A DNA stretch of 35,160 nucleotides from NCBI GenBank assembly GCA_043745055.1, contig JAYTTM010000061.1, positions 1 to 35,160 on the forward strand, written 5' to 3'. The notes under the pieces are model-generated. The model made no database searches. It worked only from the letters and a program-made list of their open reading frames with translations, and was not told where the DNA came from. The position numbers and the translations under genes are program-made. Origin of the DNA: Chitinophagaceae bacterium. Lineage in GTDB: Bacteria; Bacteroidota; Bacteroidia; Chitinophagales; Chitinophagaceae. Positions 1 through 35,160 of the stretch are shown here, in pieces (within the stretch, counting starts at the first letter, position 1; each line of letters opens with the position of its first letter).

Positions 1-623
1 TCGCCTTGCCGGTATGCAATCTTTATTAAATCAAATCTTACCTCATTAACTTTTACGGTGTTTGTGATAACCTCAAAAACCTGGTATTCTTTAACCCAGT
101 TCCAATAAGCTGAATACCCTGCGTACAGTAAATCATTGATGGTATTTAACCGTTCTACCCCCGATTGATCTCTGAAAATTTTAGCTTGTTTTAGAATAGC
201 ACGGCGCTTATCCATCATCAGATTTTTTGCCAGTGGCACCGAAATACCAACATAACTTGACTTGCCAAAAGTTGATTCGCTGTTTAAATCTACTCCGCTA
301 TTATTATCAAGACCAGCCTTTATTTCAATTCCATACCAGGTGGGTATTTTTAATTCAATGTTGTTGTAGTTGAAATAATTTTCTCCTCCAAAGGTTTTTT
401 GATCATTGCTATAGTACAATGAGGGATCAAAACCACTTCTTGCCAGGGTAATGTCGGCCTGTGCTTTTTCAATATTTATATCAGCCTGTTTTATAACCGG
501 GTGAAAGGTTTTTACAATGGCAATAAAATCTTCAGGGGATAACACCTGGCTATCCTCCAATTTATTTTGCGAGAAACAATTTGTTGTACAAAATAAAAAA
601 GAAAGAAATGTAAAAAATTTCAT
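1..623 (-). CDS. TolC-family outer membrane efflux protein (5' part; runs off the window start)
   Basis: Not in the ORF track. Read by hand from the ATG at 623: MKFFTFLSFLFCTTNCFSQNKLEDSQVLSPEDFIAIVKTFHPVIKQADINIEKAQADITLARSGFDP..., a signal peptide followed by an OEP-like N-terminal helix. Lies downstream of the HlyD and ABC genes on the same strand. Confidence 0.85.
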   Translation of the reverse strand, partial: MKFFTFLSFLFCTTNCFSQNKLEDSQVLSPEDFIAIVKTFHPVIKQADINIEKAQADITLARSGFDPSLYYSNDQKTFGGENYFNYNNIELKIPTWYGIEIKAGLDNNSGVDLNSESTFGKSSYVGISVPLAKNLMMDKRRAILKQAKIFRDQSGVERLNTINDLLYAGYSAYWNWVKEYQVFEVITNTVKVNEVRFDLIKIAYRQG

Positions 624-746
624 GGTTGATTATTGATCATGCTTAATGCTATCTGTAATGAGTGCAGCAACTATTTAAAGTTATCGAAGCATTGATATTG
701 CCGTTAAATTTCTTTGTCTGCATATTTGTAAGTTGCTACTGTTGCC

Positions 747-2099
747 TTATTTTTTCTTCCCCTTCTCCTCCTTTTTTTCTGCATTATAATACTCCGGAGG
801 AAAGCCGTTTATATTCCGCCACAACTCGTACCAGATGGGTACATCTTTAAGCAACGCAAATCCTTGAGCGCCGGTTCCCATTCGCAATTGAGGAGGCCAT
901 TTTCTATCCGCAGAATCTTCTGCCACCAACACCCGGAATTTACCGTTGTCACTTACAGAACTCTCTACCATTGCCACTTTACCGCCAAAAGTGCCATAAG
1001 AAGATTGGGGCCATCCACTAAAAACAATTGCCGGAAAACCATCAAACAAAAACCTCACTTTTTGCCCGATGGATAACAAAGGTAAATCGACTGGCCGCAC
1101 AAATATTTCCACAGCATATTGAATGTTATCCGGCACAATCTCTACAATCATTTCACCCTCTTTAACTATTTCACCAATACCAGCCTTTTTTGCTTTTACA
1201 ATTTGTCCGCTTTGCGGTGCAGTAATAAAATACAGTTTGCTTCTGATATCATAGTTCATGTATTGGTTTTGTAATTTTGATATATCACCTTCGCCTGTTG
1301 CAATTTGAGATAAGGATTGATATTTATCACCACTCGCTTTGGAAATTTTTTCATTGTAATCCTGCATAGCGCCATTCATCTCCAATTGCAATACCCCTAG
1401 CTCCTGTCTTGCGTTTAAAAATTTAATCTCAGCACTTGTTTTTTTTGCAATGGAATTTTGGTAACCCATATTTCGCTGCTCAAGTTGGGTAAGCGAAACC
1501 AGGCCGCTATCGTACATGTTTTTTTGCCGGGCAAACTGTTTGGTGGCAATAGACAAATCATTGGCAGCTGCTATTAAATCCATGCTGTCTGCCTGTACTT
1601 TCATCCGCTGTTGCCGCAATTTATTTTCAATTTGCGAAATCTTTAAAGCACGTCCCTGCGTTAATGCATCAATCTGCAAATCTGCAGTACCGGCCTTATC
1701 TTTATAGCTCGAAACCGTCATTTCCTTAGCCGTTAATTGCTCTTTGGTTCTGCTGAGTAAATTAGGATCCAGGTAATCATCCTTAATTTCTGACAGCTGA
1801 ATTATTGTATCAGCTTTTTTAACATAATCACCTTCTTTTACATGCCATTTTGCTACTTTACCGGGTATGATGGTATTGATTTCCTGTGGGCGCTGCTCTT
1901 GTCGTAAGGTAGTAATATTGCCTCTTGAGCTAATATTCTGTGTCCATGGAATAAATAAAATAATGATAAGTCCTGCAAGTATCCCTAATGTCCAATAACG
2001 AACTTTGCTTTTTTTGGTAATTCGATAAATCTTTTCAAAAGATTGTATGCTGTTACCTTGTTTAATTTGATCTTCAATTTTTGTTTCGATAAAATTCAT
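747..2099 (-). CDS. HlyD-family membrane fusion (periplasmic adaptor) protein
   Basis: N-terminal TM segment, lipoyl-like hairpin (IPGKVAKWHVKEGDYVKKAD), long coiled coil, ITAPQSG motif. Start moved to ATG 2099 (MNFIETK), which gives an ATGA overlap with the ABC gene stop. Confidence 0.9.
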   Translation of the reverse strand: MNFIETKIEDQIKQGNSIQSFEKIYRITKKSKVRYWTLGILAGLIIILFIPWTQNISSRGNITTLRQEQRPQEINTIIPGKVAKWHVKEGDYVKKADTIIQLSEIKDDYLDPNLLSRTKEQLTAKEMTVSSYKDKAGTADLQIDALTQGRALKISQIENKLRQQRMKVQADSMDLIAAANDLSIATKQFARQKNMYDSGLVSLTQLEQRNMGYQNSIAKKTSAEIKFLNARQELGVLQLEMNGAMQDYNEKISKASGDKYQSLSQIATGEGDISKLQNQYMNYDIRSKLYFITAPQSGQIVKAKKAGIGEIVKEGEMIVEIVPDNIQYAVEIFVRPVDLPLLSIGQKVRFLFDGFPAIVFSGWPQSSYGTFGGKVAMVESSVSDNGKFRVLVAEDSADRKWPPQLRMGTGAQGFALLKDVPIWYELWRNINGFPPEYYNAEKKEEKGKKK

Positions 2100-3817
2100 C
2101 GTACATTTTTTATAACATCCTGGATAGCGTCCCACTTACCTGAGACAGCTACCTGGCCTTTTTTGAGATAAATAACCTTATCACATTTTGAAGCAAAGGC
2201 AATATCATTGCTGCTTACAATAATTGTTTGCCCATGCGTTTCATGTAATAAATAATTGATTATAGATTGCTTTATAGGATCATTCAATCCCTCAAAAGGC
2301 TCTTCCATTAATACCAGTCTTGGATTATGAACAAGTGATCTCAACAGCAGAATTTTCTGAATGGCATTCCTTGATAATTTTTTTCCTACAGGATCAAGCT
2401 GGGTATTTAACCCGTCTTTCAGCTCGGACATAAATGTTTTTAACCCGGTTTTTTCTGCTAATAATAAAATATCTTTTGGCGTGATATCATCGCTGCCCAT
2501 ATTGATGTTTTCCAACAGGCTACCCTGAAAAATATCCTGCATGCTTAACAGAATACCCGTTTGCCTGCGCAAAGAATCAAGTTGGTAATTGGTAATGGGT
2601 AAACTATCTATCAGAATGGTTCCTTCAAAATCGTTGTAGGCGCCACTCATTAGCCTTAATAAAGAAGATTTTCCGGAACCTGTTGCTCCCATTATACAAA
2701 CTTTTTCATTGCCGTGTACCTGCAATTTTATATTTTCCAATATACTTTTACCATCGATAGCATAACTAAAATTTACTGCATTCATTTCAATTGAAAGTCC
2801 ATTATCGCCGTCCGGAAGTTGAATGCTGCCATCCTTCTCCAATGGCTTGTCTGTAAGCTTACCTAATTTTTCTACAGAAGTAAGTACGTCATAAACTGTA
2901 TCAAGATTACTGATTAATTTTTCGATTGAACCTATCACCATCAATATCACAATTTCAGCTGCAATAAATTGCCCAATGTTTAATTGCTGGTTTATCAGCA
3001 ATATGCTGCCTACAATTAGCATAGCCGCTGTAATGGCAACTTTAAACCCAACCAGGCTCCAGTATTGAAATAACAATACCTTAAAATGGGTAGTGCGATG
3101 GGTAAGGTAACCACTAACGAGTTTATCTGTTTTGCTGATGTTTAAAGAAGTTGATCTGGAAAACTTGAAAGATTTTATAACCCTTGCCATCTCCTCGAGC
3201 CAGCCTGCAACAGCATATTTATAATCACTTTCCCGTAAACTTGATTCCATGCCTTTTGCACTTGTAAGCCGTAAAATAAGGGATATAACCAATAGCAATA
3301 TCAAACCAAAAAATATAAAAACGGGATGGTAAAATGAAAGAAGAATCAGCCCAAAAAGTATTTGAATGGTTGCTGCCGGAATATCCAGCAGGAGTTTAGA
3401 AATTCCTTTTTGCAATGTAACCGTATCAAAAAAACGATTCACCAATTCTGGTAAATAATAGCTGTCAACCGACTGTAGATTTAATTTGGGAATGCGTTCA
3501 GCAAATTCAAAAGAGTAGCGGACAAATATTTTTTGCTGCACTTTTTCTATTAACCGCATTTGGTTTACCTGTAGCAGTCCGTTTAAAAAAACGCCCAGCA
3601 CTACCAGTACAATTAGTACAACCAGGGATGTGGATATTGTTCCACCCAAAACAAAACTGATAATAGACTGAATTCCGAGAGGAACTGAAAGTTGTATTAA
3701 ACCGCTTAAGATAGCATAAAAATATACAGAAGTTATTTCGTTCTTCTCTAACTTGATTACCTGAAGAATTCGCCGAACAGGATTTGCGAAAATATTTTGT
3801 GTAGCAGTAGCTGCCAT
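2096..3817 (-). CDS. ABC exporter, fused permease/ATP-binding protein (type I secretion-like)
   Basis: Multi-TM N-terminal domain and Walker A GATGSGKS; degenerate signature LSRNA and Walker B LVLMEEP. Likely start is ATG 3817 (MAATATQ). Confidence 0.88.
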   Translation of the reverse strand: MAATATQNIFANPVRRILQVIKLEKNEITSVYFYAILSGLIQLSVPLGIQSIISFVLGGTISTSLVVLIVLVVLGVFLNGLLQVNQMRLIEKVQQKIFVRYSFEFAERIPKLNLQSVDSYYLPELVNRFFDTVTLQKGISKLLLDIPAATIQILFGLILLSFYHPVFIFFGLILLLVISLILRLTSAKGMESSLRESDYKYAVAGWLEEMARVIKSFKFSRSTSLNISKTDKLVSGYLTHRTTHFKVLLFQYWSLVGFKVAITAAMLIVGSILLINQQLNIGQFIAAEIVILMVIGSIEKLISNLDTVYDVLTSVEKLGKLTDKPLEKDGSIQLPDGDNGLSIEMNAVNFSYAIDGKSILENIKLQVHGNEKVCIMGATGSGKSSLLRLMSGAYNDFEGTILIDSLPITNYQLDSLRRQTGILLSMQDIFQGSLLENINMGSDDITPKDILLLAEKTGLKTFMSELKDGLNTQLDPVGKKLSRNAIQKILLLRSLVHNPRLVLMEEPFEGLNDPIKQSIINYLLHETHGQTIIVSSNDIAFASKCDKVIYLKKGQVAVSGKWDAIQDVIKNVR

Positions 3818-4021
3818 ATTATTTAGTTGGTTTAAAAAACTTTCAAAGAGAGTTACATTTTGCAACACTAACTGTTACACTTATACATACCATTGAGCCC
3901 TTCAGGAAATCGGTTGCGAAAATAGGGTGAAAAGTTTAAAACTTTATCACCTATGTTTTATTGTGATTTTTTTAAGAAGTGTTTTACAAAGTAATGACAA
4001 AAAATAACGTATGGCATATAG

Positions 4022-4054
4022 AAAAAAACAGGCGCAAAAGTTACTCGTTGCGCC
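4022..4054 (-). terminator. Probable intrinsic terminator of parC
   Basis: GGCGCAA/TTGCGCC stem (4031-4037, 4048-4054) followed by a T-run on the minus strand, 30 nt after the parC stop. Confidence 0.55.
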
Positions 4055-4083
4055 ATTGCATTGTTATTTCTTAGCATGAAAAA

Positions 4084-6600
4084 TTACCCAAACAAATCTC
4101 CCTGCGAATTATCGGTAACCTGCCTTTTCTGCCACTCCATTTGAACGCTTTTGGTATATTCTGTAAGTTTTGCTCCTACAGCCTTCCAGCCCATTACCTC
4201 TACTAATTTTTCTACTTTAAATTTGGCACTTCTTACCAATTGCCCTTTGCCTGTTTGTACTACTAAAATGGGTTCAATTTCTGTAGTTACCATTTCAAGC
4301 CGATTGTCTTTGCCTTCTTTGATAAAGAAATATTTACTATGCAACGTGGTAGTTTCAATTTTAAACCGCTTGATATTATACTGCAATTTATCATTGTCCA
4401 AATAAACTGCTGTAATAATTTTTTCAGGATGATACTTTTCAATCAACAATACTTTTTCTATATCAAAACGCTGTGTCAGTTCCTGGTCGGTAATCTCATA
4501 ATTGCCATCATTGTATATTACCAGCAGCCTGTCTTCGGCGTCAAACTTACCAAGGTATTGTCCTTTTTCTTCGGTATTTAAACGGCCAAATTTATCATCA
4601 AACCAAAGCTTTTTTGCATCGAGGGTTGATTTACCAGCCTCCTTAAACTTTACAGATTTAATGGGGTACTTGGTAACTGTATTACCAATACTGCTTCTGC
4701 CTTTTATCTCCAATTCTTCAAAATAAAAATCGAATTCTTTTTTCTTGGCACTACAATTAGAACTTAATACAATCTTTACCACTTCGGCTTCTCCATTTGC
4801 ATTAGCACTAAAATAATGTACCCTACTTTTTTCTTCACTTTTGGTAAGATTGTATTCTTTATCACGGGTAATACCCGTTACATTAAAACGTTTAGCAAAG
4901 CTCACTCCTGACTTACCATCTACATAAATCATATTGTAGGTAGTGCGTTCATCACTTTTTTGAAATACAGCAATGTGAATAATGTCTTTACCAATAAAGG
5001 CTTTATCACATACTTTCACCACTTTCATTATACCTGCTTTAGTAAATGCAATGATGTCATCAAAGTCAGAAACTTCGGCTATCAATTCATCTTTCTTTAA
5101 ACCGGTTCCAACAAACCCATCTGCGTAATTTACATAAAGCTTTGTATTGGCAATAGCTACCGTTTTGGCTTGTATTGTATCAAATTGTTTAATTTCTGTT
5201 TTGCGTTCCCTGCCTTTACCGAATTTCTTCAAAAGGTTTTCATAGTAGGTAATGGCATATTCTGTCAGGTGATCGAGATCGTATTTAACCTGTGCTATAT
5301 CTGCTTCCAGTGCCTTAATCTGTTCATTTAATTCATCAATATCCAGTTTGTAAATGCGGCGTACTGGCTTCTCTGTAAGCTTCACAATATCTTCCCGGGT
5401 AATGTCTCTGCGCAATAATATTTTGAATGGCGCAAACGCTTTATCAATTGCTTCCAGTACTTTTTCCCAGCTGGCATGCTTTTGCTCCAGCTCTTTATAA
5501 ATTTTTTCTTCAAAGAATATTTTTTCCAAAGAAGTGTAATGCCATTTCTCCTGCAGCTCACCCAGTTTAATTTCCAGCTCTCTCTTTAGCAGGTCTTTTG
5601 TATTATCGGCGGCTGTTTTTAACAATTCAGTGGCTCCCAAAAAACGGGGTTTATTACCTGCAATTACGCAGGCATTGGGAGAAATACTTACCTCACAATC
5701 CGTGAAAGCATACAAGGCATCAATAGTAATATCAGGTGATATACCTGCTGCCAGTTCAATGATTATTTCTACTGCAGCTGCAGTATGATCCAATACTTTT
5801 TTTACTTTAATTTTTCCCTGGTCGTTGGCCTTAACAATGCTCTCCATCAACTGTGTGGTAGTAACGCCATAGGGCACGCTTTTTATCACCAGTGTTTTTT
5901 TATCCTGTTCTTCAATGATTGCCCTTACCCTTACTTTTCCGCCTCGTTTGCCATCATTGTAATTGGCTGCATCCATGGTGCCACCGGTTTGAAAATCGGG
6001 ATACAGTTCAAATTTTCTGCCTTTTAGATATTTGATGGAAGCATCAATTAGTTCACAAAAATTATGGGGTAAAATTTTAGTTGCCAAACCAACTGCAATA
6101 CCTTCTGCACCTTGTGCCAACAGCAACGGAAACTTCATGGGCAACGTAACCGGTTCATTTTTGCGGCCATCGTAGCTTACACTCCAGTTGGTGGTTTTTG
6201 CATTAAACGCAACTTCCAGGGCAAACTTGCTAAGCCTTGCTTCAATATACCTGGAGGCTGCCGCATCATCGCCGGTGCGTACATCACCCCAGTTACCCTG
6301 CGTTTCTATCAACAAATCTTTTTGGCCAAGGTTAACAATTGCATCACCAATACTCATGTCTCCATGCGGATGGTATTGCATGGTTTGCCCGATGATATTG
6401 GCAACCTTATTAAAACGGCCATCATCCATCTCCTTCATGGCGTGCAGAATGCGGCGCTGTACTGGTTTTAAGCCATCTTCAATAGCAGGTACTGCCCGTT
6501 CTAAAATTACATAACTGGCATAGTCTAAAAACCAGATTTTGTATTGTCCGCCAATCCCGGCATCTGTGTGGATATACTCTTCTTTGTTTGCTTTTGCCAT
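4084..6600 (-). CDS. parC: DNA topoisomerase IV subunit A (Bacteroidota type)
   Basis: DGLKPVQRR, YHPHGD and AAASRY (catalytic Tyr) motifs; WFLDYASYVILERAVP N-terminus typical of Bacteroidota ParC; no obvious GyrA-box. Confidence 0.88.
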   Translation of the reverse strand: MAKANKEEYIHTDAGIGGQYKIWFLDYASYVILERAVPAIEDGLKPVQRRILHAMKEMDDGRFNKVANIIGQTMQYHPHGDMSIGDAIVNLGQKDLLIETQGNWGDVRTGDDAAASRYIEARLSKFALEVAFNAKTTNWSVSYDGRKNEPVTLPMKFPLLLAQGAEGIAVGLATKILPHNFCELIDASIKYLKGRKFELYPDFQTGGTMDAANYNDGKRGGKVRVRAIIEEQDKKTLVIKSVPYGVTTTQLMESIVKANDQGKIKVKKVLDHTAAAVEIIIELAAGISPDITIDALYAFTDCEVSISPNACVIAGNKPRFLGATELLKTAADNTKDLLKRELEIKLGELQEKWHYTSLEKIFFEEKIYKELEQKHASWEKVLEAIDKAFAPFKILLRRDITREDIVKLTEKPVRRIYKLDIDELNEQIKALEADIAQVKYDLDHLTEYAITYYENLLKKFGKGRERKTEIKQFDTIQAKTVAIANTKLYVNYADGFVGTGLKKDELIAEVSDFDDIIAFTKAGIMKVVKVCDKAFIGKDIIHIAVFQKSDERTTYNMIYVDGKSGVSFAKRFNVTGITRDKEYNLTKSEEKSRVHYFSANANGEAEVVKIVLSSNCSAKKKEFDFYFEELEIKGRSSIGNTVTKYPIKSVKFKEAGKSTLDAKKLWFDDKFGRLNTEEKGQYLGKFDAEDRLLVIYNDGNYEITDQELTQRFDIEKVLLIEKYHPEKIITAVYLDNDKLQYNIKRFKIETTTLHSKYFFIKEGKDNRLEMVTTEIEPILVVQTGKGQLVRSAKFKVEKLVEVMGWKAVGAKLTEYTKSVQMEWQKRQVTDNSQGDLFG

Positions 6601-6630
6601 AGTTTAAAATTTCTCATCAGTTGTAGGAAG

Positions 6631-6776
6631 GTTTCCCGCAAATAAGCAAAGAAAGCAAAGGTCTTTAAGCATTGCCCTTTTTACTTATTTGAATAGTTTT
6701 AAAAGAGTTTCACTAAAAGAAGCAAAAAAATCGAAAAAACTTTGCTTCTTTGCCCCTTTGCCTCTTTGCGTGAAAC
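6631..6776. repeat. Nested inverted-repeat (REP/MITE-like) element built from GCAAAG units
   Basis: GTTTCCCGCAAATAAGCAAAGAAAGCAAAG (6631-6660) is the imperfect reverse complement of CTTTGCCCCTTTGCCTCTTTGCGTGAAAC (6748-6776). There is also an inner AAAGAAGCAAA/TTTGCTTCTTT pair. Confidence 0.65.
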
Positions 6777-6784
6777 ATTGCTCA

Positions 6785-7171
6785 TTAAATCTCATATAAT
6801 TCCAGCGGCTGCCCGTTGGGATCGTAAAAAAAACAAAATTGTTTGTTGGTTATTTCATCTGTTCTGATACTTTGAACTTCTACTCCATGGGCCATTAATT
6901 CACTTACTGCTACTGCCACATTATCAACTGCAAAAGCAAGGTGTCGCAAACCTTTCGATTCAGGGAAAGAAGCCCTTTCACGATTATTGGGAAATGAAAA
7001 CAGTTCAATGGAATAAAGGCCATTAATGGCAAGATCAAGTTTATAAGAATTCCTTTCTTTTCGGAAGGTTTCCTTAATTATGGTAAAGCCCAGCACTTCT
7101 ATATAAAACCGCTTGCTTCTTTCATAATCCCCGGCAATAATGGCGATGTGGTGTATGCCTTTAATGTTCAT
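6785..7171 (-). CDS. VOC/glyoxalase-family protein (YaeR-like)
   Basis: IHHIAII...FY...LGF, GLRHLAFAV and FFYDPNGQPLELYE motifs. Confidence 0.9.
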   Translation of the reverse strand: MNIKGIHHIAIIAGDYERSKRFYIEVLGFTIIKETFRKERNSYKLDLAINGLYSIELFSFPNNRERASFPESKGLRHLAFAVDNVAVAVSELMAHGVEVQSIRTDEITNKQFCFFYDPNGQPLELYEI

Positions 7172-7256
7172 AGTTATTGATTTATAGCTGTTTCAATTAT
7201 TTTTATCCTATTGTTTTTTTTAGATGATTTTATTTGTGTTGAAATCCTTTTACAAT

Positions 7257-8072
7257 TTAAGCAACAGTAGGAATTTTCAATTCAAATTCTTTCATATTCC
7301 CCACCTTTCCCTGCACATCAAACTTTCCCTGAGACAGCATTGTTTTCAGTCGCCAAAGCAGGTAAGCATCTCCTGTGGTTTCTTTTGATTTACTCAAGCA
7401 TTGCTGAATAATTCTGGAAGCTTTCTGCCAATCTGTAGTTATGTACTTTTTCAATTCAGTATCATAATACTCATATTCTGCCTGCATTAGTTTTTTACCC
7501 CCTTCCAGCAAACGTACGCCTTTGCTTTCGTTGCAAAGTTTTGTCCATTCGTCCGGATCAACTTCAAACTCACTAAGTGTAATGGGACGGGCTAATTTCT
7601 TTGCCTTTAAAAATTCTTTTGGCTGAATTTGATGGAGCCAATTAGGATAAAAAATATTTCCCTTTTCGTTGATAAAAGGCAGGTTGTTGAGGTAAAGTAT
7701 TTGCACCCTTCCCTGAAATTCTTTCATGTAATTTAACAACCAGTAATAACCGCAAACATCGTGTTTATTTTGTGCAGCCCAAATCCATATTTCGGCTGTT
7801 TCATCACGCCTTAATGTGCCTGCTAAGGTGGCTGCTGTTTTGTAATCATCAATTTCATCCGTATCTGCTTTACCATCATAGTCGCCTCCGGCAAGCACTT
7901 GTTTCCACCATTCCCTGCGGCTTTGTATGCCTTTGCCTATGTAAATATTATCTAATGGCCCAACGGCATAATCATCTCTGATTAATACAACTTCGCCAGC
8001 AAGTGTTTCATCCAATTCAATGGCTTGCTGCAGTACTTTTACATCCGCTTCGTTAAAAACTATATGAATCAT
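7257..8072 (-). CDS. DUF1835-domain protein (probably with C-terminal DUF3658)
   Basis: MIHIVFN...DDYAVGPL...RREWW N-terminus, IWIWAAQNKHD, GDAYLLWRL C-terminal motif. Confidence 0.75.
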   Translation of the reverse strand: MIHIVFNEADVKVLQQAIELDETLAGEVVLIRDDYAVGPLDNIYIGKGIQSRREWWKQVLAGGDYDGKADTDEIDDYKTAATLAGTLRRDETAEIWIWAAQNKHDVCGYYWLLNYMKEFQGRVQILYLNNLPFINEKGNIFYPNWLHQIQPKEFLKAKKLARPITLSEFEVDPDEWTKLCNESKGVRLLEGGKKLMQAEYEYYDTELKKYITTDWQKASRIIQQCLSKSKETTGDAYLLWRLKTMLSQGKFDVQGKVGNMKEFELKIPTVA

Positions 8073-8135
8073 TTTTTTATTTTTTTTCTTTAACGCAAAA
8101 ACAGCAGCGTATTTTAAGACGCAAAGCTTGCTTTA

Positions 8136-8954
8136 TTAAAAACCGTTTGCCGCTGATCGGCTTTGAGTGTCAGCCTCTGCTATTAAATAATATACGCAAG
8201 TGGTTAAATAATTTCTTACAACCGGTATCGCACTTACCAAACCTAGCTGCTGCAATGGCTTCCAGCCAAACTTGTAGGTATAAATCGGGTTGATAAAATA
8301 GTGCATTTTATTCACCACTTTGTAACCTGTGGTTGCTACAATTTTTTCAAATCTTTCTATACTAATACCTGTTTCTTTAATCTCTGCAAAAGATGCTACA
8401 TCCTGTTTAAAAAATTTCAACAGGCTTTTGTAAGCAGCCATCGGTAACAAATGAAAGTAAGGAAGTTTGCTTAGCAACTTATTTGTCATCACCTGCTGGT
8501 GTCCGCCAAAAGGCATTTGCCAGGGTGGAAAACCAAAGAAGATTACACCCGACGGATTCAACAATCCTTTCATCCACCCAATCAGTTTTTCCTGGTTGTG
8601 TATATGTTCAATTACATCCTTTAAAATGATGATATCGAACCTGCCCCTTAACTCCAACTCTACATCTACGTTGTAAATATCTTTTGATACAAAACTAATT
8701 TTCCCTTGCGCCAGTTCATCGTTCATAAACTCACGAGCAAGTACCAATCTAGGTTCATCCAGTTCTACGCCTACTGTTATACAACCCTTTTCAGTAAAGG
8801 CTTTCAGCACACCAGCTTCGGCACAACCAATTTCCAGCACCCGCATGCCTGGCATGATAGTCATATACTTTTCTACAAATGGCACAATGTAACTACGGGC
8901 ATTTTGTGCCTGCATTTCAAAATATCTTTTTTTATCTGTGTGAAAATCGAACAT
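8136..8954 (-). CDS. Class I SAM-dependent methyltransferase
   Basis: VLEIGCAEAG motif I, FDIIILKDVIEHI, LLNPSGVIF. Confidence 0.88.
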   Translation of the reverse strand: MFDFHTDKKRYFEMQAQNARSYIVPFVEKYMTIMPGMRVLEIGCAEAGVLKAFTEKGCITVGVELDEPRLVLAREFMNDELAQGKISFVSKDIYNVDVELELRGRFDIIILKDVIEHIHNQEKLIGWMKGLLNPSGVIFFGFPPWQMPFGGHQQVMTNKLLSKLPYFHLLPMAAYKSLLKFFKQDVASFAEIKETGISIERFEKIVATTGYKVVNKMHYFINPIYTYKFGWKPLQQLGLVSAIPVVRNYLTTCVYYLIAEADTQSRSAANGF

Positions 8955-8958
8955 TGCT

Positions 8959-9066
8959 ATAATTGATAATTGGATAGTTGATAGTTAATAGTTAATAGTT
9001 AATAATTGGATAATTGATAGTTGATAATTGGATAATTGATATTTGATAATTGGATAATTGATAATT
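8959..9066. repeat. Degenerate 7-8 bp tandem repeat (AATTGAT/AGTTGAT/AGTTAAT/AATTGGAT)
   Basis: About 15 consecutive units visible between the parE 3' end and the methyltransferase start codon. Confidence 0.9.
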
Positions 9067-9074
9067 TTCACTCA

Positions 9075-9182
9075 GCAAACACTTCAATTATTCTTAAACC
9101 TGCCTTAACCCCCCTTTAGGGGATGGGGGCAAACACTTCAATTATTCTTAAACCTGCCCTAACCCCCCTTTATGGTATGGGG
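9075..9182. repeat. 54-bp tandem duplication carrying a CCCCC..GGGG hairpin; second copy overlaps the parE stop
   Basis: GCAAACACTTCAATTATTCTTAAACCTGCCYTAACCCCCCTTTAKGGKATGGGG at 9075-9128 and 9129-9182, 3 mismatches. Confidence 0.9.
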
Positions 9183-11068
9183 GCTGCAAACTCCTCCACC
9201 ATATCCAACTCTACTTTTAAATTATCAATAATAAAATCTTGCCTGCTAGGTGTGTTTTTGCCCATGTAATATTCCAGCAATTGTTGAATATGGGTATCAG
9301 GCAACATCATTACCGGCTGCAATTTCATATCCCTGTTTATAAACTGGGCAAACTCATTCGGACTAATTTCTCCCAGCCCTTTAAACCGGGTTATCTCTGG
9401 TTTGCTACCCAGTTTTTTTATGGCTGTCTGTTTTTCTTTTTCATCGTAGCAATAAAAAGTTTCCTGCTTGTTGCGCACACGAAACAACGGCGTTTCTAAA
9501 ATATATACATGGCCATTCTTCACCAGATCGGGAAAAAACTGTAAAAAGAAAGTCATTAGCAATAAACGAATGTGCAAACCATCCACATCGGCATCGGTAG
9601 CAAATACTATGTTGTTATAGCGCAGCCCTTCGTATCCTTCCTCAATATTCAAAGCATGTTGCAACAGGTTAAACTCTTCGTTCTCGTACACTATTTTTTT
9701 GGTAAGACCATAACAATTGAGCGGCTTACCCCGTAAGCTAAAAACCGCCTGCGTTTCTACCATACGAGCCTTTGTAATACTACCACTTGCACTATCCCCT
9801 TCCGTGATAAAAATGGTACTCTCCTTTTGCTTTTCTACTATACTATCTTTGTCTTTGCCGGTAGCTTCATCGTTGAGGTGATATTTGCAATCCCTCAGTT
9901 TTTTATTATGAAGGTTGGCTTTTTTGGCTCGTTCGTTGGCCAATTTGCGAATGCCGCTTAGCTCCTTCCGCTCCCGTTCGTTTTGCTCAATTCGTTTCTT
10001 CAGCGCTTCTGCGGTAGCAGGGTTTCTATGTAAAAAATTATTTAATTCCTTTCCTAAAAAATCACCAATAAAATTCTTTATACTCGGGCCGCCTTCGCTC
10101 ACTGTTTGTGATCCTAGTTTTGTTTTAGTCTGGCTTTCAAAAACAGGTTCCTGAACCCTTACACTAATTGCGGCACAGATGCTTCCCCTTATATCCGACG
10201 CCTCATAGTCTTTCTTAAAAAACTCCCTGATTGTTTTAATATAACCTTCCCGAAAAGCCGCCAGATGCGTACCGCCCTGCGTAGTAAACTGACCATTTAC
10301 AAAGCTGTAGTATTCTTCCCCATAGGCACTTTCATGCGTTATAGCCACTTCAATATCCTCGCCTTTTAGGTGAATAATGGGGTAACGAATTTCATCCGCA
10401 TTGGTTTTTCGCTGCAACAAATCCAGCAACCCGTTTTTGCTTATAAAACGTTTGTTGTTAAGGTTCATTACCAGCCCTGCGTTGAGGTAGCAGTAATTCC
10501 AAAACTGGTTATCCAGGTATTCCTGTACAAAATGAAAATTCTTAAAAATTGTATCATCCGGCACAAATTCAACCAATGTTCCATTCTCCTGTGTGGTAGC
10601 TATTTCCTTGTGTTCTTTTATAAGATTACCCTGCTTAAATTCAGCAGCTTTTTCCCTGCCATCTCTAAAAGAAGTTACTTTAAAATAATTGCTCAACGCA
10701 TTTACAGCCTTGGTACCAACTCCATTGAGGCCCACACTTTTTTGAAATGCTTTACTGTCGTATTTGGCACCGGTATTAATTTTGCTCACCACATCTACCA
10801 CTTTACCAAGCGGAATACCCCGGCCATAATCCCTCACCGTAATTTCATTGCCGGCAATATTTACATCCACATGGCGGCCATAGCCCATCGTGTGTTCATC
10901 AATACAATTGTCAATCGTTTCCTTCAGTAGTACATAAATACCATCATCGGCACTGCTGCCATCGCCCAGCTTACCAATGTACATACCCGGCCGCAGGCGT
11001 ATGTGTTCTTTCCAGTCAAGGCTCCTGATGGAGTCGTCTTCGTATCTGCTTGTATCTTTTTCTGCCAT
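9170..11068 (-). CDS. parE: DNA topoisomerase IV subunit B
   Basis: [16 protein letters not shown] ATPase motifs (ETIDN, DYGRGIP, GLNGVG), TOPRIM EGDSA, LRGK, DADVDG and RFKGLGE. Confidence 0.9.
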
Positions 11069-11457
11069 TTACCCTAATCCCCCTAAGGGATATTTATTTG
11101 TTATTAATTATGTAACCAGCTGTATTTCTTTATTCAACATCGTTGTGTCACTCCCTTGTACGTTTAGCAATTTTATTGAGCTTTTATCCACTAATAGGTT
11201 ATAGCAAGGCAACAACGCCGCCGTAAGCTACTAATTTTATTAGTAATTATGCAATGTGGCAAATATAGTTAAAGGACAATAGAGAAAAAGGGATGGTTAT
11301 TCACATGAGGTGCATATAATTTTGGAGCTAATTTTACAATGTTGGTTCTGGAAGAATGTCATTAAAATATAAAGCAGAAAGTTGCTGCATAATGTAGCCA
11401 GTTTTCTTTGGGGAGTATTTCGGCATATATAAAACTTTTGTAGTTATCTTGTAATCC

Positions 11458-12041
11458 ATGAAGCATTTTATACTCTATTTAATTTTCATCCTGTTAAATA
11501 CTCCTCACTTCAGCAAGGCTCAAAAATTTACATTTAAGGAGACTAAAACCATTTCAGTAAAGAAAGATTTTAAAAAAGTTTTGATTCTTAGTTTTGGCTC
11601 AATTGAAACCAGGCTGTTTTTAGAAAATCTTTCTGCAAAAATAATAGATAGATTAAAAATAGAAAACATTGAGGCAGAATACCAATACCTTGGCAACAAA
11701 ACGGAACAAACCGACGGAGAGATCAAAAACAGGATGCACAATCTATTCGATGCTTTTATGGTATTTTCTCCTTTAGATACTTCCTTGTTTTCACTTAAAT
11801 ACAAAACCAATAATATGGGTGTACCTGTTTCAGGTTTTGGAACAGTAGGTGTTACAACTGCCTCCAGGTCTATTTCATATACCCAGAATTTTGACATTAA
11901 ATTATACGAACCCGGAAATGCGTAGAAACTACCTGGGAGGCAGCACTTAAAATTGATTGCGATTTTAGTAAGCAACAAATTTATTCAACTATAGTAAAAA
12001 CCATTTTTGTTAGTTTTAGAGATAACAAAATCATCAACTAA
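11458..12041 (+). pseudogene. Secreted hypothetical protein, apparently frameshifted near 11920
   Basis: The signal-peptide ORF 11458-11925 stops at ...YEPGNA*. The -1 frame continues VETTWEAALKIDCDFSKQQIYSTIVKTIFVSFRDNKIIN* to 12041. Confidence 0.5.
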
Positions 12042-12090
12042 TTTAAAGCAACCTTTATTAATTTAAAACATTAAACTAATTAGTCTAAAA

Positions 12091-13383
12091 ATGAAAAATA
12101 ATTTAATTCCTCTATTTTTTTTAGGCACATTCTTTCTTGCCTGCCAATCAAAACAGGCGTTTTTTAACCCAAAATTTACACTATCCGCAGCCGAAAAAAT
12201 AAAATTCAATTCATTTGTCGACTGTAATATGGCCGAGGCGTGGGTAGGCGATACCTTTAGGATTTTTCCTGGCAAATACGGCGAAGACCCTGTATGGGGG
12301 TATTCCTTAAACCTAAAATATGCTGATGGCAAAAATGCCCATGAAGTATTTAGAAATTCGGCAAAGGATTTTTTTGATCCTATAATGCCCAAAAACGTTG
12401 CACCAAACCAGGATGGGCTTCATGGTGCAGTTTGGTTTGAAACTGTGTACCAGGATATAAAAGACACAACTGGCAAAACCCTTTATGGTATTTATCACAA
12501 CGAAAACTACCCCGAAACTTTTCCTTACGACGAAAATACAGGTAAAGGCTATAAAAATAAAAATTGGCCACAGGGCCTTACTGGTCCGCAAAGCCCGGCT
12601 GCTGTTTGTAGAATAGGCATCATGAAATCAATTAATGGAGGCAAAATCTGGGACAACAAAGGAATTTTCATTGAAGATCTTGACCCAAGAATGATCCTGA
12701 AACCCCATAATACATCCAACACTTTTGGCGGCGGAGTGGGAGATCCTTCTGCCGTTGCAAGTGGCGAATATCTGTATTTATTTTATGGCGAATATGGTTA
12801 TCCGGGTATTTACAGCGAAAAGAATTATAGTGGAGATGTAGAGTGGAAAGGGCAATGCATAAGTGTAGCCCGTATAGCGCTCAGCGATTTAGATAACCCT
12901 GTTGGCAAGGCCAAAAGATGGGATGGCAAAGGCTTTAACGCCCCCTATAATAGTTTTGGAAAACCTGTTGCATCCTTACAAATACCAAGAGAAAAGGGGG
13001 GTGGACCAGCCTCATCCCCTAAAGGCGGTTTTCATTGGGGGCCATCAGTTAGCTGGAACTCTTACCTCAATTGCTGGGTTATGATGATGGGGAAAGTGGT
13101 GGGCAAATCATGGATTGGTAGCCAGGTATATATCTCCTTTAATAAAAACATCGACTTAACCGAAGGAGCCAATAGCCAGGACTGGACAAAGCCACAGCTT
13201 TTTTTTGAAAAACCAGGCTATACATTATGGTACCCTTCTTTACAACCGATTGATAGCGAAGAAGACATTAAAGAAAAACGAACCTGCTTGAAATTAGGAA
13301 AAAAGGCACGCTTTTTTGTGAAAAGAATTAAACCCGGCGACGATGAATATGCATCAGAGCATATTGTTGAATTCGAAAAATAG
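12091..13383 (+). CDS. Hypothetical lipoprotein, probable five-bladed beta-propeller (GH32/GH43-like fold)
   Basis: Lipobox FFLAC; Asp-box-like KSINGGKIW; GDPSAV...YLYLFY; GPSVSWNSYLNCWVM; WYPS. Confidence 0.6.
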   Translation: MKNNLIPLFFLGTFFLACQSKQAFFNPKFTLSAAEKIKFNSFVDCNMAEAWVGDTFRIFPGKYGEDPVWGYSLNLKYADGKNAHEVFRNSAKDFFDPIMPKNVAPNQDGLHGAVWFETVYQDIKDTTGKTLYGIYHNENYPETFPYDENTGKGYKNKNWPQGLTGPQSPAAVCRIGIMKSINGGKIWDNKGIFIEDLDPRMILKPHNTSNTFGGGVGDPSAVASGEYLYLFYGEYGYPGIYSEKNYSGDVEWKGQCISVARIALSDLDNPVGKAKRWDGKGFNAPYNSFGKPVASLQIPREKGGGPASSPKGGFHWGPSVSWNSYLNCWVMMMGKVVGKSWIGSQVYISFNKNIDLTEGANSQDWTKPQLFFEKPGYTLWYPSLQPIDSEEDIKEKRTCLKLGKKARFFVKRIKPGDDEYASEHIVEFEK

Positions 13384-13487
13384 GGATGTTATAGTTGCAT
13401 TGCTTTATCCCTTTACTTAGCATATCATCATTGGAAATTTATAGCTTGATGGTGGCTGAAAGTCATCGCAGGAAAAGAATATCCCAG

Positions 13488-14831
13488 TTATTTTTTTAAA
13501 TGCACCTTTCTTAATAAAAATTGTGCAATAGCCCGCCCTTGTTTGATACCGCTTTCATTCGCTTCCCGGTAATGTATACCACCGTACAGTCTTGATAAAG
13601 CAGCCTCATCTGCAGCTTCATAAAATGAAGTATAAAACCTGGGTGTAAAACCAAGATGTACATTAGTTCTATCCGTAAAAGACAAGTTACCTAACATAGA
13701 AGTGAGTACTTCGCTGGAAGCACCTGATGACACAGAATGGCCTGAAGGATATTCTGGAAAAGCAGGAGTTGGTACAAATGATGTCCAGTTAGTATTACCC
13801 GCAATAAATTCCTGAATATAAGTTTTAGGCCTTAAAAAATTGTACTTATATTTTGAATACCAGCAGGAAATAAATGCATCAGCTTCAGCTATCCCAACCA
13901 TCGCATACATAGGCGCAGCCGTAGCAAGATTAAGGCGCAGATTTACAGTTAAATCATTTTCAATACCAACCCAATGGCCGGATGGTGTGGCAGTTACAGT
14001 TGGCCCATCAGCCCACCATTTTGCTATATCTTTTTGGCCTTGGCTAAGGTTTTGATTAATGGTTAATACTTCCATGGCCTGATTGTAAAAAGCCGATCCA
14101 GGAACGGTGCTAAATGGCACGAGCTCTGGTACTTCGCACATATCTGAACTTGTCATGGAAAAACAACGCAACTGCCCCCAAAAGGGTTCTGCAGGGTTTA
14201 GGTTTACGGCGTCGGTGGGTCCCCAAAACTGCGGATTTCCATCCCTCGAAGGAACAACATAAGTCATTGACCTTGTTTCTTTAAAATTATCTGTAGAAGC
14301 CCATTTTAAAATAGCACTTGCGATTTGTTTACCATATTCAATAGAATTATCAATAGTTACCTGCTCGTTGTTGGTTTTTCTGTTGGTGATATTAACTGTA
14401 TGTATAGAATCTAGGCGGGTTATATTTGAAGGTTTCAATACGCCAAAAATTTCTTTCGAAACATTATAGAGTGCTTCATTTGCTACAGCAGGATAATCAA
14501 CTGCCCCAATAATTGAAGGCATCTTATTTAATCCATTTAATTGCGTACCAAGCGACTGGTTTTCCGGCATTCCTTTTACTACACTTTCGTATAATGTTAC
14601 ACCTGTGTAACCATAAATACGGGAGGCTTGTGGCGGATTCTTGCTTTCAGACCTTACAAGTTCACGAATCATCACCATCCAGTCCTTCGCAATCGAAGCA
14701 TCAAATTTTGCCGTTTCAACCGAGGTTAATACCGTTGGTATTGGAGCTAAATTATCATCTTTTTTACAACCAAATAATAAACCGGTAAGTAGAATAATTC
14801 CAATTATTTGTTTTGTACAGTTCTTTTGCAT
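13488..14831 (-). CDS. Vanadium-dependent haloperoxidase / PAP2-superfamily lipoprotein
   Basis: Lipobox LLFGC followed by KKDD; active-site motifs KYKYNFLRP, PAFPEYPSGHS and SRLYGGIHY. Confidence 0.85.
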   Translation of the reverse strand: MQKNCTKQIIGIILLTGLLFGCKKDDNLAPIPTVLTSVETAKFDASIAKDWMVMIRELVRSESKNPPQASRIYGYTGVTLYESVVKGMPENQSLGTQLNGLNKMPSIIGAVDYPAVANEALYNVSKEIFGVLKPSNITRLDSIHTVNITNRKTNNEQVTIDNSIEYGKQIASAILKWASTDNFKETRSMTYVVPSRDGNPQFWGPTDAVNLNPAEPFWGQLRCFSMTSSDMCEVPELVPFSTVPGSAFYNQAMEVLTINQNLSQGQKDIAKWWADGPTVTATPSGHWVGIENDLTVNLRLNLATAAPMYAMVGIAEADAFISCWYSKYKYNFLRPKTYIQEFIAGNTNWTSFVPTPAFPEYPSGHSVSSGASSEVLTSMLGNLSFTDRTNVHLGFTPRFYTSFYEAADEAALSRLYGGIHYREANESGIKQGRAIAQFLLRKVHLKK

Positions 14832-15156
14832 GAAAGATTTTTTATTTAACGACTTTTAAATAACAATATTATTCAATTTATAACAATATTCATACTAAAC
14901 TTGCTTTTGTGCAAATATTTAACCTACATATTAAAAAATGATGAAGCCTCAATATTACTATAGCTCTAATTTGTACTGTAATATCTAACACTATTTCATT
15001 CGAAAACTCATTTTTCATTTTTATTTCTCATTCATATAAAATTTTTAACTCAGCTTATTTTATTCAAATTAATTTAAGCACCGCATACATGGCTACTAAA
15101 AACTGTGAATCTATTTAACCTTACAAATGTTTATTATCTTTCATAAAATAAAGCTT

Positions 15157-16905
15157 ATGAACCGCAAAATATTTTTTACCGCTGCAATAATAATTTTATT
15201 AATGGCCCTTGGTTTTAGGTATGCATCCAAAAAAAATAACCGCCAGCCACAACTTGTTTCAAGAGAAAGTATTTTTAGAAATAAGATTACAATTCAATGC
15301 TCACCAGACTGGAATCAGCTGGATGCTGATAGTCTTGCTAATGGCATAGGCGTATTACCTGGCTGGGGAAATTACCAATGGAAGATTTCTACCAAAAACG
15401 ATAGTGCCCAATTATATTTTAACCAGGGCATCAATATGTATTTTGCGTTTCACATTATTGAAGCGATGGCATCCTTTAAAAAAGCCCAACAGTTTGATAA
15501 CAACAATGCTATGATTTACTGGGGACAGGCGTTGGCTTATGGCCCCAACATTAATGACTATGCTTATTCAGCCACACCGAATGCGTTTGCTGCTGCACAA
15601 AAAGCACACTCTTTAAATGCAACCTGCACAGCTAAAGAAAAAGAATTGATTGAAGCAATGGTAGTAAGATACTCAGCCGACAGCAGCATCAGCAGGGCTT
15701 CCCTCAATCAGCAATATGCCGATGCCATGAAAAAATCATACGGACGGTTTATGAATGATGCAGATATCTCTACTTTGTATGCTGATGCACTTATGCTGCA
15801 ACATCCCTGGAATTACTGGAAACACAATGGGGATGCTGAACCATGGACAGCAGCAATTTTATCGGTACTGGAAGGTATTTTAATTAAACACCCGGAGCAT
15901 CCCGGCGCTAATCATTATTATATTCATTCTGTAGAGGCTTCGGGCAATCCCCAGCGGGCATTGCCCAGTGCCGACAGATTGGGCAGACTGATGCCTGGCG
16001 TGGCGCACATGGTACACATGCCTTCGCATATTTATATACGCAGCGGCAATTATAAGCAGGGCAGCCTGGTAAATGAAATGTCGGTTAAGGGATACAAAAA
16101 TTATTTAACCTTATACCCCGATGTACAAAATAATGCGCCGCTTTACCTCATCCACAACCTGCACATGCAGAGCGCCTGTGCCATGATGAGAGCCAATTAC
16201 AACTACAGTAATATTAGTGCAATAGAATGCAGCAAAAGTTTCGACACCAGTTTTCTATCTATGCCGCCACCGTTGGGTACTTACATGCAATACCTGCACG
16301 CAACCCCTGCCTTCAACAATGTGCGGTTTGGAAAATGGGATGCAATATTGAATACAGTACCTCCTCAGGAATATCATCTTTATGCCAGGTTACTTTGGCA
16401 TTGGGCAAGAGGAATGGCATTTGCAGGAAAAAATAAAATCACTGAAGCTACAGCAGAATTAAATATAATTTTTGAGGAAATAAAGGCACCCGATATGTTG
16501 GTGGTGATGGAACCTTTTAATGCGCCGGCAGATGCCGCAAAAGTGGCAGCAAAAATGCTGGCGGGTGTAATTGCTTTGAAAGAAAACAATTTTACAAAAG
16601 CTATTCAGTTGTTGAATGAAGCCGTTGCAAATGAAGATGCGCTCATTTACAATGAACCAAAAGACTGGCTGATTTCTGCAAGAGAATATTTGGGTGATGC
16701 TCTATTAAAATCGGGTAATGCGGCAAAAGCTGCAGCCATTTTTAAAGAAGACCTGAAAGAAAATCCCCATAACCATTGGGCATTGTATGGACTTTACCAG
16801 GCCTTGAAGCAACAGAAAAAAACTGCTGAAGCATTAAACATAAAAAAACAATTTGATAAGGCTTTTGCTGATGCTGATATACAGATGGGGCATGTTGTAT
16901 TTTAA
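15157..16905 (+). CDS. Exported TPR-repeat protein with conserved His motifs
   Basis: AQLYFNQG...AMIYWGQALAYGPNIN, HPGANHYYIHSVE and HMVHMPSHIY motifs, C-terminal TPRs. ATG 15157 (MNRKIFF) is the likely start; the ORF track starts at 15127. Confidence 0.75.
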   Translation: MNRKIFFTAAIIILLMALGFRYASKKNNRQPQLVSRESIFRNKITIQCSPDWNQLDADSLANGIGVLPGWGNYQWKISTKNDSAQLYFNQGINMYFAFHIIEAMASFKKAQQFDNNNAMIYWGQALAYGPNINDYAYSATPNAFAAAQKAHSLNATCTAKEKELIEAMVVRYSADSSISRASLNQQYADAMKKSYGRFMNDADISTLYADALMLQHPWNYWKHNGDAEPWTAAILSVLEGILIKHPEHPGANHYYIHSVEASGNPQRALPSADRLGRLMPGVAHMVHMPSHIYIRSGNYKQGSLVNEMSVKGYKNYLTLYPDVQNNAPLYLIHNLHMQSACAMMRANYNYSNISAIECSKSFDTSFLSMPPPLGTYMQYLHATPAFNNVRFGKWDAILNTVPPQEYHLYARLLWHWARGMAFAGKNKITEATAELNIIFEEIKAPDMLVVMEPFNAPADAAKVAAKMLAGVIALKENNFTKAIQLLNEAVANEDALIYNEPKDWLISAREYLGDALLKSGNAAKAAAIFKEDLKENPHNHWALYGLYQALKQQKKTAEALNIKKQFDKAFADADIQMGHVVF

Positions 16906-17065
16906 ACAATTAACTTTAGGGCACAACTATTTTTAATAAAAAACAGCGTAGCATATTTCACCAATAACAGAGAATAAACTTTACATAACTTCATTATAAA
17001 TGCCCGGAGATAATAATGTTGGTGGCTGTTTTAAAAGTAGCCTTAAACCCCGGCGAAACAAAAAT

Positions 17066-20000
17066 TTACACTGGTAAGGTAAAATAAAAAGTGCTTCCCT
17101 TATCAGGCTCACTTTCTGCCCACAACGTACCATTGTGCCTTTCAATAATATTGTTAGATATGTACAACCCAATACCCAATCCCTGAAAACTTATTGCATG
17201 TTCCTGTGCCCGGTAATACCTGTCAAAAATTTTGTCTAAATGCTTTATTGACATACCAATACCAAAATCCTGAACCGATACCTGAATTTTATTATCCTGT
17301 TCTTCTATTTTAACTAACACCCTATCAGCTTTGGGAGAATATTTTACAGCATTGTTTAATAAATTAATCAACACCTGTTGCAGTCTGCCTTTATCGCCGG
17401 TTATTTGTTTTAAACTGCTACCTGTTTTTTGTATGATATGATTTTTAGCAATAACCTGAATGTCTTGAATGGCTTCATCCAACATTTCATTAAAATCAAA
17501 CGTGGATATATTATAATTCAGTTTGCCATTTTGTATTTTACTGGCATCTAATAATTCTGTAACTAAACGGTGTAGCCTTTCTACTGACTGATTAGCTTTG
17601 TTGGCGTATAAAAAGGCCGTTTGGTTTTCTTCGCTTAACAGCAGGATCAACAATTCAAGATAGCCTTTAGCTGTAGTAAGTGGTGTTTTCATTTCATGGC
17701 TGGCAATGCTTATAAATTCATCTTTTTGTTGTTCTTTTGTTTTCTGTTCATGTATATCTGTGTTGCTTCCAATCCATCCGGTAATTTTGCCATTAATATC
17801 TTTTTGTGCAATTCCATGACCCAGATGCCATCGATAAGTTCCATCATGACGGCGAAGGCGCTTTTCCATTTTAAAATCTTCGCCTGTTTTAATCGAATGT
17901 TGCCATAGCTGCAAATCCTTTTTAAGCTCGTCAGGAAAAATAATTTCCAGCATGCCATCGCTTTTTAATTCTTCAAAAGATAATCCTGTATAGCTAAGAA
18001 AATATTGGTTGAAGAAATTTTTCTTTCCATCGGGATCTGCTGTCCATACCATGATAGGAATAGTTTCGGAAAGCGTTCTGAATTTGGCTACGCTTTCCTT
18101 AATTTTTTCTTCCGCTTCTTTTTTTGCAGTAATATCCTGTGCGGCTAAAATACTGTAGAGTGGTTTTGCAGGTTGTACGGTACGGTCGAAAAAAAACTGT
18201 TTGTTTATTTTTAACCATCGCACTTCGCCTCCCGGGAGTACGATTTGGTGTTCTACTTCCATCAATCCAGAGCCCTCTGGTTTTATTACCTGTTCAATGT
18301 GTTTTTCCACATCTTGTTTCCAATCAGGATGAAAAGTATCATGCAACTGCTTTCGTGTTACAGTTAAATTATCTGCCGGCAACCCATACATTAATGCGGC
18401 CTCTGGTGAAAGGCTTACCAGCCCGGTGTGGTAATTAATTTCCGCCAATGCTACATTGGCTACATTGAGCCCTCCCTGTAAGCGTTCTTTACTTTTACGC
18501 AAAGCTTCTTCAGCTTGTTTCTCTTCAGTTATATCAACACTAATACCGGTGAGTGTTTCGGCTTCGCCCTTTTCGTTGTAATAATATTTTCCTACAGAAC
18601 GTATCGAGCGGATAACATTATCATCAGCTTTATTTATTCTATATTCTACTTCATAAACGCCATTATTAGCCTTTGATTCTTCTATTTTTTGGAAAGCCAT
18701 TTCTTTATCCTCCGGCACAATCACTTTATGCCAGTCTTCATAAGTTAGGTCTACACAATTTTCATCATATCCCCACATTACTTTATGGATGTTAGACCAC
18801 TCCAATTTTGATGATACAATGTCGAGAGACCAAATGCCAATGTTGGCAGAATCAGTTGCCATTTTTAAATGACTTGCCGATTTTTTTTGTTCTTCCTCGC
18901 TTTCTTCAATTTGTTTTTTTGCCAACACCTGTTCGGTTACTTCGGTGGCAAGTATAGTAATGCCTGCTATGCTATTGTCAACTTCAGTATAGGGCTGATA
19001 TACAAAATTGTAATATACGGGTTCTTCTTTTCCGTTGCGGATCAGCGTAACTTTTGTTTCGTATCCATAAAAAGGTACACCTGTGGTGTATACCTGTTGA
19101 AGCAATTGTGGAAATCCCTGGTCTTTTATTTCAGGCATCACTTCAAGCAACGGCTTGCCAATTATATTTTGTCCTTTTCCCCAGGTAGCTAACAGCGAAT
19201 CATTGGCAAAGGTTACTACCATATCCGTTCCTTTTAAAATCCCAATTGCCATAATAGATTGCGAAAGTATATTGCTGAAAAGCTTTTCGCTTGCTTCAAT
19301 TTGTTTGCGGGCAACTACCAATTCTGTAACATCATATCCAAAAATTAAAATACCTTCTATATAACCTTCATCATTTTTAATGGCCTGACAATGTAAATCA
19401 ATATAAATCTGTTTCAGTTTTCCTTTTTCCTGCTCAATAAATGCAGGCATTTCTTTACCGCTAAAAGGCTTGCCTGTTCGGTGAATTTCATCTACTAATA
19501 CATCAAATCCCTGACCCTTAAGTTCGGGCAATACTTCCATCATTTTTTTACCCAATATATCCCTGTTACCAATAAGTTGGTGATACATGGTATTTGCAAA
19601 TTCGAAAACATGATCTTTCCCTTTTAAAATGACAAAGAATGCCGGAGCCTCAATGAAATAATTTTGCAGCAACTGGTGTTCCTTCTGTAAAAGGGCTGTT
19701 CTTGCTTCTATTTGTTTGCGGGCATTTACAGCTTCTGTTACCTCCGTTCCTATTGATATGATGCCGTAAATTTTATTATCCAAATTACGCAATGGTTGAT
19801 ACACCGAATTGAAATACGCCGTGTCTGGTTTTTCCGGACGTTTAAGTTGAACCATGTATTCGTTGGCAATAAAAGGTTCACCCGTAGTATAGATATTGCT
19901 GAATATTGCTTTTAACCCATCTTCCGTTTCAGGCGACACTTCAAACAGCGGTTTGTTGATTACCTGTTCGTAGGATTTTCCCCAAATTTCGAGCGCTTTT

Positions 20001-20983
20001 TTATTAATTGTTGCTATTTTATAAGAAGGGCCATCAAATGTGGTAATAAGCACCGGTGCCTGCAATATGAGGTTGCGAAAACGCTGTTCGCTTTCTTCAA
20101 TTTTTATTTTGGCAGTTGCCTCTTGTGTAATATCCTGTAGTGTTCCATTAAAACGATAAGCTTTTTTATCATCTCCAAACCATGCTTTTCCTTTGGCCCG
20201 TACAATACGTTCTTGTTTGGTTATAGGGTTAATTATGCTGTATTCAACATCGTAAAACCCTCCGGATTCATATTCCAAAGCTGTTTGTACAGCTTGCGAA
20301 ACACGGCTTCTATCGTTTTCAGCTATCAGGTTTATTCCAATGGAAATGTCAATTTCCTCTCCATTCGGAAGGTAGAACCATTCTTTAAAGTAGTGGTTAC
20401 CAATAAATTTATTTGTTAATGGATTAAAATCCCAGGTACCTAATTGGGTTGCTTCAATAGCAAACGCTAACTGATCATTGGTTTCTATTAATTTTTTAAG
20501 ATTGTTAACTTTATCCGTTGTTTCAATGAGGGTTAAAAATACGCCCGCTGTTTCATTGCTTTCGTTTTTAACAGGGCTAAAGCTGAAAGTCCAATATGCA
20601 TCTTTCATTGCTCCTTCACGATATATGGGAACAAACTGATCTTCACTCCAGGTGGCTTCACCCACCTTAAGCACCTGATCAATCGGAGGTTTTAAAATAT
20701 GCCATGTTTCTGGCCAGGCTTCTTCGGCTTTCATCCCCAATAGTAAAGGGTGCTTACCATCGTTACCCAAGCTAAAGCGGTAGGCATCGTTGTAAAAACA
20801 AACCAGGTTGGGGCCCCAGTATAAGAACATCGGAAATTTCGAGTTAAGCAAAATGCTAAGGGTAGTACGAAAGCTTTGTGGCCATTTATCTGCCGGGCCA
20901 ATGGAGGAAGTTTCCCAGTTGTAGGCCCGCATTAAAGCACCCATTTCGCCACCGCCTGAAAGAAATTGCAAAGATTTTGTCAT
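17066..20983 (-). CDS. Cytoplasmic multi-PAS sensor histidine kinase (HK1)
   Basis: Repeated PAS/PAC units; H-box ASHEMKTPLT, N-box NAVKYSP, G1 DFGIGM, G2 GLGIGL. No TM segments. Likely start ATG 20983 (MTKSLQFLSGGGEMG). Confidence 0.92.
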   Translation of the reverse strand: MTKSLQFLSGGGEMGALMRAYNWETSSIGPADKWPQSFRTTLSILLNSKFPMFLYWGPNLVCFYNDAYRFSLGNDGKHPLLLGMKAEEAWPETWHILKPPIDQVLKVGEATWSEDQFVPIYREGAMKDAYWTFSFSPVKNESNETAGVFLTLIETTDKVNNLKKLIETNDQLAFAIEATQLGTWDFNPLTNKFIGNHYFKEWFYLPNGEEIDISIGINLIAENDRSRVSQAVQTALEYESGGFYDVEYSIINPITKQERIVRAKGKAWFGDDKKAYRFNGTLQDITQEATAKIKIEESEQRFRNLILQAPVLITTFDGPSYKIATINKKALEIWGKSYEQVINKPLFEVSPETEDGLKAIFSNIYTTGEPFIANEYMVQLKRPEKPDTAYFNSVYQPLRNLDNKIYGIISIGTEVTEAVNARKQIEARTALLQKEHQLLQNYFIEAPAFFVILKGKDHVFEFANTMYHQLIGNRDILGKKMMEVLPELKGQGFDVLVDEIHRTGKPFSGKEMPAFIEQEKGKLKQIYIDLHCQAIKNDEGYIEGILIFGYDVTELVVARKQIEASEKLFSNILSQSIMAIGILKGTDMVVTFANDSLLATWGKGQNIIGKPLLEVMPEIKDQGFPQLLQQVYTTGVPFYGYETKVTLIRNGKEEPVYYNFVYQPYTEVDNSIAGITILATEVTEQVLAKKQIEESEEEQKKSASHLKMATDSANIGIWSLDIVSSKLEWSNIHKVMWGYDENCVDLTYEDWHKVIVPEDKEMAFQKIEESKANNGVYEVEYRINKADDNVIRSIRSVGKYYYNEKGEAETLTGISVDITEEKQAEEALRKSKERLQGGLNVANVALAEINYHTGLVSLSPEAALMYGLPADNLTVTRKQLHDTFHPDWKQDVEKHIEQVIKPEGSGLMEVEHQIVLPGGEVRWLKINKQFFFDRTVQPAKPLYSILAAQDITAKKEAEEKIKESVAKFRTLSETIPIMVWTADPDGKKNFFNQYFLSYTGLSFEELKSDGMLEIIFPDELKKDLQLWQHSIKTGEDFKMEKRLRRHDGTYRWHLGHGIAQKDINGKITGWIGSNTDIHEQKTKEQQKDEFISIASHEMKTPLTTAKGYLELLILLLSEENQTAFLYANKANQSVERLHRLVTELLDASKIQNGKLNYNISTFDFNEMLDEAIQDIQVIAKNHIIQKTGSSLKQITGDKGRLQQVLINLLNNAVKYSPKADRVLVKIEEQDNKIQVSVQDFGIGMSIKHLDKIFDRYYRAQEHAISFQGLGIGLYISNNIIERHNGTLWAESEPDKGSTFYFTLPV

Positions 20984-21548
20984 TGAATTTTGTTTAGCAA
21001 AACTGTCAAAGAATAATGACACAATAAAAATAAAGGCTTGATGCAGGGCTGTAATTTTATAATGTTCAGTACAACACTTAAGCCGATTGGTAACCTGCCG
21101 ATGAAGTTAGCCAATAAAGTCTAAAAGAATTGGGTAAAGACCGATATAATTTGATAAGAGTACAAACAAATATTTTATTTTCTACTTTAATCTTATTGCA
21201 AGTCTTCTGTTATCAATTTCATTTCTTTTTAGGTGGGTGAGTTTTAGCTTTGCAACTCAATAATTTTATAAATGCAATTGTATAACTCCGTCCTTTTTTA
21301 TCATTCAAATAAATTAAAACAGCGTATAATAAATATTTCCGTTGTATGAGGTTGTGAACGATTGGTAACGACATCTTATATTTTATGGTGATGTAAACTT
21401 TTTGGCTTTGCTATAACTGCCTTTGCAATAAAATAGTAAAAAAGCAAAAAACCGGATGGAGCTTCAAGAGGCAACGTTGCCAAAACTGATGCAGCCAACT
21501 TTAGTTTAATCAGCATTTGCCGAACGGTACCTTCGTTACTTAAAAAAG

Positions 21549-21576
21549 AATAGTTGGGAAATTATTCCCAACTATT
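21549..21576. terminator. Perfect 12-bp hairpin, probable (bidirectional) terminator
   Basis: AATAGTTGGGAA-ATTA-TTCCCAACTATT flanked by A-rich and T-rich runs. Confidence 0.65.
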
Positions 21577-21755
21577 TTATTGCTTTATTAATTGCCCGGC
21601 TACTGACTAACACACAGGTTTGTTGTAAACTTCAACTTCACCTTCACTTCTTAATAATCGTTAAATTTTGGTATAAATTGTAACGCTCTCCGTATGTTAC
21701 AACTCTTTCCAAAATTTTAATTTTCTACTTCCAAAAGTTTTTTTTTATCCACCAC

Positions 21756-22007
21756 CTACTGCCTATCACTTTTTATTATAGTAGTTTCTTTATTGGTATT
21801 ACCACGCAGCAATGCTATCAATATTACCAATAATACAGCGCCTCCTACTATCCACATCCAGGGCTCAATTTCAAAATTATTTGTTTTGGTTGTAACTGTT
21901 GTGCTGGTATGGGAAACAGCGTCCTGGCTCCAGGCCATCAATTGCATTGCAGACAATACAATGAGCAGCAAAAATTTATTTGCTGCATTGAAAGTTAATT
22001 TTTTCAT
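21756..22007 (-). CDS. Small membrane protein (signal peptide plus one TM segment)
   Basis: Signal peptide ending MAWSQ, Thr-rich linker, PWMWIVGGAVLLVILIALLRG TM segment. Confidence 0.75.
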   Translation of the reverse strand: MKKLTFNAANKFLLLIVLSAMQLMAWSQDAVSHTSTTVTTKTNNFEIEPWMWIVGGAVLLVILIALLRGNTNKETTIIKSDRQ

Positions 22008-22402
22008 TTTAATTGTTTTTAATGATTTTTAATAATAAAGAAGCTGTTAAATAATTGTACCAATCTATTAAATACAAGGTCTTATTATTTTCAGTACCCC
22101 TTTGTGGAAATAGTTCTACAATCCATTTTTATATTACACGATTTGCAAGTATTTTTCAACTTCGTTCAATTATGGAAAAGAGAAGTAATAAGCGCTAAGC
22201 CTATCAAACAGGTAAACAAATTAGTAGCATTAAAATACCAGGCAGCGTTTTCTCGGGGATGGAAGTTATGTTGGGCAATATATATTGGCAGCTACGGCTA
22301 TAATAAATTTACCGCTAATGAATTTTACGTATTGTTGCTGCAAGGCATTATATGATAAATGCCACTCGCAAATATTTCAATTGTAGGTTCATTTTAATGT
22401 CA

Positions 22403-22783
22403 TTAGTTAACTTCCAAAGTTCTCTCACCTGTATATGTTTTTATAGTTTCAATAAAAGTATTAACAGCAAATGGTTTTTCTACAAAGCCATCCGCATTTA
22501 CTTTTCTGCAAATTTCTTTAATATCAGCATTGGCAGAAAAAATTAGTACTGGAATATTTTTTGTTTCTTCATATTGCTTTACAGTTTCTATAGCTTTTTC
22601 CCCGCCAATTTCCGAAATCCACAAGTCCATTAAAATAAGATGGGGTTGTATTGACTTTATATCATTTAAAATATTTTCACATCGGGATAATGTTTCTACA
22701 ATAAATCCATACTTGCTTAATATGGCTTTGCATAAGAGTAAAATTTCTTCATTATCATCATAAATAAGGATTTTCTTTTTCAT
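22403..22783 (-). CDS. Single-domain response regulator (receiver)
   Basis: ILIYDD, LILMDLW (phospho-Asp), FSA and FVEKPF; lies directly downstream of HK2. Confidence 0.92.
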   Translation of the reverse strand: MKKKILIYDDNEEILLLCKAILSKYGFIVETLSRCENILNDIKSIQPHLILMDLWISEIGGEKAIETVKQYEETKNIPVLIFSANADIKEICRKVNADGFVEKPFAVNTFIETIKTYTGERTLEVN

Positions 22784-22819
22784 AGTAGTAAAGCTATGTT
22801 ATAAAAAATATTTGAATAG

Positions 22820-25800
22820 TTATACCGGAAGTGTAAAATAAAATATACTTCCTTTTTCCCGTTCACTTTTGGCAAACATTGTACCATTGTGCCTTTCTAT
22901 TATATTATACGATATATACAATCCAATACCCAATCCCTGAAAATGTATAGCATGTTCCGGCACCCGGTAGTACCTGTCAAAAATTTTATTTAAATGCTCG
23001 TTCGACATGCCAACGCCAAAATCCTGAACCGACACCTGAATTTCACCATCCAGTTCTTCTATTTTAACTGATACTTTATCCGCATTGGGAGAATATTTTA
23101 TAGCATTACTTAGTAAATTAATCAACACCTGTTGCAGCCTGCCTCTATCGCCGGTTATTTGTTGAGAACAGCTGCCGGTTTTTTGTATGTTGTGGGTTTT
23201 TGAGCTGTACTGAATATCTTCAATGGTTTCATTTACCATTTTATTAAAATCGAATGTGGTAATAGTATAATTTAGTTGACCATTTTGTATTTTACTGGCG
23301 TCTAATAATTCTGAAACCAAATTGTGCAGCCGCTCTACTGCCTGGTTGGCTTTGGTTGCATATAGAGTAGTTTGATTTTCTTCACTTAATGTAAGCAGCA
23401 GTAACTCAATATAACCTTTGGCTGTTGTAAGCGGAGTTTTCATTTCATGGCTGGCAATGCTAATGAACTCGTCTCTTTGTTTCAATAATTTTTCAGAAAG
23501 TTTTTGAGCTGCCTCCAGTTCACTATTTGCTTTAATAAGGGATCTATTACTTGTTGCAAGCTCTATTGTACGCTTTTCAAACGTAATGTCTCTAAGAAAG
23601 GCAATAAACAATTTTTTTCCCTGCTGCATTGCCTGCGAAATAGTGATTGATATTGGAAACTCTTTACCGTTTTTATTAAGCGCTGTAAGTTCTAATGTTT
23701 TATTTAAAATCCTTGCTTCGCCTGTTTCCAACAATCGTTGCATTCCATCCCGGTGAGCCTGCCGATGTTGTGTTGGAACAATGGTGTCTGTTAAATGCAA
23801 TCCTACAACTTCGGCTGCTTTCCATCCAAATATTTCTTCTGTTTTAGGATTCCATAAGCTTATAATACTATTTTCATCAATTACAATAACGCCATCGGGA
23901 GCATTGCTGATTATCTGGTTTAGATAATTTTCTTTTTCTACTAATGCATCGGCTACTGCCACATCCTTGCTAATATCCTGCACAGTACCAATCAGCAAAC
24001 GTTTAACACCCTCATCTAAAAAATTTCCGCTTGAACGGAAGTATTTGATAGTTCCTTTCTTACTTATAATTCGGTAAGGTGTTTCTACCAACTCTCCTGT
24101 TATCATTGTTTGCTCACCGTTACTAACTACCTGTTGCAAATCATCGGGGTGTATAAAAGATAAAAACTTTTCAAATGAGGGGACAAACTCATCCGGTTCA
24201 CAATCCAATAAACGAAATAGGTTATCAGAATATTCCAATGCACCCGTTGTTATATTCCATTTATAACTTCCAAATTTTGCAATGCTTTCAGCAAGCTCAA
24301 ATGTTTGATTTTGTAGTTGCAATTGCTCATTTACAGTTTCTACTTCTTTTTGTTTTAAAACAATATTGGTTACATCCTGTAAGGTTCCCACTAATAATTT
24401 TTCATCGCCTGATTCTATAACTCTTCCGGTTCCTTTTATATTTATGACTTGTCCGTTTTTGGTGTTCATCCGATAGTGCCATTCATCAGCCGTTTTGCTT
24501 GTTAAAACTTTTTCCGCTGCCTGGGTCACATAGTCGCTGTCTTCAGGATACACATGTTTATTAAATTCTTCCAACGAAGGTTCAAATTCGTTTGGTTCAT
24601 ATCCTATAAGACGGTATAAATTATCGGAGTAAGTTAATTTGCCTGTTGTTAAATTAAATGAATAGCTGCCCTGCATTGAACTTTCTTCTGCCTGTTTGAA
24701 GGTTTCATTCTGTATGTGAAGTTGGTAGGTTCGTTCTTTTACTTTTTGTTCCAATTCTTCAGCAATTTTTTTCTGCCCCTCTATGCCAGTATTGGTGCCA
24801 ATCCATCCAATAACATTTCCATTCTTGTCTTTTTGAGCAATGCTATGACATAAATGCCACTGGTAGGTTCCGTCATGATAACGAATGCGCTTTTCAATTC
24901 TGTAGTCTTCTCCAGTCCTCAGAGACTTGTGCCACAGTGCTAATTCATTTTCAAGGTCTTCAGTAAAAATAACTACCTTCCAGCCATCATCTTTTAATTC
25001 TTCAAAAGATAACCCCGTATAATCTAAAAAATATTTGTTGAAAAAATTTTTCTTCCCATCGGGTGTGGCTGTCCATACCATGTGTGGAATGGTTTCTGAA
25101 AGCATTTTAAATTTTGCTTCGCTTGCGGCAAGTTCTTCTTCTGCTTTTTTCCGTTCGGTAATGTTGCGGTTTACAGCAACTCCAGCAACGGGTTTTCCTT
25201 TTTCGTCATATACATTAGCTATTGATACAAGTATGCTCACCATGCTGCCATCCTTTTTTGTCTGCACTACTTCACCTTGCCATTTGCCGATGCTATTAAA
25301 ATCTCTTTGCCATGCATACTTATCTTCATCAGATAAAAATTGGGTGCGGAGAAGTTCCAATGGAAATTTCCCCATGACTTCATCGCTTGTATATCCATAC
25401 AAATTTTCTGCCCCTTTGTTCCAACTGATAATTTTATAATCCATATCAGTGCTTACTACTGCATCGGCAATATTTTCTGTGAGTATTGCAGCAAAACGTA
25501 ATTGTTGATTAGCTTCTTCAATTTGTTTGCGTGCTTCAAACTGTTGGGTAACTTCCACTGCATGTGATAATAATCTTTCTGTTTTACCATTTTCATCCTT
25601 CATTGGCTGCACTACAAGATTATAATAACCCAAAACTAATTTGCCGGTTTCTTTATTAATTAATTCAACAGGAAATTCATTAGCGATGAAAGGCACGCCG
25701 CTTGAAAAAACAAGATTAAGAATATCTATTAATCCCTGTTGTTCTACTTCTGGAAAAAGCTCCTGAACAGTTTTGCCGGGGGGTGTTTTTCTATCGACCA

Positions 25801-26824
25801 ATTTTTCGTATTCAGTGTTGGCAAATTCATAAATATGAGTATTACCATGCATAATGGCAATTCCTGCGGGTGCATTCATGAATGAATTGTAAAGCACCAT
25901 GCGCTCATTTCTTAAATGCTGTTCGCTTTGGGTAAGCAACCGGCGGGCAACTATTTCTTCTGTAACATCCTGCAGGGTTCCATTAAACCTATATGCGATA
26001 CCTTCTTCATTAAAAGAGGCCCGCCCTTTTGCCCGTACAATTCTTTCATATTGTGTTTTTGGATGAATGATTGTATAAATAATATCGTAATGCCCTCCGG
26101 AAGCAGGTTGTAAAGCTGTTTGAATTGCGGATATTACCTTGTCCCTTTCGTCATTTGCAATAACTGCCAGGGCAACCGGCAATTCTATTTCTTCGTTAGC
26201 CTGTAGCCCAAACCATTCTTTTAAACGGCTGTTGCCTCTAAATTTATTGGTGGCAGGGTTTAAATCCCAGGTTACTAATTCTGTAGCTTCAATGGCATAT
26301 TGCAATTCTTGTTCACTTTCTTTAAGTACGTTTACTGATTTTACTTTTTTGGTAGTTTCCATTACGGTAACCAGCACGCCACCTACTTCACCATCTTGTA
26401 AACGTATAGGACTGTAGGAGAAATCAAAAACACATTCTTCTAAAAACCCATGCCTTTCTAATTGGAAAGTAAGGTTGGAAAAGCTAACTGGTATGCCCTT
26501 CATCACGCCATCAAACATTGGCCCTATTGTAGGCCATACTTCTGCAAAAGTTTTACGTGTGCTGCTGCCCAATGCGTGCGGATGTTTTGTGGCACCAAGA
26601 AAAGGACAGTAACCATCGTTGTACAATTGAATATATTCGTTGCCCCATGCTATATACATTCCGAAAGGAGAATCGAGCATTATATTTACTGCAATACATA
26701 AACTTTGCGGCCATGTATCAGGACAGCCAATAGCGGTTTTTGACCAATCAAACGAACGGATAAACTCTCCCATTTTGCCGCCACCAGTAAGAAAGGCAGG
26801 TGGTATTTTTTCTTTCGCTTTCAT
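22820..26824 (-). CDS. Cytoplasmic multi-PAS sensor histidine kinase (HK2)
   Basis: Repeated PAS/PAC units; ASHEMKTPLT, NAIKYSP, DFGVGM and GLGIGL; paralog of HK1. Confidence 0.92.
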   Translation of the reverse strand: MKAKEKIPPAFLTGGGKMGEFIRSFDWSKTAIGCPDTWPQSLCIAVNIMLDSPFGMYIAWGNEYIQLYNDGYCPFLGATKHPHALGSSTRKTFAEVWPTIGPMFDGVMKGIPVSFSNLTFQLERHGFLEECVFDFSYSPIRLQDGEVGGVLVTVMETTKKVKSVNVLKESEQELQYAIEATELVTWDLNPATNKFRGNSRLKEWFGLQANEEIELPVALAVIANDERDKVISAIQTALQPASGGHYDIIYTIIHPKTQYERIVRAKGRASFNEEGIAYRFNGTLQDVTEEIVARRLLTQSEQHLRNERMVLYNSFMNAPAGIAIMHGNTHIYEFANTEYEKLVDRKTPPGKTVQELFPEVEQQGLIDILNLVFSSGVPFIANEFPVELINKETGKLVLGYYNLVVQPMKDENGKTERLLSHAVEVTQQFEARKQIEEANQQLRFAAILTENIADAVVSTDMDYKIISWNKGAENLYGYTSDEVMGKFPLELLRTQFLSDEDKYAWQRDFNSIGKWQGEVVQTKKDGSMVSILVSIANVYDEKGKPVAGVAVNRNITERKKAEEELAASEAKFKMLSETIPHMVWTATPDGKKNFFNKYFLDYTGLSFEELKDDGWKVVIFTEDLENELALWHKSLRTGEDYRIEKRIRYHDGTYQWHLCHSIAQKDKNGNVIGWIGTNTGIEGQKKIAEELEQKVKERTYQLHIQNETFKQAEESSMQGSYSFNLTTGKLTYSDNLYRLIGYEPNEFEPSLEEFNKHVYPEDSDYVTQAAEKVLTSKTADEWHYRMNTKNGQVINIKGTGRVIESGDEKLLVGTLQDVTNIVLKQKEVETVNEQLQLQNQTFELAESIAKFGSYKWNITTGALEYSDNLFRLLDCEPDEFVPSFEKFLSFIHPDDLQQVVSNGEQTMITGELVETPYRIISKKGTIKYFRSSGNFLDEGVKRLLIGTVQDISKDVAVADALVEKENYLNQIISNAPDGVIVIDENSIISLWNPKTEEIFGWKAAEVVGLHLTDTIVPTQHRQAHRDGMQRLLETGEARILNKTLELTALNKNGKEFPISITISQAMQQGKKLFIAFLRDITFEKRTIELATSNRSLIKANSELEAAQKLSEKLLKQRDEFISIASHEMKTPLTTAKGYIELLLLTLSEENQTTLYATKANQAVERLHNLVSELLDASKIQNGQLNYTITTFDFNKMVNETIEDIQYSSKTHNIQKTGSCSQQITGDRGRLQQVLINLLSNAIKYSPNADKVSVKIEELDGEIQVSVQDFGVGMSNEHLNKIFDRYYRVPEHAIHFQGLGIGLYISYNIIERHNGTMFAKSEREKGSIFYFTLPV

Positions 26825-27801
26825 AATTAATCAGTAAATTTTGTGAGCATTCATTTTTTGATTTTTTAAATACAAATATTTTGACGAGGAAGAAAACGAT
26901 TTTAAACTTATTTGTTTTTGTACAGGTGATTGTGCGCTGAAAAATGTAAGTATTTGAAACTCTTTCAGCCTTTCCGTGTTGCTTTTATTAATGTAATACG
27001 TATAAAAAAAATTTGTAAAGTTGCTTTAGAAATCCTGGTTTAAAAGCTGTACTGAAACATAGACCATTCCTGAACCTAAAGATATTACTTTCTGTAATTT
27101 TTTAAATGGCTGTAACCAACCTGCGAATGCCCAAACGCCAACTGCTGTTGAGTTGTATCCGGAAGACGAAGCTTTAGGTATGTGTTTGCCATTATTTTTA
27201 TTGTTAAGTAATAACTTCATTCCCTTTGTTTTTGAAAAGATAAAAAGAACTTTTAAAAATTACCAACTTTAATCAAAATTAATAACAATTATATGGCAAA
27301 GAAAACAATTTTTTATTTTTAATTACAACAACCAACAGGAATTTTTTTTACTGGTATTTGCCCACTCAATAGTTTCCACAATTTTTAGGGTACAAAGTAT
27401 TTTAATAAAATTATCCCTAACAGTACTACTATAAACAAAATCAAAAGCAGCTACTTACAACTGTTATAACCGGGTATAAGAAAGAAAGACTTAGACAATA
27501 AAAATTATACTATAAAGCAGAAATAAAAAAAAAGATTTTTTGGGGAAGTAGGCTCATCGCTTATCTGCTAAATTTGGAAATGGTAATTTAAGTTAAAGTG
27601 GCTTTATTGTTGCGGCTTTTTTGAGTAGTTTTTGCACTGATATAAACAGTAGCAGAATCATCTAAATCTTTCTGACCAATGCTTTAGCTACCCACTATTG
27701 ATGAGGCTGATACAAACCCAATAACCTGGAGCCTGATTTTAAATTTAACTACATTATTTTTTGATTTTTATCTTAATTACATTGCCCGGCGTAATAATCA
27801 T

Positions 27802-28671
27802 TTAAACTGGCAATGTAAAATAATATATGCTGCCTTTATCCGGTTCACTTTCTGCCCACATTTTACCGTTTTGTCTTTCTATAATATGGTGAGATATGTA
27901 CAATCCAATACCCAATCCCTGAAAATGAATAGCATGTTCCTCCACCCGGTAGTACCTGTCAAAAATTTTTATTTAAATGCTGGTTAGAAATACCGACACC
28001 AAAATCCTGCACCGGCACCTGAATCTTACTATCCAACGCTGCTATTTTAACCAACACTTTATCTGCTTTGGGAGAATATTTTACAGTATTGCTGAATAAA
28101 TTTATCAGTACCTGTTGCAGCCTGCCTCTATCACCTGTTATTAGTTGCAAACTGTATCCTGTTTTTTGTACGCAATAATTTTTAGCAGTATGTTCAATAT
28201 TTTCAATTGTTTCATCTACCATGGTATTGAAATCGAATGTGGTAATATTATAATTCAGTTTGCCATTTTGTATTTTACTGGCGTCTAATAATTCTGTAAC
28301 CAGGTTGTGCAGCCCCTCTACGGCCTGATTGGCTTTTGTTGCGTAAAAAACAGTTTGGGTTTCTTCACTTAAGGACAGCAGCAGTAACTCAATATAACCT
28401 TTGGCAGTTGTAAGCGGTGTTTTCATTTCATGGCTTGCAATGCTAATGAAATCATCTTTTTTTGTTCCAACATTTTTTGTTCATTAATGTCAGTGTTGGT
28501 TCCTATCCATCCTGTTATGTTTCTCTCATTGTCTTTTTGTGCAATGCTCTGGCTCAAATGCCAGCGGAAAGTTCCATCATTGCGGCGAATGCGAATTTCA
28601 AGTATGAAATCTACACCTGTTGCAAGGGTGAGCTGCCATTTATTTTTTTCCTTCGCTATTTTGTAATGCAA
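27802..28671 (-). pseudogene. Truncated, doubly frameshifted third paralog of the PAS histidine kinases (HK3)
   Basis: Half PAS (RRNDGTFRWHL...GWIGTNTDI), frameshift in a homopolymer near 28460, HisKA/HATPase segment, second frameshift near 27966, then KIFDRYYRVEEHAIHFQGLGIGL...FTLPV* ending at 27802. Confidence 0.85.
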
Positions 28672-29404
28672 ACTTAATTATGTTCGGGTTATTTGTTTAA
28701 ATTTTAAACAAATTTGTAGTTTGATTATTGTTTAGAAAATTCACAAAATAACATTTATGGTAGCTGCTTTTTCTTTTCTACAGTAACAGCGTCTCTTCAA
28801 TTATATCTTTTGTTGGATGTTGATTTTACGTTTTAACTGCAATTAACTTTTTGAGCTTGATGAAAAAACCAAAATAGATATAAATTGTTTTGCAGATTAA
28901 CAAAAAGCATGTTACAGATAGTAATTAAATACTTATCTGGTTTAGCCGCACCCGGCTTACCTGCAGCTCAATTAATTGAACTTTAAACAGACTGTACCTG
29001 TTTTTATTAATGACATAGATGAAAGAAAAGACGCAGATAAAAAGCGGGATGCAGAAACGCAGGAATGTATAAACGAGGCAATGAGTTTTGGGCAGCATTT
29101 ACAAAATTTGCAAAGAGGGCAAATGGCCTAAGCAGGCGTTCAACGATACTAAAATTATTGACATAAACTAAATCTTACCGCCTGCAAAGTTAAAAGTGAT
29201 ACATCAAAAACTTAATGCGCTAAGTTTTTTTAAAGCTATCTGTTTTTATTACCAGTTGTTTGTTGATGATGCCACTGGATGTATTAATAAAAAACTTGTT
29301 TAAAAAAAACAAAGTACTCGTTATAACAGGTATAATATTTTTAAGGGATTACGTTTTTTTCCGGCAACAAGGAGACACAGCACGGAGTCCGGCGCCTGTA
29401 GGCC

Positions 29405-29438
29405 AAAAAAAACCCCCGCCAACCGGCCTGGGGATTTT
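29405..29438 (-). terminator. Probable intrinsic terminator of the FN3 gene
   Basis: GC-rich imperfect stem (CCCCCGCC-AACC-GGCCTGGGG) followed by T8 on the minus strand. Confidence 0.55.
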
Positions 29439-29464
29439 AAACAGTTGTAGCAAATGCAATTACA

Positions 29465-30106
29465 TTAAGCTGCTTTTGCCGCTGCCATGGTACGTTGCAT
29501 TACGTACTGGGCCACTTCGCCGCTTTGCACCGTTTGCCCGTTGCTGCCAATAGCAATCACCCTTATCCAGTACTTTTGCCCTTCTTCCAGGTTGGTAAAT
29601 TCAAATTTTGTACGGGTATCCCCGTAAGTTTCCCATTCTGTTGTATCAGTAATTGGGTCTTTGGCAATTTGGTAATTGAAAGCCTTTGCACCTTTAACAG
29701 GATCAATAACCGCCAGCAGTGTACAAGGATTATCTCCCTGATTTACCGACTTAATAAAAGGAGCTACCAACTTAGCAGGTTCCCTTTGTTTTGCCAGTTT
29801 AAAATTACTACTGTTGAGTTTATCAAGATTGCCCTGGCACACTGTATTTACATACATTGCCCAGTTTCTTAACCCATTTGCCACAGTAGCTTTTAACGTG
29901 TTTTTACGGCTTACCGCCTGCAGGTCTTTATTACCTGCATCGGTGAGTGCAGTTTCATAATCGGTAGTGGTTGTTACAAAAGCAGCAACTGCAGGTACAG
30001 GTGCAGTAAAATTGGGGTTATTATCCATGTGCTGGATAATGATCAGGGCAAAAGACAGCATTTCGGCATCTTTCAGGTTGTTGCAATCAACGATTACTTT
30101 TTCCAT
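29465..30106 (-). CDS. Helical-domain plus fibronectin type III protein, no signal peptide
   Basis: N-terminal NPNF..P.P helical region; C-terminal FN3 (PVKGAKAFNYQ...FTNLEEGQKYWIRVIAIG). Likely start ATG 30106 (MEKVIV). Confidence 0.8.
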   Translation of the reverse strand: MEKVIVDCNNLKDAEMLSFALIIIQHMDNNPNFTAPVPAVAAFVTTTTDYETALTDAGNKDLQAVSRKNTLKATVANGLRNWAMYVNTVCQGNLDKLNSSNFKLAKQREPAKLVAPFIKSVNQGDNPCTLLAVIDPVKGAKAFNYQIAKDPITDTTEWETYGDTRTKFEFTNLEEGQKYWIRVIAIGSNGQTVQSGEVAQYVMQRTMAAAKAA

Positions 30107-30332
30107 TATTAATTTTTTAATGCTGGTTGAAATTTGCAAAAAACGCCTGCTCTCCTATTATTATTAATTAACAATATAATTGTAAACTGCTAAAAAAAAC
30201 GGTTAAACAATTGAAATATTATTACAAATTTTTGATAATAACTATATTATAAACAAACAAGTAACCAGCTGCACAATAAAAAGTTTTTTTAAATTGAGGG
30301 AAACTACAGGTAGTTTTCGTAAAAATACTAAC

Positions 30333-30395
30333 CCGTAGGCTTGTTACCCTACGACCATAGGCTTGTTACACTACGACCGTAGGCTTGTTACCCTA
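30333..30395. repeat. Three tandem 22-bp GTAG-type REP-like palindromes (third incomplete)
   Basis: CCGTAGGCTTGTTACCCTACGA / CCATAGGCTTGTTACACTACGA / CCGTAGGCTTGTTACCCTA; the unit folds CGTAGG against CCTACG. Confidence 0.85.
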
Positions 30396-30639
30396 TTGGC
30401 TTAAAATGGTAATAAATTGATGTTATAAAAAAGAAGATGATTACATAACCAGGCAAAAGAAAAGCAAATAAATAAGTAAAGGGTGAGTAATATACGCTCA
30501 AAATCTTTCGTATATTTAATGACATTACATGTGTCACATTAAAAAGCGCAAGTAGGCAGTTTCGTTTAATGAGTGACAAAATATAAACCTGGCTAAAAAG
30601 AATAGATTAAGGGAAAATAATTTTGGAGAAATGTGGACT

Positions 30640-30670
30640 TGCGGCTATTTTAACGTTAGCGGTAAGCGTA
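30640..30670 (+). other. Array-proximal recombination point (attI-like or secondary site)
   Basis: GTTAGCGGTAAGCGT at 30655 complements the ACGTCTAACCGCTAAC that ends cassette 1, but it is not preceded by the 180-bp element body. Confidence 0.55.
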
Positions 30671-30725
30671 TTGGACGACACAGACATATTAAACGAAAAA
30701 ATATTTACTAAAAATTGAAAAATAA

Positions 30726-31163
30726 ATGGAGCTTAAAACCATAGAACTAAATGTTGACCAGTCGAAGGAAATTTATGCCTCCACAAACTGCCAACAATTA
30801 ATCAATTCTATGAAAGGTTTATATCCAAAAATTGGCTTCAACAAACCTTGGGTTGGGTATTTCGCTTTTAATCATAATCAAGTTGTTGGAACTGGAGGTT
30901 TCACAGGACAACCCAAAGGCGGAAAAGTTGAAATAGCATACTGGACATTTAAAGAATTTGAAGGTCAAGGAATTGCTTCTTTTGTCTGTAAGCAACTTAT
31001 TACAATTGCCAAAGCAACTGACCCTGACATTATAATAACAGCTACAACTGCACCGGAAAATAACGCTTCAACAAAAATTTTACAGAATAACAGATTTACA
31101 TTTACCGAAATAGTGAAAGATGACGAAATTGGCGATGCTTGGTTATGGACACTTGACAAATGA
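30726..31163 (+). CDS. GNAT/RimJ-type N-acetyltransferase (cassette 1)
   Basis: VGTGGF...VEIAYWTF..FEGQGIAS...NNASTKILQNNRF motifs. Confidence 0.88.
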   Translation: MELKTIELNVDQSKEIYASTNCQQLINSMKGLYPKIGFNKPWVGYFAFNHNQVVGTGGFTGQPKGGKVEIAYWTFKEFEGQGIASFVCKQLITIAKATDPDIIITATTAPENNASTKILQNNRFTFTEIVKDDEIGDAWLWTLDK

Positions 31164-31214
31164 AAATAAAAACTTTGAATTGACACAAAGATTGATGAAC
31201 GAGAAGAACGTCTA

Positions 31215-31420
31215 ACCGCTAACAAAGGTATTGCTGCAAGCAGGGCACGTTGTTATCTTCGGCTGCGGTTAGCTATCAGCATCGGTTGGGGCAGAATCAG
31301 CACCTTTGGGCTTTTGTTTGTAATCTTTTTATTTTTATATTTTTATTCATCAGCGGTTGGGGGCAGACACAGCAATTAATTCCCTGCCTGCAGCAATACC
31401 CAATCGATGTGCGATATACT
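31215..31420 (+). repeat. attC-like element 1
   Basis: ACCGCTAAC core; arms GGTATTGCTGCAAGCAGGG (31227-31245) and CCCTGCCTGCAGCAATACC (31382-31400) pair at 18/19; the right core reads GATGTG at 31406. Confidence 0.8.
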
Positions 31421-31464
31421 AAAAGATAGTTTAGGTTTGACAACTAAATTATTAAAAAAACATT

Positions 31465-32346
31465 TTGAAAAACTTACTCTTTTTAGCATTGCTATTTTCT
31501 GCCTGCAAGCGAAACGATACGCCAGTTTACCAAACTCCTACATTTGAATTTGCACAACCAACCAAGGTTAACATTCAAGGATATAGCGGTAATATCATGG
31601 AGCCGTTTCTTTCAAGAGACGGAAATATTTTATTGTTTAATAATCTCAATGCAGCTCCTGAAAATACAAATCTTCATTGGGCAACTAAAATCAATGATAC
31701 AATTTTTCAATATAAGGGTGAAATTGCAGGAGTAAATACATCGGATTTAGAAGGTGTGCCAACCTTAGACAACACAGGAAATTTATATTTTGTTTCGCTT
31801 CGTAGTTATGCATCTACCCTTTCTACACTGTATCAGTGCAATTTTTCTAATGGTACAGCAACAAATATTCAATTAGTTACAGGAGTTAGTAAATTACAGG
31901 CAGGTTGGCTAAATTATGACATAGAAGTAAGTGCGGACGGGCAAAATATTTATTTTGTAGATGCACAATTTGATCAGACAAATAATCCTGCATCAGCCGA
32001 AATAATTATTGCAGAAAAAAATGTGTCAGGTTTTCAAAGATTGTCAAATAGTGCCGAAATAATGAAAAACATCAATACAAATGCACTTGAATATGCAGCT
32101 TGCATTTCTGTGGATCAACTTGAATTATATTTTACAAGATTAGCAATACCTTTTAATGCCACTTCGTCTCCAGAAATTTTAGTTTCAACAAGGAAAAATA
32201 AGAATGAACCATTCAGCAGCCCCCTAAAAATTGCAAGTATTACGGGCTTTGTAGAAGCCCCTACTATTGCACCAGACCAAAGGACTATCTATTATCATAA
32301 GAAAGAAAATAATAAATTTGTACTTTATTTAATCAGAAAGAAATAA
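31465..32346 (+). CDS. Lipoprotein with TolB/PD40-like beta-propeller repeats (cassette 2)
   Basis: TTG start, lipobox LFSAC, repeated P.LS.DG..L.F-type blades (PFLSRDG, VSADG, ISVDQLELYF, PTIAPDQRTIYY). Confidence 0.75.
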   Translation: MKNLLFLALLFSACKRNDTPVYQTPTFEFAQPTKVNIQGYSGNIMEPFLSRDGNILLFNNLNAAPENTNLHWATKINDTIFQYKGEIAGVNTSDLEGVPTLDNTGNLYFVSLRSYASTLSTLYQCNFSNGTATNIQLVTGVSKLQAGWLNYDIEVSADGQNIYFVDAQFDQTNNPASAEIIIAEKNVSGFQRLSNSAEIMKNINTNALEYAACISVDQLELYFTRLAIPFNATSSPEILVSTRKNKNEPFSSPLKIASITGFVEAPTIAPDQRTIYYHKKENNKFVLYLIRKK

Positions 32347-32350
32347 TGCC

Positions 32351-32559
32351 AGTACATCGCACAACATGGGGTTTTGCAATTTTGGGGCAGCGTTGTAATT
32401 TTCATCATTAGCAATATGGCAGCAGTTGTTCGGGCACAAGCATCGCTGGGCTTTTGTTCGTTAACTTGTACTTTATATTTTCAATTTAGCTTTGGTTCAG
32501 GGCAGGATCAGCATCAAATTCACTAACCTTCGGCAATGCAAAACGTTGTGTCCTATACT
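32351..32559 (+). repeat. attC-like element 2
   Basis: Begins 4 nt after the stop with AGTACATCGCACAAC and ends GTTGTGTCCTATACT (G at 32545). Shares the internal GGGCTTTTGTT...TTTATATTTTCAAT...GGGCAG...CAGCA body. Confidence 0.75.
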
Positions 32560-32624
32560 ATTTTACGCCGATTCCCTGCAAATCAGACATGAAATAATAT
32601 AATTGTAAATACTTTTGATAATAA

Positions 32625-33272
32625 ATGAGAAATATAAAAGCCATAATTTTTGACCTTGACGGAACTTTAGCTAACACATTACCTCTTTGCATTCAGGCAT
32701 TCCGGCAATCTGTTGAACCTCTTATTAACCGTTCTATTTCTGACTCTGAAATTATTGCAACGTTTGGACCTTCAGAAGAAGGAACAATAATGGCATTAGC
32801 ACCTAGTCATTATGAAAAAGGAGTTTTAGACTACCTGCATTTCTATGAAAGTTTACATGAAATGTGTCCTGTTCCTTTTGAAGGGATTAAAGAAATTTTG
32901 GAGACTTTAAAAACCAAAAAAATTCATATTTCAATGGTAACGGGTAAAGGAAAATATAGCACAAACATTTCTTTAAAATATTTTGAGCTTACTCATTTTT
33001 TTGAAATCATTGAGACTGGTTCGCCTAATGGCGCAAGAAAGGAAGAAGGCATTAAGACTATTTTAAAAACATTAGGAAACGTAAACTGTAATGAAGTAGT
33101 CTACATTGGAGATGCTGCCAGTGACATTATTGCGAGTAGAGAAGCTGGAGTTTCAGTTGTTGCAGCAGCATGGGCAGACACTGCTGAACCCGAAAAATTA
33201 AAAGAGCTAAAACCAGATCAATTGTTTTACACTATTAAAGATTTTTCAAATTGGTTGTCTGACAAAATATGA
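32625..33272 (+). CDS. HAD-family hydrolase, phosphoglycolate phosphatase-like (cassette 3)
   Basis: IIFDLDGTL motif I, VTGK motif II, YIGDAASDI motif IV. Confidence 0.9.
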   Translation: MRNIKAIIFDLDGTLANTLPLCIQAFRQSVEPLINRSISDSEIIATFGPSEEGTIMALAPSHYEKGVLDYLHFYESLHEMCPVPFEGIKEILETLKTKKIHISMVTGKGKYSTNISLKYFELTHFFEIIETGSPNGARKEEGIKTILKTLGNVNCNEVVYIGDAASDIIASREAGVSVVAAAWADTAEPEKLKELKPDQLFYTIKDFSNWLSDKI

Positions 33273-33295
33273 ACAGTCATCATATGCACGAGAGA

Positions 33296-33506
33296 AGTAA
33301 AGCACACAACAAAAGTATTTGCAAAAGCAGGGCTGGACAATGTAACATCACCTATGTGCAAGCATCATCAGTGGTTCGGACTCGACGTTCAATATCCAGC
33401 TTTAGTTGTTAACTTCAACTTTATATTTTCAATTGGGCATTAGTACCGGGCAGATACAGCAATGAATTCCCTGCCTGCAGCAATACCCGATTGTTATGTG
33501 CACCCT
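33296..33506 (+). repeat. attC-like element 3
   Basis: AGTAAAGCACACAAC ... CAGCAATGAATTCCCTGCCTGCAGCAATACCCGATT-GTTATGTGCACCCT (G at 33493). Confidence 0.8.
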
Positions 33507-33613
33507 ATCGCACAGTCTTCAGCTTCGGCGGAAAGACCAATAACATAAAAAAAACGTAACACTAAAAATTATGCAAAGCCATAATAATTTTGTAAAAAAT
33601 AAAATAAAAACAA

Positions 33614-33958
33614 ATGACTAATTATTCTATCATCGCTCAAGTTATTGTTGCTTTGTCAATAGCATATGTTTGGATATTTCATTTTGATAATATCGTTAAG
33701 GAATTTAAACAATATGGCTTAAGTGATTTAACCCGTACCATAGTAGGTTCTTCTAAAATAGCTTTATCAACATTGTTGGTTGCAGGTATTTGGTATCCGG
33801 ATTTGGTACTTATACCGGCATTACTTATCGCATTTCTTATGTTATCAGCACAATTTTTCCATTTTAAAGTGGGTAATCCATGGCAGAAACATATGCCATC
33901 TTTATTCCTACTAATATTAAGTCTTTTCATAATAGCTGTATCACTAAAATTAATATAA
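33614..33958 (+). CDS. DoxX-like membrane protein (cassette 4, gene 1)
   Basis: Four hydrophobic segments; EFKQYGL...VG..KI and LMLSAQFFHFKV motifs. Confidence 0.75.
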   Translation: MTNYSIIAQVIVALSIAYVWIFHFDNIVKEFKQYGLSDLTRTIVGSSKIALSTLLVAGIWYPDLVLIPALLIAFLMLSAQFFHFKVGNPWQKHMPSLFLLILSLFIIAVSLKLI

Positions 33959-33960
33959 AA

Positions 33961-34305
33961 ATGAACGTAGTTACTGTGCTGATTTTAATTTCAAGTCTGT
34001 CTTTTTTGGGTTATGGAATAGCATATTTTATATCACCACAAATTAAAAATGAATTCAAACGGTTTGGGCTTGAGAAAGTAGGAACACTTATCGCAGTTTT
34101 AGAATTATTGGGCGCAGTGGGTTTGCTGGTAGGTTTAAAGATTCAACTTATTTTATTGATTTCTGCAGGAGGCCTGGCGATATTAATGTTTTTAGGTGTT
34201 GCAATCAGGATAAAAGTTAAAGACAGCCTTTGGATATCATTGCCTGCCTTGTTTTTTATGATATTAAATTCATGTATTTTTTTGATGTCGCTGCGTTATA
34301 CTTAA
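33961..34305 (+). CDS. DoxX-like membrane protein (cassette 4, gene 2)
   Basis: Start ATG 33961 (MNVVTVL); EFKRFGL...LELLGAVGLLVG...LMFLGVAIRIKVKD; paralogous to the upstream gene. Confidence 0.78.
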   Translation: MNVVTVLILISSLSFLGYGIAYFISPQIKNEFKRFGLEKVGTLIAVLELLGAVGLLVGLKIQLILLISAGGLAILMFLGVAIRIKVKDSLWISLPALFFMILNSCIFLMSLRYT

Positions 34306-34436
34306 TAATCTATTTGTGCAATTCTATGGCTGGTTATTTAGAAAAAAACTACTGCTAAAATATAATTGTAAGTTTATTTTATCTCGTATTAACATAGTGC
34401 ATTTAAGTGATTGATAATTTTTAAATTAATAACGTA

Positions 34437-34622
34437 ATGTTTAAAAAATTTACAACAACTGATAAATTATTATTTATCGCAGCATTTCTTTCGCTTATTT
34501 TTTCAGAAATATTATATTTCAAGGGAGAAGCCAACGTCGCCATATTTATTGGTATTTGGGTACCCTCTATATTGGCTTTCGGAATTTATTTAAGACTTAT
34601 AAGCAACAGTAAAAATGACTGA
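34437..34622 (+). CDS. Small two-TM membrane protein (cassette 4, gene 3)
   Basis: 61 aa, hydrophobic, AIFIGIWVPSILAFG motif. Confidence 0.7.
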   Translation: MFKKFTTTDKLLFIAAFLSLIFSEILYFKGEANVAIFIGIWVPSILAFGIYLRLISNSKND

Positions 34623-34713
34623 AATAATACCATATTTCGCAGGCCTGATTACATTATTATTCGCAACAGGCTTTTTATTGGCGTTAAGAGAAATGAGAAA
34701 ACAAAAACTCTGA
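34615..34713 (+). CDS. 32-aa single-TM microprotein (cassette 4, gene 4)
   Basis: Read by hand: MTEIIPYFAGLITLLFATGFLLALREMRKQKL*. The ATG overlaps the previous gene's end (ATGACTGA). Confidence 0.6.
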   Translation: MTEIIPYFAGLITLLFATGFLLALREMRKQKL

Positions 34714-34807
34714 ATGCTCATCTGGTTAAGGCAATTATTTAATCTGCATAGGCAACACAAAATGCGATTACTTCAATTTATCAGAACCATCACAAAACTG
34801 AAAGAAA

Positions 34808-35019
34808 AGGGCATGCACATAACAGGCGGTTTGGCAATATGGTGGCACGTTGTTAGGGTCGGCATTTTATCGCTATCAGCAGCGGTTTAGGCGGAAGGAT
34901 TTCTGTTGTGCTTTTAGTTGTTACCTTATACTTTAATTTTTCAATCGGTTTCAGTTCCGGGGCTTCACCAGCAATGAATCCCCTGCCTGCAGCAATACCA
35001 AATCGTTGTGTGCAAGCGT
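34808..35019 (+). repeat. attC-like element 4
   Basis: AGGGCATGCACATAAC ... CAGCAATGAATCCCCTGCCTGCAGCAATACCAAATC-GTTGTGTGCAAGCGT (G at 35005). Confidence 0.8.
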
Positions 35020-35070
35020 AGCGGATGCCCTAAGTAACCTCAACATTCTTTATATTCGCACTCAAAAATT

Positions 35071-35160
35071 ATGGCGTTAAGTTGGAATGAAATAAAAGAT
35101 AGAGCCTTAAACTTTTCAAAAGAATGGGCAGACACTTCCAACGAAGAAGCAGACGCAAAA
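35071..35160 (+). CDS. N-terminus of a probable MmeI-like (Type IIL) restriction-modification enzyme / DNA methyltransferase (cassette 5, partial)
   Basis: MALSWNEIKDRALNFSKEWADTSNEEADAK resembles the N-terminus of MmeI/YeeA-family proteins. Only 30 codons are visible. Confidence 0.65.
   Translation, partial: MALSWNEIKDRALNFSKEWADTSNEEADAK

Follow-up and report, generated by a model that had tools for sequence, protein, structure and literature searches.

The closest described systems are the IntI integrons and Xer-type recombination; the CTX phage is integrated by XerC acting on a folded single strand of DNA, and pdif modules are also of the Xer type. In surveys for which the IntI insertion is a requirement, almost no integrons are recorded from Bacteroidetes. 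The available part of the IntegronFinder 2.0 publication lists one complete integron in this phylum, in Salinibacter, and in the accessible sections of Cury 2016, recombinases without the IntI insertion are judged not to be integron integrases. For the insertion-less members of the 'Integron-like' subgroup of tyrosine recombinases, the available part of the study (Smyshlyaev et al. 2021, PMC8138268) gives neither cassette arrays nor att sites nor a function. The locus described here is an array of a type that in related genomes is headed by an insertion-less recombinase, and no publication describing this system was found by literature search.

The window, i.e. the whole stretch of 35,160 nucleotides that was analyzed, is a contig of a Chitinophagaceae bacterium. 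For its 3′-terminal part, an integron-like cassette array with four homologous intergenic elements had been proposed in the initial annotation. The following features were assigned:

30500..30657, + strand: attI-like primary insertion site without adjacent recombinase; predicted crossover at G|TT, GTT at 30655-30657
30655..31405, + strand: cassette 1, GNAT acetyltransferase gene 30726-31163 (Pfam Acetyltransf_3) and site 1
31209..31420, + strand: attC-like site 1, AAC at 31221, right core at 31406 = GAT
31406..32544, + strand: cassette 2, PD40/beta-propeller lipoprotein-like gene 31465-32346 (Pfam PD40) and site 2
32351..32559, + strand: attC-like site 2, AAC at 32363, GTT at 32545
32545..33492, + strand: cassette 3, HAD hydrolase gene 32625-33272 (Pfam HAD_2) and site 3
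33296..33507, + strand: attC-like site 3, AAC at 33308, GTT at 33493
33493..35004, + strand: cassette 4, DoxX-like genes 33614-33958 and 33961-34305 (Pfam DoxX_2 twice), small membrane ORF 34437-34619 and site 4
34809..35019, + strand: attC-like site 4, AAC at 34821, GTT at 35005
35005..35160, + strand: start of cassette 5, ORF from 35071 truncated by the contig end

The elements are very probably the recombination sites of an integron-like G|TT cassette array, and a tyrosine recombinase that lacks the IntI insertion is the likely enzyme, acting in trans. Their homology could be confirmed (72% mean column identity in the alignment), as could the spacing between AAC and the right core (182, 179, 182, and 181 nt) and the separation of unrelated genes, all on the + strand, encoding GNAT, PD40 propeller, HAD and two DoxX proteins. 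The AAC and GTT cores ascribed to all four elements are present in elements 2-4, whereas the right core of element 1 is GAT; site 1 is therefore probably impaired, and parts of the window array may be frozen. Likewise, the elements start shortly after a stop codon except for element 4, which starts about 200 nt after the last one. For the ORF of cassette 5, of which 30 residues are present, no Pfam match was found, and a PADLOC search with five window proteins resulted in no matches.

A profile built from the four elements gave 141 matches in the genome and none in the reversed genome, so that a chance origin of the elements can be dismissed. In 43 of the 44 contigs with multiple hits, all matches are located on one strand, and in 55/66 cassettes the longest ORF is co-oriented with the site (7 ORFs are opposite), which supports the reading as an integron-like array; 19 contigs carry a single hit. 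The cassettes mostly contain a single gene, with a median of about 650 bp and a GC content of 33% vs. 37%, and their cargo comprises unknown genes, toxin-antitoxin pairs and restriction systems. The core was initially described as of the GTTRKSK type; over 66 cassettes, the consensus is instead GTT-R-NNN-G-NN-A, with variable positions 5-7 (T at position 5 in 26/66, C or T at position 6 in 38/66) and fixed bases at positions 8 (G) and 11 (A). The consensus RYYYAAC/GTTRRRY of IntI-type attC sites is not followed. Two size classes of the site could be distinguished by the AAC-to-GTT distance, one of about 186 nt and one of about 121 nt. The length of about 200 bp, regarded initially as a distinguishing trait, applies to the window elements, but the relatives carry a class of about 133 bp of the same site, which lies within the canonical attC length range.

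The left arm of each element finds its partner in the arm that opens its own cassette rather than in the right arm of the element. A perfect match at positions 4-9 is present in 58/66 cassettes and in 0/71 cases within sites; in shuffled controls, a mean of 3.04 of 6 positions and a maximum of 3.61 in 10,000 shuffles was reached. Canonical attC arrays, used as a positive control, give the same kind of signal (57 cassettes), and the pairing of the cassette ends constitutes, as read from the sequences, the integron signature of crossover at G|TT. In the window, cassette 1 can pair through its first 9 nt with the left arm of element 1, the ends of cassettes 2 and 3 each match at 13/15 positions, and the first 10 nt of cassette 4 form a perfect complement of the left arm in element 4. 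In cassettes that occur repeatedly, the upstream arms differ (identity 0.51-0.61 before GTT) and the downstream arm is kept (identity 0.89-0.92). By sequence comparison, the mobile unit consists of GTT-arm, gene, AAC-arm, inner arm, a spacer of about 140 nt and a second inner arm.

The inverted arms inside the cores, which had been noted before, are real and covarying: the inner stem is paired to 93.4%, and 183 double-change cells were counted vs. 58.8 in shuffled alignments, a value reached in 0/500 shuffles. The outer stem consists of 10 bp, a fixed mismatch and a further 4 bp. The whole elements of about 200 nt fold no better than shuffled sequences (z -1.5 to +0.95); the structure is carried by the terminal stems only and not by the element body. 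The bottom strand is more stable in 49/54 rebuilt stems, with a small advantage of about 3 kcal/mol, and the types of mismatches favor one strand as well, since the fixed A.C mismatches become G.T wobbles on the bottom strand. A recombination of the single-stranded bottom strand would be favored by this energetic and mismatch asymmetry only. As in attC sites, AAC and GTT are conserved, two paired arms enclose an unpaired central spacer, and the terminal structure is variable. The extrahelical bases in the inner arm of IntI-type sites are absent from most of the sites: as scored by simple local alignment, the inner arms are free of gaps in 54/74 genome sites vs. 1/65 canonical sites, and in 14/26 sites of the 121-nt type, a minority of sites having one bulge.

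The attI-like site in front of cassette 1 shares 75% identity with a 160-nt segment that follows a recombinase gene on contig C329 of the same genome, and the C329 segment ends exactly at the GTT. The genome contains four attI-like sites, and several of the copies have no recombinase, each heading its own array; no recombinase relic was found beside the window copy in 28501-30700. Near 30510, there is a one-mismatch match to the Bacteroidota -7 promoter box, a candidate cassette promoter; of three attI copies that were scanned, two have such a match, at the same position. Gene content differs between this genome and a congener, as was to be expected from the initial reading: at the orthologous attI-like site of the congener G667, the sequence is kept up to the GTT and is unrelated beyond, with a different first cassette starting at the GTT. 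Another cassette is located mid-array in this genome and first at another attI of G667, and the start of the GNAT cassette recurs in three other genera beside different neighbors. By sequence comparison, an attI-like site is the entry point of new units. Like integrons, the system combines an attI adjoining a recombinase and apparent insertion at G|TT with ends that would be complementary in the circular form and cassettes in varied positions. By means of a strict script, the cassette signature was detected around none of 12 GNAT and none of five HAD homologues, and a cassette arm could be recognized by eye at only 4/12 GNAT loci. Contigs assembled from four runs of one study, possibly the source sample, connect attI with site 1, and site 1 with site 2, and no G|TT crossover joint was listed among them. 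In 45 of the 63 site-bearing contigs, a site is located at or near an end, which points to the sites as a cause of the breakage of such genomes into small contigs.

The candidate enzyme is the 410-aa tyrosine recombinase encoded on C329, outside the window, directly followed by the attI-homologous site; it is the sole member of its family in this genome and likely the enzyme of the array. Its catalytic set R-K-H-R-H-Y is intact (R261, K286, H351, R354, H377, and Y386 are invariant in 52 sequences), and the Pfam domains Phage_int_SAM_4 and Phage_integrase were identified. The alignment-based AlphaFold model reached a pLDDT of 87.7 vs. 40.8 for the single-sequence model. VchIntIA (2a3v) is the best Foldseek match, and XerA is the PDB entry that matches best by sequence. 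Where VchIntIA has 54 residues, the recombinase has 12, i.e., about 42 fewer, the IntI-specific insertion near patch III included; this insertion is absent in 22/22 array-type rows of the alignment and present in 8/8 IntI rows, and the TIGR02249 score of 188.8 is below the cut-off of 265. The system would therefore operate in the manner of an integron without belonging to that group. An extra N-terminal domain of about 90 aa shows similarity to the N-termini of UvsW and XPB with a Z of only 6.3-6.7, at most a lead. Eleven further tyrosine recombinases encoded in the genome, comprising XerC (C271) and XerD (C84) as separate genes, phage/ICE types and a recombinase on contig C877, were set aside; the latter is 45% identical but is located outside the array clade. 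Annotated phages contain recombinase matches of 32-36% only, and among viral contigs, ten matched an attI pattern, none of them with the recombinase or a site within 1.5 kb.

The recombinase was found in 63 of 150 genomes of the host family Chitinophagaceae, where it is followed by co-oriented arrays. Behind the recombinase, 126 site matches were counted on its strand and none on the opposite strand in 17 relatives, so that the linkage of a catalytically intact recombinase to an array is seen in the relatives, the gene of this genome being on C329. Comparison of these loci places the family immediately 5′ of attI-like sites and arrays, with which it shares its orientation. A recombinase tracking the element, as looked for since the initial annotation, could thus be found: sites occur in 30/32 genomes with the enzyme vs. 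26/48 without it, a comparison in which kin are not independent. The near-complete genomes G037 and G042 have no enzyme and over 20 sites each, and in G667 (87% complete) sites are present without a match to the enzyme; such cases are explained by loss of the recombinase gene, a second enzyme being also possible. Across the phylum, recombinase matches were obtained in 103/300 genomes, a count that overstates the system because some matches are without arrays. Of 20 phylum-wide loci, ten showed no first-cassette signature, and five of these form a separate clade.

Three other explanations were considered. The same cassettes and enzyme might act on double-stranded sites as in Xer/pdif modules, with gene and spacer each between inverted sites and without a single-strand hairpin. 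The enzyme indeed lacks the insertion that is said to be needed for integron recombination, and one GNAT cassette start is combined with different downstream site bodies across genera, which suggests exchange at both cores. We nevertheless regard this explanation as unlikely: the arms are free to vary in sequence, and their pairing is preserved through compensatory changes, indicating selection on structure and not on a protein-binding sequence, the types of mismatches favor one strand, and inversions, which would be expected, are rare (55 vs. 7 ORFs; 43/44 contigs on one strand). Xer/dif and pdif systems are marked by fixed XerC/XerD binding sequences in double-stranded sites and by modules in either orientation; here, covarying arms and strong co-orientation are seen instead.

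It is still less probable that the elements are ordinary attC clusters (CALINs) made by a canonical IntI or the host Xer in trans, with the short recombinase as a passenger or a marker of the attI locus. Integrons had been described as best known from Proteobacteria; the phylum sample contains canonical IntI integrons as well, nearly all of them in classes other than this one, and IntI, present in 88/300 phylum genomes, is not rare in those other classes. This abundance, the weak recombination of the veb1 site by IntI1 and the genomes with sites but without the short enzyme would fit CALINs. IntI is, however, absent from this genome, and it was found in 0/16 family genomes and in only one of 81 genomes of families f1-f18; 0/20 IntI neighborhoods contain these sites, 10/20 contain canonical sites with bulged arms, and in many families an intact short enzyme keeps a constant place immediately before attI. 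Insertion of MITE/REP-like repeats or of RNA structures between immobile genes, finally, would account for the high copy number, the terminal inverted arms and the 19 single-hit contigs. Such an origin is highly improbable, as the outer arms pair across the gene (58/66) and not across the element (0/71), insertion at attI breaks at the GTT, empty and filled sites differ by a gene plus its downstream element, an Rfam search of 30000-35160 gave no matches at E up to 1, and the element body folds no better than shuffles.

For the integron-like array, the following mechanism is conceivable. A cassette would be excised as a circle, whose two ends rebuild the full site. Its bottom strand would fold into an outer stem of about 15 bp and an inner stem of about 18 bp with a small bubble beside the AAC/GTT triplet; the recombinase would bind both stems, cut at G|TT and join the folded strand to the double-stranded attI, and the junction would be resolved by replication, as shown for IntI. 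In strand selection, the A.C mismatches and the N-terminal domain may replace the extrahelical bases and the insertion of IntI systems. The window array, located on a secondary attI copy, is predicted to be served by the C329 recombinase.

Arrays headed by the insertion-less recombinase occur in a large share of Chitinophagaceae and in other families; among Bacteroidota, this type of system is common. If the recombinase is active, they represent an overlooked gene-capture platform in a major phylum, and the role of the IntI insertion and the beginnings of integrons become directly testable. In the tree, IntI is nested inside the recombinase family (support 96/93); a sister relationship was not rejected by the AU test (p 0.087). 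Tentatively, and with somewhat more against it than for it, the system could be a second phylum-scale integron class and the living form of the IntI ancestor, with IntI arising within the family by gaining the insertion, superintegron-size arrays in Bacteroidia missed by standard tools, and blaVEB and probably tet(X3) in clinical Proteobacteria derived from it.

The system suggests where blaVEB cassettes came from, and likewise the unexplained 'xerD' ahead of tet(X3), reported from as many as 86% of the Acinetobacter genomes with tet(X3); on plasmids, a truncated recombinase of this family precedes tet(X3). Like the sites described here, the veb1 attC of class 1 integrons has 122 nt from AAC to GTT and a 10-bp cassette-end match with a mismatch at position 11; it differs in having one bulged base. 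In four integron loci tested, it was the only class 1/2 cassette site matched by a profile of the 121-nt type (E 7.5e-5). A blaVEB-3 plasmid carries a truncated family recombinase, an attI-like site and then a cassette start identical to that of the blaVEB-1 cassette. These similarities make it likely that the clinical resistance gene blaVEB came from this system. According to the available part of PMC3518468, the veb1 attC is recombined precisely by IntI1, about 50-fold worse than the aadB attC, and is regarded as inefficient, divergent and of unexplained origin; under the ancestor reading, its poor handling would stem from its having been made for a different enzyme.

Arrays of co-oriented cassettes are also known from sedentary chromosomal integrons and superintegrons, from the co-oriented (inverted-integrase) type and from CALINs. 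With Xer-type recombination, the system would share the principle that a hairpin rebuilding a two-arm site can be the substrate of a tyrosine recombinase that has no IntI insertion, but its sites contain no fixed dif sequence, and it has its own enzyme and attI. A profile of 65 canonical attC sites, which is narrow and sequence-only, gave no matches in this genome; together with the single complete integron listed for the phylum, this indirectly supports the initial proposal that standard attC models, such as that of IntegronFinder, may miss these sites. The AAC/GTT triplets, the G|TT boundary, the attI beside the recombinase, the two stems split by a bubble, the long terminal loop and the bottom-strand bias are common to IntI integrons, whereas the non-IntI enzyme with its extra N-terminal domain, the scarce extrahelical bases, the fixed A.C mismatches, the two size classes of sites and the attI copies without recombinase distinguish the arrays described here.

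The four elements that the initial annotation had described in the window were found at the claimed places and align at 72%; their claimed near-constant AAC-to-GTT spacing (182, 179, 182, and 181 nt) is exact. The right core, claimed to be GTT throughout, reads GAT in element 1, and element 4, instead of following shortly after a stop codon, is separated from the closest one by about 200 nt. The window spans all of contig C61 of a 5.0 Mb genome in 1189 contigs. The profile scan proposed for this genome was carried out with an iterated nhmmer profile and resulted in 141 matches, of which 84 were strong and full length, and in no match in the reversed genome. In 74 matches, both cores were assignable, and the AAC-to-GTT distance was 181-193 nt in 73 of them. 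The matches are spread over 63 contigs, 45 with a match at or near the contig end. Random orientation had been named as an argument against cassette arrays; a single strand is used in 43 of the 44 contigs with several matches. The only mixed-strand contig, G000:C71 (2.7 kb), contains two arrays facing each other.

Integron crossover at G|TT leaves the right arm of a cassette at that cassette's own start. For this reason, each left arm was compared with the right arm of its own element and with that of the preceding one. Positions 4-9 paired perfectly with the preceding right arm in 58 of 66 cassettes and with the own right arm in 0 of 71 sites, random pairing being 3.04 of 6. Pairing is always absent at position 11 and resumes at positions 12-15 (0.76-0.83). 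The pattern holds in all four window cassettes, including cassette 1, which starts at GTT 30655 without any element upstream. As a positive control, 57 canonical-site cassettes beside true IntI genes showed the same cassette-over-own excess, but without the fixed mismatch and the second stem. In two repeated ORF-less cassettes the upstream arms differ (identity 0.51-0.61) and the arm after AAC is kept (0.89-0.92). By the cassette-end pairing and these arm identities, the mobile unit is, on sequence grounds, a gene plus its downstream site.

Three cassette starts recur in the genome:

Repeated cassette starts in G000, the studied genome, with the contigs carrying them
Repeated cassette start 1: C273, C555, C1004, C343, C352, C183; 6 copies
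Repeated cassette start 2: C188, C598, C964, C1119, C926, C1051; 6 copies
Repeated cassette start 3: C253, C301, C323, C449, C563, C844, C941, C972; 8 copies

Two of them belong to cassettes without an ORF, which measure about 245 and 191 nt. Of the repeated cassettes, the first resembles the central region of the attC-like site itself, and at the third start the assembly breaks every time. They could represent either selfish cassettes or intermediates in the birth of cassettes.

The site structure was analyzed in 47 sites, four from the window and 43 from 20 further contigs. The inner stem is paired at 93.4% (slid controls 32-49%) and shows 183 double-change cells vs. 58.8 in shuffles, a count that site kinship can inflate, the effect nonetheless being large. 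Three top-strand mismatch positions are fixed (46/47, 45/47, and 47/66) and form G.T wobbles on the bottom strand; among rebuilt stems, the bottom strand was more stable in 49 of 54. The inner arms are gap-free in 54 of 74 genome sites, whereas canonical attC sites carry bulges in 64 of 65. A specific fold was sought in the T-rich centre of about 140 nt, and none was found. In relatives, a second site class, with AAC and GTT about 121 nt apart (121-type), is intermixed within the same arrays.

Twelve tyrosine recombinases are encoded in the genome. One of them, on contig C329, has 410 aa with SAM_4 and Phage_integrase domains, an additional N-terminal domain and, unlike IntI, no IntI-specific insertion. 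The catalytic residues of its family are invariant, and its closest relatives are found in Chitinophagaceae MAGs. The structure model (pLDDT 87.7) had VchIntIA as best Foldseek match; VIA-align gave Z 21.5 and rmsd 3.0 for VchIntIA and Z 22.5 and rmsd 15.3 for XerA. For the N-terminal domain, structural matches reached only Z 6.3-6.7. In a tree of 35 sequences rooted on XerC/D, the IntI clade (100/100) is nested in the array-type enzymes (96/93). This sequence comparison supports a close relationship of both groups. An origin of IntI inside the array-type family stays a candidate, because a monophyletic array clade was not rejected by the AU test (p 0.087), the IntI branch is long and the sampling narrow.

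The 160 nt 3′ of the C329 recombinase are 75% identical to window positions 30500-30657, and C329 ends at that GTT. Four such attI-like sites are present in the genome; those on C61, C227, and C1065 adjoin no family recombinase, and the C1065 copy is decayed. Variable gene order between close strains had been proposed as a test. In the congener G667, the orthologous fn3-plus-attI locus agrees up to GTT and is followed by an unrelated gene. None of the window cassette genes was found in this 87%-complete genome. A mid-array cassette of the studied genome is the first cassette at another attI of G667. The start arm of the window GNAT cassette is kept in three other genera, where either an attI-like site or an attC-like arm precedes it and the neighbours differ; visual inspection showed this at four of the 12 homologous loci, with a different arm at one of these, and a strict script for the cassette signature detected it in 0 of 12.

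Several further features lie around the attI-like site. A 1-kb segment (29364-30391) has a second copy of 93.5% identity at G000:C227:4301-5329; it carries an fn3-like gene on the minus strand (29465-30139). Each copy immediately precedes an attI-like site that lacks a recombinase, a layout shared by G667. Three tandem units of about 22 nt (30330-30395) upstream of attI are expanded in G667. A short inverted repeat, TGACA-N7-TGTCA (30519-30537), is conserved among attI-like copies and is a possible binding site of a regulator or the recombinase. Elsewhere in the window, 17066-28671 encodes a response regulator and a pair of large PAS/histidine-kinase paralogues, parts of which are about 80% identical in DNA, with a fragmented third copy at 27797-28671. 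Short tandem repeats occur at 8952-9182; the repeat types here and at 30330-30395 include 22-nt units and a 54-nt duplication.

The family recombinase was detected in 63 of 150 Chitinophagaceae genomes. It had been proposed that a recombinase tracks the element, and among the 80 of these genomes searched with the site model, sites occurred in 30 of 32 enzyme-bearing vs. 26 of 48 enzyme-less genomes (Fisher p 1.3e-4, overstated due to kinship). The enzyme-less genomes G037 and G042 contain more than 20 sites each, comparable to attC clusters of the CALIN type, which counts against a strict link. Among 17 relatives, selected because their contigs extend far downstream, 126 site matches lie behind the enzyme on its strand and none on the opposite one; the first cassette begins 50-220 nt past the recombinase stop in 10 of them. 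In a phylum sample of 300 genomes, 103 carry a relative of the recombinase; a first cassette follows it at 10 of 20 loci examined, and five array-less loci form a separate clade. In families f1-f18, read as the window's class from kinship data, the short enzyme occurs in 44 of 81 genomes and canonical IntI in one. Full-length IntI above the cut-off was found in 88 of the 300 genomes, nearly all outside this class, and family-type sites in none of 20 IntI neighbourhoods.

In 10 of these 20 neighbourhoods (L230-L249), at least three canonical-looking attC ends are present. The IntI frequency (88/300) exceeds that suggested by cited surveys of complete genomes; many of the genomes may belong to classes that NCBI files elsewhere.

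A Pfam family could be assigned to 18 of 46 cassette ORFs from the same 20 contigs that were used for the site structure. The cargo includes an Eco47II-type endonuclease with C5 methylase, GmrSD, ParDE, two PIN proteins, GNAT, peptidases, and a chromate transporter, and resembles that of sedentary integrons.

Links to clinical resistance genes were also detected. In class 1 integrons, the ends of the blaVEB-1 cassette match over 10 bp, the mismatch at position 11 is present, and the cores are 122 nt apart; across the four tested integron loci, its site was the sole class 1/2 cassette site matched by a profile built from 26 sites of the 121-type. On a Klebsiella blaVEB-3 plasmid (L251:4133-5754), the same cassette start lies behind an attI-like site and a 5′-truncated family recombinase. 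According to the part of Aubert et al. (2012; PMC3518468) consulted, IntI1 recombines precisely but about 50-fold more weakly at the veb1 site, whose inner boxes are divergent, consistent with a site adapted to a different enzyme. This assay, as excerpted, is the sole experimental evidence of G|TT recombination at a site of this grammar. The context of tet(X3) on Acinetobacter plasmids (L212:6052-8170; L213) is similar but less clean: it lies 190 bp behind a 5′-truncated family recombinase of 46% identity; an attI-like GTT precedes the gene, and a left half-site follows it (E 6.7e-9). Since the two arms agree at just 3 of the 6 positions compared, the cassette is decayed or chimeric. From these sequences, we infer a putative origin of blaVEB and tet(X3) in this cassette system.

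On three class 1 integron plasmids (L252-L254), the blaVEB-1/-18 cassette with its 121-type site and family cassette-end pattern is followed by aadB. On the Chryseobacterium plasmid NZ_CP041688.1 (L214:9773-19900), the family recombinase precedes an array with sites of about 120 nt. One of these sites holds an opposite-orientation group II intron at its AAC, and an IS110 adjoins another. Such an association with attC is familiar from IS1111-attC elements. It is also known for group IIC-attC introns (title cited in PMC8946536). In the excerpt of a Chryseobacterium resistome study (PMC11194056), 'XerD' is noted beside resistance clusters and no cassette sites are described.

Comparative analysis could demonstrate where the units begin and end, that insertion occurs at attI, that the stems covary, and that the system is linked to the enzyme. 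By analogy, a cassette would be excised as a circle, its bottom-strand hairpin would offer two recombinase-binding stems, a single strand exchange would join the hairpin to the double-stranded attI, and replication would resolve the junction. Wobble mismatches and the N-terminal domain might conceivably stand in for the extrahelical-base readout. CTX/XerC recombination is one analogy for these steps. The other is the IntI mechanism (PMC8946536, in part).

The initial observation was confirmed and its reading as cassette-capture arrays is supported; the full model of an integron-like cassette system is probably correct. No description of it was found in the literature searched, which included excerpts of IntegronFinder 2.0, Cury 2016, the Ghaly 2021 review, a work on archaeal integrons, Smyshlyaev 2021, and a tet(X3) preprint, although arrays might sit in supplements outside that search. 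The system works like an integron, but outside the IntI family.

What the first reader, a model, noticed from the sequence alone, without database searches (positions are those of the whole stretch)
30655..34823. Each cassette's two ends are reverse complements of each other, a direct footprint of circular-cassette integration
Seen, as 5' end versus reverse complement of 3' end. Cassette 1: GTTAGCGGTAAG-CGT (30655) vs GTTAGCGGTTAGACGT (31208-31223). Cassette 2: GATGTGCGATATACT (31406) vs GTTGTGCGATGTACT (32351-32365), 13/15. Cassette 3: GTTGTGTCCTATACT (32545) vs GTTGTGTGCTTTACT (33296-33310), 13/15. Cassette 4: GTTATGTGCA--CCCT (33493) vs GTTATGTGCATGCCCT (34808-34823). The match follows the cassette, not the element. 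Inference: the ends were one hairpin in a circular intermediate that was opened at or just before GTT. This gives units of about 751, 1139, 948 and 1512 bp. The complementarity extends about 15 bp, roughly twice the 7-bp R box of classic attC.
Basis: partly seen in the sequence, partly recalled or inferred. Interest (0 to 1): 0.85.

Follow-up and report, generated by a model that had tools for sequence, protein, structure and literature searches.

The report
Integron-like cassettes with wobble-marked hairpins
The matching ends are real and mark swappable gene cassettes in an integron-like array; their predicted DNA hairpins carry a fixed G·T wobble on one strand and are likely recombined by an enzyme that lacks the helix thought essential for integrons, a design that recurs across Bacteroidota.

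Summary
In 67 two-ended cassettes of this genome the ends pair within the cassette (positions 1-9: 94-100%; positions 12-15: 4/4 in 56 of 67) and not across cassettes or elements. Homology with other copies starts at the GTT.

This is standard integron logic. Class 1/2 cassettes already pair over 8-12 bp, so 'twice the R box' is overstated.

What differs is the anatomy. Both arms of the ~190-nt site have an A/G mismatch at position 11 (65 of 67 outer, 60 of 64 inner), a G·T wobble only on the bottom strand. The spacer is 5 versus 7 nt, and there are no classical L-box bulges.

The likely recombinase lies on another contig and lacks the ~41-residue I2 insertion. It is followed by a leader homologous to the one before window 30655, an attI-like site. 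The signature follows 25 of 52 related recombinase genes. The closest published system is rAID-1 of Bacteroidales, whose hairpin anatomy I did not find described.

The window's array has no integrase on its contig and is partly decayed. The mechanism is inferred, not shown. Earlier AI notes of this scan report the same system. Verdict: new variant of a known kind.

The parts
30500..30654 (+). Leader ending in an attI-like site; homologous to the leader that directly follows the recombinase gene on contig C329
   Evidence: 70% over 157 nt to C329; leader profile hits C329, C227, C61 and C1065
30506..30551 (.). Two outward-facing half-site-like motifs (30506-30516 and 30541-30551) around a short palindrome (30520-30536); possible accessory binding sites (inferred)
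   Evidence: conserved in C329 and C227
30639..30657 (+). attI-like core: inner half-site 30639-30649, 5-nt spacer, GTT at 30655
   Evidence: same geometry after recombinase genes of relatives
30655..31405 (+). Cassette 1 (751 bp); GNAT acetyltransferase gene 30726-31163; 3' outer arm 31208-31223
31221..31408 (-). attC-like element E1 with an intact inner stem (12 bp + wobble + 6 bp); the following core is mutated to GAT
31406..32544 (+). Cassette 2 (1139 bp); PD40 repeat protein gene 31465-32346; 3' outer arm 32351-32365
   Evidence: a contig from another study matches only 31408-32366
32363..32547 (-). attC-like element E2 with mismatched (chimeric or decayed) inner arms
   Evidence: spanned without differences by contigs of runs X1 and X3
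32545..33492 (+). Cassette 3 (948 bp); HAD hydrolase gene 32625-33272; 3' outer arm 33296-33310; two substitutions against the family pattern
   Evidence: homolog in G827 follows an attI-like sequence
33308..33495 (-). attC-like element E3 with partly mismatched inner arms
33493..35004 (+). Cassette 4 (1512 bp); two DoxX-like genes (33614-33958, 33880-34305) and small ORFs (34437-34622, 34615-34713); 3' outer arm 34808-34823
   Evidence: homolog in G527 starts at 33493
34821..35007 (-). attC-like element E4 with mismatched inner arms
   Evidence: covered up to 34998 by contigs of X1 and X3
35005..35160 (+). Start of cassette 5; gene from 35071, N-terminus of an MmeI-type restriction-modification protein; cut by the contig end
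   Evidence: homologs on C981 and G034; Pfam MmeI domains on the G034 protein

Best explanation
The stretch is the start of an integron-like gene-cassette array whose ~190-nt sites are predicted to fold on the bottom strand into hairpins with two G·T-marked arms, and which is likely built by an I2-less tyrosine recombinase encoded on another contig. Shown: cassettes run from GTT to the next GTT, and their ends pair over 9-10 bp, a fixed A/G mismatch, then 4 bp. Shown: the inner stem repeats this pattern (position 8 mostly G, position 11 A/G), and the two arms are separated by a 5-nt versus 7-nt spacer. Shown: the array starts at a leader homologous to the one behind the recombinase gene. Inferred: in an excised single-stranded circle the two cassette ends form the outer arm; two recombinase monomers bind the arms, and the wobbles (G·T on the bottom strand, C·A on the top) select the bottom strand. 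Inferred: crossover at or within GTT joins the cassette to the double-stranded attI, so the outer arm is split between the cassette's two ends. Inferred by analogy with integrons: resolution by replication. The window's array has no recombinase on its contig and is partly decayed, so cassettes 2-4 are probably poor substrates now.
For: End pairing and controls. Inner-arm position 11 is A/G in 60 of 64 well-paired elements, out of 71 full-length ones. Arm-only folds: bottom strand better than top in 47 of 50, circular better than array in 50 of 50; whole-site folds: bottom better in 35 of 50. Four groups of repeated cassette starts (6, 6, 3 and 2 copies) have different upstream elements up to the C before GTT. 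Window cassettes 3 and 4 match other genomes starting exactly at the G. A cassette shared at 99.3% by G319 and G240 includes its downstream element and diverges right after the next GTT. The recombinase has all catalytic residues invariant, its best fold match is VchIntIA 2a3v, and it lacks ~41 residues at I2. The leader profile matches 9 of 19 related recombinase loci. 25 of 52 downstream regions carry at least one cassette, with A/G at position 11 in 76 of 79 pairs.
Against: No recombination, circle or RNA was observed; only contigs were available. The whole element E1 folds no better than shuffles (z -0.47 bottom, -0.22 top), so the ~140-nt loop is unstructured. The recombinase contig ends at the GTT, so it is not physically joined to cassettes in this assembly. 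27 of 52 downstream regions had no detected cassette, and close family members sit next to IS91-type transposases instead. Published work ties attC recombination to I2 (PMC7790495) and rejects I2-less recombinases near attC sites as IntI (PMC4889954). The downstream element is not always kept: the homologs of cassettes 3 and 4 carry different elements.
Confidence: 0.8

Rival explanations
1. The cassette ends are double-stranded inverted binding repeats (transposon- or Xer-module-like), recombined as duplex DNA by an ordinary tyrosine recombinase, with no hairpin or single-stranded circle.
For: The enzyme lacks I2, as duplex-acting Xer enzymes do. The whole element does not fold better than shuffles. 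No circle was seen.
Against: Positions 4-7 and 12-15 vary freely between cassettes yet covary between the two ends of one cassette, which protein recognition alone does not require. The A/G asymmetry is fixed in both arms and gives a stable pair on one strand only. The inner arms also covary (0.70 same element versus 0.51 other).
Confidence: 0.08
2. The sites are unusual attC sites handled by a classical IntI acting in trans (unassembled, or in other cells), and the I2-less recombinase is a bystander.
For: The assembly has 1189 contigs and is 96% complete. The window has no recombinase on its contig. PMC4889954 argues that I2-less recombinases near attC are not IntI.
Against: No TIGR02249 match over the cut-off in this genome. 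The attI-like leader and first cassette follow the I2-less gene directly in many relatives, including complete genomes. The inner half-site of the attI has the same pattern as the hairpin arms. The L-box bulges that I2 reads are absent.
Confidence: 0.07
3. The pattern 'follows the cassette, not the element' is an assembly artefact from collapsing ~140 similar repeats.
For: Many contigs end inside elements, and three of the four window elements have mismatched inner arms.
Against: The same pattern holds in complete single-contig genomes with well-paired elements (G285, G319). Contigs of runs X1 and X3 span E2 without differences, though these runs may be the source sample. Misassembly would not create pairing between the two ends of one cassette.
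Confidence: 0.02

Closest known systems
Classical integrons (IntI1, IntI2, VchIntIA; attI, attC cassettes) and CALINs
   Same: GTT/AAC cores, cassette-specific end pairing, an attI-like entry site, co-directional single-gene cassettes, predicted bottom-strand hairpins. The recombinase is IntI's near relative by sequence, tree and fold.
   Different: No I2 insertion (61-64 versus 103 residues between the KDR and RH motifs). The recombinase is co-directional, with attI at its 3' side. Sites are ~190 nt against the reported 57-141 bp. The outer arm is 15 nt with a fixed wobble, against 8-12 bp plain pairing. The spacer is 5 versus 7 nt and there are no L-box extrahelical bases.
rAID-1 systems of Bacteroidales (Ross et al., bioRxiv 10.1101/471110; PMC12247911)
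   Same: A 5' XerD-like recombinase with co-directional low-GC genes and repeated intergenic motifs 'reminiscent of integrons'. Two rAID-type plasmid loci have recombinases 43% identical to ours and cassette ends that pair at positions 2-9 (0.88-1.0 in 17 cassettes).
   Different: Their elements are ~42-46 nt with an ATT core, no 12-15 extension and no fixed position-11 wobble. The cargo is immunity genes and the host is Bacteroidales. The passages read describe motifs only, not hairpins, cassette ends or crossover points.
IS91-associated and XerC/D-type tyrosine recombinases
   Same: Same catalytic domain without I2; Phage_int_SAM_4 in the IS91-associated ones is recalled, not tested.
   Different: XerC/D fall outside the clade. 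IS91-associated relatives (C877, L170) are followed by a transposase, not by a leader and cassettes.

Membership tests
Classical integron | Integrase carries the IntI-specific I2 insertion | tested here: not met
   Query 311-324 aligns across IntI4 185-240; TIGR02249 188.8 bits against cut-off 265, in two stretches; none over the cut-off in the genome; 62 versus 103 residues
Classical integron | Intact tyrosine-recombinase catalytic residues | tested here: met
   R261, K286, H351, R354, H377, Y386 invariant in 33 of 33 sequences
Classical integron | attI site next to the integrase gene | tested here: met
   The leader ending in GTT follows the C329 gene and its relatives, but on the 3' side. 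The window's copy has no integrase on its contig.
Classical integron | attC cores (AAC ... GTT) with cassette-specific end complementarity | tested here: met
Classical integron | Extrahelical bases in the L box of attC | tested here: not met
   The proximal inner stem pairs without bulges; 11 of 64 have one extra base at the distal wobble only
Classical integron | attC length 57-141 bp (PMC5371416) | tested here: not met
   AAC-to-GTT distance 181-193 in 71 of 72; relatives span 85-191
Classical integron | Recombination of the folded bottom strand with replicative resolution | not testable with these tools
   Only inferred from wobble polarity and folding energies
Classical integron | Cassette promoter Pc | tested here: inconclusive
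   Sigma-70 scan at chance level. A recalled Bacteroidetes -7 motif occurs at 30618, but the motif is not above chance in the window (40 found, 58 expected).
CALIN | Cluster of two or more cassette sites with no neighbouring integrase | tested here: inconclusive
   No tyrosine recombinase on C61, but the contig ends inside the array
CALIN | Sites match the IntegronFinder attC covariance model | not testable with these tools
   The model is not available; Rfam gave no match
rAID-1 | Recombinase more than 44% identical to B. fragilis BF9343_RS08045 | tested here: inconclusive
   The reference was not fetched. Identity is 43% to two rAID-type proxies, which form a separate branch.
rAID-1 | Two or more co-directional downstream genes with GC of 41% or less | tested here: met
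   Mean cassette GC 33%; longest ORF on the array strand in 55 of 67; shown for the arrays, not joined to the C329 gene
rAID-1 | Cargo of orphan interbacterial immunity genes | tested here: not met
   The window cargo is GNAT, PD40, HAD, DoxX and MmeI; the genome-wide cargo was not scanned against families
rAID-1 | Bacteroidales host | tested here: not met
   Nearest recombinases (82-83%) are from Chitinophagaceae records

The most novel reading that the evidence does not exclude
Bacteroidota carry a second, I2-independent kind of integron. Its recombinase reads single-stranded hairpins through a symmetric pair of G·T wobbles and an asymmetric spacer rather than extrahelical bases. It includes the gut rAID-1 arrays as a short-site branch, and IntI arose inside this radiation, so hairpin recombination predates the I2 helix. 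In some members an N-terminal domain with a distorted-DNA-recognition-like fold may help read the wobble.
Probability: 0.5. Interest if true: 0.85.

Novelty: new variant of a known kind. Interest (0 to 1): 0.6.

Why it matters
Integron hairpin recombination is credited to the I2 helix, and the standard integrase profile requires it, so Bacteroidota are reported as nearly integron-free. Here one genome holds about 140 sites, and a related recombinase is found in 104 of 301 sampled genomes of the phylum (not all of these have arrays).

If the I2-less enzyme recombines these hairpins, three things follow. The origin of integrons becomes directly testable. The rAID-1 immunity arrays get a mechanism. 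A large overlooked pool of mobile cassettes, including restriction-modification genes, can be catalogued with a simple sequence rule.

The end complementarity by itself is ordinary integron biology.

Tried and rejected
- Rfam: no match at E up to 1.
- Cassette 5 in the window: untestable, because the contig ends. The second copy on C981 has a degenerate 5' end and no element. Eight MmeI homolog regions from the genus showed no element-bounded cassette by eye.
- The cassette detector used a wrong base at position 8, so its near-empty result is void. It was redone.
- The 'rev' counts are the same cassettes read from the other strand, not a control. One search is the control.
- Classical control: crashed. 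In one search, 6 of 21 genes gave no pair, 3 were duplicates, and 3 of the 12 distinct pairs were mis-picked (runs of 4-5).
- The first rAID detector mis-picked cores and was redone.
- Sequencing runs: no RNA holder listed. Only contigs were available, so circles could not be seen, and the joints look like repeat artefacts.
- C877 recombinase rejected as the array's enzyme, since an IS91-type transposase follows it.
- N-terminal domain: no PDB sequence match. The fold matches (UvsW N-terminus Z 6.6, XPB Z 6.4-6.6) are below the level that proves kinship, and cassette-bearing relatives of 282-289 aa lack the domain.
- Both trees are quick trees with unresolved backbones, so no order of events is claimed.
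- Papers on xerD next to tet(X) and on myxobacterial beta-lactamases gave nothing on these sites.
- Look-ups of earlier findings by place and by sequence were empty.
Full report
1. Observation. The window is the whole of contig C61 of a 5.0-Mb, 1189-contig assembly. The quoted ends and the unit lengths 751, 1139, 948 and 1512 bp are correct. Ungapped matches are 11, 13, 13 and 11 of 15, but cassettes 2 and 3 cross-match at 11 of 15, so four cassettes are too few to judge.

An iterated profile of the four elements gave 144 hits on 63 contigs. In 71 of the 72 hits with both cores, the AAC-to-GTT distance is 181-193. 67 cassettes had both ends on one contig; two long ones may skip an undetected element and were kept. 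Only window cassettes 3 and 4 are among the 67. Same-cassette identity between the 5' end and the reverse complement of the 3' end is 0.94-1.00 at positions 1-9, 0.69 at 10, 0.00 at 11, 0.73-0.82 at 12-15, 0.09 at 16 and background beyond. Other-cassette and same-element pairs are at background at the variable positions. With a one-base shift allowed (20 of 67), positions 12-15 match fully in 56 of 67 cassettes, against 246 of 4422 control pairs. Position 11 is A against G in 65 of 67, and the two exceptions are window cassettes 3 and 4. A detector blind to position 11 found 59 pairs (55 A/G) in the element contigs, 12 (0 A/G) in the other 4.7 Mb and 56 (1 A/G) in 25 Mb of shuffles.

2. Boundaries. 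Repeated cassette starts in this genome (groups of 6, 6, 3 and 2) have different upstream elements up to the C before GTT. Among 401 family genomes, the best homolog of cassette 4 (G527, 84%) starts at 33493 and that of cassette 3 (G827, 83%) at 32545, each the G of GTT. The other hits (12 and 14 genomes) cover gene bodies or elements only. In G827 the cassette follows an attI-like sequence, whereas in the window it follows an element. A cassette shared at 99.3% by G319 and G240 includes its downstream element and diverges after the next GTT. A contig from an independent study matches cassette 2 from 31408 to 32366 only. These data place the crossover between the base before GTT and position 4. 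G/TT is inferred from integrons, and from rAID-type arrays where position 1 differs between the two ends in 14 of 17 cassettes. Against a simple picture, the homologs of cassettes 3 and 4 carry different downstream elements, so element interiors are exchanged over time.

3. Anatomy of the site. The inner arms pair best at an offset of two bases, giving a 5-nt versus 7-nt spacer (offset 2 in 55 of 71, 1 in 8, 0 in 1, poor in 7). The inner arm repeats the outer pattern: three core bases, four variable paired bases, G at 8, A/G at 11 (60 of 64), then six pairs. A/G is a G·T wobble on the bottom strand and a C·A mismatch on the top. In both arms the G lies on the strand that reads outward from the spacer, a two-fold symmetric arrangement that suits a recombinase dimer (inference). 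A T/C position in the inner core (25 of 64) would wobble on the top strand instead, which tells against a perfectly one-sided rule. Arm-only folds favour the bottom strand in 47 of 50 and the circular over the array form in 50 of 50; whole-site folds favour the bottom strand in 35 of 50. The whole element E1 does not beat shuffles. Window elements E2-E4 have mismatched inner arms and cassette 2 starts with GAT. Contigs of runs X1 and X3, possibly the source sample, span E2 and most of E4, and no listed piece bridges E3. The window's array is therefore partly decayed.

4. The enzyme and attI. The genome has 12 PF00589 matches, none on a contig with elements, and no TIGR02249 match over the cut-off. 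The best, on C329 (410 aa), is followed in the same direction by a 160-nt leader that ends in GTT at the contig end. This leader is homologous to window 30500-30654, to C227 and to C1065. The leader ends in a half-site of the arm pattern, a 5-nt spacer and GTT. The protein keeps all catalytic residues, its top fold match is VchIntIA, and it lacks about 41 residues where IntI has I2. In two quick trees IntI1 and IntI2 group among these proteins and apart from XerC/D, on an unresolved backbone. Its N-terminal 85 residues fold confidently (pLDDT 92) and resemble the UvsW and XPB N-terminal domains at Z 6.4-6.6, which is only suggestive; some cassette-bearing relatives lack this domain.

5. Spread. 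Matches at E up to 1e-50 occur in 104 of 301 phylum genomes and at E up to 1e-60 in 21 of 41 relatives. I examined 52 downstream regions: 40 picked for long contigs (not at random) and 12 of the 13. Of these, 25 carry at least one cassette pair, 16 have an attI-like site by a strict pattern, and 76 of 79 pairs have A/G at position 11 (a few pairs overlap or are spurious). Element lengths cluster near 124 and 190 nt. One locus has 17 cassettes in 15 kb. Cassette 5's homolog is the first cassette behind the recombinase in G034 and obeys the rule.

6. Comparison with what is known. PMC5371416 (passages) notes that the variable R' bases need not complement R'' in the array, and gives attC lengths of 57-141 bp; cassette-specific end pairing is thus ordinary integron logic. 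My control on seven class 1/2 plasmid regions (the analysis used six) gave runs of 8-12 bp in the 9 correctly picked pairs, and no pair of 12 with three or more matches at 12-15. PMC7790495 (passages) and PMC8946536 (passages) tie attC recombination to I2, the bottom strand and replicative resolution. PMC4889954 (passages) dismisses I2-less recombinases near attC. PMC9024848 (passages) finds almost no Bacteroidetes integrons, PMC8618304 (passages) lists the phylum without detail, and PMC11523902 (passages) found none in Elizabethkingia.

Two plasmid hits of the recombinase turned out to be rAID-type immunity arrays. Ross et al. (10.1101/471110, passages) describe rAID-1 as having a XerD-family recombinase and intergenic repeats reminiscent of integrons; PMC12247911 (passages) repeats this. 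I show that those repeats are short hairpin sites with cassette-specific end pairing but without the position-11 wobble or the 12-15 extension. I could not see Ross et al.'s Fig. S4 motif image, its supplements or the journal version, and they may bear on novelty. Nine paper searches found no description of the long wobble-marked sites or of I2-less hairpin recombination; subscription journals are mostly not covered. Nine earlier AI notes of this scan describe the same kind of system in other genomes. They are leads, not support.

7. Verdict. The array works like an integron but fails IntI membership on I2, L-box bulges and site length, and fails rAID-1 membership on cargo and host. The surprising part is the I2-less enzyme paired with a different hairpin code. 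It is a new variant of a known kind with an inferred mechanism (confidence 0.8); interest 0.6.

Noticed in passing
window 29364-30391 and G000:C227:4301-5329: A 1-kb block with an fn3-like ORF (29465-30139) and a triple 22-nt repeat (30333-30398) is 93.5% identical in front of two different recombinase-less leaders.
   Followed up: partly
G000:C227:5611-6008: Both flanks of the C329 recombinase gene (79% and 88% identical) lie side by side without the gene, suggesting a clean loss of the integrase ahead of this array.
   Followed up: partly
G000:C188, C598, C1119, C964, C1051, C926; C1004, C343, C555: A ~194-bp and a ~250-bp cassette with little or no coding capacity recur 6 and 3 times; another cassette start recurs 6 times. 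They could be promoter or RNA cassettes.
   Followed up: no
G000:C981 (L082): A second MmeI-type gene with a degenerate cassette 5' end and no element on either side; possibly an off-target insertion that decayed.
   Followed up: partly
L168:11328-16834 and L169:11438-17568: rAID-type immunity arrays have 42-46-nt hairpin sites and cassette ends that pair at positions 2-9, with A/G at position 1 in 14 of 17.
   Followed up: yes
L004 protein residues 1-85: N-terminal domain with weak fold matches to UvsW, the XPB N-terminus, MutS, MotA and HARP domains; optional in the family.
   Followed up: partly
L167:16537-17853: A group II intron reverse transcriptase lies on the opposite strand among the genes downstream of a related recombinase on a Chryseobacterium plasmid, which recalls attC-targeting group IIC introns (recalled).
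   Followed up: no
window 27959-28671: Fragments of a PAS histidine-kinase gene in two frames, apparently a pseudogene.
   Followed up: no
window 31246 region: Summed contig depth reaches about 17,000 against about 50 in unique cassette DNA in run X1, hinting at many more element copies in the sample than were assembled; other organisms contribute.
   Followed up: no
G000:C1065: A fourth leader copy with a degenerate core (TTT instead of GTT) and no element detected downstream.
   Followed up: no
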